A stretch of DNA of 64,000 bases from a virus (lineage: Duplodnaviria > Heunggongvirae > Uroviricota > Caudoviricetes): positions 29,514 through 93,513 of IMG/VR virus record IMGVR_UViG_3300042879_005260; one strand, 5' to 3'. Numbering within the stretch: the stretch's first letter is position 1; the number at the start of each line of letters is the position of its first letter. Shown here in pieces: positions 1 through 64,000 of this stretch. The notes under the pieces were generated by a model. It ran no database searches, was not told the DNA's origin, and saw nothing but the letters and a program-made list of their open reading frames with translations. The position numbers were made by a program, and so were the translations under genes.

Positions 1-31
1 AAAGTCAGAAGATTATTATGAGATTGGTAAA

Positions 32-592
32 ATGTGTATGGATGAAAAAATGCCTAAAAATTCAGAATCTCAAATGTTATCCGCAGTTGTTAAATGGATG
101 AAGAAAAATCTGCCTGAAAAAAAGTTTTTATATACTTGGGCAGATGGTATTGTTGGAAAAGTGGGATATGTTTACCAAGGGTCTAATTTTAATTATGGTG
201 GTTTTATTTGGACTGATATTTACATTTCAGCAACTGGTGAAAAAATACATCCTAGAAGTTCAAAAGCTCTTTTAATTGAAAACGCAGAATTTGTGGGTAA
301 AGATAAATTATTTTGGATGACACCAGATTTTATGGCATTTAAAGGCATTCGAAGAGTTAGAGGCAAACAATTTAGATATATTTACCCTTTAAATAAAGAA
401 GCGAAAAAAATATTAGAAAAAAATTCCACAGTTGATTGGCAACAAAAATACCCAAAAGAAGGTGATTTATTGTGGAAAGAACAAACAGGAAAAGGTGTTT
501 ATGTCAATCTAATTGGAAAACCTGAAATGGATTTAAGTGTTGTTGAATATAACCAGAAAAATGTTAATTCACATAAAAAATTAACGGTATAA
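32..592 (+). CDS. hypothetical protein (may start upstream of window)
   Basis: ORF track 186 aa; no recognisable motif. Confidence 0.4.
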   Translation: MCMDEKMPKNSESQMLSAVVKWMKKNLPEKKFLYTWADGIVGKVGYVYQGSNFNYGGFIWTDIYISATGEKIHPRSSKALLIENAEFVGKDKLFWMTPDFMAFKGIRRVRGKQFRYIYPLNKEAKKILEKNSTVDWQQKYPKEGDLLWKEQTGKGVYVNLIGKPEMDLSVVEYNQKNVNSHKKLTV

Positions 593-1156
593 AGTTACGG
601 TACCTCTTTTATATCCGTTAAAACCTTTAATTGTTTTATATTCAACATAATAAACATAGACACCAGATGGGCAATCATCACCGTTAAGTTTTCCATCCCA
701 AAAGTCATTAAAATTTTCAGTTGCAAAAACCAAACCACCCCATTTATTGTAAACAAAAATTTTTATTTCTGCCATGTAAGAAGATATTGGTTGCCAAATA
801 TCATTGAGATTATTACTATTTGGTGTAAAAGCGTTTGGTATTGTGATAATCGGGATTCTACAATTTATTACTTTAACATCGTAAATTTCAGGTTCAGACC
901 TACAATATAATGTGTTTTCAGAAAAAAGAATTATTTTATAATCACCAACATCCTTAAAGGTATATGTCATTTCTTTACCCGTAAAAGAAAAGATTGGCCA
1001 ATTGTTTAATTTAATTTCCCAATAATATTCACAATCAGGCGAACCAATCGAATTGTATGTAAAAGTATTGTTACTATCTTCACATAATTCTATTGTTTGG
1101 TTTTGTGAATAAAGATTGAAATTTATAAATAAGAAAAGTAATAAAATTAATCGCAT
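581..1156 (-). CDS. secreted protein with T9SS type B C-terminal sorting domain
   Basis: N-terminal signal peptide MRLILLLFLFINFNLYSQ; C-terminal IPNAFTPNSNNLNDIW...GVYVYYVEYK resembles gliding-motility/T9SS type B CTD. Confidence 0.55.
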   Translation of the reverse strand: MRLILLLFLFINFNLYSQNQTIELCEDSNNTFTYNSIGSPDCEYYWEIKLNNWPIFSFTGKEMTYTFKDVGDYKIILFSENTLYCRSEPEIYDVKVINCRIPIITIPNAFTPNSNNLNDIWQPISSYMAEIKIFVYNKWGGLVFATENFNDFWDGKLNGDDCPSGVYVYYVEYKTIKGFNGYKRGTVTLYR

Positions 1157-1157
1157 A

Positions 1158-1718
1158 TTAATTATGGCCTATTGGTGACAATATCGGTAATTGCATAACA
1201 TTTACGTTTATTATTGTTGTAAAGGTACAACCAGCGTTATTATAAGTATAAGTTATATTAAAAGAACCAGCACCACTATTAACAGGACAAAATGTTGTAC
1301 CAAAAACACCAGTTCCCGACCAAGTACCACCTGCTGGATTCGCTATTAAATTTTGGCAAGGAGCGTCTTCACACATGTCATTTAAAGTAACTACTATTGG
1401 GTTTACGTCATAAATAAAAACATCCAAAGTAACTAAAGGGCTTAAACAACCGACAGAATTACTAGCTTGAACTTGGACAGCGTTTGGTATTAAACCAGGG
1501 TTAGCGGTCGACCAATCTACTGTTATTTGATTTGTACCAGGACCTGATGTAATAACGCCAGGACTAACAACAGTCCAATTGTAAGTAAGTCCTGGTGTGT
1601 TTGGTACCTCATAAATTGAAACACCGGTTGACGAGTAACAAACTGTATCTGGGTTTACCGTTGTTAATTGGGCCATAACAGTTTTTGAGAATAATAGTAG
1701 TAATAATAGTTTTTTCAT
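1158..1718 (-). CDS. secreted Ig/PKD-like repeat protein
   Basis: signal peptide MKKLLLLLLFSKTVMA; Thr/Gly/Asn-rich repeats (ITVDWSTANPG); 1-bp gap to downstream T9SS-CTD gene. Confidence 0.45.
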   Translation of the reverse strand: MKKLLLLLLFSKTVMAQLTTVNPDTVCYSSTGVSIYEVPNTPGLTYNWTVVSPGVITSGPGTNQITVDWSTANPGLIPNAVQVQASNSVGCLSPLVTLDVFIYDVNPIVVTLNDMCEDAPCQNLIANPAGGTWSGTGVFGTTFCPVNSGAGSFNITYTYNNAGCTFTTIINVNVMQLPILSPIGHN

Positions 1719-1835
1719 ATTTTAAAATTGTTTATTCCAATATTTAGGCGGTATTAATTTAAGCTGCTTACTCACTTCCGATAAAAGTTTTAAAAGCTTT
1801 CTTTTTATTTTTTTGATTTTTCTTTTTTTAGCCAT

Positions 1836-2366
1836 TTATTTCCATCCTTTCCATTTAAAATATTGATAAGTCATTTGATAAAGTTCCACTGCTTTTGGGT
1901 ATGTTATCTCAAAAGTTTGTATTTCATTGTCTTTTACAATATCAATAAGATTTACGTTATTTAATAAAATAAATTTAAGTTTTTTTCGTGAGGCCTCATA
2001 ATAGGAATAAACAACCACATCATCGTTTTCTAAAAAATTAAAAGTTTTTTCTTCTTTAACTAATTTTAATTGGAATTTACTTTTGTCTGTGGTGAATAGA
2101 ATAAGACGTTTGTTTTGTAACAAATAGTCACCCTCAAAAGTGTTTTTAATTAATTTTGGTTCTAATAAACTTGATTTATTTTTATAGTATTGCTTTACGA
2201 TCAAAAAATCAGAGCTATCTTCATAACATAATGAAAACTCAACTTCTTCAGCATTATCACTAATTAATTTTGTAGAAGTAATTTCATGTACACTGTCACA
2301 TTGCGCATAAATCATATTTAAACACAGAAAAAACATTGTAGTAATTAAAGTTCTAAGTGCTGTCAT
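1836..2366 (-). CDS. secreted hypothetical protein
   Basis: N-terminal hydrophobic signal-like segment; 176 aa. Confidence 0.4.
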   Translation of the reverse strand: MTALRTLITTMFFLCLNMIYAQCDSVHEITSTKLISDNAEEVEFSLCYEDSSDFLIVKQYYKNKSSLLEPKLIKNTFEGDYLLQNKRLILFTTDKSKFQLKLVKEEKTFNFLENDDVVVYSYYEASRKKLKFILLNNVNLIDIVKDNEIQTFEITYPKAVELYQMTYQYFKWKGWK

Positions 2367-2377
2367 TTTTATTTTTT

Positions 2378-3622
2378 TTAATTTATCATAAGAATACGTT
2401 TTGTTATGTTATTACCTATTGTAACTATATAATTACCAGAAACAATGTCACCGACTTCAAAAGTTTGTGTACCAACAAATAAAATATTGTTAAATTTTTT
2501 AACACATTGGCCAGTTATATTGTAAATTTTAATATCACCACTTTTTTCTGTGACATTTTTAAAATTTAAAAAAATAAAATTTCTATCAGTAAAAACATCT
2601 ACAGTTTTATTTGTTTCTGAAAAAAAACCAGATGGATCCGAAATTTCAACAAGTACCGAATCTTCGGAAACACAAATACCATTGCTTGATTTTAATTTAA
2701 CAACATAAGTACCAACTTGGTTATAAACATGTGAAACCGTTGTTGAAATGGTGGAGTCAACCGCTGAACCATCACCAAAATCCCATATCTGACTTACTCC
2801 ATTAATAATTGTTGCATAAAAAATAATCGGGGTATTTATTATTCCAATAATTGGATTTATGTAATTAAATTGTATTTTAACAAAGTTAGTATTTGGGATT
2901 GTAACCCAATCCTCTATTATAAAACCATCTATTTGTAACAACATTTTATAGTTTCCAGATGTCAATAAAAAAAATATCGTATCAGATTCACCACTAAAAT
3001 CGGTAACAGTACCCAAAGTATCGTTTTCTGAGTTAATCAAAGTGATATCAACATCTAAAAAATTACTTAAATATTGAGTGACAATTAAACCACTACCATG
3101 TAAAACAGATTGTACCTGGCAAGGTTCTACGATTCCCGCCACAGTAAGAGGTGGGTGTATATGTATAAAAAACCTATTGTTAAATGTACCTGGAGTTAGT
3201 GAAACAGTAACACTGTTGTTTATTCTTAGGTTTTGTTTTAAACCTGTAATAGAATCTTCAATATAAATCATACTACTGGGTGGAAAACTACTAAAGTCAG
3301 AAACTGTTATTGTGTAATTTGCCAATGTTTGTATATAAAGGCCTAATGGTATTTTAAAATCTTTATTTAATTGACCCATAACGTTGATGGCCAATTTTTC
3401 ATTATCTATTATAGTGTAAATACTTGGGACACCTGGTAATGCCGCTAACATCTTTACACCGTCACTGCTTAGATTGAAACTATCACTTCCTAATGGGTCA
3501 AAATATATTACAGTTTCATCAGCACTATTATTACCTTGTAGTTCAATACACAATAGATTAGGTATTTCATTGGCGAATAAATTGGTTGTTATTAAGCAAA
3601 AAAATAGTAAAAACTTTTTCAT
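2378..3622 (-). CDS. secreted protein with T9SS type A (Por) C-terminal sorting domain
   Basis: signal peptide MKKFLLFFCLITTNLFA; C-terminus IKIYNITGQCV...GNYIVTIGN resembles Por secretion tail. Confidence 0.5.
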   Translation of the reverse strand: MKKFLLFFCLITTNLFANEIPNLLCIELQGNNSADETVIYFDPLGSDSFNLSSDGVKMLAALPGVPSIYTIIDNEKLAINVMGQLNKDFKIPLGLYIQTLANYTITVSDFSSFPPSSMIYIEDSITGLKQNLRINNSVTVSLTPGTFNNRFFIHIHPPLTVAGIVEPCQVQSVLHGSGLIVTQYLSNFLDVDITLINSENDTLGTVTDFSGESDTIFFLLTSGNYKMLLQIDGFIIEDWVTIPNTNFVKIQFNYINPIIGIINTPIIFYATIINGVSQIWDFGDGSAVDSTISTTVSHVYNQVGTYVVKLKSSNGICVSEDSVLVEISDPSGFFSETNKTVDVFTDRNFIFLNFKNVTEKSGDIKIYNITGQCVKKFNNILFVGTQTFEVGDIVSGNYIVTIGNNITKRILMIN

Positions 3623-3625
3623 AAA

Positions 3626-4222
3626 TTAATTGTGACTTATATTTGTTATATTAGGTAATGTAGTGTTTATTACACCATTGTAAATTGGAAAAGGCACTGT
3701 AGGACAAGAGTTATTAATCCAATTCCCCCAAGTACCGTCAGCACCTGCAGTCACTTGAATTAACAAACTTTGTGGTGTACAACTATTTGCAACAGTAACT
3801 TGAAAGCAAAAACTCCAAACACAAGTTGTTCCCTCATCTCCCCAATCATCGGAAGGGATGCCATTAAGTGGGCCATTAATACCAGAATCAAAAAACCAAC
3901 CTGGCCCAACCGCACCATTTGGTGTTAGATTATTAAATACCCATACCCATTGCCCACTACCTCCCCCACAATTTGCTGGTGCTGCCATTTGCTGTAGGTT
4001 CGTCCAACCTGAGCCTAAGTTAATATCGAAACCTTCTAACCAATTTGAACCAACATTTAAACCTGGCCAACCATTCATGGTGTAACACACTGTTACTACA
4101 GTACCTGGGGTATACCCACCAGCTGGAGGAGGTGGATTTAATGTAAATGTTTGGTTACCTACACATTGACCGTAAATAAAATTACTAATTAAGATGAGTA
4201 TAACTACTAAAAATCTTTTCAT
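3626..4222 (-). CDS. secreted Gly/Trp/Asn-rich protein
   Basis: signal peptide; ends ...NISHN like the 1158..1718 product (...PIGHN); paired with downstream T9SS-CTD gene. Confidence 0.4.
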   Translation of the reverse strand: MKRFLVVILILISNFIYGQCVGNQTFTLNPPPPAGGYTPGTVVTVCYTMNGWPGLNVGSNWLEGFDINLGSGWTNLQQMAAPANCGGGSGQWVWVFNNLTPNGAVGPGWFFDSGINGPLNGIPSDDWGDEGTTCVWSFCFQVTVANSCTPQSLLIQVTAGADGTWGNWINNSCPTVPFPIYNGVINTTLPNITNISHN

Positions 4223-4917
4223 ATTTTGGATAATAAATCGTAACCATCAATAACTTCAATATCGTGATCATGTACAAAAGATAAACGCCTTTCTTTATCT
4301 CTATCGTCATCTAAGTTTTTAAAAGTTGATATTAATAATAATTTCTTATTTCTTTGGTTGGCATCCATCTTTTCATAAGTATATTTTGTAGTATCCCAAT
4401 TTAAAGATTCTATGGTAAAAATTTTTGAATCAACTTCTTTATTTGTTAATAAATTTTGGCCAAGTTCATACCAAGAAAATCCTAATTTAAATAATTTTTT
4501 TTGAAGTTTATAGGTTTCCTTAATATCAATACCGTTATAAAATAAAATAATAAAATTACCTTTTAGTACCGGTAAACCTTTACTATCTAAAGAACTTTTT
4601 TGAATATGTAGTTCATTTTTCCAAGAAAAACCTTCTTTAAAAACTTTAACAAGGCCTTTGGAAGCTAAATCTTCAAGATGTGACTTACCAAAAGTACTTG
4701 TTGAGTAACCGTCTTCATCTTTAAAAATGTAAGCTTCATAAGTTTCATTATTATTATTTTGATAAAAATCTAATCTGTGTTCAGGGTCAAACTTCTGAAA
4801 TATTAAAATATCCCAATTATTACCGCTTTTGATTGCATATTTTCTACCCGGAACAAAATCTATTTTTTTAATTTCTTCGGGGTTTAGTACCCAATCGTAA
4901 TCATCAATTATTGACAT
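4219..4917 (-). CDS. hypothetical protein
   Basis: ORF track 232 aa. Confidence 0.4.
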   Translation of the reverse strand: MSIIDDYDWVLNPEEIKKIDFVPGRKYAIKSGNNWDILIFQKFDPEHRLDFYQNNNNETYEAYIFKDEDGYSTSTFGKSHLEDLASKGLVKVFKEGFSWKNELHIQKSSLDSKGLPVLKGNFIILFYNGIDIKETYKLQKKLFKLGFSWYELGQNLLTNKEVDSKIFTIESLNWDTTKYTYEKMDANQRNKKLLLISTFKNLDDDRDKERRLSFVHDHDIEVIDGYDLLSKI

Positions 4918-4975
4918 GTAAAATTATTTACTCTTAATTTTTAAATTCTTATTATTTGCATAAATATACAAAAAA

Positions 4976-5776
4976 ATGAATAAAATTCAAAAAATAATTC
5001 ACGTCGCTGACCTTCACATTCGTCTTTTCAAAAGGCATGACGAATATAAGGAACAATTTCAAAAATTTTTCGATGAATGTCGAAAACAAAAACCTGAACG
5101 TATTGTTGTTGTTGGTGACATTGTACATTCTAAAAATACCGTAACACCAGAATTAATAAGTATGGTAACTAATTTTTTTAATGAATGCACTAAAATAGCA
5201 AAAACAGTTGTTATTTTAGGTAATCATGATTTTTTAGTTAACAATTTAGACAGGATGGACACACTTTCACCTATATTTGAAAGTATGCAAAATCCAGATG
5301 TTATTTTTTATAAACACACTGGTTGTTATGTAGATGAGAATGTTGTTTGGTGTGTTTATGGGCATATGGAAGGATCCCAAAGACCTGAAATTGAAAAAGC
5401 AAGAGCAGAATATGGTGACGATAAAACTTATATTGGACTATATCATGATCCTTTGGTTGGTTTAAAAACGGCCATAGGTTTTGAATTTGAAGATGGCAAA
5501 GATGTTACTATATTTGAAGGTTGTGATGTGGTAATGTGTGGAGATATTCATTTATATGACGTTATGTATAATAGAGAAACACCGATTGTAATGCCTGGAA
5601 GTATGATAATGCAAGACTTCGGAGAAAAAGTTAAAGGACATGGTTACATACTTTGGGATGTTGAAACTAGATCTCATAAACAAATAGATATCCCTTCAGA
5701 TTATGGATTTTATACTTTTAAGATAAAATCTTTTGAGGATATTGAAAATGAATCTGAAAAATTGGTAAATGTCTAA
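4976..5776 (+). CDS. sbcD: Mre11/SbcD-family metallophosphoesterase nuclease subunit
   Basis: calcineurin-like motifs IHVADLHI, VVVGDIVH, GNHDF, GDIHLYD; lies upstream of Rad50/SbcC-like ATPase. Confidence 0.65.
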   Translation: MNKIQKIIHVADLHIRLFKRHDEYKEQFQKFFDECRKQKPERIVVVGDIVHSKNTVTPELISMVTNFFNECTKIAKTVVILGNHDFLVNNLDRMDTLSPIFESMQNPDVIFYKHTGCYVDENVVWCVYGHMEGSQRPEIEKARAEYGDDKTYIGLYHDPLVGLKTAIGFEFEDGKDVTIFEGCDVVMCGDIHLYDVMYNRETPIVMPGSMIMQDFGEKVKGHGYILWDVETRSHKQIDIPSDYGFYTFKIKSFEDIENESEKLVNV

Positions 5777-6362
5777 AGGTGATTTTAAAATAGAAAAAAT
5801 TACTAAAAAAGAGGCTGCAACAATTTTACTACATTATCATTATTTAAAAGATAAATCTAAAAGTTTTAAAAGTGGTTATAATTATGGCCTTTTTAAAGGT
5901 ACAGAATTATTAGGTGTTATTATTTTTACAGGTTTACCAGTCCCAGAATTGAGCAAAGGTATGTTGGGGTTGGAAAGAAATCAACAAGAAGGTTTATTTG
6001 AATTAAGTCGGTTATGCATACATCCCAAAATTCAAGGTCAAGAACATAATATAACCAGTTGGTTTGTTAGTAGAAGTATAAGAAAACTACGAAAAGAAAC
6101 AAATGTACGTTTAATATTAAGTTATGCTGATGCAGAATATCATGAAGGTGTTATTTATAAAGCATGTAATTTTACATATTATGGATTAACGGATTTTAAA
6201 AAAGATTTTTGGATACAACAAGAAGATGGTTCTTACATAAAACATTCCAGAGGCTCAATTAAAAATTTAAAAGGTGAATGGCGACCTAGAAGTCAAAAAC
6301 ATCGTTATATCCTTTTATTTGATAAAAGTTTAAATATTAAATGGAAATCCCATACGAAATAA
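5769..6362 (+). CDS. hypothetical protein
   Basis: ORF track 197 aa. Confidence 0.4.
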   Translation: MSKGDFKIEKITKKEAATILLHYHYLKDKSKSFKSGYNYGLFKGTELLGVIIFTGLPVPELSKGMLGLERNQQEGLFELSRLCIHPKIQGQEHNITSWFVSRSIRKLRKETNVRLILSYADAEYHEGVIYKACNFTYYGLTDFKKDFWIQQEDGSYIKHSRGSIKNLKGEWRPRSQKHRYILLFDKSLNIKWKSHTK

Positions 6363-6865
6363 AAGAAGAAATTTTAGAGTATTGTCGATTAAACAATATT
6401 AAAGAGACTGATAAGTTTATTTTTAAAATGATCCGCCAAGGATATACGGTTGAAAAATACGGCACCTCACCAATTGTGCCACAAGTAATTGAAAAAGAAA
6501 TTATTAAAGAGGTAGAAAAAATAGTTGAGGTTCCAGTTGAAGTTATTGTTGAAAAAGAAATTATTAAAGAAGTAATCAAAGAAGTGGAAAAAATAATTAC
6601 CGACGATAAACAGGTCCAAGAATTATTAGATAAAGTAGCTGATTTAGAGGTAAAATTGGAAGAAGAAAAACAAAAAGTTTCCAATAGTGAAATAAATAAA
6701 TTGTATCAAAAAATAAGTAATTTAGAAGCACTTTTAGAGTTAGAAAAAAACAGAAATAAAGTTGACAATAAAAATACAAACCCTTTTGGGGATAAAATTA
6801 AAAGTGCTATAAATTGGATATCTAAAGAAGATAGAGCAGAGAAAAAAGATTTATATGGTGAATAA
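6341..6865 (+). CDS. coiled-coil protein with internal tandem repeat
   Basis: KEIIKEVEKIVEVPVEVIVEKEIIKEV; underlying DNA repeat gaaaaagaaattattaaaga at 6490 and 6550. Confidence 0.45.
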   Translation: MEIPYEIKEEILEYCRLNNIKETDKFIFKMIRQGYTVEKYGTSPIVPQVIEKEIIKEVEKIVEVPVEVIVEKEIIKEVIKEVEKIITDDKQVQELLDKVADLEVKLEEEKQKVSNSEINKLYQKISNLEALLELEKNRNKVDNKNTNPFGDKIKSAINWISKEDRAEKKDLYGE

Positions 6866-6871
6866 AATTAT

Positions 6872-7264
6872 TTATCTTTCAAAGACATCACCTAAATCAT
6901 CAAATAGTTTTTTATATTCGTTTTTAATCCCTTCACTCAGTCCATCATCACTAAAAATTCTTAGAAAATGATTTAACAAAAATTCTAGATTAAAATTTTC
7001 AGCTTTTTCGTAGAAAAAATGACTATCAGTTTTATCTGGAATAATTTCACCTATAAAGTAATAAAAATTATTATTTCCATTTTCTTCATCTACAATATAA
7101 TCATAACCATTAAAAGATTTTTTACCTTTTAATTTTGTTTGAAATAATTTCATTAAAAATTCAGGATTTTTTGAAGCATCACTTGGTGGTATAATATTAT
7201 AATTTTCGATCCAATCAAAATCATCAAACTCTTCCCTTAATATTTTTCTTATAAGATTTTTCAT
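6872..7264 (-). CDS. array-associated family member (conserved N-terminal module only)
   Basis: N-terminus MKNLIRKILREEFDDFDW identical to family; start abuts distal end of mini-array A. Confidence 0.5.
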   Translation of the reverse strand: MKNLIRKILREEFDDFDWIENYNIIPPSDASKNPEFLMKLFQTKLKGKKSFNGYDYIVDEENGNNNFYYFIGEIIPDKTDSHFFYEKAENFNLEFLLNHFLRIFSDDGLSEGIKNEYKKLFDDLGDVFER

Positions 7265-7277
7265 ATTTTATAAATAT

Positions 7278-7378
7278 CAGGTCAACACCTTTCGTTTATG
7301 GGTCATCTCTAGCGCCGTGAAATTAAATGATGATCTAGGTCTGCTGTCAATACCTTTCGTTTATGGGTCATCTCTAGC
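7278..7378 (-). CRISPR. mini-array A: 2 repeats (36 bp), 1 spacer (29 bp)
   Basis: repeats 7278-7313 (degenerate distal) and 7343-7378 (gene-proximal, gctagagatgacccataaacgaaaggtattgacagc in gene sense); spacer 7314-7342. Confidence 0.6.
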
Positions 7379-7707
7379 ATACGCATACATAAGTCTTTGA
7401 TTTCCTGATTGTTAAGACCAAATTTTTGATTTAATTTTCTCCAAATTTTATCATAATTAACTAATAAAATCGGATTTTTTTCATCCCTATCCGCATCATC
7501 CGCCATTAAATTTAGCCCACTTTTATCCTTATATAACATCCAACCTGGATTTTTTTCCGAAGGAATCATCTTTAAATTTGACATAATTTCATATAAAAAC
7601 TCTTCAGCGGGAGAAAATTGTTTGGTGTTACCAATCAATTCTTCTGCCCAACCAAAATCATCAAATTGTTCTTTTAGAATTTGTTTTACTATTTCACTAA
7701 TTTTCAT
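7309..7707 (-). CDS. array-associated family protein (FDDFGW...LEMTHKRKVLT); 3' end runs into mini-array A
   Basis: homologous over full length to 21508..21873, 39154..39597, 52997..53419; C-terminal LEMTHKRKVLT encoded by first repeat; ORF tail is read-through of spacer. Confidence 0.55.
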   Translation of the reverse strand: MKISEIVKQILKEQFDDFGWAEELIGNTKQFSPAEEFLYEIMSNLKMIPSEKNPGWMLYKDKSGLNLMADDADRDEKNPILLVNYDKIWRKLNQKFGLNNQEIKDLCMRMLEMTHKRKVLTADLDHHLISRR

Positions 7708-7732
7708 TATATTTAGTCAATATCATATAAAT

Positions 7733-10108
7733 ATGTCAGTAAAAGAAAAAACTAAAATTACTATCCCATCAAAAGCAACTGTTAGAGTTCAGTGGGAGGA
7801 TGAACCACAAAACTATACTAAAGATAAAGTTAAAAGAATTGAACATTATTTTGCCGAAAAATATGGTGTTGAAAAAGTTCAGGTCATCTTTAAACCCAAA
7901 AAAGTTGATTCAGTTAATGGTGAGGTTGAAATGTCAATCACTGATAATGTTATGGACAGTAACTACCAAAGACGTTTATTTAAAGAATGGTTGGACAACA
8001 ACCAAATAAATGTTGATTGGGAACGTCTTTTACGTTTAGACGATAAGGTAAATGACAAGTTAAAACAAATTAGAGATGTTGAATATCGTTATCGTAACTG
8101 GTATATAAAGGAATTGGAATGGGATAATTTTTTATCTTATGGTGATGGTAATAAATTAACTTTTGATAATTTAAAAGGTGTCACCGTTATTACATCAAAT
8201 CCTGCAAATATGGGAGGTAAAACCGTTTTATCGGTGGACTTATTGTTGTTTTTATTTTTCAATGAAACCACCAGAACTAAAGTTGCTGCTCAAATTTTTA
8301 ATAAATTCAGAGATGTTAATCATGTTAGAGTTAAAGGGGTGATTACTATTGATGGCGGTGATTATATTATTGAAAGAAGTTTAAGTCGTTCCAAAAAAAG
8401 AAACGAAGAAGGTTATAATGTAAAAACTGATTTAAATTTTCAAAAAATAATGGCCGATGGTTCTATACAAAATCTAGAAGGTGAACAACGTCGAGAAACT
8501 GATGATTTTATTAGAAAATCTATTGGCAGTGTTGATGATTTCTTATTAACTATTATCGCAACCTCTGATAACCTGGAAGAATTAATCCATACTTTACCGA
8601 CACAAAAAGGTAAATTATTGTCAAAATTTATTGGTCTAGAAGTTATTGAACAAAAAGAAGAAATAGTAAAAGAATTAAAAAGTGCTTGGGCAAAAAATTT
8701 AAAATCTGACCAGTATAATACCGCAGATTTAACTGTTGAAATAGAAAATTTAAAAGAAAAAATTAAAACTTTGGGTTTGGACATTGAAACTTGTAAAACT
8801 CAAAAAGAAAATATTGAACAAGAGATTAAAGAAACTAATGATATAAAAGAAATTTTAATATCTCAGAAAATAACAATTGATAACGACGTTCTTAGATTAC
8901 GAATTACCGACATTGAAAGGGATATTAAAGACATCACAGATAAAGGTAAAAAATCAAAAGAAAAATACGATGTTTTAAAAGCCGAGTTTGATGCTTTAAC
9001 CGAGGTTGAGTACGATTCTCAAACACATAAAGAATGGAAACAACAATTAAGTGATTTAAACACAGCAAAATCACATAGAACCATCAAAAGGGATGGTGTT
9101 GTTAGTTTAATTAAAAATTTGGAAGAAGGAGAATTTTGTTCTTTATGTAAACAACCATTAAAAGATGTTGATCACTCTGAAGAAATTGCCGGAAATAAAT
9201 TGGCTTTGGAAGAATTAAACAAAAATATTGTAGATTTGGAAAAAGAAATTTTAACAGCAAAAACTGAAATTGAAAAATTAGATAAAATAAAAGAAAAAGT
9301 AGATGAATATGATAAAAAATCTTTAATGTTGGATAAACTTAATTTAGAGATTGATAATCTTAGGATGCAGTTGAAAGATAAAAAAGAGTTAAAAAAGAAG
9401 TACGAGGACAACATTGAAAACATTGAAAAAAATAAAGAACTAGATACTAAAATATTGGGTTACTCCTCTAAATTAGAAAGGTTAAACCGTGAAAGAGATG
9501 AGGTTTTAAATAGAAGCCAAAGAAACGCTTCTGAGATATTACGAGCAGAAGATACCATAACCAAAAATGTTTCTATCATTGAAGTTATTAAAACAGAAGA
9601 AGAAGTTAAAGTTATATTTGAAATCTATTCTAGAATGGTTGGTAAGAATGGTATTACAAAATTAATTATGAAAAATGTTATACCTTTATTAAATTCCGAA
9701 TTGGAGCGATTGTTAATTGATTCTGCTAATTTTAAATTATTGGTTGACATTAATGCAAAACAAGAAGTTGATTTTATCCTTCAAAGAGAAAATGAAAACG
9801 GACAGGAAATTTCCTATCTTTTGACTGAAGGTTCTGGGTTTGAAAAAACAATCGGTTCTTTGGCTTTAAGAATGGTATTATCAAGGGTTAGTCTACTACC
9901 AAAACCAAATATTGTAGTTTTAGATGAGGTTTTAGGTAAAGTTTCTAATGATAATTTAGAATTAGTGGGTAATTTCTTTCAAAAATGTTCTGAGATGTTT
10001 GAGAATATATTTTTAATTACTCATAACCCAACGGTCAGGGACTGGGCAACAAATATTATTGAAATCGAAAAAATAAATAATGTTTCTCTTTTGAAAATTA
10101 AAAGATAA
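7733..10108 (+). CDS. sbcC: Rad50/SbcC-family SMC-like ATPase
   Basis: Walker A-like NMGGKTV, long coiled coil, CxxC zinc hook CSLCKQPL, Walker B VVLDEV, H-loop LITHN; start moved to MSVKEK (7733) because track start 7622 overlaps the minus-strand gene. Confidence 0.65.
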   Translation: MSVKEKTKITIPSKATVRVQWEDEPQNYTKDKVKRIEHYFAEKYGVEKVQVIFKPKKVDSVNGEVEMSITDNVMDSNYQRRLFKEWLDNNQINVDWERLLRLDDKVNDKLKQIRDVEYRYRNWYIKELEWDNFLSYGDGNKLTFDNLKGVTVITSNPANMGGKTVLSVDLLLFLFFNETTRTKVAAQIFNKFRDVNHVRVKGVITIDGGDYIIERSLSRSKKRNEEGYNVKTDLNFQKIMADGSIQNLEGEQRRETDDFIRKSIGSVDDFLLTIIATSDNLEELIHTLPTQKGKLLSKFIGLEVIEQKEEIVKELKSAWAKNLKSDQYNTADLTVEIENLKEKIKTLGLDIETCKTQKENIEQEIKETNDIKEILISQKITIDNDVLRLRITDIERDIKDITDKGKKSKEKYDVLKAEFDALTEVEYDSQTHKEWKQQLSDLNTAKSHRTIKRDGVVSLIKNLEEGEFCSLCKQPLKDVDHSEEIAGNKLALEELNKNIVDLEKEILTAKTEIEKLDKIKEKVDEYDKKSLMLDKLNLEIDNLRMQLKDKKELKKKYEDNIENIEKNKELDTKILGYSSKLERLNRERDEVLNRSQRNASEILRAEDTITKNVSIIEVIKTEEEVKVIFEIYSRMVGKNGITKLIMKNVIPLLNSELERLLIDSANFKLLVDINAKQEVDFILQRENENGQEISYLLTEGSGFEKTIGSLALRMVLSRVSLLPKPNIVVLDEVLGKVSNDNLELVGNFFQKCSEMFENIFLITHNPTVRDWATNIIEIEKINNVSLLKIKR

Positions 10109-10120
10109 TTCTTATCTTTG
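10091..10120 (+). promoter_or_regulatory. Bacteroidetes-type promoter (TTG..19 nt..TATCTTTG)
   Basis: TTGAAA at 10091, TATCTTTG at 10113-10120, ATG at 10147. Confidence 0.45.
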
Positions 10121-10146
10121 TTGAAGATATTTATAAAAAAAAGACT

Positions 10147-10614
10147 ATGGACAAAAGATATTTACTAATTATTATTGGAGGTTCTGAAGGTATTGAACGT
10201 GACTTAAATTTTATAGCAAACGGTAATACTGGTGTTAATTTTATCGACGGAAAAGGAATGTTTATATGTACTTTTTATAGCCCGTATACAACAGCTGAAA
10301 TCCATGAAAAACTTGTACATAGGCCTGCTATGATGTTATTTGATATTACAAACTCTGAAAATTATGGTATTAATTTACCTTCAAAATACTTTATGGGTAT
10401 TTTTCCAGAAATTGAAAAAACGTTAGAAACAACACAAACAACTTTTGAAGTTAAAACCAAAAGCAGACGTAGTAATCCAAAAAAGAAAACCAGATCTAAA
10501 AAAGTTACGGAAGAATTTGACAATGTTAATGACATTCTAGACAAACTTTCTCGTAATAAATACGATAGGGCGTGTTTAACCGAAAAAGAAATTGAAATCC
10601 TTAATAAAGGATAA
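10147..10614 (+). CDS. hypothetical protein
   Basis: ORF track 155 aa. Confidence 0.45.
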   Translation: MDKRYLLIIIGGSEGIERDLNFIANGNTGVNFIDGKGMFICTFYSPYTTAEIHEKLVHRPAMMLFDITNSENYGINLPSKYFMGIFPEIEKTLETTQTTFEVKTKSRRSNPKKKTRSKKVTEEFDNVNDILDKLSRNKYDRACLTEKEIEILNKG

Positions 10615-10616
10615 AA

Positions 10617-11099
10617 ATGGAATATTATGCGGGTATTGGTTCCAGAGAGACGCCAATAGAATTAAAAGAAAAAATTAAAATTATTGTTGAACATTTAAAT
10701 CAGAAAGGATATATTCTCCGTTCCGGTGGTGCTGAAGGTGCGGATTCTTTTTTTGAAGAGTTTGCTGATAAAAAAGAAATATATTTACCGTGGCGAGGCT
10801 TCAATGGCAACCAATCTTTACTATTTAATCCTAGTACAGAAGCTTTTTTAATGGCCGAAGAATACCACCCAAATTTTAAAATGTTAAGTTATGGTGTTAA
10901 AAAACTGATGGCCAGAAATTGTCACCAAGTTTTAGGGCAAGATTTAAAAACACCTGTTGATTTTATTGTTTGTTGGACAAAAAATGGAAATATTAATGGT
11001 GGCACGGGTCAAGCATTACGTATTGCAAAAAAACTAAATATCCCAGTCTATAATTTATTTTTTGAAGAAAGCTTTCAAAATTTATTAAAAAATGTCTAA
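10617..11099 (+). CDS. SLOG/DprA-LOG-like Rossmann-fold protein
   Basis: GIGSRETP...SGGAEGAD motif typical of DprA/Smf-like SLOG domains. Confidence 0.4.
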   Translation: MEYYAGIGSRETPIELKEKIKIIVEHLNQKGYILRSGGAEGADSFFEEFADKKEIYLPWRGFNGNQSLLFNPSTEAFLMAEEYHPNFKMLSYGVKKLMARNCHQVLGQDLKTPVDFIVCWTKNGNINGGTGQALRIAKKLNIPVYNLFFEESFQNLLKNV

Positions 11100-11335
11100 A
11101 TACTTATATTTATATTTTGAAAAACCCCAAAAAAGGTATTATTTTTGTAAAAAGTTTTTGTGATAAAGAAAAATACAAACTCAAAAGAAGATTCTAAAAA
11201 GTGGGAAAGATTCCATGAATATGAGGACGCGATTGTTATTTGGCGTTATGATTCAAAAATTAGCCAAATAAATCCCTACGAAGTAGAAGTTAAATACAAA
11301 GAAGAAATTAAAAAAAAAACAAATAAAATAAAATT

Positions 11336-12160
11336 ATGAGTATCACAAACACTAAAAGGTTTATCGACAATTCCGAAGAGAGTATTTCAAAATATCTTAA
11401 AGATGTTAGAAAACTTTCCATGCTTAAACCAGAAGAAGAGGTGGAATTAGCGAAAAAAGCACAAGAAGGTGATTCTAAAGCTTTAGAGATATTGGTAAAT
11501 TCTAACCTAAGATTCGTTATTTCAATCGCAAAACAATACCAAAACCAAGGGTTACCATTGTCTGATTTGATCGCTGAAGGTAATTTGGGATTAATTAAAG
11601 CCGCACAACGGTTTGATCACAATAAAGGTTTTAGATTTATTTCATACGCAGTTTGGTGGATTAAACAATCAATTATCCAATCCTTGAATGATAATGCTAG
11701 AACTGTTCGCCTACCTGTTAACATCACCAATAATATTTCAAAAGTAAAAAAAGAAGTTGCCGCTTTTGAACAGGAAAATGGCAGAAAACCCGATACTAAT
11801 GAAATGGATTTGTCAATACTTAATCAACCTTATTGTATGTCTTTGAATGAAACCATTAACGAAGATGGTGATGAGATGTTGGATGTAATTGAAGACAACA
11901 CTTTTGTAAGCCCAGACCAATCCTTCCAAAGTAATTCCGATTTGTTGAAAAATGAGTTGGAGAACATACTTTCCACCCTTTCAACACGTGAGCGTAATAT
12001 TATTGAACTATATTTTGGTTTAAATGGAAGTGCTTTAACTTTGGAAGAAATCGGTGATGAATATGGTTTGACAAAGGAACGTATTCGCCAAGTAAAAGCA
12101 AAAGCTTTAAGAAAATTAAGATATAAATCTTTAAATTTGTTTAAATATTTAAACGACTAA
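11336..12160 (+). CDS. sigma-70 family RNA polymerase sigma factor
   Basis: region 2 DLIAEGNLGLIKAAQRFD...FISYAVWWIKQ; region 4 LTLEEIGDEYGLTKERIRQVKAKALRKLR. Confidence 0.8.
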   Translation: MSITNTKRFIDNSEESISKYLKDVRKLSMLKPEEEVELAKKAQEGDSKALEILVNSNLRFVISIAKQYQNQGLPLSDLIAEGNLGLIKAAQRFDHNKGFRFISYAVWWIKQSIIQSLNDNARTVRLPVNITNNISKVKKEVAAFEQENGRKPDTNEMDLSILNQPYCMSLNETINEDGDEMLDVIEDNTFVSPDQSFQSNSDLLKNELENILSTLSTRERNIIELYFGLNGSALTLEEIGDEYGLTKERIRQVKAKALRKLRYKSLNLFKYLND

Positions 12161-12246
12161 ATATCACCTAGATAAACCTCATAATGTATGGGGTTTTTTT
12201 ATTTTACTTTCTTTTTTTTAATCTTATATTTATTCTAAAATTAAAT

Positions 12247-12546
12247 ATGAAAAATTTTATTACAGATTTTATGGATAAATGGGCAAACAGAATTATGTTT
12301 TTTTTGGTCATTATTATTTTTCTCAAAACTTGTTCTACTAATAACAAAATTCAAAAAACAAATGAAGAATTAACAAAAAAAATAAACAAAATAGATAGTA
12401 TTGTAATAAATACGGCAACAAAAACTGATGTTAAGATAGAAGGTCTAAAATCGGAAAAAAGAATGATCCAATCAACCGATAGAAAAATCTTAGATGTCAA
12501 TAGACAAGCTGAGATTGATAAAGAAATCCAGAATTTAGAAAAATAA
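12247..12546 (+). CDS. small membrane/coiled-coil protein
   Basis: TM segment IMFFLVIIIFL then coiled coil; start chosen at MKNFITDF. Confidence 0.35.
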   Translation: MKNFITDFMDKWANRIMFFLVIIIFLKTCSTNNKIQKTNEELTKKINKIDSIVINTATKTDVKIEGLKSEKRMIQSTDRKILDVNRQAEIDKEIQNLEK

Positions 12547-13242
12547 ATGAATATATTCAGAAGAATAATAAAAGAATCTATAACGGAAACGGAATATAAC
12601 CGTTTAATCGGTGAAGGTTTAATAAAAACCCACAACCCAAACAAAGTTATTAGTATGTTAAATAGATTTCTTCAGAATACATTAGACGTTAGATTACATC
12701 AAGAAGATAGTTCCAACAGTTACGGTATTATTTTAGTGTACCTTAAAGAAGAATTCAAAAAAACAAAAATAAATGAATTACTTTCTTTCATGGATAACAT
12801 GGGTTATTACCCAGCAGGTTTCTTCGATAAACACAATAGGTTTGTTAAAGAATATGAAGAATTAGGTGATAGTTTATACGGTATTAGGTTTGAACCCAAA
12901 TTTGATTTGGAATATATACCAGAAAGTAGATATTTGTACCATGTAACAGACGGTAAACACATATCTAAAATAAAGAAAATAGGTTTAACGCCAAGAACAA
13001 AGTCTAAAGCATTATACCATCCAGAAAGGATATATTTATCAAAAACCTTTGATGATGCGGTAAACATAAGAACAATATTTACTTTAAGTAACTTAGAGTC
13101 CGATAGTGGTTTAGTGATGTTAAAAATTGATTTACAAAATTTATTTATTCATTTACGTGAAGACTCACAATTTAACGGAGGTGTTTATACCACTGATAAT
13201 ATACCACCAAATCACATAGAGATAATTGATTTAAAAAAATAA
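12547..13242 (+). CDS. hypothetical protein
   Basis: ORF track 231 aa. Confidence 0.45.
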   Translation: MNIFRRIIKESITETEYNRLIGEGLIKTHNPNKVISMLNRFLQNTLDVRLHQEDSSNSYGIILVYLKEEFKKTKINELLSFMDNMGYYPAGFFDKHNRFVKEYEELGDSLYGIRFEPKFDLEYIPESRYLYHVTDGKHISKIKKIGLTPRTKSKALYHPERIYLSKTFDDAVNIRTIFTLSNLESDSGLVMLKIDLQNLFIHLREDSQFNGGVYTTDNIPPNHIEIIDLKK

Positions 13243-13246
13243 AAAA

Positions 13247-13825
13247 ATGATTAATTGGTTTAAAAACAATAAAAAAGGCATAATTAGAGGTTCTTTTCTT
13301 GTACCTATTATACTAGTTATGATAATATCAATATCACATGTTGTTAGTTGGTACGATTTATCTAACCCTTTTAGTTGGGCTATACATCTTTCTTTGGCAA
13401 TAGAAATTGCGGCAATGAGTTCAATATCTGCAGCTTCAGTTAAGATTAAAGGGGGTGTTTGGTTTATTTTTGTTATTGTAACTCTAGTACAGTTTATTGG
13501 TAACATATTTTTTTGTTATAAAGACACCAATATCCAATCACAGGACTTTAAAGATTGGGTGGAATTAACTGCACCCATTTTTGATTTGATCGGTTCAGAC
13601 GTTACTGACATGGTAACTCAAAGAAGATGGTTAGCTTTATTACAAGGTGGGTTACTACCTATTATTTCTTTAGCTTCTTTACATTTTTTCATTAAATACG
13701 GTGATATGAGTGAAGATAAAAAAGAAGAAAAAATAGAATCACTAGAAAGTGGAAAAGAAGAAATAAAAAAACCGTTAACTATCGATATCACCACGAATAA
13801 TGAAGATCCTAATAGATTTTTTTAA
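13247..13825 (+). CDS. integral membrane protein
   Basis: at least four hydrophobic helices. Confidence 0.45.
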   Translation: MINWFKNNKKGIIRGSFLVPIILVMIISISHVVSWYDLSNPFSWAIHLSLAIEIAAMSSISAASVKIKGGVWFIFVIVTLVQFIGNIFFCYKDTNIQSQDFKDWVELTAPIFDLIGSDVTDMVTQRRWLALLQGGLLPIISLASLHFFIKYGDMSEDKKEEKIESLESGKEEIKKPLTIDITTNNEDPNRFF

Positions 13826-14422
13826 TTGATTGATTTTGAATCTTATATTTTACCAGAAAACAATTATTATAAAGAGACCCACCAAAAAACACAAATAATA
13901 ATTGGAAATACGAATAATGTCGCAATGCAACATTATGCAGGTTGGATTTATAGAATTAATGGTAAAAATAAAAAAACATCACATTTTACAATAAACAAGG
14001 AAGGTAAAATCTACCAACATTTTGATCCAATTTATTATTCTGATTTCTTAGGTAATGAACAAGATAAATTTTCTATTTCTATCGTATTAGAAAACTTAGG
14101 TTGGTTTAAAAAAGATTCTTTAAATAATAAATACGTAGATTGGCTTGGTAGGGTTTATGTTAAAAATGAAAAAGAAGTTTTAGTAAAACGTTGGCGAAAT
14201 CATATTTATTGGGATATTTATACTGAGGAACAAATGCTTTCTTTAAAAAAGTTAGTTTCTGAATTATGTAGTAAGTACGGTATTGAAAAAAAATCAGTAA
14301 ATACTAACGTCCATAATGAAGATATTGATTTATTTAATGGTATAACTTTCCGAAGCAATTACTACCAAGAATTAACAGATGTTAATCCTTCTTTTAATTT
14401 TGAGGTATTACAAGAAATTTAA
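13826..14422 (+). CDS. PGRP/amidase_2-like protein (possible T7-lysozyme-type N-acetylmuramoyl-L-alanine amidase, zinc ligands not all evident)
   Basis: SHFTINKEGKIYQHF and SISIVLENLGW segments resemble amidase_2 core. Confidence 0.4.
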   Translation: MIDFESYILPENNYYKETHQKTQIIIGNTNNVAMQHYAGWIYRINGKNKKTSHFTINKEGKIYQHFDPIYYSDFLGNEQDKFSISIVLENLGWFKKDSLNNKYVDWLGRVYVKNEKEVLVKRWRNHIYWDIYTEEQMLSLKKLVSELCSKYGIEKKSVNTNVHNEDIDLFNGITFRSNYYQELTDVNPSFNFEVLQEI

Positions 14423-14431
14423 AAAATTAAA

Positions 14432-14974
14432 ATGAAAAAACAACAAGACGACATTAGAAACATTCTTAGTAAGATTCGTAAACTACAAAAAGAAAACACT
14501 AAAATAGATGTCACAGGTACTGATGATGTTAGATCTTTTTTAGAGAATAAAAAAAGAGAAAAAATTTTAAAAAATTATCCAAATAAAAGTTTATTAACGG
14601 AAGAAGAAAACTATCAAGATTTAACAACAGAAGAACAACGAGAAGAAGAAAACAAGTTTAAAGAAGTAGTTTCTAAATTGGTAAAATTTGAAAAATTAAA
14701 AGTTTATCGGCAAAACGTTGAATGGTCTGGAGAATTGCTTCGTGAAAAAATTAAATGGGTTTTTTCTTTAAACGAAAACGACGGTTGTTATATCTCCATC
14801 GAAACCGAAGATATGTTACAATTAACAGACCAGGTTATTGAAACTTTAAAAAAATTAAAAGGTTATTATAGTGTCTGGGGTGATGATTGGGGTTCTAGAT
14901 TAACCGGGACACCTGAAAAAGGTGGTGAAACGGGTACTGCAGCACCAGAAGCTGGGGGTGAATTTGGTCTTTAA
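14432..14974 (+). CDS. hypothetical protein with Gly-rich C-terminus
   Basis: ORF track 180 aa. Confidence 0.4.
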   Translation: MKKQQDDIRNILSKIRKLQKENTKIDVTGTDDVRSFLENKKREKILKNYPNKSLLTEEENYQDLTTEEQREEENKFKEVVSKLVKFEKLKVYRQNVEWSGELLREKIKWVFSLNENDGCYISIETEDMLQLTDQVIETLKKLKGYYSVWGDDWGSRLTGTPEKGGETGTAAPEAGGEFGL

Positions 14975-14997
14975 TAAAAAAATTAATATAAATAAAA

Positions 14998-15426
14998 ATG
15001 GTTAAAAAATTTTTCACAGAATTAGACCTTAAAGGTTGGACAATTATTATTTTGGGTGGTATTCTTATTGTTATGTTTTTATATTTGATGTTAAAGCCTT
15101 CTGGCTGGCGAAAAAAAATTAAATATTACGAAAAAATTAACAAAGAATTACAAGATAAAAGAGATTCTTTAGATAAAGTTAATGCTGAACTTAAAAAATT
15201 AGCAATAAAAGATTCTTTGGAAATTGTTAAATATCAAAACCGGATTGATTCCGTTGCAAAGTTAATCGTCGTTAAAAACGCAGAAATATCAAAACTAAAA
15301 AAAGATGTTAAGGATACGGAACAAAAAATGAAAAAAACAAAAGAGGAAATTCAAAAATTAACTGACAACCCGATTAAAAGAACTGGTGACAGTTTGTTAG
15401 AATCTATTAAACAAAAAACTAAATAA
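14998..15426 (+). CDS. membrane-anchored coiled-coil protein
   Basis: N-terminal TM then K/E-rich coiled coil. Confidence 0.4.
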   Translation: MVKKFFTELDLKGWTIIILGGILIVMFLYLMLKPSGWRKKIKYYEKINKELQDKRDSLDKVNAELKKLAIKDSLEIVKYQNRIDSVAKLIVVKNAEISKLKKDVKDTEQKMKKTKEEIQKLTDNPIKRTGDSLLESIKQKTK

Positions 15427-15427
15427 C

Positions 15428-15928
15428 ATGAAAAACTTTTTATTTACTATTGTATTATTTTTATTCACCTTTACTATAAAGGCACAAGTTTCAGATTTAC
15501 CAAAATACTACATAGTTAATAATGATACTTTAGGTATTATTTTAACAGTAGAGCAGGTTCAAAAACTTGATAACGATGTTGAGTTATTAAATCTTTTTGA
15601 AAAACTACAAATAGATTGTGAAAATTTAACAACACATTATATTAAAATCATAAATTCTCTGGAAGAAAAAAATATTCTTATGGAAGTTTCAGTCAAAGAA
15701 TTAAAAAATAAAAGCAAAGAACAAGATGATTTAATAACAAATTTAAAATCACAATTAAAAAATTGTGAGATTAATAAAAATTTGTGTGATAGTATTTCAA
15801 AAAATAAAGACAAAGAAATTACTGTTTTAAAAGGTGAAATGGTAAAACAAAATATTAAAAAAGGTGCAAGTATTGTTGGTAACGTTATTTTGTTTGTGGT
15901 TTTAGTTACCTTAATTATAAAAATGTAA
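15428..15928 (+). CDS. signal-peptide coiled-coil protein with C-terminal TM
   Basis: MKNFLFTIVLFLFTFTIKA signal; C-terminal hydrophobic segment. Confidence 0.4.
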   Translation: MKNFLFTIVLFLFTFTIKAQVSDLPKYYIVNNDTLGIILTVEQVQKLDNDVELLNLFEKLQIDCENLTTHYIKIINSLEEKNILMEVSVKELKNKSKEQDDLITNLKSQLKNCEINKNLCDSISKNKDKEITVLKGEMVKQNIKKGASIVGNVILFVVLVTLIIKM

Positions 15929-15941
15929 AATTAAATAAAAA

Positions 15942-16256
15942 ATGAACCAGCAAATCCAAAGGTTATTAGAGGACATTAAAAATAATGGCAACAAAAAAGT
16001 TGTTTTATATACAATGACACATTGTCCCGCATGTAAAGAATTAAAAAATAAATTAAATCATTTGAACATAACGTATGAAAATGTAGAAATGGAAGGTAAT
16101 GATGATGTTTGGAAAATTTTAAAAGAAGAAGGTGGTAAAGATTATGTCCCACAAGTTAGAATTGAAAAAAAATTGATTAACGATTTTGATACCGTAAACG
16201 ATTTAATTGGGTTGGTTATTTCTGAAATGATTAATCGTAAAGTTATTATTAAATAA
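15942..16256 (+). CDS. glutaredoxin-like thioredoxin-fold protein
   Basis: VVLYTMTHCPACKELKNKL CxxC active site. Confidence 0.6.
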   Translation: MNQQIQRLLEDIKNNGNKKVVLYTMTHCPACKELKNKLNHLNITYENVEMEGNDDVWKILKEEGGKDYVPQVRIEKKLINDFDTVNDLIGLVISEMINRKVIIK

Positions 16257-16278
16257 TTTTTTAAAAAAAATAAAAATT

Positions 16279-16309
16279 AACCGTCTTAAAAAAAAAAGAC
16301 GGTTTTTTT
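16279..16309 (+). terminator. rho-independent terminator
   Basis: hairpin accgtctt...aagacggt followed by T-run. Confidence 0.55.
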
Positions 16310-16506
16310 GTGCTTTGCTGATATTTATATAAAAATAACAGAAAATAAAAAAAAATAAAAATGGCAAAAAAAGTATTACGCTACACAGAAGAACAATTTA
16401 TTACTCTTTTGGAAAATATCGTTAAAAAAGTAAAACAAGAAGAAAGACTTAACGAAAACAGAAACATTAACAGACCTACAAATCTAAGAAATAGACGTTT
16501 ACGTTA

Positions 16507-16791
16507 ATGAATCGAAATTTAGTAAAACAAATCCTTAAAGAAGAACTTAACAAATCAGATGAGGCTAAAATTAAAAAATTAGCTCGTGATGAATTTGATA
16601 AGATGATTAAGAAACACCTTAAAAGTGATGCACTAGAAAAGGTGATTTCGGATTTGGTTATTAAAAACATTAAAAAAGACAAACCAACCCAAAAAGAAGT
16701 TGCGAAAATAACAAAAGAAGTTTTAACAAAACTTTATAAAGTACTTTGGACCAAGAATAACTTTTGGTCTAACGATTTGGAAAATATTTAA
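16507..16791 (+). CDS. hypothetical K/E-rich protein
   Basis: ORF track 94 aa. Confidence 0.35.
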   Translation: MNRNLVKQILKEELNKSDEAKIKKLARDEFDKMIKKHLKSDALEKVISDLVIKNIKKDKPTQKEVAKITKEVLTKLYKVLWTKNNFWSNDLENI

Positions 16792-17951
16792 TGAAAACAG
16801 AAAAAGACCCAAGAGCAAAAGAAGGCATGCGAATTAAAATTATATCCATGTACGATGATCCAAATCCCGTTCAATCAGGAACCGAGGGTACCATAAAATT
16901 TATTGACGGTATGGGTAATATTCATGTTAAGTGGGATAACGGCAGAGTTTTGGGTGTTATTCCAGGTGTTGATGAATATCAGTTGTTAGAATCTAATATG
17001 GTGCCTAAAGCAGCTCCAGTACCTAAAGTTAAAATAACAGGTCCTAAAGGGAAACCTTCTAAAACCCCTGAAATAAAAGTTAAAGAAGGTAAAAAAGAAG
17101 TTAAAACAAATAAAAACCCAAAGGATAAAAAAGTTAAAACCGAAACTACTGCAGCTGCCGGTGGGGCTTCTACCGGTGCTTATGTCGGCCCAATGGGAGC
17201 TACAAAACCAATGTGGGGAAAAGGGCCGTTAACAACAAAAAAAGGTATTAAAGAAACCACTCTTTCAAGAGAGTCTAATATTGATGACACAACAGAAGAG
17301 GCTTGGGCAGATAAAAACAATGATGGATGGTGGTGGAATGATAATCCTGTTATTGATGGTGGTAAAATTGTCGACCCGTTGGCTAAAATGAAAACAACCT
17401 GGGATGATGATAATTTAGATATATCAAAAGAGTGGGACAAAGTTCAAACACTTAAAAAAGAAGACCTTTTTAGACTGGTAAAAAATCGTATTAATGAGGC
17501 AAAAAAAGATAAAAAACCCAATAAAAAAAAGGAAAAAGAAGACATTGAAGAAACAACAACTTTTGGTTCTGCTTTAGGTAGTGGTTCCCCAGTTGTACCA
17601 GCTTTTGCAGCAAAACAAGGTCAATGGAGAGCTTCTAAAAAAACTATGTATCCTGGTGGTAAAATTGTACAAAAAATAGACAACAGTGGCATTTTAAACC
17701 CAGTTAATGAGGCTAATACAGTAAAATACAACCCAGGTGGTAAATTTGTAAAAGTAAAAAAGAAATGTACCAAATTCCCTTATTGCAATCAAGGAGCTAT
17801 TGATAATCCGTTAGATGTATCGGATAAAATTAAAGGTGACGGTAACTATGTAGAAGAACAACTAATGAGAAATATTCATGAAGTTGCAATGGAAACAGGA
17901 AAAACTTTTGATGAGGTTTATAAAATTGTTAAAAATAACCTGGATAAATAG
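16791..17951 (+). CDS. Lys-rich protein with Cys-containing basic C-terminal tail
   Basis: KKKCTKFPYCNQGAIDNP tail shared in style with 26732, 41379, 43056 products. Confidence 0.45.
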   Translation: MKTEKDPRAKEGMRIKIISMYDDPNPVQSGTEGTIKFIDGMGNIHVKWDNGRVLGVIPGVDEYQLLESNMVPKAAPVPKVKITGPKGKPSKTPEIKVKEGKKEVKTNKNPKDKKVKTETTAAAGGASTGAYVGPMGATKPMWGKGPLTTKKGIKETTLSRESNIDDTTEEAWADKNNDGWWWNDNPVIDGGKIVDPLAKMKTTWDDDNLDISKEWDKVQTLKKEDLFRLVKNRINEAKKDKKPNKKKEKEDIEETTTFGSALGSGSPVVPAFAAKQGQWRASKKTMYPGGKIVQKIDNSGILNPVNEANTVKYNPGGKFVKVKKKCTKFPYCNQGAIDNPLDVSDKIKGDGNYVEEQLMRNIHEVAMETGKTFDEVYKIVKNNLDK

Positions 17952-17974
17952 ATATTTATTATAAAAACAAAAAC

Positions 17975-18958
17975 ATGTCAAAACTAAATAAATTAATTAA
18001 AGAAAACATTAACAACCTTTTAGAAGGCTCTGAGATGTTTGATGATATGACAGTTGCTTTTGGTGTAAAACACAAAAGTAATAATTTATCTGATGCCGAA
18101 AAAAATCAATTTGGACCAATGGGTCAACTAAAAACCGATAAAGGAGGTAGTTTTGAAAACCCAAATTTTCCTGGAAAAACAATTACCGATAAATCCAAAA
18201 AAGAGGCTGGTAAAGAAGCACAAGCTTACTACAAAGAAGTACTTAAAAAAGTTCAGGATTATCAAAATCCAAATGACGAAGAAGAATTTGATGCACCAAA
18301 AATACCAACAAACACTTCAGATAGTGAAACTGAAAATGAAAGGTTAAAACTAACTGGATATGATACTGGTGTTAGTGGTATGGAAGTAGTTATGGATAGA
18401 GCTGCTAAAAGTGGGGGTTCTGAGGCTACTAAGAAAAAATACAAAGAAAGAATGGACAAACTTCAAGGTGATAAAATGAATTACGATTACATGAAGAAAA
18501 GTGCCAGAAAAACAAATGATTTAAAATATACAAAAGATGCACAAAATGGCAGACCAATAAAATCACAAACATCAAAACAACCAGAGAATTTGGATGAGAA
18601 TAATGTTTATTATAATACCCTAGAAGAAAATACTTTTAAAGTAAAAGGTAAATTGGTTTCTGAAGAACAAGTTATTAAATTAGCAAATAAAGTTCCTTCA
18701 AGAATTAAAATTGATGAAACCACATTTGCAATTACTGACGGTGAAAACACATATAAAATGATTTGGGAAGGTGATTCAGAAACAGGGGAACCAGTAATTA
18801 CTAATTTTAAAAATAACCAAATGGTTAACGAAGATATTCAAAAAATGAAACACCTTTGGGGGTTCAAAACTAAAGATAATTATGAAACTAAAAAGAACAT
18901 AACCGAAAATGGTGATGAAGCTTTTAGGAGAATCTTTAAGATGGTAAAAAATAAATAA
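17975..18958 (+). CDS. Lys-rich hypothetical protein
   Basis: ORF track 327 aa. Confidence 0.45.
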   Translation: MSKLNKLIKENINNLLEGSEMFDDMTVAFGVKHKSNNLSDAEKNQFGPMGQLKTDKGGSFENPNFPGKTITDKSKKEAGKEAQAYYKEVLKKVQDYQNPNDEEEFDAPKIPTNTSDSETENERLKLTGYDTGVSGMEVVMDRAAKSGGSEATKKKYKERMDKLQGDKMNYDYMKKSARKTNDLKYTKDAQNGRPIKSQTSKQPENLDENNVYYNTLEENTFKVKGKLVSEEQVIKLANKVPSRIKIDETTFAITDGENTYKMIWEGDSETGEPVITNFKNNQMVNEDIQKMKHLWGFKTKDNYETKKNITENGDEAFRRIFKMVKNK

Positions 18959-18961
18959 TAA

Positions 18962-18987
18962 AAACCCCCGCCAAAGGGGGTTTTTTA
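18962..18987 (+). terminator. rho-independent terminator
   Basis: cccccgccaaaggggg hairpin plus T6. Confidence 0.7.
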
Positions 18988-19046
18988 TGCAATGCAATAT
19001 TTATAATAAAAAATAGTATTTTATATTATAATAAAAAATAAATATT

Positions 19047-19496
19047 ATGGATTTTATTGATTATGTTTCAAAACCAATGAATAAAGAAGACGTTATCTTA
19101 ATGTATAAGATTAATAACGTGATACCTGAAAGAAGTGGCTTATATCTTGATTTTTCAGAAACACTATTTGATTTAATAGTTTCTACTTATTTGGGTGATA
19201 ATATAATGAATGAAAAAACGGTAAAAGAACATTTTGATTGGTGTTGGTCTAAAACTATTAATATTTTTAAAAAAGAAAAAATACTTTTTGAAAACCAGGA
19301 ACTTTATGATTATTTTTTTATCTTATTTCAAGAAACATTTTATAACGAAAAAGATAAATCGGAAGTTAATTTCTTATTAAATTTTTGGCGAGACATTTTT
19401 AATTATTCAAGGGTAAAAACAAATTCAGAACTTGAATCTTTTTTGGAATTATATAAAATTTTTGATAAATCTTTAGTTAATTTACTTGATTTTTAA
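19047..19496 (+). CDS. hypothetical protein
   Basis: ORF track 149 aa. Confidence 0.4.
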   Translation: MDFIDYVSKPMNKEDVILMYKINNVIPERSGLYLDFSETLFDLIVSTYLGDNIMNEKTVKEHFDWCWSKTINIFKKEKILFENQELYDYFFILFQETFYNEKDKSEVNFLLNFWRDIFNYSRVKTNSELESFLELYKIFDKSLVNLLDF

Positions 19497-19509
19497 ATAT
19501 TAAATCTTA

Positions 19510-19764
19510 ATGTTAAATAAAAATGTTATGGAAAGAAAAGTTTTAGATTTGATTACAACAAAATATGTTGTCGAAAGAGCGAAAGCTGAAGTTGAAATTG
19601 AAAAAGCTGTTACCGCTAAAGCTTTTGAAAATAACATGGACATTGATAATTTCACTAATTCCATAATGACCAAAATTAGTAAATTACGTGAAATAAATTC
19701 AGATGCCCAATTATGGGAAAACATTGTCACTCAAATAGTAACACAAGTGCCTGAAAAGGAATAA
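19510..19764 (+). CDS. hypothetical protein
   Basis: ORF track 84 aa. Confidence 0.35.
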   Translation: MLNKNVMERKVLDLITTKYVVERAKAEVEIEKAVTAKAFENNMDIDNFTNSIMTKISKLREINSDAQLWENIVTQIVTQVPEKE

Positions 19765-19788
19765 TAACAAATAAATAAATGATTAAAA

Positions 19789-19974
19789 ATGGAACAAAAC
19801 AATTTAAACAGATTTAAAGAATTGGTTTCAGAGTTTGAAACAGACTATCTAAAGTTTACTGAAAAAGGTAACAAAGCGGCAGGAACACGTGCACGTAAAG
19901 CGTTACAAGAAATCAGAAATCTTTCAAAAGATATCAGAACTGAAATTAGTTCAGCCAAAAAAACAACAGCTTAA
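19789..19974 (+). CDS. hypothetical small protein
   Basis: ORF track 61 aa. Confidence 0.3.
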   Translation: MEQNNLNRFKELVSEFETDYLKFTEKGNKAAGTRARKALQEIRNLSKDIRTEISSAKKTTA

Positions 19975-20180
19975 TGTTAACAACTCTCTTAAATAAAATT
20001 TTATTTTTATTTTTCTTTTTGGCTTGTTTTAATATCTTAAAACACATCTGGAAAGTTTTTATAAAATTAAGAGAGGAAGATGTACCTAACAAATATGAGC
20101 TCCCTAAAAACGAGCTCATATTATTGGGTATTTCCATAGCTTATTTATTAACCACAATATTTACAGGAATTACAATATGA
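19974..20180 (+). CDS. small membrane protein
   Basis: two hydrophobic segments. Confidence 0.3.
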   Translation: MLTTLLNKILFLFFFLACFNILKHIWKVFIKLREEDVPNKYELPKNELILLGISIAYLLTTIFTGITI

Positions 20181-20587
20181 TACAAAACATATTTAAAGAA
20201 CTAGACCCATATCTTAGAGGTTTAAAAATAGCAGAAAATTACAATATAGTTGAAGTTTTACTTAAAAAAAGTTGGACTTATAAAGATTTTCTGCCTGAAG
20301 ACATCCAATTCAGTCAAACCAAAGAACATAGTAACAAAAATTACTATCACGGGGCTTTGTATTCGGAAAATAAAAATTTTGACCAAATGATTGAAATTCT
20401 AAAAGATATTGTTGAAAAAAATTTAGAAGAGGAAGAAAAAGAAAGGCTTTTATCATCTAAAGTAGAAGAACTTAAAAAAATGTTTCAAGAAACTTCTTTG
20501 GATAAATTAAAAGATTTGTCTTTTAATTATAACACAAAATTTGATGGCTCTACCCAAGAACTTCAACTCCAAGAAGAATCTAAGTAA
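20177..20587 (+). CDS. hypothetical protein
   Basis: ORF track 136 aa. Confidence 0.4.
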   Translation: MIQNIFKELDPYLRGLKIAENYNIVEVLLKKSWTYKDFLPEDIQFSQTKEHSNKNYYHGALYSENKNFDQMIEILKDIVEKNLEEEEKERLLSSKVEELKKMFQETSLDKLKDLSFNYNTKFDGSTQELQLQEESK

Positions 20588-20852
20588 TAGAATTGATTCT
20601 TTAAATAATTTAATTTATTGTACGGTTAAATATGATTTTACTTTAACTGATCAAAAAATAGATGAATTTGATGTTGAAAATGAAGTTACCGGAGTTAAAG
20701 AAGTTTATGCCTTAAACCAAGAACAAGCTAAAGCCAAAATAGAAAATTGGTTTACAGTTTTAAAAGAAAAAAATATCATAGAAAATTATAAAATTAATTC
20801 TATAGAGAACAAAAGTTTTTACGAAACTTTAAAAGATAAAAACATAATTTAA
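20541..20852 (+). CDS. hypothetical protein
   Basis: ORF track 103 aa. Confidence 0.35.
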   Translation: MMALPKNFNSKKNLSNRIDSLNNLIYCTVKYDFTLTDQKIDEFDVENEVTGVKEVYALNQEQAKAKIENWFTVLKEKNIIENYKINSIENKSFYETLKDKNII

Positions 20853-20853
20853 A

Positions 20854-21474
20854 ATGGTTCTTAATCAAAACATAAAAGGTTACAAATGTTTTATAAGATT
20901 AAGTCATTTCACTAAAAAAATCGAAGACCAAGACACTTTTCATGAAGGTTATGCTTTTGGGATTCAATCAGTAAATTCTAAAATACTTACTTTCCATGTT
21001 ATGACAGATTATGGGATGTTGCGTAGTAGGGTACCATTAAGTGAAATTTTTTTAAAAAAACCTACTAAAGATATTCCTTATCATTTTAAACAATTGTGGG
21101 ATTGTTTTTCAGAAAATGTATCAGTCATTGAATATGATTTTTTAAAAGAAAAACGTTGTCAAGTTATTTTAAGAGATTCAACAAAAATATGGGCAACTTA
21201 TTTATTCACGGTAGATTGGTTTAACAACGGATTTTCTGATGAACCATCAGATTATAAATGTGGCCATATTTTGGTTGCTGACGATGGTTATTTATTATGC
21301 CAACCAAACAATAGAATATTTTGGAAAGATTCAAACCTGGTCGTTAAAAAATTCCCAATTAATCCAAAAGAAATTAAAGTTGATACCCAATTGCTTTCGG
21401 TTGAAAACATTTCAGATAGATGGGTGTCAGAAGATTCAGATTCTTTTTATTACGATATTAATTTACAGGCTTAA
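20854..21474 (+). CDS. hypothetical protein
   Basis: ORF track 206 aa. Confidence 0.45.
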   Translation: MVLNQNIKGYKCFIRLSHFTKKIEDQDTFHEGYAFGIQSVNSKILTFHVMTDYGMLRSRVPLSEIFLKKPTKDIPYHFKQLWDCFSENVSVIEYDFLKEKRCQVILRDSTKIWATYLFTVDWFNNGFSDEPSDYKCGHILVADDGYLLCQPNNRIFWKDSNLVVKKFPINPKEIKVDTQLLSVENISDRWVSEDSDSFYYDINLQA

Positions 21475-21507
21475 AATTTTTATAAGTCATAAAGATATTT
21501 ATATCAT

Positions 21508-21873
21508 ATGAAAAACCTTATAAGAAAAATATTAAGGGAAGAATTTGATGATTTTGATTGGGTGGGGGAAATTAAACAATTTTCACCCGCTGAAGAGTTC
21601 TTATATGAAATCATGTCCAATTTAAAGGCGGTTACTTCGGAAAAAAATCCAGGTTGGATGTTTTATAAGGATATAAGTGGACTAAATTTAATGGCGGATA
21701 ATGTGGATAGAGATGAAAAAAATCCTTATTTATTAGTTGATTATCGTCAAATTTGGAGAAAATTACGTCAAGAATTTGGCCTTAATGAACAAGAAATCAG
21801 TAATTTATGCGTGCGTATGCTGGAAATGACCCATAAACGAAAGGTATTGATAGCTGCATCTCCCGGATTTTGA
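21508..21873 (+). CDS. array-associated family protein; 3' end is first repeat of mini-array B
   Basis: MKNLIRKILREEFDDFDWVGEIKQFSPAEEF...CVRMLEMTHKRKVL; stop lies inside spacer 1. Confidence 0.55.
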   Translation: MKNLIRKILREEFDDFDWVGEIKQFSPAEEFLYEIMSNLKAVTSEKNPGWMFYKDISGLNLMADNVDRDEKNPYLLVDYRQIWRKLRQEFGLNEQEISNLCVRMLEMTHKRKVLIAASPGF

Positions 21874-22115
21874 AACGGTGCAGAGCTGGAAATGACCCAT
21901 AAACGAAAGGTGTTTACAGCAAAAACTTGACGAACTTTTTTCGGAGTCGCTGGAAATGACCCATAAACGAAAGGTGTTTACAGCGCCAATTCATAATTCC
22001 TGGCAAATCCCTCTGCTGGAAATGACCCATAAACGAAAGGTGTTTACAGCTGTTACTGATGGTGGTATTGTGGCATACAGCTGGAAATGACCCATAAACG
22101 AAAGGTATTACTCCA
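21819..22115 (+). CRISPR. mini-array B: 5 repeats (36 bp), 4 spacers (30, 28, 30, 29 bp)
   Basis: repeats at 21819, 21885, 21949, 22015, 22080 (consensus gctggaaatgacccataaacgaaaggtgtttacagc; first and last degenerate at 3' end); spacers 21855-21884, 21921-21948, 21985-22014, 22051-22079. Confidence 0.7.
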
Positions 22116-22641
22116 CAAAATTAGTCCATTGGTCAGATTGTATTTCATTTAAATAAAAAGAATCAATACGACCAGTAGATTTCATTTCTTGACCCCAATT
22201 TTTAAAAGTACCAAAGTGTTTTGGGCGATCGTCCCATAATTCAATATCACGAATAGTTGGATATCTATATAATATTAAATCAAGATATTTTATTTTTTCG
22301 TTTAACGTACTACCACCTTTATTAAAAAAATAAAAATCAAAGTACAATTCGTTATCATCTAATATTTCTTTAACTAGACCCGCTAAAGATTCTAACCTAC
22401 CAGTGGACATAATCATCAAACAGTTAGGGTCTTCACTATATTTCAAATAATCGTTATAAACCTCTTTAATCGGTTCCATAGTCCAAACATTTCTATCTAA
22501 AGATTCTGGTCTACCCCACCAACCTTTATAAGCCCATGGTTTTCCGTAATAAGAGGCCCATTTTTCTTTATTCTCAGGTGAAGCAACAGGTGTGTCTATC
22601 AAAGTTCCGTCAAAGTCGAAATAACATAATTTAGTTTTCAT
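22108..22641 (-). CDS. HAD-superfamily phosphatase
   Basis: motif I FDFDGTL at N-terminus; 177 aa. Confidence 0.55.
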   Translation of the reverse strand: MKTKLCYFDFDGTLIDTPVASPENKEKWASYYGKPWAYKGWWGRPESLDRNVWTMEPIKEVYNDYLKYSEDPNCLMIMSTGRLESLAGLVKEILDDNELYFDFYFFNKGGSTLNEKIKYLDLILYRYPTIRDIELWDDRPKHFGTFKNWGQEMKSTGRIDSFYLNEIQSDQWTNFVE

Positions 22642-22706
22642 ATTTATTTTTCAATCTTATTACTTATAATTATCTAACAAATATAACAAATATAAACTTA
22701 TAAACA

Positions 22707-23102
22707 ATGAAACTTTTTTTATTTATTTTAATCGCCTATGGAATGTCAAACATAATTGTTTTTAGTTCCATTTTTAAAGGTTGGCGAACATTTTGGTCGA
22801 CTTTAAGTCCTAATTTTTTTGGTACCTTATTCAATTGCATGATCTGCTGGCCTTACTGGGAAGGGGTTTTAGGTTCCACAATTGTTTGGTCACCAACACT
22901 TTATTATGGATTAATTACAGAACCTGTAACATTTTTTGGTCTTTTTGAAATACCAAATGTGTTGACCGCAGCATTTTTGGATGGTTGTTTTACATCGGGA
23001 ATTGTTTGGTTAATTCATTCATTCCAAGAAGCGCTCGAAAGACATTTTAATGTTAACAATCATAATGACGATACCGAAGTAATTAATGTTGATTTTCCGT
23101 AA
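22707..23102 (+). CDS. membrane protein
   Basis: multiple hydrophobic helices. Confidence 0.4.
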   Translation: MKLFLFILIAYGMSNIIVFSSIFKGWRTFWSTLSPNFFGTLFNCMICWPYWEGVLGSTIVWSPTLYYGLITEPVTFFGLFEIPNVLTAAFLDGCFTSGIVWLIHSFQEALERHFNVNNHNDDTEVINVDFP

Positions 23103-23128
23103 ATAGAAAAAATAAAAACTAAAATTGA

Positions 23129-23156
23129 ACCCCACTTTATTATGTGGGGGTTTTTG
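23129..23156 (+). terminator. rho-independent terminator
   Basis: ccccac-loop-gtgggg hairpin plus T-run. Confidence 0.6.
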
Positions 23157-23597
23157 TTGATATTTATAAGTATGAGAGAATCAGTAGGTATTGTTATAAT
23201 AGCAAAAGAAACAAAAAATTTTTTATTACTACATAGAGTTAATAAACCAGTTGTCTGGTCAACCTTAACAGGTAAAATGGATAAAAAAGGTGAAACACCT
23301 TTGGAAACGGTTAAAAGAGAAATCTGGGAAGAAATTGGTGTTAACCCATCAAACATAAAAAACATCCAAGAAGTTGGGGTTACAAATAACGGACATCACA
23401 TTATGGTTGGTTTTGTTAATACCGAGTTTAAAATACCAAACCTTAAAAAAGATGAGAATGATGATTATGGTTGGTTTAATGAAAATAACCTACCATCACC
23501 AATGCATCAAAAATGGCCAGAAACTTTTCAATATGTAAAAAATTTCTTAAATTTAAAAGAAGAGATTAGAAAAATTAAAAAATTAATTAATGTATAA
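23142..23597 (+). CDS. Nudix hydrolase
   Basis: Nudix box GKMDKKGETPLETVKREIWEEIGV. Confidence 0.65.
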   Translation: MWGFLLIFISMRESVGIVIIAKETKNFLLLHRVNKPVVWSTLTGKMDKKGETPLETVKREIWEEIGVNPSNIKNIQEVGVTNNGHHIMVGFVNTEFKIPNLKKDENDDYGWFNENNLPSPMHQKWPETFQYVKNFLNLKEEIRKIKKLINV

Positions 23598-23784
23598 AAA
23601 AGACACATTTAAAAGTGAGGAATTAAAAATGCGACAAGATATTGTTGCAACAGAAATTAAAAAAGAAATTTTTATCCAAGAAATTAAAAACGGCTTAGGA
23701 GATGAAATACTAAAAGAACCGAATAAAAAACAAAAAAAGTTAACTATTTGGCAAAAAATTAAAAAAATCTTTTCACATGGGTAA
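23590..23784 (+). CDS. hypothetical small protein
   Basis: ORF track 64 aa. Confidence 0.3.
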   Translation: MYKKDTFKSEELKMRQDIVATEIKKEIFIQEIKNGLGDEILKEPNKKQKKLTIWQKIKKIFSHG

Positions 23785-24025
23785 TGTCATATTAAAAACA
23801 ACAACTTTAAAAGAATTTGTTGATTTTGCGTTTTCTTTAAAAGAAATGGAAGAAGTTAAAAAAAACGGATTTCCGATACCACATTCATTAACCTTTAAAT
23901 TAGATGATAGAAATCACCAAGCTTTACAAAAAGAAATTTTAAAGCAAAAAGAAATACCTTCACAAGAATTGGTAGATGTTTTTGAAATGGAACTGTATGG
24001 TATTACTTTTATTTTTGTTAAATGA
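23777..24025 (+). CDS. hypothetical small protein
   Basis: ORF track 82 aa. Confidence 0.3.
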   Translation: MGNVILKTTTLKEFVDFAFSLKEMEEVKKNGFPIPHSLTFKLDDRNHQALQKEILKQKEIPSQELVDVFEMELYGITFIFVK

Positions 24026-24603
24026 AATCAGATATTGATATTACGATTGAAAATGTTGCTTCATTAGATGAAGTGGGTAGAGGTTGCCTTTCTGGGCCCG
24101 TGGTCGCTGCAGCTGTAATTCTGCCTAAAGATTTTAGTTCACCTTTAATAAAAGATTCTAAAAAGTTAACTGAAAAACAAAGAGAAAAAGCTTTTGAGTT
24201 AATAAAAGAAGTTGCTATCGATTATGCTATTTCTTTTATCTCACCACAAGAAATTGACAGGGTTAATATATTACAAGCAACAATGACAGCTATGCACATT
24301 TGTTTAAAAGAACTAGAAAAACCTTTTCAACATATATTGGTTGATGGTAACTATTTTAAAAAATATAAAGAAACGGAACATACATGTGTTATAAAGGGTG
24401 ACAATACTTATTATTCTATTGCTGCCGCTTCTATTTTAGCTAAAGTCACCAGAGACGAACATATGAAAATGTTACATCAGGAATTCCCAATCTATAATTG
24501 GGTAAATAATAAAGGTTACGGTTCTAAAGAACATATAGAAAAAATTAAAAGTTTTGGTATTACCGAACATCACCGTAAAAGTTTTTTAAAAAACATTCTC
24601 TGA
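24022..24603 (+). CDS. rnhB: ribonuclease HII
   Basis: DEVGRGCLSGPVVAAAV catalytic motif; VDGNYF; 193 aa. Confidence 0.8.
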   Translation: MKSDIDITIENVASLDEVGRGCLSGPVVAAAVILPKDFSSPLIKDSKKLTEKQREKAFELIKEVAIDYAISFISPQEIDRVNILQATMTAMHICLKELEKPFQHILVDGNYFKKYKETEHTCVIKGDNTYYSIAAASILAKVTRDEHMKMLHQEFPIYNWVNNKGYGSKEHIEKIKSFGITEHHRKSFLKNIL

Positions 24604-24604
24604 A

Positions 24605-25084
24605 ATGCCGATTCCAAATGATATTTTAAAACTTATCACAGAAAATTGTGAAGAAAAAATAAATAATCATAAAAGAGTTGATGGTTTTTTTACTGAAAAG
24701 GCCATTATAGAAAATAAAGTTCGAGAATTATTTAAAACAGAAGGTATTAAAGTTGACGATATTGTTTGGATAAAAGATGTTTTTGTTTTACGGGAAAAAA
24801 TCAAAAACTTAAAAAATCCTTGGGTTTATCACTATAAAACTAATATGCCTTGGGTTTTGTTTTATAAAAGTTTTTATGAATCTTGTTTAAAAATAAAAAA
24901 CAAATCTTGTAAAAAATTTATTAATGAAGGCAAAGAAACTTATAATAAAATAGTTTTACTCAAAGACATATTAGATAATGTTGATGGTATTGTGGAAGCA
25001 ACGGAAAACAATACAACGGTTTATTTAGTGAAAATAGATGTTAATCTTATAAATTGTGATATTAAAAATTTTACCTTGAATTAG
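24605..25084 (+). CDS. hypothetical protein
   Basis: ORF track 159 aa. Confidence 0.4.
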   Translation: MPIPNDILKLITENCEEKINNHKRVDGFFTEKAIIENKVRELFKTEGIKVDDIVWIKDVFVLREKIKNLKNPWVYHYKTNMPWVLFYKSFYESCLKIKNKSCKKFINEGKETYNKIVLLKDILDNVDGIVEATENNTTVYLVKIDVNLINCDIKNFTLN

Positions 25085-25712
25085 TTCGATACAGGCGGTT
25101 ATATCCAATTCCCAATCTTTTATGGAGTCTTTTATACCAAACCTTACTACTTATCTTATCAACAATACCAAAAAACAAAATATCATTTATTTTATTTTCA
25201 TAACAATAAGTTCTAATCCTATTATATAACTTTAAAGCTTGTTCTGAATTTTTACAAGTCACCAAAAAAAGTTCCAAACTTTCAATAATTAATTTATTTT
25301 TTAAAACCAATAATTGTTTTGGATTCTTTTTTTCTTTTCTAACAAGAACTAAATTATCAAGAATTTCTTTTGCAGTTAATTTTCGATTAACATTGGTTAC
25401 ATTAAAAGTTTCTTCAACCCCATAAGGTGAAAAATCAATAATTATCCATTCAGGATCATTAGATTTCATCTCCACAAATTTACCAATCTCATTTTTCATT
25501 ACTTTATCTTTATCATTTTCATCTCTTTTTTTTAAAAGAAGAATTTCATAAGTAACATGTTCTAATTTTTTATTTTTATAAATTTTAGTTTTTGGAAAGA
25601 AAAAAGCTTGAGATTTTAGTTCCCGAAATTTATTATTAGCATCGTTTTTCCTGTTATATCGGTGTAAAATACTTATTTTACGTTTATTCTCTGTTAAAAC
25701 AATTTGAAACAT
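25071..25712 (-). CDS. hypothetical protein
   Basis: ORF track 213 aa. Confidence 0.4.
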   Translation of the reverse strand: MFQIVLTENKRKISILHRYNRKNDANNKFRELKSQAFFFPKTKIYKNKKLEHVTYEILLLKKRDENDKDKVMKNEIGKFVEMKSNDPEWIIIDFSPYGVEETFNVTNVNRKLTAKEILDNLVLVRKEKKNPKQLLVLKNKLIIESLELFLVTCKNSEQALKLYNRIRTYCYENKINDILFFGIVDKISSKVWYKRLHKRLGIGYNRLYRTNSR

Positions 25713-25753
25713 ATTTTTTATAATAAATATAAGAATACTAAAAATAAACTTTA

Positions 25754-26719
25754 ATGGCTGAAACTTTATACGATGTTTTAGGTCTTAACAAGACAGCAAC
25801 AAAAGAAGAAATAAAAAAAGCTTATCGTAATTTAAGTAAACAACACCATCCAGATGTTGGCGGTGATGAGGAGGTTTTTAAAAAAATATCCCATGCCTAT
25901 AACATTTTGTCTGATGATGACAAAAGAAAAAATTATGATAACCATGGTAGTGAAAAAAACCAAAGATTTAACCCATTTGCCGGTAATCCCTTTACCAATA
26001 TTAGAATGCGACCAAGACCTATAAACATTGAATTACGTTTAACGGTGGAGGAAGTTTATAACGGTTCTTTAAAAAAAATCCATTTTAAAGTTGAAAAACC
26101 CTGTAGCACATGTAACGGTGTCGGTGCAACGGAAACTAAACGCTGTGATGTTTGTGAAGGTAAGGGTGCGATTATTCATCAAATACAAAATATGCAACAC
26201 ATTACAATGTGTACTACATGTAACGGTAGTGGTATAATACCTATTAAAAAATGTAATACATGCAACGGTATCGGCAGACAATTAGTGTCAGAAAATCATG
26301 ATATCGACATACCTAAAGGGGTTACAGAAGGTAACACTTTAATCTTAGAAGGTTTTGGTAATCAAAATACAGCTGGTTATCGTGGTGATGTTTTTTTATT
26401 AATAAAAGTAGAACCACATCCTGTTTACACAATAGAAGGCCTTGATATTAGCAAAAAAGAAGAATTACCTTTTATTGATATGGTTTTAGGTTGTAATTAT
26501 GAATTAGAAACTTTAGGTGGTAAATTTAAAATTACAATACCAGAAAGTTGCGAATCAAACAAAATTTTTCGGTTAAAAGGCCAAGGTATTAAGGATGAAA
26601 ATTCTGGACGTGTTGGTGATTTATATGTGAAAGTAATACCTAAAATACCAAAAGAATTAACAACAGAAGAAAAAAATACTCTTTTAAGTCTTAAAAACTT
26701 TAGTAATAAATTTTCCTGA
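25754..26719 (+). CDS. dnaJ: DnaJ-like chaperone
   Basis: J domain with HPD (YRNLSKQHHPDVGGD); four CxxCxGxG zinc-finger repeats. Confidence 0.8.
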   Translation: MAETLYDVLGLNKTATKEEIKKAYRNLSKQHHPDVGGDEEVFKKISHAYNILSDDDKRKNYDNHGSEKNQRFNPFAGNPFTNIRMRPRPINIELRLTVEEVYNGSLKKIHFKVEKPCSTCNGVGATETKRCDVCEGKGAIIHQIQNMQHITMCTTCNGSGIIPIKKCNTCNGIGRQLVSENHDIDIPKGVTEGNTLILEGFGNQNTAGYRGDVFLLIKVEPHPVYTIEGLDISKKEELPFIDMVLGCNYELETLGGKFKITIPESCESNKIFRLKGQGIKDENSGRVGDLYVKVIPKIPKELTTEEKNTLLSLKNFSNKFS

Positions 26720-26731
26720 TATTTATTATTA

Positions 26732-28150
26732 ATGAACAAAAAAGAATTATTAACAGAAATTACAGGTGTACCAAAAGCTATAAATTTTTGGATTGAACAA
26801 TTATCAACCATAATAGCTGATTTAACTGAAGAATTGGTTGAAGAAAATAGTTTTAATGAAGTTAACGTTGAATATTTAACCTTAACTGAACCTAAAGAAA
26901 TAAAAAAAGGTATCGCACTAATGGATGGTTATAACGTTAGTGGTGAGTATATAAATAAAAAAGTTATTAAAAATTCTGGTGTCGGTAATGAAAAGGGGTT
27001 ATTACAAGATCCAAGATTCCAAAGTTATCCTCTTTATGCTCCTAAAATTTCTTTAGATGTTAAATTCATACCAGATGAATTTTATGATATAGAATTTAAA
27101 AGGCCTTATGACGGCATAGAAGGTGAACATGGATTCGATAGTGGAAGTAAAATGATTTCTAATATTGAAGGCGTTAAAATTTTTATCTTACAAGAGTTTG
27201 AGTTTGTTTTATATTTGCCAATGCGATATTTAAAAAATTTTAACAAAAACACAATTAAATCAATAATAAAACCAACAATAAACCACGAATTGGTTCACGC
27301 ATACGAACTTTACCGTAAATTAGAAACCAAAGAAGACCCGTTTCAGGGACAAGAAACTTTTTTAAACGTTATAAAAAAAGTTTTACCTGATACAAATTTA
27401 AAAATGGTTAATAAATTTATGCACTTAATTTATTTACATTTATATTTTGAAATAAATGCAAGAGTAAGTCAATTGTATCAGGAAATGGTTGAGGATGGTG
27501 TAACCAGAAAAGAAGAATTTTTTGAAGCAGTTAAAAAATCTAGTATCTGGGGAGAATTTAAAAAATTAGAATCTTTTAACGCGGATGAATATTTATCATA
27601 TTTAGTTACTAATTTTGGTGATCAAAAAGTTAAAAATTTCATTAAAAAATGGGATTCCAGTTTACAAACAATAAATACCATTTTTAAAGAACAAGGCATT
27701 TATAAAGGTAAATTTATGGATTTAGTACCAAAAGAAGCTAAAGAAAATCCAAAAGTCTTTTTTAAATTTTTTGAAAAAAGATTCCATAATAAAGCCGCAG
27801 AATTTAAAAGAAAAATATTACGTTTATATAATCTTGTTGTTAATAAGCCATTTGTTAATGAAAACAAACAAGTAGTTTGCCCCTCTTGCTCCCATGATTG
27901 GACAACGGAAGTAAATGATGAAAACCCTTATTTATGTCATATGTGTGGTTATGATGTAAAAGATAAAAAATATAAACAAAAAGAAATGAATCAGTTTTGG
28001 GATAAAGAATTACAAGAAAAATGGAGTAAAAAATATAAAAAATCCATAAATTGCAGTAACCCCAAAGGATTTAGTCAAAAAGCACATTGTGCCGCTAGAA
28101 GAAAAAGAAAAGCAGGTCAAAAAACAAAATCAAAATCACCTTTTAATTAA
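26732..28150 (+). CDS. HExxH motif protein with C-terminal zinc ribbon and basic tail
   Basis: INHELVHAYELY; CPSCSHDW...CHMCGYD; tail CSNPKGFSQKAHCAARRKRKAG. Confidence 0.45.
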   Translation: MNKKELLTEITGVPKAINFWIEQLSTIIADLTEELVEENSFNEVNVEYLTLTEPKEIKKGIALMDGYNVSGEYINKKVIKNSGVGNEKGLLQDPRFQSYPLYAPKISLDVKFIPDEFYDIEFKRPYDGIEGEHGFDSGSKMISNIEGVKIFILQEFEFVLYLPMRYLKNFNKNTIKSIIKPTINHELVHAYELYRKLETKEDPFQGQETFLNVIKKVLPDTNLKMVNKFMHLIYLHLYFEINARVSQLYQEMVEDGVTRKEEFFEAVKKSSIWGEFKKLESFNADEYLSYLVTNFGDQKVKNFIKKWDSSLQTINTIFKEQGIYKGKFMDLVPKEAKENPKVFFKFFEKRFHNKAAEFKRKILRLYNLVVNKPFVNENKQVVCPSCSHDWTTEVNDENPYLCHMCGYDVKDKKYKQKEMNQFWDKELQEKWSKKYKKSINCSNPKGFSQKAHCAARRKRKAGQKTKSKSPFN

Positions 28151-28151
28151 T

Positions 28152-28439
28152 TTATTCGTTTTCAGTAGGTATTTCTTTATCTTTGGTAAACCTTCTAATA
28201 GCTAATAAAGCAGAACCAATAGTAAATAATGCAACACTTTGCATGGTTATTGTTGTTAGTATAGCGTTTGTTTGATCATTTACATTACGTGTGAAAACAG
28301 CTTCTATTGAGGCAACACCAAAAACTAAAACTGAAACTATACAAGCAAAAAAGCCAACGATTTTACCTGGACTTGTACGACCTTTGGAGTCGTTAAAAAT
28401 TTCCCGCCATTCAAATTTATGTAAATTAGGTTTTTCCAT
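28152..28439 (-). CDS. small two-TM membrane protein
   Basis: hydrophobic helices; lone minus-strand gene between plus-strand genes. Confidence 0.35.
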   Translation of the reverse strand: MEKPNLHKFEWREIFNDSKGRTSPGKIVGFFACIVSVLVFGVASIEAVFTRNVNDQTNAILTTITMQSVALFTIGSALLAIRRFTKDKEIPTENE

Positions 28440-28487
28440 GATTTTCTTTTTTTATATAAATACTTATATTACATAAAAGAGATTATT

Positions 28488-28742
28488 ATGATTAAGAAAA
28501 AATTAAAAAAATTTCATTTTCAAACCCCAGAGAAAGACACAAGTTTAGCAGATTATTGGGGACCGATTGTTGAGGGTCTTATAAATAGACAACAGACTCA
28601 AGAGGTGTTATTAAATTTTGTACCCACAAATGTAAATATAACTTATACTGTTTTAGAAGATGGCTGGTATACTGATGGTTATTATGATACCACTTTTGTG
28701 AAAAGTGATATTATACCTTTTAATTTTAAAATTAAAAAATAA
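28488..28742 (+). CDS. hypothetical small protein
   Basis: ORF track 84 aa. Confidence 0.3.
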   Translation: MIKKKLKKFHFQTPEKDTSLADYWGPIVEGLINRQQTQEVLLNFVPTNVNITYTVLEDGWYTDGYYDTTFVKSDIIPFNFKIKK

Positions 28743-28748
28743 ATATTT

Positions 28749-28777
28749 TTGATAATTAAAAATATTTCGTATCTTTG
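28749..28777 (+). promoter_or_regulatory. Bacteroidetes-type promoter
   Basis: TTG at 28749, 18-nt gap, TATCTTTG at 28770-28777, ATG at 28793. Confidence 0.5.
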
Positions 28778-28792
28778 TAAAAAATAAAAAAC

Positions 28793-29002
28793 ATGGCAAC
28801 AGAAGATTTGATTAATAAACTTGAAAAAAAAGTAATTGGTTTAATGGGTAAAATTAAAAATAACGAAATTACACCCGCAGAATCTAAAATCGGTAAACCT
28901 TTAAATCTTTTAAAAGACTTAGATCTTCCACTTTATGAAAAACTTTTAGCAGAATATAAAATAGTTTTAGAAAATTATAAAAAAAATATTGACAATAAAT
29001 AA
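28793..29002 (+). CDS. hypothetical small protein
   Basis: ORF track 69 aa, preceded by promoter motif. Confidence 0.35.
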   Translation: MATEDLINKLEKKVIGLMGKIKNNEITPAESKIGKPLNLLKDLDLPLYEKLLAEYKIVLENYKKNIDNK

Positions 29003-29154
29003 CTTTTTACGATCTTTGTGTATATTTATTAATCAAATGAAAAATTTAACAAACATATTACCTTTTATGCCGACGGTGGAATTTCAGCTTAAAATAGCTA
29101 GGCTCGGGTTTTTGTTTAATTGTTAAATTTTAAATTTAATCAATATATAGAAAA

Positions 29155-29181
29155 AACCTGAGAATCTCTCAGGTTTTTTTG
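29155..29181 (+). terminator. rho-independent terminator
   Basis: cctgagaatctctcagg hairpin plus T7. Confidence 0.6.
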
Positions 29182-29208
29182 TTTTATGACTCTTTGAAAT
29201 ATTTTAAT

Positions 29209-29279
29209 GTCCGATGGTGTAACGGCTAACATTTCTGAATTTGACTCAGAAGATTTCAGGTTCGAATCCTGATCGGACA
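29209..29279 (+). tRNA. tRNA-Gln(UUG)
   Basis: acceptor GTCCGAT/ATCGGAC, anticodon arm TCTGA-ATTTGAC-TCAGA, T-arm TCAGGTTCGAATCCTGA. Confidence 0.7.
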
Positions 29280-29288
29280 ACCATAACC

Positions 29289-29361
29289 GGAGCTTTCGTA
29301 TAGCTGGTGCGTACGTTGGACTGAAAATCCAAAGGACTAGGCTCGATTCCTAGAGGCTCCA
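29289..29361 (+). tRNA. tRNA-Phe(GAA)
   Basis: anticodon arm TTGGA-CTGAAAA-TCCAA; T-loop CTCGATT. Confidence 0.7.
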
Positions 29362-29367
29362 CTGAAC

Positions 29368-29441
29368 GGCGTCGTAGTCAAGTGGTTTAAGACAGGACTC
29401 TCATAAGGTCCCATTCGGGGGTTCGAATCCCTTCGACGCTA
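29368..29441 (+). tRNA. tRNA-Met/Ile2(CAU)
   Basis: anticodon arm GGACT-CTCATAA-GGTCC; T-arm GGGGGTTCGAATCCCTT. Confidence 0.65.
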
Positions 29442-29446
29442 CAAAT

Positions 29447-29519
29447 TCTCCTGAAGCATTGCTGGCGATGCACCTGACTTGTAATCAGGATACAATCGGT
29501 TCGATTCCGGTCGGGAGAT
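29447..29519 (+). tRNA. tRNA-Thr(UGU)
   Basis: anticodon arm CCTGA-CTTGTAA-TCAGG; T-loop TTCGATT. Confidence 0.65.
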
Positions 29520-29525
29520 CCAAAT

Positions 29526-29597
29526 AGTTCTGTAACTCAATGGAAGAGTACCAAGCTTACATCTTGGCTGTCGTTAGTTCGATTCTAACCAGAACTA
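29526..29597 (+). tRNA. tRNA-Val(UAC)
   Basis: acceptor AGTTCTG/CAGAACT; anticodon arm CCAAG-CTTACAT-CTTGG. Confidence 0.65.
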
Positions 29598-29604
29598 CTT
29601 AAAT

Positions 29605-29679
29605 GCCTCCATGGCGGAATTGGTAGACGCGTCACTCTTAGAAAGTGAATTTTTGTAGGTTCGAATCCTACTGGGGGCA
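29605..29679 (+). tRNA. tRNA-Leu(UAG), short variable arm
   Basis: Leu-type D-arm GCGGAATTGGTAGACGC; anticodon arm TCACT-CTTAGAA-AGTGA; discriminator A; only 75 nt. Confidence 0.55.
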
Positions 29680-29690
29680 CAAAAAAATAT

Positions 29691-29721
29691 TTGGTAAATT
29701 AAAAAATTTTATCTATATTTG
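29691..29721 (+). promoter_or_regulatory. Bacteroidetes-type promoter inside the tRNA cluster
   Basis: TTG at 29691, 20-nt gap, TATATTTG at 29714-29721, directly upstream of tRNA-Glu. Confidence 0.45.
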
Positions 29722-29733
29722 TACAACAATAAC

Positions 29734-29805
29734 GGTCGGTTCATCTAAGGGTTAGGATACAAGATTTTCATTCTTGTCATAGGGGTCCGAATCCCCTACC
29801 GACTA
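29734..29805 (+). tRNA. tRNA-Glu(UUC)
   Basis: anticodon arm CAAGA-TTTTCAT-TCTTG; T-arm AGGGGTCCGAATCCCCT. Confidence 0.65.
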
Positions 29806-29876
29806 CAAAAGGTTGATTGGGAATTCGGTGAACCGATGAGGTGAGTGAAACTAATCATAAAGTTCTTTGATATTAT

Positions 29877-29964
29877 GGCTGGGTGGCGAAATTTGGTTAT
29901 ACGCGAAAGACTTAAAATCTTTTGGACCGTGAGGTCCGTGCGGGTTCGAGTCCCGCCCCGGCTA
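29877..29964 (+). tRNA. tRNA-Leu(UAA), class II
   Basis: anticodon arm AAAGA-CTTAAAA-TCTTT; long variable arm TGGACCGTGAGGTCCGT; T-arm GCGGGTTCGAGTCCCGC. Confidence 0.7.
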
Positions 29965-29970
29965 CTAAAC

Positions 29971-30047
29971 ATGGTGATAGAGGAGTCAGGTTTATCTCGC
30001 TTGGTTTGGGACCAAGAATTACGTGGGTTCGAATCCCACTCACCATA
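29971..30047 (+). tRNA. tRNA-Pro(UGG)
   Basis: acceptor ATGGTGA/TCACCAT; anticodon arm CTTGG-TTTGGGA-CCAAG. Confidence 0.6.
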
Positions 30048-30055
30048 CTAAACAA

Positions 30056-30128
30056 GCCCTCGTGGCGCAACGGTGAGCGCAGGATGCTTATATCATCAAG
30101 GCTGTTGGTTCGAGTCCAACCGAGGGTA
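30056..30128 (+). tRNA. tRNA-Ile(UAU) candidate
   Basis: anticodon arm GGATG-CTTATAT-CATCA gives anticodon TAT; T-arm GTTGGTTCGAGTCCAAC. Confidence 0.5.
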
Positions 30129-30227
30129 CTAAAAAAAATATTAATCCTAGATTAAAATGAAAATAAAATATAAATATAAACAGTAAGGTTAGTCCACTAC
30201 GAATGGGCTAACCTTATAAAATGTTAA

Positions 30228-30299
30228 CCGCTCGTAGCAAACTGGTGTAGGCAATAGACTTTTAATCTATGGGGCTGGGTTCGACTCCCAGCGGGCGGA
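30228..30299 (+). tRNA. tRNA-Lys(UUU)
   Basis: anticodon arm ATAGA-CTTTTAA-TCTAT; T-arm CTGGGTTCGACTCCCAG. Confidence 0.65.
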
Positions 30300-30324
30300 C
30301 AAAAACCAAATTAAATAAGATTAC

Positions 30325-30840
30325 ATGAAAAATGATATGATATTAGTTTTAAACTCTGATTACACACCACTGACGGTTGCAAGTGTTAACAGGGCTTTTA
30401 AATTAATTTATAAAGAAAAAGCTGAAATTATAATATCTAAAGGTTATATTAAAACTGAAAAAAAAGATTACGAAAAACCTTTAATAATTAGATTATATAA
30501 TCATATAACTTATCCGTATAAAAAAGCAACGTTATCCAGGTACAATTTATATAAAAGAGACAGTTATAAATGCCAATATTGTGGTTCCGATAAAAACCTA
30601 ACCATGGATCATATTTTACCAAGAAGCAGGGGCGGTAAAAATACCTGGGACAACCTGGTTACTTGTTGTAACAGATGTAACGTTTATAAAGGTGATAGAA
30701 CGCCAGAAGAGGCAAATATGTTTTTAATTAAAAAACCTTTTGCACCAAATCATTTATTTTTTATAAATAAAATGTATAAAACACACGAAGAATGGAAACC
30801 ATATTTAAAGGAAACTAAAAATGAACAAATTGATTTTTAA
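30325..30840 (+). CDS. HNH homing endonuclease
   Basis: CQYCGSDKNLTMDHILPRSRGGKNTWDNLVTCCNRCNVYKG HNH motif. Confidence 0.75.
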   Translation: MKNDMILVLNSDYTPLTVASVNRAFKLIYKEKAEIIISKGYIKTEKKDYEKPLIIRLYNHITYPYKKATLSRYNLYKRDSYKCQYCGSDKNLTMDHILPRSRGGKNTWDNLVTCCNRCNVYKGDRTPEEANMFLIKKPFAPNHLFFINKMYKTHEEWKPYLKETKNEQIDF

Positions 30841-30914
30841 ATATCTGGGTTGGTTACTTTACCCAGATGGTAAACAAGGAAAAGAACATAGGCATAAAAA
30901 TTTAAAAAATATTT

Positions 30915-31106
30915 ATGGAAAATAATAAAGCCATATTTGAAGAAGGTCGGGATTATTACTTAAAAGATGGTAAAGTCATTATGACCGAATATTATTTAAT
31001 TAAAAAAGGTCGTTGTTGTGGTTCGGGTTGTTTATTTTGCCCTTATGAACCTTTTCATACTAAGGGAACCACTAAATTGAGAAATATACCTAAAGATAGT
31101 TATTAA
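30915..31106 (+). CDS. small Cys-rich protein
   Basis: GRCCGSGCLFCPYEP cysteine cluster. Confidence 0.35.
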   Translation: MENNKAIFEEGRDYYLKDGKVIMTEYYLIKKGRCCGSGCLFCPYEPFHTKGTTKLRNIPKDSY

Positions 31107-31109
31107 AAA

Positions 31110-31141
31110 TTTTTTTTAATGAAAAAAAATACTTATATTTG
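31110..31141 (+). promoter_or_regulatory. Bacteroidetes-type -7 box (TTATATTTG)
   Basis: TATATTTG at 31134-31141 overlaps the track ATG at 31139, so the real start is probably ATG 31163. Confidence 0.4.
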
Positions 31142-31162
31142 TACCACAAAAAAAATAAAAAA

Positions 31163-31417
31163 ATGAACTGGATAAAAAAATTAATTCCCGCCTATGTTGA
31201 AGTTAGGTCTTTGTACTGGGTAAACTATTCTAAAAAAATGGACGCAGAACTAAATAGAATTTTTGAATCTATTGACAACGATGATTATGTAACAGCAGAA
31301 AAACTTATTGCTGAATTTGAATCAAAACATAGTCAAGGTGAAGTTCCTTTGTGGGTTGCTGTTGAAATGGCGGCAATACACAGAGCAAAATCAATGTTGA
31401 ATTTTTTAAATTCTTAA
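31163..31417 (+). CDS. hypothetical protein (start adjusted to MNWIKK)
   Basis: track ORF 31139..31417 trimmed because the promoter -7 box overlaps its first ATG. Confidence 0.35.
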   Translation: MNWIKKLIPAYVEVRSLYWVNYSKKMDAELNRIFESIDNDDYVTAEKLIAEFESKHSQGEVPLWVAVEMAAIHRAKSMLNFLNS

Positions 31418-31603
31418 TATAAAAACCAAAATAACTATGATAAAAAACAAGTACATTTTAATGGCGGCAGCTGCATTATCAGTTCCCTTCATTCTAGCAT
31501 GGACATTTAACCATGTCAATCCATGGCTCGCATTCGGAGCCGCACTATTTTTAGTATTATTAATCAATAACTATTTCACAACAAACAAAAACAACAATCA
31601 AAA

Positions 31604-32434
31604 ATGAAAACAAAAATGAAAACAAAAATGAAATCAATCCTTTTTAGCTTAATCGTAGTAGTAACCCTTAGCTCATGTGAGCGTGTCGCACCCAATTATT
31701 ATGGAGTTCTCATGGAAAACTACGGTAAAAATGGCAAAGAAGACTACTCGAAACAACAAGGGAGAGTAAACACAACTGCTCCAGGTACAGAACTGTTTCA
31801 AGTACCAGCTTTTGAACAAAGAGCCGCATTTACTAATGAAGACGGTACCGATCGTGTATTGAAGCTCAAAGCAGCAGATAACACTGAGTTTAATGCCAAA
31901 CCACTTTATTCCTATAAGGCAATGCCTAATCGAGTAGTTGATTTGGTATTTCAAAATGCTCGACTTGGTAGTGGTGATAGCTTTATGAAATCCCTAGAAG
32001 ATAATGTGTTAGAACCTCATATTTACGATTTAATCAAAGAAGAAAGTAGAAAATACATTACTGACTCTCTTATGGCTAATGGTGGTTCATTAAAGTTTGA
32101 AGAGCGAGTACAAGCTCTAGTTAAGAAATCTTTCGAAGACAAAGGTTTAGAGTTAATTACCTTCAGTGCAAACCTTGACTTCAGTGATAAAGTAAAAGCT
32201 AAAATTGATTCTCGTAATGAAGTAAATACAAACATATCAGTGTTAGATCAACAAATTGCTGAGCAGAAAAAGAGAAACGAATTGGCTGAATTACAAGCAC
32301 AGGAAAACATAATCAAATCAAGAGGTATTACTCAAGAGTTGTTGCAACAACAAGCACTTGAAAAATGGAATGGTGTGTTACCAAGTACTTGGGCTGGGAA
32401 TGGTAGTTTACCTTTTGTAAAAGCAGTTAAGTAA
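31604..32434 (+). CDS. SPFH/band-7 domain lipoprotein
   Basis: lipoprotein signal ...TLSSC; prohibitin-like core with C-terminal coiled coil AEQKKRNELAELQAQE. Confidence 0.55.
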   Translation: MKTKMKTKMKSILFSLIVVVTLSSCERVAPNYYGVLMENYGKNGKEDYSKQQGRVNTTAPGTELFQVPAFEQRAAFTNEDGTDRVLKLKAADNTEFNAKPLYSYKAMPNRVVDLVFQNARLGSGDSFMKSLEDNVLEPHIYDLIKEESRKYITDSLMANGGSLKFEERVQALVKKSFEDKGLELITFSANLDFSDKVKAKIDSRNEVNTNISVLDQQIAEQKKRNELAELQAQENIIKSRGITQELLQQQALEKWNGVLPSTWAGNGSLPFVKAVK

Positions 32435-32443
32435 TAAAGGTTT

Positions 32444-32520
32444 AGTCAGGTGGCTGAATTGGCGACAGAGGCACTCCATTAGACAATGGGTGGATGCAGG
32501 TTCGAGTCCTGTCCTGACTA
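32444..32520 (+). tRNA. tRNA-like element with aberrant anticodon region
   Basis: acceptor AGTCAGG/CCTGACT and T-arm GCAGGTTCGAGTCCTGT are canonical, but the central region forms an extended CCATT-AGAC-AATGG hairpin instead of a 7-nt anticodon loop. Confidence 0.4.
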
Positions 32521-32540
32521 CTAAAAAATTAAAAAATAAA

Positions 32541-32570
32541 TTTGACTTTAAATAAAAAACACTTATATTT
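32541..32570 (+). promoter_or_regulatory. Bacteroidetes-type promoter (TTGACT..19..TATATTTG)
   Basis: TTGACT at 32541, TATATTTG at 32563-32570, ATG at 32596. Confidence 0.5.
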
Positions 32571-32595
32571 GTATTAAAATCAAACATTTAGACTT

Positions 32596-33510
32596 ATGAA
32601 AAAGAACTCACTCTCAACTGCCGGACTTTCGTTATCTCAAGCACAATCAATTAGTAATCTTTGTAATCAAAGAGCTAAAGATATTGAGGCGGATTTAAAA
32701 AATGTTAATAATGTTGAGAAGGTTTTAAAAATAAACAATGAAGTTTATGTTGAAACGACCGCAAAAAAACTGCCTGAAAATACCATAGAGATTTTATCAG
32801 AGAAAGCAAAATTACATGCTTGTCAGGCATTTTTAATGGAAAACATAAAAGCCAAAGATCAGTTGATAACTGAATTACAACGTAAAGTTTTTGTTTCTAA
32901 TTTAGAAGAACCTAAAATACCAGAATATAAAACATACGATGAATTACCTTTGGTGAATGAAGTTTGGGGTTGGGGCCAGCTTTCGGTTTCTGAATATAAT
33001 GAATATTTGGAGGCAGAGGCTTACGCATCCCATATTGGACAGTTTATCCATAAAGACGGTAAATTGGACACTCTTCGTAGAGAACTACCAAATATTAAAA
33101 CTTTGGAGTGGATTACGATTAAAGATGGTGAAAAAACACCTTTAAAGGTTACTATTCACCACACTCAGAGCCAATTATTGGAATTACATGAAAATTTGGC
33201 CGCAATGCACCGTAAATACGAACAACGTGTTAATTACTTTAAAGCAAAAGTAAAAAACATGGTAACCGAAGAAAATGCTCGTATTTCTAAGGAAAATGCA
33301 TTTAAGTTGGCGGAAGTAATAAAAGAAAACGAAATTCTTGAAAAAGAATTCACCAACCTGTATAAAAATTACCAATCTGAAAACCTAAAATTGAAACAAG
33401 ATTTTGAGGTGAGTCGTCAAGAACAAATTAAAGAAGTTTCTTCTTTAAGAATTCAGGTGGACCCAAGATTTCAAGAGGTTGTTAATTTTTTTTTAAGTAA
33501 AATGGCATAA
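32596..33510 (+). CDS. coiled-coil hypothetical protein
   Basis: ORF track 304 aa. Confidence 0.4.
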   Translation: MKKNSLSTAGLSLSQAQSISNLCNQRAKDIEADLKNVNNVEKVLKINNEVYVETTAKKLPENTIEILSEKAKLHACQAFLMENIKAKDQLITELQRKVFVSNLEEPKIPEYKTYDELPLVNEVWGWGQLSVSEYNEYLEAEAYASHIGQFIHKDGKLDTLRRELPNIKTLEWITIKDGEKTPLKVTIHHTQSQLLELHENLAAMHRKYEQRVNYFKAKVKNMVTEENARISKENAFKLAEVIKENEILEKEFTNLYKNYQSENLKLKQDFEVSRQEQIKEVSSLRIQVDPRFQEVVNFFLSKMA

Positions 33511-33849
33511 TGAAGGTGGTTCAAAAGTAAGCATAAGCCGATATTTTGAACTTTTGTATTTGGTGGTTTGGTTCTTAATGTAATGAATATTACTCAATAA
33601 TTAATTTACATTTTTTTATCATCTAGGTGATAAAAATACCAAACCGCTTCCTTACAAACTTTAAAAACTGAGATAGAACTCACGGTTAGACAGGTTATCC
33701 TATAGTGGAAGAATTGGCTAACAAATTGAGACTTGGTTTTTGGCTTTGTCTTTGATGTGAGGAAGGTCTTTGATTTAGTTTTTGATTTAGACGTTATCTA
33801 CACACCAAATCACTAAATAACTTCATAAAACATTAGTTCTTTAAATTTT

Positions 33850-34121
33850 GCACCTGTAGCTCAGTTGGATTAGAGCAACTGCCTCAAATCGGGGGTGTTA
33901 TGTCAGAAATGACATAATAGAATTCATCAAATTCGGGGAATCCTGTAAAATGGTAATCCCGAGCGAAGCCTGAAAAGGAACGTGTAGAGACTTGACGGTG
34001 AACACCTAAGTTAGAATCTAATAAGGTGATGGGAAAGTCCAGACCACAAACGTAAATGGTAGTGAAAACTATAGTGGTATGTCTAAGCAGTAGGTCCCAG
34101 GTTCGAATCCTGGCAGGTGTA
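33850..34121 (+). tRNA. tRNA-Arg(UCU) interrupted by a group I intron
   Basis: 5' exon GCACCTGTAGCTCAGTTGGATTAGAGCAACTGCCT (33850-33884); 3' exon TCTAAGCAGTAGGTCCCAGGTTCGAATCCTGGCAGGTGTA (34082-34121). Spliced product closely matches bacterial tRNA-Arg(UCU). Exon ends in U, intron ends in G. Confidence 0.6.
33885..34081 (+). ncRNA. group I intron (trnL-intron-like core), ~197 nt
   Basis: GGTAATCCCGAGCGAAGCC resembles the trnL intron GGGCAATCCTGAGCCAA element; GTGTAGAGACTTGACGG resembles the catalytic-core GCAGAGACTCAATGG; P7 pairing GACUU/AAGUC present. Confidence 0.55.
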
Positions 34122-34341
34122 CAATGAGTAAGAGATACTCAGCAGTCTTTGGTTCAAGACTCATTTAACAATGAACCCGTTCAAACTGGACAGCGGAATG
34201 CCAGTTCTTAGGGTCAAAGGCGCCAATCACAGCTCCTCCTTCGTAGTGTGACTTTTTTAATAGGGGATGCCCTGTAGGTTTCATCAATAGGAAAAAAACC
34301 GGAATGACTACTCACCTGGAATCTCAAGGTGGGGAAATTTA

Positions 34342-34433
34342 GTCGGGTGGCGGAATTGGTAGACGCTGGCTTGAGAAGAATGTAGAGAGAGCCTTAAAGG
34401 ACATTCAATACAGGTTCGAATCCTGTCCTGACA
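34342..34433 (+). tRNA. tRNA-like element (Leu-type D-arm), anticodon arm unresolved
   Basis: GGCGGAATTGGTAGACGC D-arm and AGGTTCGAATCCT T-arm; 3' half nearly identical to the 32444 element; middle forms a GAATGT...ACATTC hairpin with a 17-nt loop. Confidence 0.35.
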
Positions 34434-34455
34434 ACTAAAAAAAATACAAAAATAC

Positions 34456-34486
34456 TTGATAGATTAAAAAATATTTAGTATCTTTG
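34456..34486 (+). promoter_or_regulatory. Bacteroidetes-type promoter P1 in RNA island
   Basis: TTGATA..20 nt..TATCTTTG (34479-34486). Confidence 0.5.
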
Positions 34487-34597
34487 TTATGTTCTTTGGA
34501 AAGGAGGTCTGGTGTGAACCTGAGATATTTGAGATTCCCGATAAGGGAACGATTTTAAGCGACTCAGTAGCACATTCCAAACAACAAAAAAAATATT

Positions 34598-34628
34598 ACA
34601 AAAGTACTTGACAAATTAAAAAATGTTT
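34598..34628 (+). promoter_or_regulatory. Bacteroidetes-type promoter P2 (near-duplicate of P1)
   Basis: TTGACA..20 nt..TATCTTTG (34621-34628); ~50-bp block nearly identical to P1. Confidence 0.5.
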
Positions 34629-34634
34629 AGTATC

Positions 34635-35810
34635 TTTGTAAGACAAAATCGGGAAACCGAATCGTTCTTTGAAAAAATAGATTATCCGTTCAGGTGAAAG
34701 TAAGTTCTTCGGAACTATGATAACTTGATAAAGATATTGGGCCGTGTATAGTCCTTAAATAAACTACGAAAGTAGGATAAAGTGAAATCATCTGTGTTAG
34801 TGGTTTTGCGTCTTGGGAAACCGAGGTCGAGTACACAAGTGGGATATCATCTAACCTTTAGTACTGAGGGCAACGCTTTAGGGAAAATGGTTAGATGACT
34901 AAGCAATGTGGATTGTTTAGTTGAGGTGGGAACACCGATAAGAATAACCCATAGGAATCTTACAAAAAATGTGATTATCCAGTTACATTATTGTGGGTTC
35001 CAATACAAGAGAGGACTTAAAACCGAAAGGTAAGATGGAGAACGAGTGGTGTCGCTACCATCCCTATCAAAGATTTACCAAAATCTTGATATGAAGTAAT
35101 CTTAAAATATGGAAATGGGGACATTTCACTGAGTAGTTTGGTATTCTTTTCTTCAAAAGAGAACGGAGCCTACGACGGACCACTACTTGGACACATCCAC
35201 AACACAAAAACTTTATTATGAAAATTAAAGTCCATTTAATAAATAATTCTAAAGCAAAAGTGTTCGTCAGGTGTTGATGAAAGGTGATTACATAGTCATG
35301 AGTTGTTCATGGCACACTGAGACCGCAAGTTGATGTGTATTCTTGTGAAAAACCTCTAGTCCCGCAAGGATCAACTGGGGAGGCATCCTCGGAGAGAGTT
35401 GAGTAGAAAGAGAGTAGTTGGCACCTCTAGGAGTTGTATACCTAAAAAACCATCACTGAGAAATACTTCTCAAAAGGAAGTGGAAATAAAGGGAAACAAT
35501 AATCCTTTTAAAGGTTCTCACAAAAAACGTGTATTCTCAGCGTAAGTTTTAAAAAATATTTTAAAAGTAAAAAATCAAAACCACTGGTTAAACCCACTGG
35601 GGATTAGGCTCTAATGATGTCCACCCTTTGGTAAGTACTCACAATAGGCCGGCTTCTTTAATGGCTGATACGTGTATAAGTCCGAGCATAAAACACGAAC
35701 TCTACTTACTTTGTGAAATTACTGCCAATTGCAGACTACTATGTGGAATAAATAGATGACCTTCTGAACATAAAGATAAGTGCTCTTGGTTTGATTTTGT
35801 TATAATATAA
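34635..35810 (+). ncRNA. candidate large structured non-coding RNA (~1.2 kb, unknown family)
   Basis: downstream of promoter P2; no ORF above 60 aa on either strand; locally GC-richer than genome; many local hairpins; T-arm-like GGTTCGATTCC near 35855. Confidence 0.3.
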
Positions 35811-35959
35811 GGCGGGCGGACAGGTTGGTATCTGAGGAAGTCTCATAAGCTTCAAAAATCTGGTTCGATTCCAGAGCGTCGCAACTAATGTGTCACCAAT
35901 CCCTGGTTCAAATTGGTGGTCTCGGTGAAAGGTACTAGTCCTATTTCACCCAAACATAA

Positions 35960-36030
35960 GCGAGTATAGCATAAAATTAATGCGCCGGTTTTCCAAACCG
36001 AAGAAGGTGGAGAGTTACCATCTACTCGCT
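35960..36030 (+). tRNA. tRNA-Gly(UCC) candidate with atypical D/T loops
   Basis: acceptor GCGAGTA/TACTCGC; anticodon arm CCGGT-TTTCCAA-ACCGA; T-stem GGTGG/CCATC with non-canonical loop AGAGTTA; D-loop lacks GG. Confidence 0.4.
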
Positions 36031-36039
36031 CAAAAATAA

Positions 36040-36110
36040 GCGGTATTTGTGTAGTGGTAAGACATGACATTGCCAATGTTAAGACGTAAGTTCGATTCTT
36101 GCATACCGCT
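36040..36110 (+). tRNA. tRNA-Gly(GCC)
   Basis: acceptor GCGGTAT/ATACCGC; anticodon arm TGACA-TTGCCAA-TGTTA; T-arm GTAAGTTCGATTCTTGC. Confidence 0.6.
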
Positions 36111-36156
36111 CTATTGATTTTTTTACATTGTAAACATATATTTATATTAAAAAAAT

Positions 36157-36708
36157 ATGAAAGATAAATTTGATGATTTTGGTGACGACTTTTTTGGTCG
36201 TTGGGAAGAGTTTAATAGATTAATGGTTAACTCACCTTTGATAAGAGATGAAATGGAAAAATTTCTTCGAATGCTAATGGATTCCAATGATTTAAATAAC
36301 GAAATTTCAAATATTAGAATCATACCTTTGAATGCTTATAAGCCAAATGATATTGATTCTTTTGATATTCCAGAAAACGAATTGGATGTTGAAAAAGGTG
36401 AAAATGAAAACGGTAAATGGGAAACTAAAAGTTGGACATCTCCAGATGGTTCTATGAGTTTTAAATCTTTTAGTATGTCATCAACACCCGAAGAATTTTT
36501 TTATAAAAATTTAATGTCAGATCTTTTTCAAACTGGTGACAATAGAAATTCAAAAAAATATACTACAGAAGATTTGAAAAATTTTAAAATAGAAAAACTC
36601 CAAAAATCTTTAAATGCCGCAGTTGAAGTTGAAGATTATGAAAAAGCTGCGGAACTTAAAAAAATGATTGAAAAAATAAAAGAAGAAAATTTTGATAATA
36701 AAAAATAA
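36157..36708 (+). CDS. acidic protein with UVR-like motif
   Basis: C-terminal LQKSLNAAVEVEDYEKAAELKKMIEKIK resembles UvrB/UvrC (UVR) domain. Confidence 0.4.
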   Translation: MKDKFDDFGDDFFGRWEEFNRLMVNSPLIRDEMEKFLRMLMDSNDLNNEISNIRIIPLNAYKPNDIDSFDIPENELDVEKGENENGKWETKSWTSPDGSMSFKSFSMSSTPEEFFYKNLMSDLFQTGDNRNSKKYTTEDLKNFKIEKLQKSLNAAVEVEDYEKAAELKKMIEKIKEENFDNKK

Positions 36709-36727
36709 TTTTATATATTTGTGATAT

Positions 36728-36890
36728 ATTTATAAAACAGAAAATGAAAAATTGGCAAAACATATCGATTAACCATAGTAACCGAATTAGTTCGGAATGT
36801 ATGAGGTGTGTCTTGTCCAGATTTAAGGTATAATTATTTTTATAAAAAATTGGATAACCCACCTCAAGAAATTTGATGGTGGGTTTTTTG
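36728..36890 (+). ncRNA. candidate small RNA (~160 nt) between promoter and terminator
   Basis: TTGATA..TATATTTG promoter at 36692-36721; terminator hairpin 36856-36885 plus T-run; only a 29-aa ORF inside. Confidence 0.3.
36855..36890 (+). terminator. rho-independent terminator
   Basis: aacccacc...ggtgggtt hairpin plus T6. Confidence 0.6.
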
Positions 36891-37006
36891 TTATTTGACA
36901 TATTGGAAATAAATTGGAGAGTTAAGCAGATGCATTGGAGCGTCGACCAGCTTTGAAACCTGGGTCTCGTTAAATTGAGTGGGGGTCGGGTCCTCAGCTC
37001 TCCGCT

Positions 37007-37081
37007 GTGTCTGTAGCTTAGATGGTTTAAAGCGTCTGATTGTGGTTCAGAAGACCGTGGGTTCGAATCCCACCAGACACC
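37007..37081 (+). tRNA. tRNA-His(GUG)
   Basis: acceptor GTGTCTG/CAGACAC; anticodon arm TCTGA-TTGTGGT-TCAGA; T-arm GTGGGTTCGAATCCCAC. Confidence 0.65.
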
Positions 37082-37087
37082 TTATAG

Positions 37088-37159
37088 GGGGGTGTAGCTC
37101 AGAGGCAGAGCAAACTACTGTTAATAGTTAGGCCGAGATTTCAAAATTCTCCATCCCCG
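37088..37159 (+). tRNA. tRNA-Asn(GUU)
   Basis: acceptor GGGGGTG/CATCCCC; anticodon arm AACTA-CTGTTAA-TAGTT; T-loop TTCAAAA. Confidence 0.55.
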
Positions 37160-37165
37160 CAAAAT

Positions 37166-37238
37166 AGTACCGTGTCTGAACGGTTTAGGAACTATCCTGA
37201 TAAGATAGGAAAAGTGGGTTCGACTCCCACCGGTACTA
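37166..37238 (+). tRNA. tRNA-Ile(GAU)
   Basis: acceptor AGTACCG/CGGTACT; anticodon arm CTATC-CTGATAA-GATAG; T-arm GTGGGTTCGACTCCCAC. Confidence 0.65.
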
Positions 37239-37244
37239 CAACAT

Positions 37245-37326
37245 GCATCTGCTCATTGGTGTGACCAACCGGCTCCAACCCGGTAATGCGTAAGCGTGGT
37301 TAAGAGTTCGAATCTCTTCGGATGCG
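37245..37326 (+). tRNA. tRNA with anticodon CCA (Trp?) and long extra arm, atypical
   Basis: acceptor GCATCTG/CGGATGC; anticodon arm ACCGG-CTCCAAC-CCGGT; T-arm AAGAGTTCGAATCTCTT; 82 nt. Confidence 0.4.
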
Positions 37327-37331
37327 CAAAA

Positions 37332-37418
37332 GGAAGATAGGTAAATATTGGTTTGTTACAACATCCTGCTAAGATGTCCCAGGTAAAACTGGTGAGGGTT
37401 CAATTCCCTTGTCTTCCG
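37332..37418 (+). tRNA. tRNA-Ser(GCU), class II
   Basis: anticodon arm ACATC-CTGCTAA-GATGT; long variable arm CCCAGGTAAAACTGGT; CCA encoded. Confidence 0.65.
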
Positions 37419-37424
37419 CCAAAT

Positions 37425-37499
37425 AGTCCCATAGCTCAACGGATTTAGAGTACAGTGCTACGAACACTGCGGTTGAAGGTTCAAATCCTTCTGGGACTA
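37425..37499 (+). tRNA. tRNA-Arg(ACG)
   Basis: acceptor AGTCCCA/TGGGACT; anticodon arm CAGTG-CTACGAA-CACTG; T-arm GAAGGTTCAAATCCTTC. Confidence 0.65.
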
Positions 37500-37540
37500 C
37501 AAACATTTACTAAAAAAAGAAAATTTCATATTATTCAAAT

Positions 37541-38041
37541 ATGATTAAGAAAAATATTAAAAAACATTTTCTTCTTGAAAATAATGTTAATTCTTTAACT
37601 ATAAGTGGTCCTGGTCTTACTCTTGGTCAAAGTCTTAATATTGTTATGAATAATGGGATTGTGTTAACACAACCAATACGTTATTGTTTATCAATACAAC
37701 GTAACCAAGGGGTCAAAAGATTTTATGTTAACCTTTTAAACCCTATATCTTATGTATATAATAACAATTTTAATCGAGAATGGTTACCACTGCATTTAAA
37801 AATTACAGATTCTATTAATTGTGACTCACCCCAAGAATGGTTTCAGGATTGGTTCTTCGATGATCAACAACAAGGTACTTTTTTAACCTTAGAAAAAATT
37901 AACCCTACAGGTGAAATTACTGGTTGTTATAATTTTCACAATTCTTTTTTACAAGAACTCAACAATGAAGTTGTTTTTGATAGATTGGTAAATCCTATAG
38001 AAATTAAGATTAAATACGCTAATATGAATGTTTTGTTTTAA
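37541..38041 (+). CDS. hypothetical protein
   Basis: ORF track 166 aa. Confidence 0.4.
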   Translation: MIKKNIKKHFLLENNVNSLTISGPGLTLGQSLNIVMNNGIVLTQPIRYCLSIQRNQGVKRFYVNLLNPISYVYNNNFNREWLPLHLKITDSINCDSPQEWFQDWFFDDQQQGTFLTLEKINPTGEITGCYNFHNSFLQELNNEVVFDRLVNPIEIKIKYANMNVLF

Positions 38042-39105
38042 ATTCTATCATAAACATCTTCTTCAAAGTAAGGTAGAACTTCTTTTCTACTAGGATATTC
38101 ATCAAACCTTGGAGACCAAAGTTGCCCATTTTCCGTTAACATATTTTCAAATAAACTTTTAAATAGATAAGAGTCAAAATCATGACAATCATCACAATAT
38201 TCTTCAGGATTTTCAACTTTACGGTTATTTAAACAATGTTCAAAACAACCATAAAAATAATCATTAATCACCCCTTCAAATAAGTCAGTAATATCAAATT
38301 TTAAAAAATATTTGGTTCTACCTTTTTCGTTAGTTGTGGTACCCTCAATAGGTTGACCAAATACATCTGTTATGGCTTCTTTTATAGATTTATAAATATT
38401 GTCAGTTGTGGCAACATTATAAGCACTATCATAAGCCCAACCAAACTCTCTTTTTAATTCTAAAAAAGTATCGTCATCATCTATTAAACGACCTAAAGAT
38501 TCTGGGTTTTCTGTTAACCAATTAAAATATTCGTTATCCAATAGACGTTCTTTTCCTCCGGACATTAAATCTTCAACATAATAGATTTCTCTTTTCTCTG
38601 GTAAATTACCAAAAATATCTAATTGTTTTGGGTTGTAATTATCAGGGATAACATATTCTTTTTTAATATGTTTTAAAATATATTCATAAAGTTTATTATT
38701 ACCTACAACACCTTCTAACCAAACATCATTAAACCAACTGCCGTAGGTATCGTTATAAGGTTCCCACCAATTGTTTTCATCACAAAATATTTTTTCAACC
38801 AACCAAGAATTAACTATACCGTATTGGGTTAAATTATCATCATTTTTGAAAAAACCAGTAAAGTCACAAAAACCATCTACCGTCATCATAATTCTATCAC
38901 CTTCTAAATTTATATCACTAAATTCGGAGGCTAGTATTGGCATGATTCTTTTTTTAAGGTTTACACTTTTTGATTTGCCGTAATTTGCACGATACCAAAG
39001 TATGCCAGCCGGAATTTCAACTGTTTCAACATTATCAATTAAATCTCCCACCCAATCAAAATCATCAAATTCTTCTCTCAATATTTTTCTTATAAGGTTT
39101 TTCAT
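38038..39105 (-). CDS. array-associated family member (conserved N-terminal module fused to an unrelated 330-aa body)
   Basis: MKNLIRKILREEFDDFDWVG then unrelated sequence; start abuts distal repeat of mini-array C. Confidence 0.5.
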   Translation of the reverse strand: MKNLIRKILREEFDDFDWVGDLIDNVETVEIPAGILWYRANYGKSKSVNLKKRIMPILASEFSDINLEGDRIMMTVDGFCDFTGFFKNDDNLTQYGIVNSWLVEKIFCDENNWWEPYNDTYGSWFNDVWLEGVVGNNKLYEYILKHIKKEYVIPDNYNPKQLDIFGNLPEKREIYYVEDLMSGGKERLLDNEYFNWLTENPESLGRLIDDDDTFLELKREFGWAYDSAYNVATTDNIYKSIKEAITDVFGQPIEGTTTNEKGRTKYFLKFDITDLFEGVINDYFYGCFEHCLNNRKVENPEEYCDDCHDFDSYLFKSLFENMLTENGQLWSPRFDEYPSRKEVLPYFEEDVYDRI

Positions 39106-39118
39106 ATTTTATAAATAT

Positions 39119-39286
39119 CAGGTTAACATTTTTCGTTTATGGGTCATCTCCAGCTATGCCATTGGTAGCAGAGTGGTCTCTAACGCTGTCAATACCTTTC
39201 GTTTATGGGTCATCTCCAGCCAAAGTTCCCACGTTTTAAAAAGACATGCAGCTGTCAATACCTTTCGTTTATGGGTCATCTCCAGC
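39119..39286 (-). CRISPR. mini-array C: 3 repeats (36 bp), 2 spacers (30 bp each)
   Basis: repeats 39119-39154 (degenerate distal), 39185-39220, 39251-39286 (gene-proximal); spacers 39155-39184 and 39221-39250. Confidence 0.65.
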
Positions 39287-39597
39287 ATACGCACGCATAA
39301 GTCTTTGGTTTCCTGATAGTTAAGACCAAATTTTTGACTTAATTTTGACCAAATTTCATCATAATCAACCCATAAACAAGGGTTTTTTTCATTTCTATCC
39401 ACATTATCCGCCATTAAATTTAGCCCACTTTTATCCTTATATAACATCCAACCTGGATGTTTTTCCGAAGGAACCGCCTTTAAATTGGACATAATTTCAT
39501 AAAGAAATTCTTCAGCGGGGGAAAATTCTTTAATTTCCCCCACCCAATCAAAATCATCAAACTCTTCCCTTAATATTTTTCTTATAAGATTTTTCAT
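39154..39597 (-). CDS. array-associated family protein; 3' end runs through mini-array C
   Basis: MKNLIRKILREEFDDFDWVGEIKEFSPAEEF...CVRMLEMTHKRKVLT; ORF tail is in-frame read-through of repeat-spacer units (each 66 bp). Confidence 0.55.
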   Translation of the reverse strand: MKNLIRKILREEFDDFDWVGEIKEFSPAEEFLYEIMSNLKAVPSEKHPGWMLYKDKSGLNLMADNVDRNEKNPCLWVDYDEIWSKLSQKFGLNYQETKDLCVRMLEMTHKRKVLTAACLFKTWELWLEMTHKRKVLTALETTLLPMA

Positions 39598-39610
39598 ATT
39601 TTATAAATAT

Positions 39611-39844
39611 CAGGTCAACACCTTTCGTTTATGGGTCATCTCCAGCTCAAATCAACTTCAATCAAAGTCCGATTCAGCTGTCAATACCTTTCGTTTATGG
39701 GTCATTTCCAGCACCCTCGCCCGGATTGTTGGAGGTGAAAAGGCTGTCAATACCTTTCGTTTATGGGTCATTTCCAGCCAGCGAATGTGAAGCGTGACAC
39801 CTCCGGTTGCTGTCAATACCTTTCGTTTATGGGTCATTTCCAGC
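39611..39844 (-). CRISPR. mini-array D: 4 repeats (36 bp), 3 spacers (30 bp each)
   Basis: repeats 39611-39646 (degenerate distal), 39677-39712, 39743-39778, 39809-39844; spacers 39647-39676, 39713-39742, 39779-39808; spacers about 50% GC in a roughly 30% GC genome. Confidence 0.7.
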
Positions 39845-41346
39845 ATACGCACGCATAAGTCTTTGATTTCTTGTTCATTAAGACGAAATTCTTGATTTAA
39901 TTTTAACCAAATTTCATCATAATCAACCCATAAATAAGGATTTTCTTTATCTCTATCCGCATCATCCGCCATTAAAGTAACCCCGCTTTTATCCTTATAT
40001 AACATTAAACCTGGATTATTTTCCGAAGGAACCACCTTTAAATTGGACATGATTTCATACAAAAATTCTTCAGCGGGTGAAAATTGTTTGGTGTTACCAA
40101 CTAATTCTTCTGCCCAACCAAAATCATCGGATTCAAATAAATTATTTATAATATCTTGAACTTCTTTTTGGTAGATACCAATTTTTTTAAACTTAATTCT
40201 ACCCGATTCAAGATGTTTTAAAAAATCAATAACATAATAACCAATTTTATGTTTTATACCATTAACTGAGTCTTCCCAGGAAATTATAAAATCATCATAC
40301 CCATCTTCCACTCTTAACTCTTCTATTTTATATTCTTCATTTGGTTTGTTGGTATAATAAAAAATAGAACCTATATAATCTTTTGGGTTTTGAAACTTAT
40401 TTTCTTTATTTTCATATAAACTACTTATTATATCATAAGCGTTTGGTAAATCACCTAAATTTTTTAAAACAAAAAAACCATTATTTAAATATTCAATAAG
40501 GATACTTATTGTCATTGTAGAATATTCTGTCATTGGTTCACCATCTTCATTTAGATCATCAGGGTCTTCCCATTCAATGTCAATTAAGTCAACAGAACTA
40601 TCTTGATCCCAAATACGATATACCACAAATTCTTCAGGGCTATAAAACTCAAATCCAATTAGATTTTCATCTTTTAAAAAATCAAATTTACCTTCCAATA
40701 ATAAAGAATTATTTTTTTCTTTATTTTCTTGAATTTTATTTTTGTTAAATAAATTTTTTAAACCATGGGTACCAACAGCCATAATAATACCACTCAAAAG
40801 TTCTTGAACATTATTAATAGTAAAACCTTTTTCTGTGGTTAAATTTTTAATAAAATCTAAAACCGGAACTGATAAAAATGTAAAACTTAAAATATCTAAT
40901 AAATCGTTAATCATGTAACCAAATTTTTTACCAAATATTTTAAATAAATTGATTGTTTTGGAAATAAAATTTAAAACTGGTGATATTTCTTTTTCAAGGC
41001 CTCTTTCTTTAATCTTATCAACAACCTCATCAATTTCTTCTTTTGGTTTTGATAGGATAATATAAATCGCAACAATTGTTAAAAGTGCAACATCATAATC
41101 CGTAACATTTAAATTTTTATTTTCTAACAAAGATTTAACTGGGCCAATAAAAGCGGAAATACCAACTCCATAAGTCATTATAAAGTTGAAATTACTTTTT
41201 AGCTGTGAAATGATTTCTTTTAACACTGGATTAGTTTTTACATCGAAACCTTTATTAATTATATTTTCATTTAAAGAATTAAGTTTACCTTTAAGATAAA
41301 CCTCTTCTAGTAGTAAATTTAAAGAGATATTAGAAATGTTACCCAT
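39658..41346 (-). CDS. large protein (562 aa) whose C-terminal ~130 aa is the array-associated family domain; 3' end runs through mini-array D
   Basis: ...FESDDFGWAEELVGNTKQFSPAEEFLYEIMSNLK...CVRMLEMTHKRKVLT; N-terminal ~430 aa unrelated. Confidence 0.55.
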   Translation of the reverse strand: MGNISNISLNLLLEEVYLKGKLNSLNENIINKGFDVKTNPVLKEIISQLKSNFNFIMTYGVGISAFIGPVKSLLENKNLNVTDYDVALLTIVAIYIILSKPKEEIDEVVDKIKERGLEKEISPVLNFISKTINLFKIFGKKFGYMINDLLDILSFTFLSVPVLDFIKNLTTEKGFTINNVQELLSGIIMAVGTHGLKNLFNKNKIQENKEKNNSLLLEGKFDFLKDENLIGFEFYSPEEFVVYRIWDQDSSVDLIDIEWEDPDDLNEDGEPMTEYSTMTISILIEYLNNGFFVLKNLGDLPNAYDIISSLYENKENKFQNPKDYIGSIFYYTNKPNEEYKIEELRVEDGYDDFIISWEDSVNGIKHKIGYYVIDFLKHLESGRIKFKKIGIYQKEVQDIINNLFESDDFGWAEELVGNTKQFSPAEEFLYEIMSNLKVVPSENNPGLMLYKDKSGVTLMADDADRDKENPYLWVDYDEIWLKLNQEFRLNEQEIKDLCVRMLEMTHKRKVLTATGGVTLHIRWLEMTHKRKVLTAFSPPTIRARVLEMTHKRKVLTAESDFD

Positions 41347-41378
41347 ATGATATAAATATATGGAATATTGTAGTTTGT

Positions 41379-42092
41379 GTGATATTTATTTATAAATCAA
41401 ATTTAATTATGAAAAATATAATTACACTTAATGAAAATCAACTTGAAAAATTGGTTAAAAAAATTATCCAAGAAAATGATGAAAAAGAAAGCAATCGTTA
41501 TATGTTTTTTTCCAATCTAGAACAAATGCATAGGCAAACAGCAATGTTGTTGGAAATGGATGAAGAAACAATAACAAATATATTGGAAAACGGTCATGAT
41601 TGGGCACAAGACCATATCGCAGAAGCAAAAAATAATATGGACCAAGTTTTCGATTTTTTAATGAACGAAACTAAAGGTGGTGACCACGAGTATGATGACT
41701 ATGATGATGACTATGATGATGACTATGATGATAATGAGATGATGGTTATGGAACCGCAACTAGAATCTTATTTAAGAGAAAATTCTGATAGAATTATAGA
41801 TTTTGATGAATTTGGTTTTACTGAATTACTTCCTATAAATGAAGCTAAAGGTAAGGGTGCTTGTGCTAATAGAGGTTTAAGTAAACCATGGTTAACACCT
41901 GGTGGTCCTAAAAAACGTTCTGTTTGTGTTAAAAACGCAAGTGGTAATGTGGTTAAAGTAAACTTTGGTGACCCAAATATGAGAATAAAAAAGTCTAACC
42001 CAAAAAGACGTAAATCTTTTAGAGCTCGTCATAAATGTAGTAACCCAGGTCCTAAATGGAAGGCAAAATATTGGAGTTGCCGCGCGTGGTGA
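41379..42092 (+). CDS. protein with acidic DDYDDDYDDDYDD repeat and basic Cys-containing C-terminal tail
   Basis: codon-level tandem repeat at 41694-41740; tail ...HKCSNPGPKWKAKYWSCRAW. Confidence 0.4.
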   Translation: MIFIYKSNLIMKNIITLNENQLEKLVKKIIQENDEKESNRYMFFSNLEQMHRQTAMLLEMDEETITNILENGHDWAQDHIAEAKNNMDQVFDFLMNETKGGDHEYDDYDDDYDDDYDDNEMMVMEPQLESYLRENSDRIIDFDEFGFTELLPINEAKGKGACANRGLSKPWLTPGGPKKRSVCVKNASGNVVKVNFGDPNMRIKKSNPKRRKSFRARHKCSNPGPKWKAKYWSCRAW

Positions 42093-42978
42093 TCATCAAC
42101 TCAATACCTTTATAAGATTTTAACTTACCTTTAATAACTTTAGTTATATTTGACCTATCTAAATTATTTTCTTTACAAAATTTAGATAGGTCATTTTTTA
42201 ATATTTCCATAATTAAATTTTTGTTTCTATCGTAAAAATTTACCACTTCAAGATTTAAATTATCATATTCTTGACATTTTGTTAAAATTTTATTGTCAGT
42301 TTGTTGAGTATCTAAAAAACAATAGTAACCTTTATTTCTTTTAATATTTTTTATATGACCCCTTAATGTATTAGTAAAAAAATGTATTTTTAAATTATTT
42401 TTTTCACAAAAATCTTCTAAACTTTTAATTCTTAAAATATTGTTTTGGGCATCAACTAAAACCCAATTCTTTGCTTTATTTTTATTTTGTTCTACTAATC
42501 TAGATGTGTTTTTTTGGCTTATTTTATTTTTATGTTCCTGACTAAATTTTTTACCCTTATTAGACATAATGAATTTTTTAACTTTTTCTTGATATTCCAC
42601 ACTATTTAAAGTTTTTTGCCATTTTTCCGATTTTTTTAAACCGTCAGAAATTATTTTAGATAAACATTCAGACACCATTCGCATCCTGTTTTTTTGACCA
42701 CCACCTAAAATATTGTACCCATTGGGTGTTATAGAGCTTAATTGTTTTATCCAGTAAATTTCTTTTTCATCTAATTCTTCTAAAGTTGAAGCCTTATCTA
42801 TTATTTCCCATTCAAAATTTTCTATACCATATTTTTTTATGGCATTTAAAAACGGCCTATTACTTTTATCAAGTTTTGATTCTTTTAAATGACCTTTAAT
42901 TCTTTTATCTAAATTTCTAATTGTTTGACCAATATAGATTTTGTTATTTATTTTATTTTTAACTCTGTAAATTATCAT
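42052..42978 (-). CDS. GIY-YIG homing endonuclease
   Basis: MIIYRVKNKINNKIYIGQT...R..KGH GIY-YIG motif; 308 aa with extended C-terminal region. Confidence 0.7.
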   Translation of the reverse strand: MIIYRVKNKINNKIYIGQTIRNLDKRIKGHLKESKLDKSNRPFLNAIKKYGIENFEWEIIDKASTLEELDEKEIYWIKQLSSITPNGYNILGGGQKNRMRMVSECLSKIISDGLKKSEKWQKTLNSVEYQEKVKKFIMSNKGKKFSQEHKNKISQKNTSRLVEQNKNKAKNWVLVDAQNNILRIKSLEDFCEKNNLKIHFFTNTLRGHIKNIKRNKGYYCFLDTQQTDNKILTKCQEYDNLNLEVVNFYDRNKNLIMEILKNDLSKFCKENNLDRSNITKVIKGKLKSYKGIELMITTRGNSNILPSI

Positions 42979-43055
42979 GCTTATTGTATATTTATAATAT
43001 AAATATGCATAATTTTTAATGGAGTTATGAATTATGGTAAAAAATTTAAAAATAC

Positions 43056-43517
43056 ATGAAACATATAATTAAAGAAATATTATTACAAGAAGCAAAGAAA
43101 AAAGATGACCGTTGTACCAGGATTGCTAAACGTAAATACGATGTTTGGCCTTCTGCTTACGCATCAGGTGCAGTAGTTAAATGTCGCCAAGGTAAAATTT
43201 GGAAAAATGAAAATTTAGAATATGATGATTTTTTATTGTTTGAAAACGATGAATATGAAAATATTTTAATTGAGGAATCTAAAAAAGATTTTAGTAAAGA
43301 AAAAGAAGAAGGTTTACATGGTTGGTTTGCAAGACAAGGCGGTAGTGGTAAAGGAAAAGGCTGGGTAGATTGTAACACCTGTAGAACCGATAAAAAAACA
43401 GGTAGAAAAAAGTGTAAAACTTGTGGCCGTCAAGAAGGTGAAAAAAGAGCTAAATACCCAAGATGCAGACCAACACCATCACAATGTAAAGGATATAAAA
43501 GACCGGACGAAAGATAA
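43056..43517 (+). CDS. basic Cys-rich protein
   Basis: C-terminal CNTCRTDKKTGRKKCKTCGRQ...CRPTPSQCKGYKRP. Confidence 0.4.
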   Translation: MKHIIKEILLQEAKKKDDRCTRIAKRKYDVWPSAYASGAVVKCRQGKIWKNENLEYDDFLLFENDEYENILIEESKKDFSKEKEEGLHGWFARQGGSGKGKGWVDCNTCRTDKKTGRKKCKTCGRQEGEKRAKYPRCRPTPSQCKGYKRPDER

Positions 43518-43518
43518 A

Positions 43519-45789
43519 ATGCCTTATAGAGTAGATCCTAAAAATAAAAAATGTGTGCAAGTTAAAAAATCGGGCAAATGGCAACGTAAAGGTTGTACAG
43601 ATGGCCCTGTTAAAAAATATCTTGCGGCATTATACGCAAATACCGAAGATATTACTGAATCAACCGAAAATCAATTTGATTGGGTAGAAAATATCATTGG
43701 TAAGATTTCTTTTGGATCTTTTAAAAAACATCTTAAAGAGGGTGATAAAGTTATTTTAAGTGGTGAAATAACTGATGATATGGGTGAAACTTGGTGCTCT
43801 GTAGAAGAAGAACCTTTTTCTGTTGAAGAAATTACAGCCAATAATTCTATATATTTAAAATGGGTCAGAGATGTGAGTGAAAGACCTGCTGATTGGGAAT
43901 CTATAACAAATGATTTTGATGTTATTTATTTTACGAAAGATACCGAAGAATATGATAATAACTTAATAGTTACCATTTTTAAAGACATAAATTTAAACGA
44001 AAATACTGAAAATTCTGAATGGTGGGAAGATGTTATGGAAAATAGATTAAAATTTGGTAACATAAGAAAACATTTGCAAGAAGGTGATATCATAAATTTA
44101 ACCGGTGATTTAAAGGATAGTGACGGCAATATTGAATTGACTTTAAATGAGGAACCTTTTATTGTGGTACGTAATGTAAATGAAGGTAAAATGGTTATAT
44201 TAAGATTTTTAAACTTTTCAAAACCAGATGATTTACCTAAAGGTTGGGATGTTGTTGCAAATCTTGGTAACGGTGATGTTTATTTTAGAAATTTCACCAA
44301 AAAATATGATGATGAACTTATTGTTACATTTAACGATGATAATAGATTAAATGAAAATTTTGAAGATTCTGAATGGTACATGGATATTATAAATGACCCT
44401 GGTAGTGTTTTAAACTTTAAAGGGAAAGAGATTATGATAGATGTTAGAGGGTTATCTTTTGAAGAAAAATTAAGGTTATTAAAAATTATAACACCATATG
44501 TTAATGAAAGTAATATTGAAAGAAACCAAAATAGTTCAGAACAAGATGATTGGGCACCTGAATGTTTATTAAGAAGTACTAGGGTTATGAGTATAAGTTT
44601 ACATTGTGGTACTGAAGAAACTGATTACATACCCGAATCAGGGAACTTTTGTTGTCTTACATATAGTTACGAACATGAAGAAAATACACCAAAAGAACTT
44701 ATTTTACCACTAAATGCTAGAGATATTTTAAATTCATATCATCTAAATGAATCTGATTTTGATTGGATTAATGATCTTTTAGAAAAAAAACCACCTTTTC
44801 CACCACCAAATACTCCGGTAACAATGGATAATTGGGATCAATATAAAACGGTTAAAGTCATTAGGGGTAAAGATTGGGATTGGGGTGATCAAGATAATAA
44901 TGGTTTTGGTAAAATAGTTGGTGAACCTTTTAATGAAACCGAGGGCAATGAATGGTGGATAGAAGTTAAATGGGATAATGGTCACAAAAATAATTATAGA
45001 GTTGGTGAGGTGTATTATGACCTTTATTTTTACACACCAGAAATTTGGATAAAAAATCCTTATGAAAAAAAATTAAATGAATCAAATCGGCATAAAGGTT
45101 TTGTTAATTTAATAAAAGAAGGAAAATATGATAAAATAACTGGTCTTGCTGTTAAAGATATCATGCGTATTTTAAATACCATCACGGAAAAAGATAAAAA
45201 AAAATCTAAATACAGTTTCTCACTACCAAATGATTTAAAACTTAAAAATCAAAATGAATATTACCAAGAAGGCCTGCAATTTGGTATTAATTTGGAAATT
45301 TATTACGTTGATAATTTAAATTCTGGGGAAGATTTCGAAGTTGTTTCGGTTATTACAAAAGATAGATATGTTAGGGATTACGAACAAGAAAATAATATAT
45401 TAATAAAAATCAAAATAAAAAAAGGCACAGATAAAACAATCTTTAATAGAATATACTATAAATTAAATGAAGATATTAGGCATGAAATAGAACATTTTAA
45501 ACAATCAGGGCCTAATTTAATTCCAGGTAGACCAAAGCCAAAAGATTCTAAGTATTTTAAAACAACATTTGGCCATCATAAAAATTTGGCAGAAATACCT
45601 GCTTTAGTTCACGGTTTTTATCGTCGAGCAAAAAAAGAAAAAAAACCTTTAGATGTTGTCATGATAGAAGATTTGGATAAAGAAGTAACAAGAGGTGATA
45701 TAAATTTAAAACAAAAAGAAAAATTATTACAGATTTGGATTGATTACGCGAAACAAAATATCCCAACTGCCATTTACAAAAACTTTTAA
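43519..45789 (+). CDS. large hypothetical protein with C-terminal HExxH module
   Basis: start moved to MPYRVDPKNKK (track ORF overlaps upstream gene); C-terminal RHEIEHFKQ...KKPLDVVMIEDLD homologous to 62195..63178 product. Confidence 0.5.
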   Translation: MPYRVDPKNKKCVQVKKSGKWQRKGCTDGPVKKYLAALYANTEDITESTENQFDWVENIIGKISFGSFKKHLKEGDKVILSGEITDDMGETWCSVEEEPFSVEEITANNSIYLKWVRDVSERPADWESITNDFDVIYFTKDTEEYDNNLIVTIFKDINLNENTENSEWWEDVMENRLKFGNIRKHLQEGDIINLTGDLKDSDGNIELTLNEEPFIVVRNVNEGKMVILRFLNFSKPDDLPKGWDVVANLGNGDVYFRNFTKKYDDELIVTFNDDNRLNENFEDSEWYMDIINDPGSVLNFKGKEIMIDVRGLSFEEKLRLLKIITPYVNESNIERNQNSSEQDDWAPECLLRSTRVMSISLHCGTEETDYIPESGNFCCLTYSYEHEENTPKELILPLNARDILNSYHLNESDFDWINDLLEKKPPFPPPNTPVTMDNWDQYKTVKVIRGKDWDWGDQDNNGFGKIVGEPFNETEGNEWWIEVKWDNGHKNNYRVGEVYYDLYFYTPEIWIKNPYEKKLNESNRHKGFVNLIKEGKYDKITGLAVKDIMRILNTITEKDKKKSKYSFSLPNDLKLKNQNEYYQEGLQFGINLEIYYVDNLNSGEDFEVVSVITKDRYVRDYEQENNILIKIKIKKGTDKTIFNRIYYKLNEDIRHEIEHFKQSGPNLIPGRPKPKDSKYFKTTFGHHKNLAEIPALVHGFYRRAKKEKKPLDVVMIEDLDKEVTRGDINLKQKEKLLQIWIDYAKQNIPTAIYKNF

Positions 45790-45829
45790 AATTTTTATTA
45801 TTATCCTATAATTTTTAATTTTTAAAATC

Positions 45830-46033
45830 ATGGGAAAAAACGCGAAAGAACATCGTAAACGTGTAGAAGCACGTAACCGTAGAATTGAAACTACAAGAAA
45901 TAATTTTAGAAAAAAGTTTCAAGAAGAACTTTTAAAACAAATCGAACACCAAAAAACCCTTCAAAATGAAGAAGGTACCGTTGTTTCTGAAATAAAAAGG
46001 GTTAATCCTGAAATTGAAAATGATGCTGAGTAA
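45830..46033 (+). CDS. small basic protein
   Basis: ORF track 67 aa, Arg/Lys-rich. Confidence 0.35.
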   Translation: MGKNAKEHRKRVEARNRRIETTRNNFRKKFQEELLKQIEHQKTLQNEEGTVVSEIKRVNPEIENDAE

Positions 46034-46048
46034 AAAAAAATTATTATT

Positions 46049-46678
46049 ATGGAAAATATAGTGGAAGAGTATAAAATTGTTGATCGTGAAATTAAATACG
46101 AGGGTAGTAACAATTTTAAAATAGAAGAAATAACTTTACAAAAAGGTGATAAAAAAATTAAAAGACAGATTTTTGACAGGGGTAATGCAATTGCCGCACT
46201 TGTTTATAACACCGAAACCAAAAAATTTCTTTTTGTAGATCAATACCGTGCAGGAACAAACGGTAATATGTTAGAAATTGTTGCAGGTGGTATTGAAAAA
46301 AGTGAAAAACCAGAAGATGCTGTTAGACGTGAAATTGCGGAGGAATTAGGTTATAAAGTAGATAAGATAACTCACATTAAAGATTTTTATGTTTCACCTG
46401 GAGCTAACACAGAAATTACTGCACTTTTTTATGTTGAGGTTAGTGAAAAAATTTCTGAGGGTGGTGGTGTCGATGATGAAGATATTAAAATTGTTGAAGT
46501 TGAAGATTTAGGTTTGAGTGGTAATGTTTTTTTCGAAAACATAGATAATGGCGTATTAAAACCACCATATCAAATGATAGACGCAAAAAGTATTATTGCA
46601 ATAAATTGGTGGGTTTCAAATAGTATGATGAAATCTCTTTGGACAACAATTTCTGATTTTAAACTCAAATCTATTTAA
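46049..46678 (+). CDS. Nudix hydrolase (ADP-ribose pyrophosphatase-like)
   Basis: Nudix box GGIEKSEKPEDAVRREIAEELG. Confidence 0.6.
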   Translation: MENIVEEYKIVDREIKYEGSNNFKIEEITLQKGDKKIKRQIFDRGNAIAALVYNTETKKFLFVDQYRAGTNGNMLEIVAGGIEKSEKPEDAVRREIAEELGYKVDKITHIKDFYVSPGANTEITALFYVEVSEKISEGGGVDDEDIKIVEVEDLGLSGNVFFENIDNGVLKPPYQMIDAKSIIAINWWVSNSMMKSLWTTISDFKLKSI

Positions 46679-47292
46679 TGAAAACAATATTTTGGTGTGT
46701 TAACGCACAAGAGGATTTTTTTGAGGGTGGCGTAATCAACATAAAAGGTTCTAACGAAATTAAACCTAAAATAAGCCAATTAACCAATTTCGCTAAGGAA
46801 AATAAAATAAAAACAATTACTGTTGTTTCTTGGAATAAAACAGATGAGGAATGGTTTTCTAAGGATCCAGATTATGTTAAAACTTTTCCACCACATTGTA
46901 TTGAAAACACAAAAGGAACTAATATTATTTCAGAAGCTTTGCCAGACAATAATTATTTTTTAATAAAAAATGATATCCCATATATAATATTTCCTGAAAT
47001 ACATAAACATAGAAATATTATTATTTTTAAAAATAATATTAATTTGATTGAAGGTAATAAATTTGCTGATAGTATTTTAAATAATCTAGGTACCGTAATA
47101 ATGGAAAGACCAAAATATATTGTTTACGGTGTTGGAGCTAATTTGGTAGCTAAAGATTTAACTAAACGTGGTTATGAGGTTAAAGTTGTAAAGGACGCGT
47201 CAGTTGATTTTCCTGGTTTTGAAATTAATTTAGAAGAAAATAATATTGTAACTACAACAACAGAAGATTTACTAACAACACAAGTAGTTTAA
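46678..47292 (+). CDS. isochorismatase/nicotinamidase-family hydrolase
   Basis: IFWCVNAQEDFFEGG...TITVVSWNK...FPPHCIENTKGTN matches isochorismatase-like (PncA-type) signature ...DxQxDF...PPHCv.GT.G. Confidence 0.5.
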   Translation: MKTIFWCVNAQEDFFEGGVINIKGSNEIKPKISQLTNFAKENKIKTITVVSWNKTDEEWFSKDPDYVKTFPPHCIENTKGTNIISEALPDNNYFLIKNDIPYIIFPEIHKHRNIIIFKNNINLIEGNKFADSILNNLGTVIMERPKYIVYGVGANLVAKDLTKRGYEVKVVKDASVDFPGFEINLEENNIVTTTTEDLLTTQVV

Positions 47293-47307
47293 TATAATAA
47301 AAAAAAT

Positions 47308-47913
47308 ATGGAATACACAGAAGAAGAACTTATAGAAGTTGTTCAGAGATGGGAACACACTGGACTTTTATCTAATTTACCACTTTACGAAAAACAAGAG
47401 TTAGCACCACTTTTTGATAACGCTACAAGAGTATTTTTATCTAAAAATTTAGACGAAATAACAAATGATTTAGTGGAAACAGTTTTATACCCCATCTGTA
47501 GACGCCTATATAGACGTGTTGGTTTAGATTTTAATATCGAAAACATGGTTGATTCATTGATTAAAAAAGTTAAAGAAGACAAAGAAATTTTATTAAAAAA
47601 CAATATTGATAGTAGGGTAAATTCTGTTGTTGTATTTTCGGTCAATTTTGCGGATATTTATGAAGATGAAACTACTAATAAAAAACAATTTGATGATGAT
47701 GAATACCTCGATAGAGTTAATAAACTTTTAAATACAATGAAAGAAATTCTTATAAATAAAGAAATGGTTTCTTTTGTGGATAGAACCCAGGATAATTGGG
47801 AGGTTATAACTTCTGATGGTAAAAAATCTGATAAACAAATAAGACATTGGAATCAAAAAATAGCTAGGGAAGTTTTTGAAACCATTTTAAAAGATACAAA
47901 CAAAGGCATATGA
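47308..47913 (+). CDS. hypothetical protein
   Basis: ORF track 201 aa. Confidence 0.4.
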   Translation: MEYTEEELIEVVQRWEHTGLLSNLPLYEKQELAPLFDNATRVFLSKNLDEITNDLVETVLYPICRRLYRRVGLDFNIENMVDSLIKKVKEDKEILLKNNIDSRVNSVVVFSVNFADIYEDETTNKKQFDDDEYLDRVNKLLNTMKEILINKEMVSFVDRTQDNWEVITSDGKKSDKQIRHWNQKIAREVFETILKDTNKGI

Positions 47914-48653
47914 ATGAATGGATACGTAAAGGTGCGGTAGTATTTTCACTTGCAACAAGTAAGGTGGAAAAGGATTTATTGGCACAAAATGAAAGTGAAG
48001 ATATCTTACGTAATAATCATGCTATTATAAATCCTTATAGTAGCAATAAATTAATGAATGATCTTAAGCAAGGTAATGTAACTCGTGAAGTAAAAGAGTT
48101 TCGTAGGAGACATTATCAAATTTTAAAAGAATCCGCTAAATATAAATTTAAAAATGGACAACTTTTATCGGAAGAAGAAGCAAAACATATGAAAATTACA
48201 CAAGGTGATCCCCATGATACTTACCCTGTGGAAGTTGTTTTCAATAATAAACCAATCGGGGCGGCTTTATATGGAACACAAGAAATAAGACCACTAAAGG
48301 TTAAAAGAGGTGTTATTCCAAGGTATAAAATAGAAAATCATACTTCAGTAGTACATATTAGAAATGTTGATGGAGAATATAAACTTTTAGATTTTTACAT
48401 ACCAAAATCTACTGATAATCATTTATTATTGAATGAATTAGAAAATTTAAAATTAAACAAAAAAATAAACGATTTAGTTAACATCACTGAATGTAGTTTT
48501 ACGACTCAAGATTCTGAGATGTTAAATTTTTCATATAAAGTAGTTGCTTTCCATAAAGTTGTTGAATACAATAACAATTATATTGTTAAATTATTTGCAG
48601 AAGTTGTTGAAGACGGTCGATGGATTGCGGATTGGACCCAGATAATTGACTAA
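47910..48653 (+). CDS. hypothetical protein
   Basis: ORF track 247 aa. Confidence 0.4.
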   Translation: MNEWIRKGAVVFSLATSKVEKDLLAQNESEDILRNNHAIINPYSSNKLMNDLKQGNVTREVKEFRRRHYQILKESAKYKFKNGQLLSEEEAKHMKITQGDPHDTYPVEVVFNNKPIGAALYGTQEIRPLKVKRGVIPRYKIENHTSVVHIRNVDGEYKLLDFYIPKSTDNHLLLNELENLKLNKKINDLVNITECSFTTQDSEMLNFSYKVVAFHKVVEYNNNYIVKLFAEVVEDGRWIADWTQIID

Positions 48654-48691
48654 AAAAAAATAACTTTATTTATATTTATATTAAAAATATT

Positions 48692-48997
48692 ATGAACTTT
48701 AAATTACCAAATTTTAAAAAAAGAACACCTACACAAATTAATAAAAGTGTTGCAGAAGGTGATTACACCGGTGGATACCAATTCTTACCTTGGTTATTTT
48801 ATTATCAAAAATTGGTTCTTGTTGCTTTTTTTCTTAATATCTTTTTCGGTGTCAAAGCTTTTGGAATTTATATAAATGCCGGTAACGAAACTTTTACAGC
48901 AATTGTTTCCGTATATTTTGGTTTATTAATCCCTTCTCTTATTGTTTTTTTACTTGTTCGTGAGTATAAACAAAAAAAGAAAGGCATATCAAAATGA
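48692..48997 (+). CDS. small membrane protein
   Basis: two hydrophobic helices. Confidence 0.35.
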   Translation: MNFKLPNFKKRTPTQINKSVAEGDYTGGYQFLPWLFYYQKLVLVAFFLNIFFGVKAFGIYINAGNETFTAIVSVYFGLLIPSLIVFLLVREYKQKKKGISK

Positions 48998-49497
48998 CAT
49001 TTAAAATTAAAAAAGGTAAACATTATTGTGATCAATTTTTATATAAACTATTAAACCTTTTTAATTTTAATAAAAAAATAGAGTATATTGTTAAATTTGA
49101 CAGTTCTTGCATTTACGAATTAAATAAAGAAGACCAATTGGATATTAATAAACTTTTTGGATTTTCTTCTGGATTTTCACACCACCAAAACTCAGTTCGC
49201 TTTGGTTGGAACTATATAGAAGGTAAAATAGTTTTATATGCTTACTGTTACGATGATGGTAAAAGAATTAAATCATATATTTGTCGTGTAGATGTTGAAG
49301 ATGAAATTAAATTGACTATATTTGTGGAAAATGATGCTTACGTTTTTGAAGTTCAAAAATTAAAATTAGGTTCCAGGTCAAAAGTTAAAATGTACAAAAC
49401 AAAAAAGTTTTTATTTGGTTACAATTTGTGGCCATATTTTGGTGGCAATAATGTTGCACCACACGAAATGTCAATTCAAATGACTAAAGTTAATTAA
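48994..49497 (+). CDS. hypothetical protein
   Basis: ORF track 167 aa. Confidence 0.4.
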   Translation: MTFKIKKGKHYCDQFLYKLLNLFNFNKKIEYIVKFDSSCIYELNKEDQLDINKLFGFSSGFSHHQNSVRFGWNYIEGKIVLYAYCYDDGKRIKSYICRVDVEDEIKLTIFVENDAYVFEVQKLKLGSRSKVKMYKTKKFLFGYNLWPYFGGNNVAPHEMSIQMTKVN

Positions 49498-49505
49498 TTA
49501 TATTT

Positions 49506-50030
49506 ATGAGAGAAAAAAAAGTTTCACATCGTTTGAATGCGGAAATTAAACATCGCCAAATTAGGATTATTGGTGACGGTATTGAATCAAAAGTTTGTTC
49601 AGTTTTTGAAGGTATTAAAATTGCAGAAAGTTTGGGTGCGGATTTGGTGGAAATAAACTCAACAAATAACCCACCGATTTGTAAAATCATAAAATATGAT
49701 AAGTTTTTATATGAAGAGAAAAGAAAACAAAAAGAAATTGAAAGACGTAATCGTGAATTACGGGTCGATATTAAAGAAATTAGGCTAACACCTAACATAG
49801 ACACCCATGATATTCAATTTAAAAGCAAACATGCTGCAAATTTTTTATCTCAAGGTGATAAAGTTAAAATTGTAATGCAATTTAAAGGTCGTGAGATTGC
49901 TTATACTGAAAAGGCGGAAAAAACAATCTTAGAATTTGTTCAAAACTTAACTGACTATGGTGCGGCTGAAAGTCTACCTAAAATGGAAGGTAAAAAAATG
50001 TTCATTATAGTTTCACCACGTAAAAAATGA
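49506..50030 (+). CDS. infC: translation initiation factor IF-3
   Basis: HRLNAEIKHRQIRIIGDGIESKVCSV...DLVEINSTNNPPICKIIKY...ELRVDIKEIRLTPNIDTHD...QGDKVKIVMQFKGRE matches IF3 N- and C-domains. Confidence 0.75.
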   Translation: MREKKVSHRLNAEIKHRQIRIIGDGIESKVCSVFEGIKIAESLGADLVEINSTNNPPICKIIKYDKFLYEEKRKQKEIERRNRELRVDIKEIRLTPNIDTHDIQFKSKHAANFLSQGDKVKIVMQFKGREIAYTEKAEKTILEFVQNLTDYGAAESLPKMEGKKMFIIVSPRKK

Positions 50031-50100
50031 ATCGAATAGCAGTTTCAACTAGAATTTCAGTTGTTATCCTTATTTTTTTAATTGTTTACTTGTTGAGTCT

Positions 50101-51573
50101 TTAAACAATACGTTTTCGTACCCATCTCGTTTCATTTGTTTGTGTTTTTTTAACCACTTTATACCCTTCTGTAGACACTTTTTCTATGCGATTATAAGTT
50201 TCTCTATTAATTCTTTTACCGTTACTTAATTGAATACTTTTTTCTGCAACCCTAGTAACTTTTAATTTTTCCCCACTACCCCATCGTCGAAATCCAGATC
50301 TATAAATAACCGTATCACCAACTTTTAACTCACTAGGTCTTATAAATTTATTTACTTTTATTTTTAAATCATTAAAAACATCAACCATATTGTTAAAAAC
50401 AACCTCAACTTCTTGAAGTGTAAAATTTCTTAACACATTAAAAAATGTAAGATTAGATACATTTAAATCGTCAAAAAAGTCAACCTTTATACTATTATAA
50501 TCGATAATATTGTCCGAATCACTAAAATTTTTGAAATAATCCCATTTATAAATTACTGTAGCTGATTTTACGGGTAAACCAATTCCTTTTTCTAAAATCA
50601 AAATAGGATATCCTATTATTTCATCATATTCAAGTTTAAATTTATCTTTAAAATAATTTTCCTGATTTTTATTACGTGTGTCAATAATTATATAGTACTC
50701 AATTGTAGAATTTTCATCTAATTTTTTTTCAGCAAAGAAAAGACTATTCTTTTTTATATCTTCTAAATCTAAAGTATTTCTTTTTTCTAAAATTTTATAA
50801 AATTCATCTATGTAATTTTTGATTTTTTGTTTAATTGTCTCACCCATTAAATTTAAACCTAAGTTAACTGAAAATTTGGCATCTTCCATGTCGTAAAACT
50901 CCCATTCCATTTCATTTTTTAAATCCTTAAAATATATATAAATCGCAAATTTATAGGAATTTGCATCGGGTTTTAACAAATTCACACCTTTTTTATCTAT
51001 TACAAAAATTAAAATACCATCTTCGACATAGTTTTGAAAATAATTAGTATTCGAGGTTGAAACACACCAATTGGAATGTGCTCCATACTGACAAGAGGCT
51101 TCGTGTGTTAAAGGTGTTACCACTAAGTATCTATCATCTTCATATATTTTTATCCTAGATGCGTTTTTAGGGATTATTTTTTCAAAATATTGACATAAAA
51201 TATCTATTGATTCTACTGAATAAACATTGATATCTTTTGGTGATTTTAAAATTCTTTGTACAGTGGAAATAGGGCCACCATCTTTAAAAGCTTCAGTAAC
51301 ATTTTTTTCATTTAAACGATTATAATTGTCATGAAAACATTTAGTTGCGTTAACAGTTTTTTCAATAGACGCTTCAATATCGTCAATTTCCTGTTGTAAT
51401 CTAATAACCTCTTTAACCATCCATTCCAAATATTTGTTATTACCAGAGGGATCATTTATTGAAAGGTCTTTTATCCAGATTTCAGATAATTTTTCAGAAT
51501 ATTTTTTTACCATATCTTCTAAACGACCTTCATTTAGTAATGTTTCTAAAATAATATAGTTAATTGACTTCAT
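50101..51573 (-). CDS. paralogous-family protein A (PL-T-EAS..YGA..WC motif)
   Basis: DDRYLVVTPLTHEASCQYGAHSNWCVSTSN shared with 52115..52975 and 61286..62179. Confidence 0.45.
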   Translation of the reverse strand: MKSINYIILETLLNEGRLEDMVKKYSEKLSEIWIKDLSINDPSGNNKYLEWMVKEVIRLQQEIDDIEASIEKTVNATKCFHDNYNRLNEKNVTEAFKDGGPISTVQRILKSPKDINVYSVESIDILCQYFEKIIPKNASRIKIYEDDRYLVVTPLTHEASCQYGAHSNWCVSTSNTNYFQNYVEDGILIFVIDKKGVNLLKPDANSYKFAIYIYFKDLKNEMEWEFYDMEDAKFSVNLGLNLMGETIKQKIKNYIDEFYKILEKRNTLDLEDIKKNSLFFAEKKLDENSTIEYYIIIDTRNKNQENYFKDKFKLEYDEIIGYPILILEKGIGLPVKSATVIYKWDYFKNFSDSDNIIDYNSIKVDFFDDLNVSNLTFFNVLRNFTLQEVEVVFNNMVDVFNDLKIKVNKFIRPSELKVGDTVIYRSGFRRWGSGEKLKVTRVAEKSIQLSNGKRINRETYNRIEKVSTEGYKVVKKTQTNETRWVRKRIV

Positions 51574-51687
51574 TTTGATATCTTTTTAATTTCTTTTTAA
51601 TAAATAAATATCTAAAGTTTTGTTTGACTTAATATTTTTATTTCTTTATTTTTAAAAGCATATTCTATATTACTCAAAAAAATAAAA

Positions 51688-52113
51688 ATGAAAACAATAA
51701 TTGATGAAACCCTGATTATTAATTTAAAACCAGAAATCATTAAAGACGAAACTAGAGGTCTCATAGGTGCAAAGTTTAAATGGGGTATTTTGGCTAAACC
51801 TGAAATTATCTCAAAAGATGAAAATGGAGTAAAAGTTTTCTGTCCAAACAATATCGATCCTAAAATTGGTATCAGAGACGTACAATCTATGCGTTTATTT
51901 TCTATACACATTGTTAAGCAAATGATTGAAAACAAAGAACAAATAGATCAAACAGAAGTATATTCAAAAATAAATTTTGAGTTACCTGATGATATTAAAA
52001 ATTTTATTGTTAAAGTTCTAGAGGAGTTGGAAATTAAAGTCCTGGATGAAATCTTTTATCACAATAATCCAATAAAACCTATAAAAGAAGAAATTAAAAA
52101 AATATCAATTTAA
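51688..52113 (+). CDS. hypothetical protein
   Basis: ORF track 141 aa; co-directional with downstream genes. Confidence 0.35.
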   Translation: MKTIIDETLIINLKPEIIKDETRGLIGAKFKWGILAKPEIISKDENGVKVFCPNNIDPKIGIRDVQSMRLFSIHIVKQMIENKEQIDQTEVYSKINFELPDDIKNFIVKVLEELEIKVLDEIFYHNNPIKPIKEEIKKISI

Positions 52114-52114
52114 A

Positions 52115-52975
52115 ATGGGAAAAAAAGAACTTAAAGAACAAAATCCAGATTTAATATTGGATTTAGTTGAGGTCATAAATAAATTTGATCCAACAAAAAC
52201 AGGGAAACTTACTGCTTTTTTAATAAAAATGTTTCGAAAAGGTATAACTAAACATTTTGTTTTTGAAAATACTCAAAAAATAGTAGGTAATAACGACCTT
52301 GAAAATGTTTGGATTAATTTTTTATTTGACTGTTATGGTGATGAAAATTTAAAACATTTAAAAGAATATTCTGAACATTTAGAAGCAGACAGAATTCCTT
52401 TGGGAAAAAGAGATATTAATAAAATAGAAAATTGGGATGAATTGATTAATATTGTCTCAAACGCTAAAATTAAATTGGCAGAAAAAAAATTAAAAAAAGA
52501 GATAATGGTAGTTTTCGAAGATGAGGATTATTTGGTTGTTAGACCTTTAAGTTTTGAGGCTTCTACGACTTATGGTTCTGGTACTAAATGGTGTACGGCT
52601 TCAATAAATAATCCAGATTATTTTTATCGTTATTCAAAAAAAGGCGTCCTATCTTATCTTTTTGATAAAAAAAATAATAAAAAATTTGGTATCATCTATG
52701 AAAAAGAAAATAATTCTATTTCTTTTTGGAACGAAAAAGATGATCGTCTAGATAGTATTGAAACAAATTTACCAGATTTTTTACTTAAATTTGTTTACGA
52801 ATATTCAAAAAAAGAAGAAAGTAATTATTATTATTTCACAACAATAATTAAAGAAATTTGTGATAAAAATTTATTTGGAATGGATGAAGGTGTGTTGGTT
52901 GCAATGCCAACGGAACAAGAGTATGTTCATAGAGAGGAAGAATTTATTTATGATAACAACAATCTAAATTTTTAA
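52115..52975 (+). CDS. paralogous-family protein A member
   Basis: DEDYLVVRPLSFEASTTYGSGTKWCTASIN. Confidence 0.45.
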   Translation: MGKKELKEQNPDLILDLVEVINKFDPTKTGKLTAFLIKMFRKGITKHFVFENTQKIVGNNDLENVWINFLFDCYGDENLKHLKEYSEHLEADRIPLGKRDINKIENWDELINIVSNAKIKLAEKKLKKEIMVVFEDEDYLVVRPLSFEASTTYGSGTKWCTASINNPDYFYRYSKKGVLSYLFDKKNNKKFGIIYEKENNSISFWNEKDDRLDSIETNLPDFLLKFVYEYSKKEESNYYYFTTIIKEICDKNLFGMDEGVLVAMPTEQEYVHREEEFIYDNNNLNF

Positions 52976-52996
52976 ACAGACGGATATTTATATTAT

Positions 52997-53419
52997 GTGA
53001 AAAACCTTATAAAAAAAATATTAAGAGAAGAGTTTGATGATTTTGATTGGGTGGGGGAAATTAAAGAATTTTCCCCCGCTGAAGAATTTCTTTATGAAAT
53101 TATGTCCAATTTAAAGGCGGTTCCTTCGGAAAAAAATCCAGGTTGGATGTTATATAAGGATAAAAGTGGGCTAAATTTAATGGCGGATAATGTGGATAGA
53201 AATGAAAAAAACCCTTGTTTATGGGTTGATTATGATGAAATTTGGTCAAAATTAAGTCAAAAATTTGGTCTTAACTATCAGGAAACCAAAGACTTATGCG
53301 TGCGTATGCTGGAGATGACCCATAAACGAAAGGTATTGACATCTGATGGCCTGCCTGCACGGTTTCTTGTTTTGCTGGAGATGACCCATAAACGAAAGGT
53401 ATTAACCTCATATTTATAA
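52997..53419 (+). CDS. array-associated family protein (apparent GTG start); 3' end runs through mini-array E
   Basis: VKNLIKKILREEFDDFDWVGEIKEFSPAEEF...CVRMLEMTHKRKVLT; ATG at 52994 is followed by TGA, GTG in frame. Confidence 0.5.
   Translation: MKNLIKKILREEFDDFDWVGEIKEFSPAEEFLYEIMSNLKAVPSEKNPGWMLYKDKSGLNLMADNVDRNEKNPCLWVDYDEIWSKLSQKFGLNYQETKDLCVRMLEMTHKRKVLTSDGLPARFLVLLEMTHKRKVLTSYL
53308..53409 (+). CRISPR. mini-array E: 2 repeats (36 bp), 1 spacer (30 bp)
   Basis: repeats 53308-53343 and 53374-53409 (degenerate distal); spacer 53344-53373 tgatggcctgcctgcacggtttcttgtttt. Confidence 0.6.
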
Positions 53420-53422
53420 AAT

Positions 53423-53806
53423 ATGAAAAATTTTATAAGAAAAATATTAAGAGAAGAGTTTGATGATTTTGATTGGGTGGGGGAAATTAAAGAATTTTCC
53501 CCCGCTGAAGAATTTCTTTATGAAATCATGTCCAATTTAACAATGATTCCTTCTGAAAATTATCCAGGTTGGATGTTGTATAAAGATGAAATCGGAAGAA
53601 TATTAATGGCTGATGATATTGACCTTAATGACGGGGCTCCAAGTTTATTAATATCTTATCATGGAATATTTCAAATTTTAAGAAATAAGTTCAAACTTGA
53701 ATATGGTGAGATGGTGAAATCATCTAAAAAAATATTTAATTTGGTACACAAACGCCAAGTTGATGCTGTCGGAGCACTTTATAACTTACATTTATCACAA
53801 TTTTAA
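53423..53806 (+). CDS. array-associated family member with diverged C-terminus (no array)
   Basis: MKNFIRKILREEFDDFDWVGEIKEFSPAEEF... ends LVHKRQVDAV instead of LEMTHKRKVLT. Confidence 0.5.
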   Translation: MKNFIRKILREEFDDFDWVGEIKEFSPAEEFLYEIMSNLTMIPSENYPGWMLYKDEIGRILMADDIDLNDGAPSLLISYHGIFQILRNKFKLEYGEMVKSSKKIFNLVHKRQVDAVGALYNLHLSQF

Positions 53807-53815
53807 CGGTAAAAT

Positions 53816-54043
53816 TTAAGCTTTTTTTACCACATCTTTAACAAAAGAACGTAGTTTACCATCTTCCATTATGATTTCAAAAATAGGTACCATGTCTGGA
53901 TACATACTTTTTAAAGTTTCATCAGGAATCATGTAACTTTCAACTTCATACATATCTGCGACACGTCCTTTTAAAGGTGGGTTAAAACTGGTAATTAAAA
54001 CGTTATCGTTAATTTTCATATTGTTTATTATGGTTTTTTTCAT
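53816..54043 (-). CDS. hypothetical small protein
   Basis: ORF track 75 aa. Confidence 0.3.
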   Translation of the reverse strand: MKKTIINNMKINDNVLITSFNPPLKGRVADMYEVESYMIPDETLKSMYPDMVPIFEIIMEDGKLRSFVKDVVKKA

Positions 54044-54615
54044 TTTTTAGAATTTTTTTCAATATTATCAAAAAGAACTTTAGACATTCTTAATTCTGTT
54101 TTCATCCCACTAAAATTAAGTAAAATACCATCATAGTAAACTTCACTAATTAATTTATCTAAAATAATATTTTCTTTTTTATCGTGAATTGTTTTTTGGA
54201 TAAATTTAAACTTATTAAAATCAAAAGATTCTTCAGTTACAAAAATAACATCCATAAAAACACCTTCTAAGGTTTGTAAAGAAGTCATAACAACGTCACT
54301 AGTAACTGGGTAGTTATAACCTTCTTCCTCAATTAAAGAAAATTTATTAAAAACACAATCTTCTAAAACATTTATTGGCATATTAACTATTTCTTCATTA
54401 TTTACTTGTATTATTATATCACCTTTTTTAATACCAAAATCGTGAAATTCCTTTTTAATCTCCCAATTTTTTTTTAAAATTTTATTTAGATTTTTATTCC
54501 AAACATTATTAAGGGTTTCTGAGTTTTCTATCTCTTGATAAACATTTTTTGTGATGACGCCCCTCACGACATCGTAGCCTTCAGTTCCTTTAAGAATTAT
54601 TCTTACGATATCCAT
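54040..54615 (-). CDS. hypothetical protein
   Basis: ORF track 191 aa. Confidence 0.4.
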   Translation of the reverse strand: MDIVRIILKGTEGYDVVRGVITKNVYQEIENSETLNNVWNKNLNKILKKNWEIKKEFHDFGIKKGDIIIQVNNEEIVNMPINVLEDCVFNKFSLIEEEGYNYPVTSDVVMTSLQTLEGVFMDVIFVTEESFDFNKFKFIQKTIHDKKENIILDKLISEVYYDGILLNFSGMKTELRMSKVLFDNIEKNSKK

Positions 54616-54734
54616 AGTATATTAAATTTAAGATTGTTATTGTTAACCTTAACTTTTAATAAATATCTTCTCGGTCAGACTCTTAAATTATTTAAAGTTT
54701 AATTTTTAATTAAAACCTATATATTTATTTTTAT

Positions 54735-54920
54735 ATGTTAATAGTTAAAGTCACAGGAAAAATAGATTCAGCAATTAAAGCTTTACGTTCAAAAGTTATT
54801 AAAACCCGCCAAATGCGAGAACTTAATGATAGAAGAGAATATAAAAAAGATTCAGAAAAGCGTAGAGAGATGGTAAAGAAGGCAATTCACGTTCAAAAAA
54901 AATATAAAAACAAAGATTGA
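54735..54920 (+). CDS. rpsU: ribosomal protein bS21
   Basis: 61-aa basic protein MLIVKVTGKIDSAIKALRSKV...RREYKKDSEKRREMVKKA follows the S21 pattern (IKV..AL+.F+....+....RRRE.YEKP). Confidence 0.55.
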   Translation: MLIVKVTGKIDSAIKALRSKVIKTRQMRELNDRREYKKDSEKRREMVKKAIHVQKKYKNKD

Positions 54921-54923
54921 TTT

Positions 54924-55826
54924 TTATATTTTTTGCATCCAAACCCTTTTATCTGGTTGATTATTCATTAAATCAACAAAGGTTGCATTTTGTATAACAC
55001 CATCAGATATGAATGTCGCTTGAATTTGACCACTCCAATCACCGTTAAAAGTAGTGAAATTATAGAGAGAAAGGCTTTTCATATTATTACCAACTATACC
55101 CGATAAACTATAATTTTTAGGGGTCGAATTATTCCAGATATATTCTGTTTCTGAAATAAATGTAATTGTATCATTCACTGTTATGTTAGTTAAATTATCT
55201 AAATAATTAGTTAAAACCCAAGTAGTACCTGCTAATGTCTGTACTGGTGAACCAAGGTTGATAAGCCCACCATATTCATAACCATATGGTACAGATGGTA
55301 TAATTGGTGTTATTCCCGGGTTAGAAGTAAAAGTTAAGATTGTGTAAAATTTAAAATTACTGTTGTTACTATTTCCATAACTTTCATAAATTTTAAAAGA
55401 TATAAAATCATTATATCCCGAAATTATTTCCATGATTCTGGAACTTCCATTTTCCAACCCAATAACTTTATAAACACCAGGAAGTACTTCAAAATCATAA
55501 ACTAAAACGTTGTTTAATGTAAATTTTTTATTATTTTCAGAAAATTGCCAGGTTGTTACGTTTTTAATTATGTTATCAATTGGTAAAAAAGTGGTACTAA
55601 AAACATCTAAATTACTTTCTGTTTGGTTTACACCAAAATGGTCATAATATGTAAATGTATTTCCGTCTAAATCTTCGATAAAAACTTTTGCATCGTACAA
55701 AGTCCAAACTTTATTTAACGGACTTTGTGAGGCTGTTGGATATTTCTCATAAAAAGTGCTAGGTTTAATTTCTTCTTTGTTACAACATATAAGAAAAAAA
55801 TAAACTAAAAATATTAAATATCGCAT
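54924..55826 (-). CDS. lipoprotein, hypothetical
   Basis: MRYLIFLVYFFLICC signal with lipobox-like Cys. Confidence 0.4.
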   Translation of the reverse strand: MRYLIFLVYFFLICCNKEEIKPSTFYEKYPTASQSPLNKVWTLYDAKVFIEDLDGNTFTYYDHFGVNQTESNLDVFSTTFLPIDNIIKNVTTWQFSENNKKFTLNNVLVYDFEVLPGVYKVIGLENGSSRIMEIISGYNDFISFKIYESYGNSNNSNFKFYTILTFTSNPGITPIIPSVPYGYEYGGLINLGSPVQTLAGTTWVLTNYLDNLTNITVNDTITFISETEYIWNNSTPKNYSLSGIVGNNMKSLSLYNFTTFNGDWSGQIQATFISDGVIQNATFVDLMNNQPDKRVWMQKI

Positions 55827-55832
55827 TTTATT

Positions 55833-57674
55833 TTAAATTTTGATTTTGTAATTATTGGGTAGATGATTTTTATTTAAAAAATTAATTAATTCTTCTGCAA
55901 TTTTATCGTTTTCATCGATTGGTTTTTGGTTTCCTTTTGTTGGGTAATTACCACTATGTTGAGCCTTTCTAAAAATCAATGATTCTTTATAAATTTTATC
56001 TAAAGTATTATCTTCATAAATAACTATGCACTTCTCTTCAAAAGAAGTTGGTTCGTAAACTTCTTTAATGTTAATCGTTGTATTTTCTTTATTTATTTTT
56101 TTTGTTATCGGCAAATACACCTCAAGAGTGGAACCAGAATTTTCTGTTTGTATATGGAAAATACGTGAATACCCATTTTTTACCTTATTACCGTAACCAC
56201 CAACACAATGACCCATCATTTGGCCTTCAGATTTAAGATCAATAACGGTTGTTAACTCTTTAACATTTTTTGCCCATTTAAAATCTTTAAGGTCAATTTT
56301 ATCAACCAATTCTTTGGTGTTTGTTTCTTTTTCTTTTTTAAAAATTTCTAAAATAACATCATTAGTAATAGTATTACCTATTAAATCTTTATATTCTGAC
56401 CAATTCAAGGTTTCCAAAGAACCAATAAACCATTGGCCTTCTTTGTTTGTTAGATTTTTTATAAATTTAATAATTTGATAAGTTTCTTCTAACGTATTAG
56501 TGTGTTTTAAAAAATTACGCAATCTACCGTGTTCATGACAAAATTCATCGACATAATCAACATGTTTAACATTAAAATTACATTTATAATAATCTTTTTT
56601 TGACATCAACATCTCAAAAGTAAACCTATAGGAATTATAAGTAGGTTTTATTTCTGATTTATTCTTATCATCATCATTTCGAACCACTCTTTCCCAAACA
56701 TCTTCAACAGACTTTTTATCCAAAAAAACATTTTTATAAAATATTTTATTTATTTTATTTTGTTCACTTTTGTTACGATAATTATACATCAAATCCCAAA
56801 TCTTTTTTAATTTCGACATATTGTCAACAGATTCAAAGATGTCAAAATTTAACACAGGATCATAAGACCACAAGTTTTCTTTAATTTCGACATCATTGTG
56901 ATATTGTAAATCACTTGGTTTTAAAGGCCTTAAAATAAAATATTTTTCTATTTCATTTTTAAATTTATCATATTTTATTTTTGTTTCAGGGCCAATAATT
57001 TTGTTGATAGTTCTGTTGTTAAGGTTTTTTGCTGCAGCGGTTAAAAATCGCATTTCGTGTTTTATATCACAATAAGCGTTTAATTCTTTTATTTTTTTAA
57101 ATAACCTGATACTGCTCTGGATAGGTGAACAAGGGTTTATAACTCTGATTTGTTTGGTTTTTAAAAAATCCACAAATTCTGGTGTGTATATGATTTTTTC
57201 AGATTCTAAATCCAAACCGGCTTTACAACAATTTAAATCAAAACCGTCGATAACAACGTATTTTTCATTTTTATCACCATTACCCTTTTTATAAATATAA
57301 TTAATATTGTTGATTAAACCATTACGTGAATGGTTCACTACCCTCATCATAGAACCAGTTTCTGTTATGAAAATACGACCATAATGATCATCAACAATCT
57401 GTAAACCACTTTCAGTGATAAATGTTGTTGGGTACCAATTATCTTTAATCGATTTTACACCATTAATATTTGATTTTTTTTCTTCCTCGACACGGTGATA
57501 AACATCAATATCATTAATTACAGGTTGGCCACCGTGAACCATGGATGTTAGAATATTGGATACGGAGCCACCTGCGATAAAATCTTCGTTATTAATTTTA
57601 TCAATGTTAACGTATCTTTTTAAAATTTCTAAAACTTTATAGTAAGTTTCTTTTGAATCTAAAAACTGTTTCAT
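55833..57674 (-). CDS. hypothetical protein (613 aa, start adjusted)
   Basis: track start 57755 lies inside a terminator hairpin; the ATG at 57674 (MKQFLDSK) is preceded by TTATATTTG -7 box. Confidence 0.45.
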   Translation of the reverse strand: MKQFLDSKETYYKVLEILKRYVNIDKINNEDFIAGGSVSNILTSMVHGGQPVINDIDVYHRVEEEKKSNINGVKSIKDNWYPTTFITESGLQIVDDHYGRIFITETGSMMRVVNHSRNGLINNINYIYKKGNGDKNEKYVVIDGFDLNCCKAGLDLESEKIIYTPEFVDFLKTKQIRVINPCSPIQSSIRLFKKIKELNAYCDIKHEMRFLTAAAKNLNNRTINKIIGPETKIKYDKFKNEIEKYFILRPLKPSDLQYHNDVEIKENLWSYDPVLNFDIFESVDNMSKLKKIWDLMYNYRNKSEQNKINKIFYKNVFLDKKSVEDVWERVVRNDDDKNKSEIKPTYNSYRFTFEMLMSKKDYYKCNFNVKHVDYVDEFCHEHGRLRNFLKHTNTLEETYQIIKFIKNLTNKEGQWFIGSLETLNWSEYKDLIGNTITNDVILEIFKKEKETNTKELVDKIDLKDFKWAKNVKELTTVIDLKSEGQMMGHCVGGYGNKVKNGYSRIFHIQTENSGSTLEVYLPITKKINKENTTINIKEVYEPTSFEEKCIVIYEDNTLDKIYKESLIFRKAQHSGNYPTKGNQKPIDENDKIAEELINFLNKNHLPNNYKIKI

Positions 57675-57722
57675 AAAAATTATTTTCTGATTACAAATAT
57701 AAAAAATTTTATTGATATTATC

Positions 57723-57749
57723 AATAAAAAAACCCCTGAATTCAGGGGT
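57723..57749 (-). terminator. rho-independent terminator for minus-strand ncRNA
   Basis: cccctgaattcagggg hairpin followed on the minus strand by T7. Confidence 0.55.
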
Positions 57750-57756
57750 TTTCAAA

Positions 57757-58236
57757 AGGCCAAGGATTTATCCCCTGACTCCACCACCTAATTTTTACTG
57801 ACAAAAACAAGGAAAAAGATTTAAAGTGGAGATGTTGGGTGCCGCCCCCAAGTCTTGTTCTAACTCAAAAATGTCTTCTACATACTTAGGATAAAGTTTT
57901 CTAACTTTCCAAAAATATTCAGTTCCCTTATTGTACAGTTCGGTTTACTAACAACTTTACCTCTGCCATCTTATCTTTTCCAAGGTTAAGATGTTACCTG
58001 ATTCGGACTTCTGTTCCTAGGTTATCTGTCTACCGACCCGACGTTGTGTTAATCTTAGATTACGCTACAACTTCTGCCCCTTCAGTAGCAAAGCTACCTA
58101 CAGTTGCGTTTGCGAATACATCGCCATTTGGAATTTTGAGAGTTGGTTTTTAAGAGCCACCCTAACAAGTCTCTGTATGCTTACACATAATCGATTATTA
58201 GCCAATCAATTCTATTTCATCCCCATATTTTCAAAG
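57757..58236 (-). ncRNA. candidate ~480-nt structured ncRNA (unknown family)
   Basis: minus-strand promoter TTGACC..17..TTATATTTG at 58243-58274; terminator at 57723-57749; no ORF; visibly GC-richer than flanks; transcript would start near GGGGAUGAAAUAGAAUUGAUUGG. Confidence 0.35.
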
Positions 58237-58242
58237 AACAAT

Positions 58243-58274
58243 ACAAATATAAGAAACTTTTTTTAAATGGTCAA
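58243..58274 (-). promoter_or_regulatory. Bacteroidetes-type promoter (minus strand)
   Basis: reverse complement reads TTGACC, 17 nt, TTATATTTG. Confidence 0.45.
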
Positions 58275-58275
58275 A

Positions 58276-58467
58276 TTAAAGACTACCTAATGCGGCCGCT
58301 AATCTTTGTAGTTTTATCATTTCTTCTTTTAATTCTTTGATTCTTTTATGATCTTCAGGTGTTAAATTAAAATTAGATTCGATTAAACTTACTTCTCTTG
58401 TTAATTTATCGTGTTCTAACAATAAACTATTAAATTGTTTTGCCTTTTGTTCTACATTTGTATTCAT
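58276..58467 (-). CDS. hypothetical small coiled-coil protein
   Basis: ORF track 63 aa. Confidence 0.3.
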   Translation of the reverse strand: MNTNVEQKAKQFNSLLLEHDKLTREVSLIESNFNLTPEDHKRIKELKEEMIKLQRLAAALGSL

Positions 58468-58604
58468 AATATATTTTTAAATAAATATACCTAATATTTA
58501 TATATTATAAATGTTGTTTTATATGAAAAATTTAATTCGTAAAATAATAAAAGGTGAAAGGGATTATTTACTAAAATGACATAAAACTTAAAAGAAGAAT
58601 TTAA

Positions 58605-59210
58605 TTATTCACCATGATGGTCAACGTTAGAAATTTCTCTTTTTACCATTATTTCTTTAATTTCCTGGTAAGAAATCGGTTTATAATCAATACAGTTACA
58701 ACCAACATCGAGTACTTTTCGTCGATAATAATCTTGGTTTGATTTTATTAAACTGCCGTGGCAGTGCCCATGGATCATCCAACTGCCGTGATGTGCCCTA
58801 TTCCAACTAAGGATTGGATAATGACTCATTACTATTTGTTGATACCCATTTGCACCTCTTGCTTTTTTGTTGTCATCATCTTTAACCCAAATTTCGGTTC
58901 CATATTCGTGAATAGATTCCCAACGGTCAAGTTTAACAATATCTTTCATGTTGTCATGGTTTCCCATAATAAAATGTATTTTACCGTTAACAGAGTGTAC
59001 AAACCATTTTGCAACATCGCTACGACCAAAGCTTAAATCACCTAAATAATAAACAATATCTTCAGGTTGAACCACTTGGTTCCAGTTTTTAACTAATTCA
59101 GCGTGCATCTCCTCAACGGTCGCAAAAGGCCTGGAATCGTATTTTAAAACGTTTTTGTGACTTAAATGTAAATCACTTATAAAATATATGTTTTGAGTTT
59201 CGTACCTCAT
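58605..59210 (-). CDS. metallophosphoesterase (Ser/Thr phosphatase-like)
   Basis: ISDLHLSH, GDLSFG, GNHD, MSHYP, GHCHG motifs. Confidence 0.65.
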   Translation of the reverse strand: MRYETQNIYFISDLHLSHKNVLKYDSRPFATVEEMHAELVKNWNQVVQPEDIVYYLGDLSFGRSDVAKWFVHSVNGKIHFIMGNHDNMKDIVKLDRWESIHEYGTEIWVKDDDNKKARGANGYQQIVMSHYPILSWNRAHHGSWMIHGHCHGSLIKSNQDYYRRKVLDVGCNCIDYKPISYQEIKEIMVKREISNVDHHGE

Positions 59211-59398
59211 ATGGAATAATCAACTTTGTGTTTTGATTTTCTAGAATAATCCTTTACGGATTTGTGTGTTTGGTTTTTTGGACGATTGTGGAAACCAGAT
59301 TCAATCATCTCATTCCTGCGATTTGCTTTGTTTGCCTTAACCAAAGTACTTTTGGTGATATGTATTGTCATTGTTTTCATACCACAAAGATAAATCAA
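59207..59398 (-). CDS. hypothetical small basic protein
   Basis: ORF track 63 aa. Confidence 0.3.
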   Translation of the reverse strand: MIYLCGMKTMTIHITKSTLVKANKANRRNEMIESGFHNRPKNQTHKSVKDYSRKSKHKVDYSI

Positions 59399-59425
59399 AA
59401 AAACATATTGGCAAAATATTTTATC

Positions 59426-59932
59426 TTATTTTATATCATAAGAAATATCCTTTTCTTTCAAAACATCTTCAATAACCGGATTTGGTTTTGTTAATATAAC
59501 TTTAATAATATATTTATTCAAATTTGTAACATCCCCAAAGACCCTTTCTTCCATTTCATCGTATTCCCTACCACCAAATTGTGAATAAGGTGTTATTTTA
59601 TAATTTTGTGAAATTTTATCGCCATCTAAAACAAATTGTACATTATCATCTGTTCTTATATAATTTTTGTTCCTAGTAAAAGAAATAAATTCTTTCATTT
59701 TTATTTTATCTTTCGGTATCAAATTACCAAAAATAAAATAAAAATCTTCGGGTTTATTTCTAAAATCTGTTACAATATTGTTTGTGTATGATTGTGCAAC
59801 TAACTTATTGTCTTTTAAAATATTTATCGCATTTATTGGTGATGTGTTATGATATAAAATACCAACTTTTTTCCCTTCAGTAAGATTTACATTTTTAAAC
59901 TTTTCAATAAGTAACCTCATCTCTTTACTCAT
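59426..59932 (-). CDS. hypothetical protein
   Basis: ORF track 168 aa. Confidence 0.4.
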   Translation of the reverse strand: MSKEMRLLIEKFKNVNLTEGKKVGILYHNTSPINAINILKDNKLVAQSYTNNIVTDFRNKPEDFYFIFGNLIPKDKIKMKEFISFTRNKNYIRTDDNVQFVLDGDKISQNYKITPYSQFGGREYDEMEERVFGDVTNLNKYIIKVILTKPNPVIEDVLKEKDISYDIK

Positions 59933-59960
59933 AATTTTGTTTTATAAATAAATATATAAG

Positions 59961-60347
59961 TTAGAAGTTTTGTTTTTTAAAATTCTCCAGGTAAGAAACA
60001 ATATTGACCTTTCCAACGGGATTGGCGGAATGTACTTTATATTTTGGTAATTTTAAATTGTTATCAAGACAGTACTCACACAACCATTTTGCGGCATCAT
60101 ATCCTGTTTTTTCTTTAAAATTAGCTTCCATTGGGTCAGGTGGACTTTCATGGCCACCGTTGTTATAAAACCATCTTGTATGTTCAAAACCAAGGTCATG
60201 GTCAAAACTAATAAAATCTGGAAGGCCAAACTTTTGGATAAAATTAACAAATTCGTGGTAATTTCTGGCTATGGCCCAATCTTTGGGTTTATAATTTGGG
60301 TATATCATGTTGATATCCCTAACGTCATCTAAAAAAAGATTTTTCAT
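59961..60347 (-). CDS. hypothetical protein
   Basis: ORF track 128 aa, adjacent to DHFR. Confidence 0.4.
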   Translation of the reverse strand: MKNLFLDDVRDINMIYPNYKPKDWAIARNYHEFVNFIQKFGLPDFISFDHDLGFEHTRWFYNNGGHESPPDPMEANFKEKTGYDAAKWLCEYCLDNNLKLPKYKVHSANPVGKVNIVSYLENFKKQNF

Positions 60348-60363
60348 TTTACAAATATAAGTA

Positions 60364-60831
60364 TTATTTTTTTCTTATCCAAGTCTGATATTTAAAGTTT
60401 TCTTTTTGTTCTTTAAAATAAGAACGCCAATCTTTTTCACTATATTCGGGAAAATAAGTATCACCATGGTATTCACCATCAACAACGGTGGCATATATCC
60501 TATCTATCATTGGGAAAAACTCTTTATAAATCTGGCCACCACCAATAACAAAAACTTCTGCGTCTTTTGAAACTTCTTTAATAACTTCTTTAATGTCGTG
60601 AAAGACCAAACAATTTTCAGCTTTAAAACTTTTATCTTTGGTTAAAATAATGTTAAGTCTATTGGGTAAAGGTTTCCCTATGGACTCAAAAGTTTTTCGA
60701 CCCATAATAACGGCATGGCCCTGGGTTAACTTTTTAAAACGTTTTAAATCTTCAGGAAGGTACCACAATAATTTGTTGTCACCGCCAATTAAAAAATTTT
60801 TATCGTGAGCAACAATAGCAGAAAGTATCAT
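60364..60831 (-). CDS. folA: dihydrofolate reductase
   Basis: MILSAIVAHDKNFLIGGDNKLLWYLPEDLKRFKKLTQGHAVIMGRKTFESIG...VIGGGQIY matches DHFR. Confidence 0.8.
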   Translation of the reverse strand: MILSAIVAHDKNFLIGGDNKLLWYLPEDLKRFKKLTQGHAVIMGRKTFESIGKPLPNRLNIILTKDKSFKAENCLVFHDIKEVIKEVSKDAEVFVIGGGQIYKEFFPMIDRIYATVVDGEYHGDTYFPEYSEKDWRSYFKEQKENFKYQTWIRKK

Positions 60832-61013
60832 TTTATTAATTCTACCTTATAAATTTCTAAAAGTTTTTTGGGTTCTAGGTTTTTAATATCAGCAAAAAAT
60901 CGAATTGCGATTTCTAAACTTTCGGTTTGAACCTTTTTAAGGGTTTCACCAGATTTGTTTACTAGTTTATATTCTTTCATACGTGAAGTTTTTTTTATGT
61001 AAAAATAAATCAA
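60828..61013 (-). CDS. hypothetical small protein
   Basis: ORF track 61 aa. Confidence 0.3.
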   Translation of the reverse strand: MIYFYIKKTSRMKEYKLVNKSGETLKKVQTESLEIAIRFFADIKNLEPKKLLEIYKVELIK

Positions 61014-61285
61014 AAAATATAAAAAGTAAAAATATTTTTGTTTTTTTTTAGAGTGAGGAGGGGATTTTCACCCCTCGATGTCTCTTTTCGTGTTAAATCT
61101 AAAGGTACCTGATTTAGACCTTATAATTTGAGGCCAAACTTTCCGTCAAAAGTTCGCGTATGTCCTCCGCCACTCACTACTAAGAACAAATATAAGAAAT
61201 AAAAATTAATTTATCAACAGCTGACACCATTTTTTATTTCACCCCATTCTGGCATCTTATTTTATTTTGATGATATTTATTTAGT

Positions 61286-62179
61286 ATGACAAATATAGTA
61301 AAGAATATTATATTAGAACAACTTTTATTTGAAAATAGAAAACAAAAAATTACTGATTACTGGATATCTGCTTTAGAAAAATCAGGTCTTAATTTAAGAT
61401 ATCACTATACTGATACCACTATTAAAACTGTTATCGATTATTTATCAACCCAGGATCCTTCCAATGCAAACAAATATCTTGATTGGCTAACAAAACAAGT
61501 TTTTGGAAACCAGGTTTCTATGTTTAGTGCTAAAATGCACGCTGAACTTGATTATTACCATAAAAATTTACATAGAATAACACCAGATTTTTTAAATTAT
61601 TTAAGAAATTTAGAAAATGTTGGTTTAAGTTATGCAACGGATGAAAAAAAAATATTAAAAAACCCAAAAGATATTAACTCATTTTCAAATACTGATTCAT
61701 TAAAGTTTTTTAATGAAAATCTAAAAAATTTTAAAACCAAAGGCCAACTTTCAAAAGAAGAAATTGAATCAAAAAAAGTAATTAAATTATACGAAAGCCC
61801 ACACGTCTCGGTTGTTGTACCTTTAACAATGGAAGCTTCTTGTCGATATGGTGCAGGAACCAAATGGTGCACTGCGGCAAGACAAGAAAACGCTTTTGAA
61901 CATTATAATAAATTTAATGTATTAATTTATGTAATCCCCAAAAATCCAATAACGCCAGGTGTAAAATTGGCAATTCAAATACCACTCAAACAAACCGCAC
62001 CAGCAGGTTACCATTTCACGGCTTATGATGAAAAAGATCATCTGATACCGAATAAATTTGATATGTATGAAATTTTAATGATCTATATTAGAGATAAAGA
62101 CAACAACCCATTACCTATGGAGGCCCAAGACGTTGAAAAAGAAATTTGGCATTATTTTTTTCAACAAAGTGAAAATTAA
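61286..62179 (+). CDS. paralogous-family protein A member
   Basis: SPHVSVVVPLTMEASCRYGAGTKWCTAARQ. Confidence 0.45.
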   Translation: MTNIVKNIILEQLLFENRKQKITDYWISALEKSGLNLRYHYTDTTIKTVIDYLSTQDPSNANKYLDWLTKQVFGNQVSMFSAKMHAELDYYHKNLHRITPDFLNYLRNLENVGLSYATDEKKILKNPKDINSFSNTDSLKFFNENLKNFKTKGQLSKEEIESKKVIKLYESPHVSVVVPLTMEASCRYGAGTKWCTAARQENAFEHYNKFNVLIYVIPKNPITPGVKLAIQIPLKQTAPAGYHFTAYDEKDHLIPNKFDMYEILMIYIRDKDNNPLPMEAQDVEKEIWHYFFQQSEN

Positions 62180-62194
62180 AGATAATTATTATAA

Positions 62195-63178
62195 ATGAAA
62201 AATTTAATTACCGAGGGTAGATATGATAAAGTAACCACTGATGTTTCCAGAGAAATTGTGGAAACGGTTAAAAAAGGCCGTAAAAGTTTACAAACTAGAA
62301 TTAAACTCTTTGAAAGAACTTTTGTTGACATTAGTGTTTACATGCATTATGATGATAAAAAATTCATTAATGTTTATGGTGCGGCATATATAAACCCTAA
62401 AAGCATTAGAAAGTACTATAAAAACAAAAGAATTGTTTTACATATAGACCTCCCAATGTCATTAAAATTAAGAATGAAAACATTATCAGGTTTAATACCT
62501 GAAATTAAAAATATTGTTCGCCACGAAATTGAACATATAACGCAAAGTAAGTTTACCGATAGAGAACGTAAAAACTTTTTTTCACAAAGCAGAAATTATC
62601 CTGGAGATATAGAATATTGGGAATACCTAACGGAACCATATGAGGTTGAAGCACATGTTAGAGGTTTATATAAAAAAGCAAAAACAGTTAAAAAACCTTT
62701 AAATGATATGCTTCAAGATTATTTTAACTATTTAGGGGAACCTGAAGTTAATATGGATTCTGATGAAATTGACGCAGTTAAAAAAGCTTGGATTGCGTAT
62801 GCGAAGAAAAATCTTCCACAAAACGAAATGCGAAAATATGGTTATTTTGATGAAGAAGGCGTTGAAGAAGTAAATTATATCCGGGAAAATCATCGAGTTA
62901 TGGGTTTTAGGTATAAAAACCCCGATGTTAATGTTAGAATTAGCTTTAATACAACACCAGAAACAGGGAATATAAGATTTAAATTGATGGATATGATGGA
63001 TGAATTAGCTGTTAAAGTTAATTCGGTTATGGGGGGTGGTGGTAACTTGAATACTTATGTTATCGATATTAACGTATATGACGAAGTTGAAGCTCAAAAA
63101 ATTATCAATGATATGCGGTTGAAATTGTTATTAAATGGTATTATTGTTGATGATATCACTTACACGATAAAAAAATAA
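62195..63178 (+). CDS. HExxH-module protein (paralog of C-terminus of 43519..45789)
   Basis: RHEIEHITQ...KKPLNDMLQDYFNYLGE...AWIAYAKKNLPQ. Confidence 0.45.
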   Translation: MKNLITEGRYDKVTTDVSREIVETVKKGRKSLQTRIKLFERTFVDISVYMHYDDKKFINVYGAAYINPKSIRKYYKNKRIVLHIDLPMSLKLRMKTLSGLIPEIKNIVRHEIEHITQSKFTDRERKNFFSQSRNYPGDIEYWEYLTEPYEVEAHVRGLYKKAKTVKKPLNDMLQDYFNYLGEPEVNMDSDEIDAVKKAWIAYAKKNLPQNEMRKYGYFDEEGVEEVNYIRENHRVMGFRYKNPDVNVRISFNTTPETGNIRFKLMDMMDELAVKVNSVMGGGGNLNTYVIDINVYDEVEAQKIINDMRLKLLLNGIIVDDITYTIKK

Positions 63179-63186
63179 ATTTAATT

Positions 63187-63384
63187 ATGTTATTTTTAGA
63201 TAAAAACGGTAAAGAAATCAAACTTAAAGATTGTTTAGATGTTCCGTTAGATATTTTCTCTAACGGTGTTGTAACTAAAGACGAAAACAATAATCTCGCT
63301 TTGGAACTAAGATATGAATCTAAAAAAATACCATTACATAGTCTTAGTGAAAATATTTTTAAGTATATAAAAATATTAAATTAA
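63187..63384 (+). CDS. hypothetical small protein
   Basis: ORF track 65 aa. Confidence 0.3.
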   Translation: MLFLDKNGKEIKLKDCLDVPLDIFSNGVVTKDENNNLALELRYESKKIPLHSLSENIFKYIKILN

Positions 63385-63398
63385 AATTTATATAATCG

Positions 63399-63470
63399 AG
63401 GCCAGAGCAGAAATCGAATCTGCCTAAGGGTTTTTGCAGAACCCCACCTAAACCACTCGGTCATCCGGCC
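63399..63470 (-). tRNA. tRNA-Cys(GCA)
   Basis: reverse complement: acceptor GGCCGGA/TCTGGCC, anticodon arm GGGTT-CTGCAAA-AACCC, T-arm GCAGATTCGATTTCTGC. Confidence 0.55.
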
Positions 63471-63477
63471 ATTATTG

Positions 63478-63550
63478 TGGACCACAACGGAATCGAACCG
63501 TTAATTTCACTTGAATGCAAATCAAGTGCCCTACCTTCGGGATGTAGCCC
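63478..63550 (-). tRNA. tRNA-Ala(UGC)
   Basis: reverse complement: acceptor GGGCTAC/GTGGTCC with G3:U70; anticodon arm CTTGA-TTTGCAT-TCAAG; T-loop TTCGATT. Confidence 0.55.
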
Positions 63551-63564
63551 ATTTAATATTTTTG

Positions 63565-63637
63565 CGGTCCACACGGGAGTTGAACCCGTTCCATACTCCG
63601 TGACAGGGAGATATCTTAACCGTTTGACCTGTGGACC
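63565..63637 (-). tRNA. tRNA-Asp(GUC)
   Basis: reverse complement: acceptor GGTCCAC/GTGGACC, anticodon loop CTGTCAC, T-arm ACGGGTTCAACTCCCGT. Confidence 0.55.
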
Positions 63638-63641
63638 AGGG

Positions 63642-63729
63642 TGGGTGTGGTAGGACTCGAACCTACGATGTTTAGTCTAAAGACCTTTGATTTACAGTCA
63701 AAGCCAATCGCCACTATGGTGACACACCC
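63642..63729 (-). tRNA. tRNA-Tyr(GUA), class II
   Basis: reverse complement: acceptor GGGTGTG/CACACCC, anticodon arm TTTGA-CTGTAAA-TCAAA, long variable arm, T-arm GTAGGTTCGAGTCCTAC. Confidence 0.6.
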
Positions 63730-63748
63730 GAATATTTTAAAAACAAAA

Positions 63749-63786
63749 ACCCCACAACTTTTTAGGATTACCTGTAAGTTGTGGGG
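63749..63786. terminator. bidirectional hairpin (11-bp stem) flanked by A-run and T-run
   Basis: ccccacaactt...aagttgtgggg. Confidence 0.45.
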
Positions 63787-64000
63787 TTTAAAATTTTTAG
63801 TTTTTATCTTGTTATGAGAAAAGATTAAACACACCACAACCAATAACGTCACAATACGCTTTACAATCGGCTTTTGTTTTATATGTGTAATTCTTTTTCA
63901 TTTTCTTTTTTTTTATTTAAGGGTTTTAGTTGTTGACAAACCCCGTTCTGTATTTGCCTTTTATGGGGTGATTCTATTAAACCCGTTTAGAATCACAACT

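Follow-up and report, generated by a model that had tools for sequence, protein, structure and literature searches.

A Nudix hydrolase gene and a catalytically depleted PncA homologue in a huge phage: the probable remnant of a Preiss-Handler cassette

Two neighbouring genes of a huge phage, one for a Nudix hydrolase and one for a protein resembling the nicotinamidase PncA, raise the question of whether their carrier can salvage or rebuild NAD+. They lie in a stretch of 64,000 nucleotides with about 28% GC (the window), which was analysed together with about 10 kb of its left flank; the full genome probably measures about 300 kb, the exact proteins of the window recurring on a contig of 122,591 bp and the contigs of relatives reaching 298-318 kb. 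The original prediction had read the pair as a possible module for NAD+ salvage or ADP-ribose detoxification. Both genes are plus-strand open reading frames with exactly the boundaries predicted for them (Table 1), the Nudix stop codon TAA and the PncA-like start codon ATG sharing one base (TAATG, TTTAATGAAA), an overlap kept in the window and in the related contig L006. That the two are real adjacent genes and not chance reading frames is borne out by their clusters of homologues and by dN/dS values well below 1. The PncA-like gene has homologues in 75 clusters at 49-99% identity, besides one 30%-identical outlier, and its pairwise dN/dS is 0.09-0.36 within the clade, where dS is saturated, and up to 0.53 against the homologue on contig L010, resembling that of the Nudix gene and of p201, the gene that follows the pair.

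Table 1. Window coordinates of the gene pair, its flanking genes and the sequence elements discussed.
Feature	Position	Strand	Basis or remark
C-terminal domain of 788-aa upstream protein	45106..45783	+	left synteny anchor, marks expected PncB place
Nudix hydrolase, YffH/AdpP (ADP-ribose / NDP-sugar pyrophosphatase) subfamily, 209 aa	46049..46678	+	family and PDB matches
Nudix box, residues 80-102, GGIEKSEKPEDAVRREIAEELGY	46286..46354	+	regular-expression match to GX5EX7REUXEEXGU
PncA-fold (isochorismatase superfamily) pseudoenzyme, 204 aa	46678..47292	+	sequence, fold and residue checks
Asn9 at catalytic Asp place (Mtb PncA D8)	46702..46704	+	alignments
Former metal-binding segment SWNKTDEEW, residues 51-59	46828..46854	+	Ser51, Asn53, Trp59 for Mtb D49, H51, H57
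FPPHC motif, residues 70-74	46885..46899	+	keeps ring-stacking aromatic (Mtb W68) and metal-ligand His (Mtb H71)
Lys118, retained triad lysine (Mtb K96)	47029..47031	+	68/68 in clade
GVGANLVA, residues 151-158	47128..47151	+	relatives: GVATxxCV; Cys nucleophile gone
p201, 201 aa, function-unassigned	47308..47913	+	no Pfam, PHROG or PDB match
p247, 247-aa protein	47910..48653	+	synteny anchor common to L017 and L001; absent in L006, L008

Profile searches confirmed the first gene as a Nudix hydrolase of the ADPRase type. Its product matches Pfam NUDIX (PF00293) at E=1.6e-15 and scores above the cutoff of the NCBIfam family TIGR00052 YffH/AdpP (101.3 bits against 79.55), among solved structures it is closest to NudK/ADP-ribose pyrophosphatases (1viu, 3o52; E about 5e-22), and its source annotation is 'ADP-ribose pyrophosphatase'. 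The Nudix box is complete, with the catalytic REx2EE glutamates present, and an alignment with cassette Nudix proteins shows it kept in the orthologues of contigs L001, L006 and L008. ADPRases are marked by a proline some 15-16 residues downstream of the Nudix box, and in the window protein one stands 15 residues past the box (...ELGY KVDKITHIKDFYVS P GANTE), aligning with YMSPGGVTE of NudK. The window protein thus shares with E. coli NudF and NudK and with TIGR00052 the complete box, the downstream SPG proline and the GGG..E loop, but it scores far under the equivalog cutoffs (NudK 83.1 against 234, NudF 66.5 against 248 and NudE 44.6 against 169), so that its exact substrate is unassigned beyond the ADP-ribose / NDP-sugar pyrophosphatase subfamily. 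A reading as an NrtR-type regulator was rejected, since no NrtR_WHD winged-helix match was obtained, unlike in gp273 of Bacillus phage G. The window Nudix appears intact, and detoxification of ADP-ribose by this enzyme alone is plausible.

The assignment of the second gene to the PncA/isochorismatase family likewise stood as a matter of fold. Pfam Isochorismatase (PF00857) matches at 31.6 bits (cutoff 27), covering residues 7-98 alone, which is the N-terminal half, and the sequence matches in the PDB are nicotinamidases (3pl1, 1ilw), though weak ones at E of about 3e-5. An AF2 model built on a 122-sequence alignment reached a pLDDT of 94, a 17-sequence alignment having given 65.6 in residues 91-142. 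With this model, the Foldseek list of PDB structures is headed by the nicotinamidases 2wt9, 9u8m, 1ilw and 3pl1 (E about 1e-8, TM about 0.65); 123 PDB matches were obtained at E<=0.001, all 50 among the matches listed being isochorismatase-superfamily proteins, and the viral structural matches are annotated as nicotinamidase. The source annotation of the gene is 'nicotinamidase-related amidase', and the NCBIfam PncA equivalog NF008623 gives 16 bits, far below its cutoff of 174.

The residues that make a nicotinamidase were read from pairwise and multiple alignments with M. tuberculosis (Mtb) PncA, phage G gp275, P0075 and the intact orthologue on the related phage contig L017. Compared with the PncA proteins of M. 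tuberculosis (3PL1), P. horikoshii (1ILW) and A. baumannii (2WT9), the window protein has the same fold at an identity below 20% and keeps the QxDF motif, the pyridine-stacking pair F14 and F70, His73 of WPxHC and K118 of the triad. It differs from them, however, in having Asn9 for Asp8, in lacking Cys138 together with a 4-residue deletion, which leaves the helix after GVGANLVA 4 residues shorter than in relatives, in replacing D49, H51 and H57 by Ser, Asn and Trp, and in an insertion of about 20 residues ahead of the Lys strand. The catalytic triad Asp-Lys-Cys (Mtb D8, K96, C138) is therefore reduced to its lysine, and the metal site Asp/His/His(/His) (Mtb D49, H51, H57, H71) has lost three of its four ligands, His73 being the sole one kept. 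Asparagine occupies position 9 in 67/68 clade members, whereas the wider family has aspartate there in 143/154 sampled members; the full D/H/K/C set is found in 121/154 sampled family representatives, against N/N/K/no-Cys in the window clade. The intact L017 orthologue, encoded at 7326-7982 of that contig, carries YGVATNVCVKAAVEGL at the nucleophile site. The whole window protein contains two cysteines, Cys7 and Cys74, and the latter was rejected as a stand-in nucleophile, since it belongs to WPxHC and is found in active enzymes too, where it is not the nucleophile. The PPHC..GT motif on which the gene had first been recognised is indeed present, FPPHC...GT spanning residues 70-81 and FPPHC being invariant within the clade, but it is not the catalytic one. 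What is retained consists of the ring-stacking aromatics and the QxDF and WPxHC elements, with Q11, D13, F14, F70, P71, H73 and C74 invariant or nearly so. By the known mechanism, which relies on Cys-Asp-Lys and a metal, the proteins of the window clade are predicted to be unable to carry out the nicotinamidase reaction; a different chemistry is possible.

The gene nevertheless does not look like one in decay. Conservation reaches 97-100% at pocket positions, the mean being 81%, and the remaining pocket residues N9, Q11, D13, F70, H73, K118 and G151 are invariant or nearly so; purifying selection together with an invariant residual pocket indicates a pseudoenzyme rather than a decaying gene. 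In a neighbour-joining (NJ) tree, sequences with intact catalytic residues surround the window clade, and the intact protein of L017 has as its sister a different lineage that lacks the Cys, a placement that implies at least two independent losses of catalytic residues. The residue combinations of sister lineages are DNFHK-, DGYHK- and DLRQKS.

The original prediction had proposed looking for nadV or NMNAT homologues elsewhere in the genome and had named the absence of any NAD pathway partner as grounds for its refutation. As far as the region covered can show, partners are indeed absent: the 64-kb window and the 10 kb to its left hold no PncB, NadD/Nmnat, NadE, Nampt/Namat, Prs/Adps, NadR or PnuC. 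Pfam scans of the non-overlapping open reading frames of at least 70 aa in the window gave no match to NAPRTase, CTP_transf_like or NAD_synthase; outside these scans lay the TTG-start reading frames 36656-36901 and 43157-43378 on the minus strand, four MKNLIRKILREEFDDFDW paralogues and two tRNA-overlapping reading frames. Searches of the window by tblastn were negative with PncB, NadD and NadE of L017 and with the Prs-like protein of contig L106. PncB, NadD, NadE or Nampt could be encoded elsewhere in the genome, beyond the window and its left flank. With the loss of the Cys, the Asp and three metal ligands, and with no partners in the window or that flank, the idea of a working module for NAD+ salvage or reconstitution was not supported.

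Known phage systems that rebuild NAD+ offer a further comparison. Like NARP1 (Adps and Namat), NARP2 (Nampt and Nmnat/Nudix) and NARP3 (PnuC and NadR), the window pair is encoded by a phage, is related to NAD and may plausibly have been shaped by defences that deplete NAD. The salvage enzyme NatV of phage KVP40, part of NARP2, includes a Nudix ADPRase domain. In contrast to these systems, the window lacks their defining enzymes and its pair descends via the deamidated (Preiss-Handler) pathway: there is no Pribosyltran or NAPRTase-family match in the window as expected of the Prs-like Adps and Nampt-like Namat of NARP1, no Pfam match for the Nampt and Nmnat of NARP2, and none for NARP3, which consists of the PnuC transporter and a NadR-like enzyme (PMC13464706). 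The pair hence could not be upheld as a variant of such a reconstitution pathway. The Iyer/Aravind NAD-ADPr survey mentions neither PncA nor NadE. Bacillus phage G is also a giant phage and carries a Nudix-family gene and a PncA gene two genes apart in an NAD-salvage neighbourhood (gp273-gp277: NrtR-like Nudix, gp274, PncA gp275, gp276 and PncB gp277). Its Nudix protein, however, has an NrtR winged-helix of the regulator type, gp275 retains the full D/H/K/C set and PncB is present, unlike in the window, and tblastn detects no sequence relationship between its PncA and the window PncA-like protein.

A likely origin of the pair is suggested by related contigs. At the syntenic block, the gene table of L017 holds a complete Preiss-Handler cassette, PncB-Nudix-NadD...PncA(intact)-NadE, and tblastn places the window proteins in the same gene order at 47% identity for the Nudix, 42% for the PncA-like protein, 49% for p201, 45% for p247 and 33% for the upstream domain. 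The L017 Nudix orthologue sits directly after PncB, and the C-terminal domain of the window's 788-aa protein is homologous to the 217-aa protein upstream of the L017 PncB (tblastn, 33% identity, E=3e-33). A pncB-nadD-nadE gene cluster has been published for jumbo phages, the 'NAD-jumbo phages' (PMC11662467). The order PncB-Nudix-(NadD)-NadE also occurs on the large viral contigs L019, L032, L040, L072 and L088, and PncB-NadD, with no Nudix detected, on L033 and L043. Compared with the Preiss-Handler clusters of these phages, the window Nudix and PncA-like genes are cassette orthologues in the same syntenic block with the same flanking genes, whereas PncB, NadD and NadE are missing from the window, the PncA homologue is without nucleophile, general base and most metal ligands, and the unit alone is unable to make NAD+. 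L017 PncB as a single query retrieved no viral relatives, and of at least 560 viral matches to a NadE profile, the 80 best included no window-clade contig.

Two further relatives add to this comparison. Contig L010 combines a Cys-less PncA with a truncated NadE-like gene (PP-loop DGGLDS) and p201, a gene set that is intermediate between the full cassette and the window pair, and on L106 the order Nudix-dead PncA-p201 recurs, with a PncA-like protein 36% identical to that of the window and a gap of 3 nt between the Nudix and PncA-like genes. Comparison of L017, L010 and L106 is a graded series from the full cassette through a PncA without the Cys beside a decayed NadE to Nudix and dead PncA alone. 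From a rough NJ tree and parsimony, we infer that evolution proceeded by loss of the cassette and not by its gain. The connection to NAD made in the original prediction accordingly stands in part: on comparison with the cassette orthologues of L017 it is, as far as sequences can tell, real by descent, but it does not extend to a functioning salvage module.

It is thus probable, in our assessment, that the pair is the remnant of a jumbo-phage Preiss-Handler cassette in which the Nudix enzyme clears ADP-ribose and the dead PncA binds a ligand non-catalytically. The biosynthetic enzymes would have disappeared from the lineage, and removal of the intervening genes would have made the Nudix and PncA-like genes neighbours. 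The Nudix would still split ADP-ribose, released by NAD-cleaving defences of the host or by NAD-consuming enzymes of the phage, into AMP and ribose-5-phosphate, clearing or recycling it without rebuilding NAD+. The PncA-like protein would no longer deamidate nicotinamide and may be retained for a non-catalytic job; residue conservation makes the binding of a small ligand such as nicotinamide, nicotinate or a compound related to them the most likely one, the ligand presumably being held by the amide-binding and aromatic portion of the former active site, which is conserved, and the protein may act together with the Nudix, with p201 or with both. A bolder version of this remnant reading, which we consider unlikely, is that phage nicotinamidases have repeatedly, through at least two or three independent losses inside one phage subfamily, been turned into dead but strongly conserved ligand-binders and that the one described here, with its Nudix, constitutes a new counter-defence or metabolic-sensing factor rather than a mere leftover. 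Such a factor might capture nicotinamide, or a molecule containing nicotinamide or ADPR, freed when NADase defences of the host fire, and could serve by shielding nicotinamide from deamidation, by passing it to an enzyme of the amidated route or by sponging a signal.

These distinctions bear on how viral NAD+ metabolism is surveyed. Automatic annotation labels the pair as 'nicotinamidase' and 'ADP-ribose pyrophosphatase', and annotation-based surveys of phage NAD+ genes might take it for a capacity to salvage NAD+. The graded series documents the erosion of a phage metabolic cassette in which selection has preserved one eroded component. Should this component prove to bind a ligand derived from NAD, it would add a new tool to those that phages have around NAD-depleting immunity; if it does not, the locus would still be a caution for annotation-based claims on viral NAD+ metabolism.

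Among the alternatives, the best preserved, though decidedly unlikely, is that the PncA-like protein is an enzyme of new chemistry or substrate which would employ Lys118, Asn9, His73 and the family-specific blocks IHKHRN and EGNKF. The invariance of the residual active-site positions and the low dN/dS are what would be expected of an enzyme too, and members of the isochorismatase superfamily without a Cys nucleophile exist (EntB/PhzD). These Cys-less isochorismatases proper, however, need the very Asp that is Asn in the window protein. The IHKHRN and EGN blocks also occur in the intact L017 orthologue and therefore do not represent a replacement active site, and the repeated losses, in differing combinations among sister lineages, look like relaxed catalysis.

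Little credence is given to the view that the two genes are functionally unconnected, having become neighbours through synteny and deletion, with a housekeeping Nudix and a PncA-like protein of structural or regulatory function, perhaps together with p201. In some relatives one to several unrelated genes, for an HD protein, an HNH endonuclease or a membrane protein, lie between the Nudix and PncA-like genes, and L010 has no Nudix immediately upstream, where the contig extends for just 162 nt and holds an opposite-strand fragment. The steadier neighbour of the PncA-like gene is p201, which lies 0-3 genes downstream of it in every related locus reaching far enough and is possibly part of the unit or possibly syntenic alone; none of its 246 homologues has an informative name. 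Between 43 and 50 kb, moreover, all genes form a single co-directional string. No plus-strand terminator-like sites occur in 43149-49416 and the number of promoter-like sites shows no enrichment (51 against 42.5±6.9), so that operon borders are not definable, and conserved order is insufficient as proof of functional coupling because the entire region is syntenic among these phages. Against the absence of a link stand the recurrence of Nudix directly before dead PncA in the distant L106, the stop/start overlap conserved in the window and L006, and the descent of both genes from one metabolic cassette.

Even less credible is a dedicated counter-defence pair. In it the Nudix would cleave the pyrophosphate of signals of the Thoeris type (gcADPR, His-ADPR) or of molecules like ADPR-PP, while the dead PncA would act as a sponge for a signal that contains nicotinamide or ADPR. 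Phages are known to counter NAD-based defences by sponges and by NAD reconstitution (10.1101/2024.02.11.579819), a dead but strongly conserved ligand pocket is the expected look of a sponge, and a Gad2-family protein gene is found in the same phage. The PncA pocket, however, is small and fits one pyridine ring, neither protein resembled a sponge or signal-degrading family already known, with no PHROG or PDB support, and descent from a metabolic cassette accounts for the pair without signalling; a literature search on phage isochorismatase anti-defence proteins and on Nudix enzymes acting on Thoeris signals found nothing relevant. Working NAD+ salvage, in which an active nicotinamidase would feed nicotinate to PncB of the host or of the phage while the Nudix would give ribose-5-phosphate from ADP-ribose, is scarcely credible, since the nicotinamidase fold and nearest relatives, the source annotation, the location of orthologues in true Preiss-Handler cassettes and the host PncB, NadD and NadE that could in principle finish the pathway are outweighed by the missing Cys near the active-site helix, the substituted catalytic Asp and metal ligands, the low PncA equivalog score and a window without pathway partner.

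The window pair is without a cultured relative: among GenBank phage records (n=50,697), neither positions 44000-50000 (blastn, distant mode) nor the PncA-like protein (tblastn) had a match. The clade itself, of 74 clusters, was found in lake and other metagenomes, on contigs of up to about 318 kb. Beyond the gene pair, the phage carries at least one further gene of anti-defence type, that for the Gad2-family protein.

The original prediction of two adjacent genes was confirmed, as the coordinates hold exactly two forward-strand ORFs, gene 1 (Nudix) and gene 2 (PncA-like), which have one base in common, the last A of the gene 1 TAA stop being the A of the gene 2 ATG. The pair is embedded in a long co-directional gene string, with no forward-strand terminator-like sites between 43149 and 49416 and no enrichment of promoter-like matches. 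The Nudix assignment of gene 1 also holds, the product matching Pfam NUDIX (E=1.6e-15) and scoring 101 bits against NCBIfam TIGR00052 (YffH/AdpP nucleoside diphosphatase; cutoff 79.55), and falling far under the cutoffs of the NudK, NudF and NudE equivalog models. Its closest solved structures are E. coli NudK and ADP-ribose pyrophosphatases, residues 80-102 form a complete Nudix box, and a Pro is read 15 residues past the box, such spacing being a mark of ADP-ribose-type Nudix enzymes. Gene 1 is thus concluded to encode a Nudix pyrophosphatase, predicted to be active, whose type is ADP-ribose/NDP-sugar. The second, shorter Nudix gene of the window, at a position unrelated to the pair, probably encodes a separate MutT-like enzyme.

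Features of the window and of related contigs (contig named where it is not the window)
Feature	Position	Strand	Details
Secreted/surface-type proteins	581-3622	-	CHU_C, PKD, Por_Secre_tail (Pfam)
MKNLIRKILREEFDDFDW paralog	6872-7264	-	
MKNLIRKILREEFDDFDW paralog	21508-21873	+	
HAD_SAK_1 gene	22108-22641	-	Pfam
Second Nudix gene	23142-23597	+	151 aa; Pfam NUDIX 4.5e-16
tRNA genes	29208-30300		
tRNA gene	32444-32521		anticodon UUA; Rfam 36.9 bits
304-aa ORF	32596-33510		
ORF-poor stretch	33510-36040		
Group I intron match	33875-34062	+	RF00028; 61 bits vs 50
Weak tRNA-like call	34341-34434		
GOLLD RNA	35129-35543	+	RF02032, full model; 306 bits vs gathering score 150
tRNA genes	36040-37500		
Short TTG-start ORF	36656-36901	-	left out of partner scan
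MKNLIRKILREEFDDFDW paralog	38038-39105	-	
MKNLIRKILREEFDDFDW paralog	39154-39597	-	left out of partner scan
MKNLIRKILREEFDDFDW paralog	39658-41346	-	
Short TTG-start ORF	43157-43378	-	left out of partner scan
788-aa protein	43423-45789	+	MIB_HERC2, E=2e-10
Domain with L017 orthologue	45106-45783		
Gene 1, Nudix	46049-46678	+	209 aa
Gene 2, PncA-like	46678-47292	+	204 aa
IF3 homologue	49506-50030	+	IF3_N + IF3_C
MKNLIRKILREEFDDFDW paralog	51612-51935		left out of partner scan
MKNLIRKILREEFDDFDW paralog	52997-53419	+	left out of partner scan
MKNLIRKILREEFDDFDW paralog	53423-53806	+	left out of partner scan
ORF with ribosomal protein S21 match	~54735-54920	+	61 aa; by offset from identical contig L102, 1174-1359
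Large protein with Gad2/PcfJ matches	55833-57755	-	
cREC_REC gene	59961-60347	-	Pfam
DHFR gene	60364-60831		
Homologue of 788-aa C-terminal domain	62195-63178	+	
tRNA genes	63398-63729		
Prs-family gene, L106	2-595	-	Pribosyltran_N, 3.3e-14; ends at contig edge
HD-domain protein, L008	7432-8001		after Nudix
HD-domain protein, L012	7950-8516		after Nudix
HD-domain protein, L013	7208-7774		after Nudix

Membership of gene 2 in the PncA/isochorismatase family likewise stands. Its sequence matches to Isochorismatase/PncA are weak and N-terminal (Pfam 31.6 bits, cutoff 27), and its best PDB sequence matches are nicotinamidases (E~3e-5). A whole-library HMM search gave approximately 1,400 family representatives, 122 of which formed the input alignment for a confident AlphaFold model (pLDDT 94, pTM 0.91). 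The top PDB structural matches of this model are the nicotinamidases of Acinetobacter, Drosophila, Pyrococcus, M. tuberculosis, yeast and Leishmania (E ~1e-8 to 1e-7, TM ~0.65), and its best viral matches are annotated as nicotinamidase. Because the model is confident and these matches agree, the predicted nicotinamidase fold is sound.

The active site, as aligned with M. tuberculosis PncA (Mtb), phage G gp275, the 30%-identical outlier P0075 and the orthologue on the related contig L017, is no longer intact. Asn9 stands where Mtb has its catalytic D8, Ser51, Asn53 and Trp59 occupy the positions of the Mtb metal ligands D49, H51 and H57, and the Cys-nucleophile segment GVATxxCV reads GVGANLVA, with the next helix four residues shorter; the only Cys residues, C7 and C74, both lie away from the nucleophile site. 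The triad Lys (K118) is retained, as are the QxDF motif, His73 from FPPHC, the motif on which the original prediction drew, and F14 and F70, the two aromatics between which PncA holds the pyridine ring. The D/H/K/C set is complete in 121 of 154 sampled family members and uniformly N/(N,Y,F)/K/no-Cys in the window clade, which comprises 74 clusters at 90% identity, mostly of 203-206 aa and 49-99% identical to the gene 2 product.

Gene 2 is under purifying selection, with pairwise dN/dS of 0.09-0.36 within the clade (at saturated dS), the same range as for the Nudix and for p201, a 201-aa protein encoded downstream of the pair. Among 68 clade members, the leftover active-site positions are conserved well beyond background: N9 is found in 67, and Q11, D13, F70, H73, C74, K118 and G151 in all, against a mean top-residue frequency of 0.81 and only 34% of positions at least 95% conserved. 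Gene 2 is thus not a decaying pseudogene, and it appears to be retained for a role that still uses the old pocket, other than Cys-based amide hydrolysis. Since the Asn/Lys pair that contacts the amide is invariant or nearly so, as is the aromatic clamp, the product most plausibly is now non-catalytic and would bind a ligand such as nicotinamide or nicotinate. An enzyme with new chemistry would also be expected to keep pocket residues, and this reading has a low probability. That a protein of nicotinamidase fold with these replacements is an active nicotinamidase is also of low probability.

NAD-pathway partners were sought with Pfam among the window's non-overlapping ORFs of at least 70 aa, leaving out two short TTG-start ORFs, two ORFs overlapping tRNA genes and four MKNLIRKILREEFDDFDW paralog copies, and the 10 kb to the left were viewed through an identical contig. 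NAPRTase/Nampt, Nmnat/NadD, NAD synthase, Prs, NadR and PnuC were found neither in the ORFs scanned nor in the 10 kb leftward. The pair had been proposed as a working salvage or NARP-like module, and this was not borne out, as the catalytic residues of gene 2 are missing and partners are absent from the window and the 10 kb to its left. The link to NAD survives by ancestry, through synteny with a complete Preiss-Handler cassette on L017 (NCBI WLWF01000052.1, 96.7 kb), a contig reached by following more distant homologues of p201, which lies 0-3 genes 3' of the PncA-like gene in every related locus long enough to show it. The L017 block comprises, in order, a GP88/L5_gp82-like gene, a 217-aa protein, PncB (NAPRTase), a Nudix directly after PncB, a 140-aa protein, a NadD-like nucleotidyltransferase, four genes (one with a YAcAr domain), PncA, NadE, an HD protein, a 141-aa protein, p201 and a homologue of p247, the 247-aa protein that follows p201 in the window. 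All catalytic and metal residues are intact in L017 PncA, as is the PP-loop SGGIDS of NadE. By tblastn, an upstream C-terminal domain, the Nudix, the PncA-like protein, p201 and p247 of the window are orthologues of L017 proteins in the same order; L017 PncB, NadD and NadE gave no match in the 64-kb window or in loci of 14-20 kb from six relatives belonging to the window clade.

Related contigs differ in what they carry of the cassette. In L010 the PncA is Cys-less and the NadE-like protein next to it is truncated (229 vs 299 aa, 31% identical, PP-loop DGGLDS; neighbours 63-77% identical), with p201 following; this would represent an intermediate state. On L106, from the sister lineage, the Nudix is separated by a 3-nt gap from a dead PncA, which shares 36% identity with the gene 2 product, and a 106-aa protein and p201 come after it. 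A divergent Prs-family gene lies upstream, and its product could be a PRPP synthetase or resemble the NARP1 enzyme Adps, a hint that an amidated NAD route may be used in lineages whose PncA is dead. Among 85 viral loci fetched around NadE, PncB-Nudix-(NadD)-NadE occurs in six (L017, L019, L032, L040, L072 and L088), and this Nudix type is therefore a recurrent cassette member; L033 and L043 have PncB-NadD, with Nudix undetected. In a rough NJ tree, the subclade that contains the window clade groups the intact L017 protein and the Cys-less L010 type as sisters, which implies at least two independent PncA inactivations. The Nudix-to-PncA-like interval is an insertion hotspot in relatives, an HNH endonuclease being among the inserts. 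In several relatives the gene directly after the Nudix, with stop/start overlap, encodes a protein of 188-189 aa with an HD domain (weak Pfam match); the window has no such gene. The 788-aa protein encoded 5' of the Nudix contains a MIB_HERC2 domain, which is of eukaryote type, and its C-terminal ~225 aa, with an HExxH-like motif (HEIEH), are homologous to the 62195-63178 product and the stand-alone 217-aa protein of L017.

Phage-encoded NAD+ synthesis is established: descriptions exist of NARP1 and NARP2 (10.1101/2024.02.11.579819), of NARP3 (PMC13464706) and of 'NAD-jumbo phages' with pncB-nadD-nadE clusters (PMC11662467), and in phage G PncB occurs alongside an intact PncA and a Nudix that is NrtR-like. 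In contrast to NARP1, NARP2 and NARP3, to the NAD-jumbo clusters and to the phage G set, the window pair lacks what defines each as a working pathway, and it appears to derive by reduction from the Preiss-Handler type. The literature searched, the coverage of which was incomplete, gave no report of phage PncA homologues that are catalytically dead. We infer that the window lineage lost the biosynthetic enzymes and that deletion of intervening genes created the Nudix/PncA-like adjacency; the Nudix may still clear or recycle ADP-ribose, and the PncA-like protein may have shifted to a non-catalytic role with a ligand such as nicotinamide or nicotinate. A predicted hydrolase beside a putative ligand-binding protein could also be read as a signal sponge/hydrolase pair, though with low probability, and it is similarly unlikely that the two genes, syntenic with a cassette, have no functional link. 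What the analysis contributes is a corrected annotation, an erosion series over related phages and a pseudoenzyme open to testing.

The window is AT-rich (GC ~28%) with many small co-directional genes, and its relatives are found on metagenomic and IMG/VR viral contigs reaching 298-318 kb; its source is a huge phage, the whole genome probably being several times the window size. Bacteroidota are suggested as a putative host because secreted/surface-type phage proteins carry type IX secretion sorting domains. ARAGORN finds 21 tRNA genes, with further Rfam calls, among them a low-scoring tRNA that by its anticodon is of the suppressor type reading the UAA stop. Other translation-related genes encode a full-length IF3 homologue and an S21 match. 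GOLLD, a large structured RNA, lies inside an ORF-poor stretch flanked by two tRNA arrays, at the window's GC maximum (0.39); a Group I intron match, near a weak tRNA-like call, lies a short way downstream of a 304-aa ORF. Most members of a multi-copy paralog family without a Pfam match start with MKNLIRKILREEFDDFDW, and several end C-terminally in 1-3 copies of the tandem unit (R/W)(M/V)LEMTHKRKVLTA. HAD_SAK_1 and cREC_REC, the latter adjoining a DHFR gene, are domains tied to RNA repair systems. A DruA-family gene lies just outside the left end of the window, and the large 55833-57755 protein, with a precomputed Pfam Gad2 (anti-Gabija) match and weak PcfJ in the identical contig and PcfJ only in our own Pfam scan, is a possible anti-defence candidate.

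Follow-up and report, generated by a model that had tools for sequence, protein, structure and literature searches.

Which RNA would be made from a segment of phage DNA that has a promoter at one end, a terminator at the other and no gene in between? Such a segment lies at positions 57757–58236, on the minus strand, of the 64,000-nt stretch of viral DNA analyzed here (the window). A first-pass annotation, made from the sequence without database searches, described it as a non-coding transcript of about 480 nt, GC-richer than its flanks, that could not be placed in a known family; tmRNA had been considered and set aside for want of a tRNA-like 3′ end. An Rfam search, RNA-seq, comparative genomics and covariation analysis of homologs were proposed as checks, and a missed protein-coding frame was named as a possible alternative. 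In the current work, we describe the computational follow-up of this locus. The dismissal of tmRNA proves to be wrong: the segment 58224–57827 (-) is very probably a divergent, functional, phage-encoded one-piece tmRNA (ssrA) gene with its own promoter, a reading that is supported by homology, by the presence of all structural elements with covariation, and by purifying selection on the tag peptide.

Limits of the Transcription Unit

As a description of the locus, the earlier account holds up well. A sigma-70 scan finds a promoter-like site upstream (TTGACC-17-TATATT, 58274..58246 (-)), a terminator-like hairpin with a T-run bounds the segment on the other side (57753..57728 (-)), no open reading frame longer than 35 aa lies between the two, and the GC fraction rises to 0.40–0.42 across 57900–58200 vs. 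0.18–0.30 in the flanks. The segment is thus a stand-alone RNA gene that does not encode a protein, as had been proposed, whereas the statement that it belongs to no known family does not survive a full-length alignment to the tmRNA family RF00023. The transcript had also been taken to start at GGGGAUGAAAUAG; this position (58224) is instead the 5′ end of the mature RNA, and the predicted transcription start lies about 15 nt upstream, near 58239. The features of the gene, all on the minus strand, are as follows.

58244..58275 (-), promoter of the Bacteroidetes sigma-A type: TTTG at 58275-58272 (-33), a 20-nt spacer, and TATATTTG at 58251-58244 (-7)
58225..58239 (-), predicted 5′ leader (UUGUUCUUUGAAAAUAU region; about 15 nt), deduced from where the promoter lies and where the mature RNA begins
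57827..58224 (-), mature one-piece tmRNA (ssrA) of 398 nt, from G1 at 58224 to the discriminator A at 57827, defined by RF00023, the helix map and covariation
58203..58224 (-), 5′ tRNA-like half from the helix map: acceptor strand GGGGAUG and the D-loop analogue AAAUAGAAUUGA, with UAG replacing the usual UGG
58060..58125 (-), tag reading frame: resume codon GGC at 58125-58123, 21 sense codons, stop codon UAA at 58062-58060, peptide GDVFANATVGSFATEGAEVVA
57827..57854 (-), 3′ tRNA-like half: GAC, T-stem UUGGG/CCCAA, T-loop GGCGGCA, acceptor strand CAUCUCC, discriminator A
57758..57826 (-), conserved 3′ trailer, kept in L225, L221, L228, L230, and L232
57721..57753 (-), intrinsic terminator: 11-bp stem GAAAACCCCUG/CAGGGGUUUUU followed by a U-run

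The -7 box of Bacteroidetes sigma-A promoters is TAnnTTTG, at positions -12 to -5 (PMC9723704). The motif TTATATTTGTA, which holds TAnnTTTG, occurs in 5 exact copies and in 20 copies with at most one mismatch (10.3±2.7 expected), and the composite TTTG-N18-21-TAnnTTTG occurs 11 times (5.05±2.13 expected); the same pattern of TTTG followed by TAnnTTTG also precedes several tRNA clusters in the window. The promoter motif recurs upstream of homologs of the RNA (L221, L225, L230, and L232), the leader sequence GTTCTTTGAAAWTAT is kept in homologs, and terminators with covarying stems stand at the same place in them. The leader is presumably removed by RNase P.

Family Assignment and Relatives

In a permissive Rfam scan of 801 nt (57600-58400), RF00023 aligned end to end (model positions 1-374) with 58224..57824 (-) at 35.2 bits and E = 2e-12. 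The Rfam check thus yielded a full-length family alignment but not a score at the gathering threshold of 47 bits, and the search at gathering score returned no match over the 57757-58236 region; ARAGORN likewise reported no tmRNA in the window. Folding was of little help, as the minimum free energy fold of the single sequence was uninformative (z = -0.95) and RNAalifold did not recover the pseudoknotted fold from unguided MAFFT alignments.

Relatives could be retrieved only by some routes. Neither a distant-mode blastn search with the region (50,697 phage records) nor the exact 23-mer of the 5′ end in IMG/VR produced a match; a search for related loci in IMG/VR with the downstream protein found nothing, and a pattern in which CATCTCCAC was obligatory matched nothing but ordinary ssrA genes whose T-loops are canonical. 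The exact T-arm 17-mer had two chance matches in IMG/VR (L001 and L002), both in GC-rich coding DNA. Structure-aware patterns led to a strain with 99.4% identity (L047), in which the RNA differs by one synonymous tag change and one base in the PK1 region, and to three distant phage tmRNAs (L034/L179 and L152/L168/L220) that score 76–105 bits against RF00023, with 105 bits for L152, 76 for L034, and 77 for L179, all above the gathering threshold. Synteny supplied the closer relatives. The 613-aa protein encoded downstream has 63 homologs, and their contigs show a conserved gene block with a gap of about 620 nt in which RNA homologs reside (L221-224, L225-227, L228, L232, and L230). The full-length, unspliced syntenic homologs are 70–87% identical to the window RNA (86.5% at most) and also score above the gathering threshold (L225, 71.8 bits; L221, 71.5 bits; L232, 82 bits). 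In L230, a group I intron (102 bits; 476-723 (+)) splits the T-loop as UU|intron|CGAAU, which suggests that such genes are kept as functional RNAs.

The comparative approach thus showed the RNA to be kept in at least seven other phage lineages, and this distribution, with the E-value of 2e-12, places the feature far beyond chance. The lack of a match by ARAGORN, or by Rfam at gathering threshold, is what one would see of a novel structured RNA unrelated to tmRNA, a reading that is effectively refuted and to which we assign almost no probability: the RF00023 alignment spans the full length, homologs as much as 86.5% identical pass the tmRNA threshold, and every tmRNA element is present with covariation.

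Architecture and Covariation

The claim that the transcript has no tRNA-like 3′ end is contradicted by a T-arm at 57851-57835, an acceptor strand at 57834-57828, and a discriminator A at 57827. The 5′ GGGGAUG (58224-58218) pairs at all seven positions with CAUCUCC (57834-57828), including G3:U70, with the T-arm and the discriminator A adjoining. This end lies about 75 nt upstream of the terminator rather than abutting it, and it was overlooked because a conserved trailer of that length separates the two and because its T-loop (GGCGGCA) is non-canonical. No CCA is encoded—CUU follows the discriminator A—and the tRNA genes of the window phage mostly lack an encoded CCA as well.

All remaining elements of a one-piece tmRNA could be placed. 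The acceptor stem covaries at positions 5 and 6 within the close clade and at position 7 relative to L152 and L034, and the T-arm (UUGGG-GGCGGCA-CCCAA; 5-bp stem and 7-nt loop) is 100% paired, with four of its five pairs changing on both sides among relatives. Helix 2 (P2a-d), which joins the tRNA-like domain to the body, includes P2d, GCAUAC/GUAUGU (6/6 paired), the counterpart of the conserved GCAUG/CAUGU box, in which two pairs covary in the close clade and three positions vary across L152, L034, and L179. Upstream of the resume codon lies PK1, with stems AGAG/CUCU and AGGG/CUCU and 13 nt between it and GGC; these stems are just 4 bp each, with one mismatch beside stem 2. The PK1 topology is the same in L152 and L034, where the stems reach 5-7 bp, so that this pseudoknot is weaker in the window RNA; within the clade, stem 1 is 100% and stem 2 is 82% paired. 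Helix 5 is followed by PK2, PK3, and PK4, all ahead of the 3′ strand of helix 2. Stem 2 of PK3 (7-8 bp) has a wholly different sequence in the window, L152, and L034; within the close clade, both partners are exchanged in five of its seven pairs. P1, the T-arm, P2a-d, PK1, helix 5, PK2-4, and the 3′ hairpin occupy equivalent positions in L152 and L034.

These observations were quantified in an alignment of seven sequences from the closer clade. The structure leaves 91.1% of cells paired, vs. 37-46% when partners are slid; because the window sequence served as the template for the structure, this percentage is inflated, whereas the count of double-sided changes is not. By that count, 26 of 87 pairs changed on both sides, compared with 12.9±2.4 after shuffling (0/500 shuffles), and the covariation score was 0.252 vs. 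0.121 for shuffled and 0.05-0.07 for slid alignments. The covariation that had been suggested as a check is therefore present.

The Tag Reading Frame

The stop codon of the tag frame sits in the upper stem of helix 5, and the 21-codon frame is common to L225, L221, L232, L230, and L228 with no indels and no stops. The tag peptide of L225 is identical to that of the window, with two synonymous differences between the frames, whereas the other four tags follow GD[VI]F[AT][ND]ATVG[SNH]F[AV]TEGA[EQ]VVA at a constant 21 codons; a homologous tag frame is reported by ARAGORN in L152. Only 15 of 63 columns of the frame are variable (4, 2, and 9 at the first, second, and third codon positions), compared with 39-59% of columns in the rest of the RNA, which makes the tag frame its most conserved part. 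In sequence terms, this pattern is the signature of a translated tag under purifying selection. The tag ends in VVA rather than the usual LAA and starts with Gly (GGC); tags with an initial Gly are typical of Bacteroidetes tmRNAs.

The region also holds ORFs of 29-35 aa, and a small protein-coding gene might have been missed among them, the 35-aa ORFs at 58098-58205 (-) and 58046-58153 (+) being examples. However, these ORFs cut across conserved RNA helices and show no codon-position bias, which is confined to the tag frame, and substitutions outside the tag are those of compensatory base pairing. The probability of such a gene is negligible.

A Remodelled tRNA-Like Domain

An unusual part of the RNA is its tRNA-like domain, which lacks the canonical T-loop (U54 U55 C56 R57 A58), including the otherwise universal U54-U55, and the GG of the D-loop and carries GGCGGCA and UAG instead. 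In the closest relatives, the T-loops are UUCGACU, UUCGAUC, and UUCGAGC, and the D-loop has GG. Comparison with L225 shows how localized the change is: RNA positions 100-339 are 96-97% identical, whereas positions 1-50 and 340-398—that is, the tRNA-like domain and helix 2—are only 57-70% identical. Divergence between the window phage and L225 is mosaic genome-wide as well.

Across the roughly 90 distinct tmRNAs fetched for comparison, a G at the second T-loop position always accompanies UAG or CAG in the D-loop, and nearly all UUC loops accompany GG. Elsewhere in these loci, the carriers of the GGCGGCA/UAG type of combination are alphaproteobacterial two-piece tmRNAs and a few of the one-piece form (85-158 bits), and the 3′ tRNA-like half matches that of a two-piece tmRNA from Rickettsiales (L202) at 28 of 29 positions. 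The coupling in the window RNA follows the rule of other xGC T-loops and thus marks a coherent variant, which argues against a decayed domain; since the same coupled variant is found in tmRNAs that Rfam recognizes, it is a natural variant and does not disqualify the RNA from tmRNA membership. The sequences read as a coordinated switch to an alternative elbow, by convergence or exchange, rather than as decay. The 36-bit shortfall in Rfam score and the ARAGORN miss arise because this domain has been remodelled.

Two other readings of the remodelled domain have to be weighed. The first is that the RNA is a tmRNA-mimicking decoy that binds host SmpB or ribosomes, is neither charged nor translated, and so blocks host trans-translation during infection. 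A non-canonical T-loop, the missing CCA, a sub-threshold Rfam score, and a tRNA-like domain that has diverged much faster than the rest (57-70% vs. 96-97% identity to L225) would all suit a decoy, but the alanyl-tRNA synthetase determinant G3:U70 and the discriminator A are kept, the T-loop/D-loop type is that of Rfam-recognized alphaproteobacterial tmRNAs, and changes in the tag frame are mostly synonymous, a mark of purifying selection on a peptide for which a decoy would have no use. We therefore consider a decoy very unlikely. Little credence can be given, too, to a decaying, non-functional ssrA relic in the lineage of the window phage. Its Rfam score is the lowest of the clade (35 bits vs. 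71-105) and its PK1 is weaker than those of relatives, as might be expected of a relic; against this, no helix is disrupted, the T-loop and D-loop changes are coordinated, the tag is intact with a peptide identical to that of L225, the promoter, trailer, and terminator are intact, and the strain L047 shows neutral changes only.

Detection suffers from such variation, as loci L003-L079 and L221-L232 show. In 48 sequences with a tmRNA 3′ domain bearing a non-UUC T-loop, several of which hold the 3′ end only, ARAGORN reported only nine tmRNA genes; L221, L225, L232, and L230, whose T-loops are canonical but which lack an encoded CCA, went undetected as well. Thus, the usual detectors overlook genes of this kind—ARAGORN nearly all of the non-UUC or CCA-less tmRNAs here, and Rfam the window gene—so the number of tmRNAs is probably underestimated in surveys of phage translation genes. 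Having arisen inside a clade with canonical loops, the coupled xGC T-loop and UAG D-loop provide a natural example in which to examine the rebuilding of the tmRNA elbow.

Proposed Course of Expression and Action

From these features, we infer how a functional tmRNA would be expressed, processed, and charged, and what would become of tagged proteins. Transcription from the Bacteroidetes-type promoter would yield a precursor of about 510 nt, from which RNase P would trim the leader of about 15 nt, and the structured trailer of about 75 nt would be removed together with the terminator. CCA would be added post-transcriptionally, as the phage's own CCA-less tRNA genes must also require, to give a predicted processed RNA of about 400 nt ending in ...CUCCACCA. 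By virtue of its G3:U70 acceptor stem, the 398-nt product would accept alanine and, after binding SmpB and EF-Tu, would move into ribosomes that have stalled. These would take up translation again at GGC (58125) and add A-GDVFANATVGSFATEGAEVVA to the protein before release at UAA. Ribosomes would thereby be recycled during infection and truncated proteins marked. A tblastn search of the 64-kb window with E. coli SmpB as the only query, which is a weak test, yielded no SmpB gene. This result weighs against the tmRNA reading, as do the Rfam score below the gathering threshold, the ARAGORN miss, the loss of U54-U55, the short PK1 stems, the unencoded CCA, and the VVA end of the tag.

The 3′ Trailer and Its UGGUGGA Module

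Between the tRNA-like end and the terminator, the trailer is composed of four parts.

57812-57787 (-), A/U-rich hairpin of variable sequence
57786-57780 (-), single-stranded UGGUGGA, invariant
57778-57760 (-), second hairpin, UCAGGG..CCUUGG
57759-57758 (-), CC

The trailer has a fold z-score of -2.85, and its second hairpin changes in a compensatory manner (UCAGGG..CCUUGG in the window, UCGAGG..CCUCGG in L225 and L221, and CCGAAC..GUUCGG in L230). The structure belongs to the tmRNA strand because it contains G·U pairs; an inverted, attP-like tmRNA fragment is disfavored as an origin of the trailer, as these pairs become A·C mismatches on the other strand. An alternative helix from RNAalifold, GGUGGA/UCGGCC, both strands of which are invariant, was set aside, as it clashes with the covarying hairpin. 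In L232, a 97-aa ORF lies between the tmRNA and the module, which still adjoins the terminator.

The heptamer is perfectly complementary to UCCACCA, with which the mature RNA would end, even though CCA is not encoded; UCCACCA is the invariant 3′ terminus of tmRNA and also that of tRNA-Ala. A scan of 58 distinct one-piece tmRNA genes showed UGGUGGA in 9 of them, compared with about 2.9 matches expected by chance. Its position differs among phages, being in the 3′ trailer of the window phage and its close relatives and within the mature RNA of other phage tmRNAs. The full hairpin-UGGUGGA-hairpin-GCC module lies inside the mature tmRNA region of L198 (5735-5800 (+)) and L144, hairpin-UGGUGGA occurs in L178 about 123 nt ahead of the tmRNA 3′ end, and L152 has the heptamer alone inside its tmRNA (6255 (+)).

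The module may pair in cis within the precursor, protect or sense the CCA end, or influence termination. A more specific proposal, which we regard as rather doubtful, is a dedicated anti-3′-end element that pairs with U70-A76 and acts in cis or trans as a clamp or sensor, controlling the maturation, protection, or charging of the phage tmRNA, or termination upstream of the Gad2-like nucleotidyltransferase gene. In T-box riboswitches, the UGGN of the antiterminator bulge pairs with the NCCA 3′ end of tRNA, and the trailer resembles this arrangement in having a single-stranded UGGU... between helices, directly upstream of an intrinsic terminator and complementary to an ACCA end. Unlike a T-box, the trailer has neither Stem I nor a specifier and consists of about 75 nt with two simple hairpins; its complementarity runs 7 nt, into the acceptor stem, and its motif also occurs inside the mature tmRNAs of other phages. 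No T-box was matched in the permissive Rfam scan of 57600-58400. The conserved module nonetheless provides a testable lead on the handling of tmRNA 3′ ends.

Relation to Known tmRNAs

With one-piece bacterial tmRNA (RF00023), the window RNA shares gene order, all elements, a stop codon in helix 5, and a length of about 400 nt. It departs from the standard form in its T-loop (GGCGGCA rather than UUCRAnY) and D-loop (UAG rather than UGG), in having no encoded CCA, in its long tag of 21 codons (Gly...VVA), and in its structured 3′ trailer. With alphaproteobacterial two-piece tmRNA (RF01849/RF04321), it shares a tRNA-like domain of nearly identical sequence, including the coupling of a GGCRGnA T-loop with a UAG D-loop; over its first 14 nt, GGGGAUGAAAUAG(A/G), the 5′ end is also that of the two-piece tmRNA L215. 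In contrast to the two-piece genes, the window gene is not permuted and runs from 5′ GGGG to the T-arm at the 3′ end; the truly permuted genes L202, L206, and L215 differ from it, and RF04321 matched the window only in part (21 bits). Outside the tRNA-like domain, the RNA, together with its tag and genomic context, belongs with a Bacteroidetes-phage clade in which the other members have canonical UUCGAnY T-loops. The permuted-type loci compared here (L202-L215) come from genomes rather than viral contigs. Separately, more than 70 marine viral contigs in IMG/VR (L080-L197) carry permuted two-piece tmRNA genes of alphaproteobacterial type with the T-loop GGCAGUA, which may be genes of the phages themselves or fragments of host attachment sites.

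The tmRNAs of huge or jumbo phages are already known and were found with ARAGORN (Al-Shayeb et al., 2020; PMC7162821). Like those, the window RNA is carried by a large, tRNA-rich phage genome and presumably sustains translation during infection; unlike those, the window gene and its closest relatives escape ARAGORN, and in this clade the tmRNA lies within the conserved DHFR-to-bS21 block of Bacteroidetes-type freshwater phages.

Gene Neighborhood and Host

The conserved block comprises DHFR, cREC, a metallophosphoesterase, a small ORF, the gap of about 620 nt, the Gad2-like gene, a gene for a 314-aa protein, and, in reverse orientation, bS21; its part from the Gad2-like gene to bS21 is syntenic across the phages checked. 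In the window, the following genes belong to the block or bear on the host.

60364-60831 (-), DHFR, in the upstream block 58605-60831
59961-60347 (-), cREC_REC cyclic-phosphate-processing receiver domain protein, upstream block
58605-59210 (-), calcineurin-like phosphoesterase, upstream block
55833-57674 (-), Gad2-like protein directly downstream of the RNA, with a precomputed Pfam match to PF26128 'Gad2' that is also found on homologs
54735-54920 (+), bS21-like ORF of 61 aa, on the opposite strand as in the phages of PMC9723584
2378-3622 (-), protein with PKD domains and a T9SS C-terminal sorting domain (Por_Secre_tail)

The upstream genes may form an RNA-end-processing or repair neighborhood beside the tmRNA. 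In the Gad2-like protein, a nucleotidyltransferase-like motif in the N-terminal part (IAGGSVSN...NDIDVY) is combined with a PcfJ-like domain at the C terminus; this 613-aa protein was considered as a CCA-adding enzyme, but the idea lacks Pfam support, and homologs are annotated as PF26128 'Gad2' and PcfJ.

An alphaproteobacterial host, which the tRNA-like domain had brought to mind, was set aside in favor of Bacteroidota on the basis of promoter type, the T9SS-domain protein, and bS21 synteny. The protein with PKD domains and a T9SS sorting domain is a hint of a Bacteroidota host, to which the synteny and the reverse-strand bS21-like ORF also point; the ORFs equivalent to the latter in L221-L232 have precomputed PF01165 matches. 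Freshwater phages that encode bS21 have Bacteroidetes/Flavobacteriia as predicted hosts (PMC9723584), and the window phage fits this group and probably infects Flavobacteriia. The word 'tmRNA' is absent from the text of that study (PMC9723584). A clade of abundant freshwater phages that encode bS21 thus carries its own ribosome-rescue RNA beside other translation-related genes.

Elsewhere in the window, which is an AT-rich phage genome as a whole, about 21 tRNA genes form three clusters (29208-30300, 36040-37500 (+), and 63398-63729 (-)); a GOLLD RNA (306 bits; 35129-35543 (+)) lies among tRNA genes, and a group I intron match (61 bits; 33875-34062 (+)) lies between clusters. L152 likewise has a GOLLD RNA (313 bits; 8757-9168 (-)), 2.3 kb from its tmRNA, so that GOLLD and tmRNA occur together in two lineages. 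One tRNA with the anticodon UUA (32444-32521 (+)) is a putative UAA (ochre) suppressor, although long ORFs in the window read normally under the standard code. The phage further encodes a full-length DnaJ chaperone homolog (25754-26719 (+)) and a GIY-YIG endonuclease (42052-42978 (-)).
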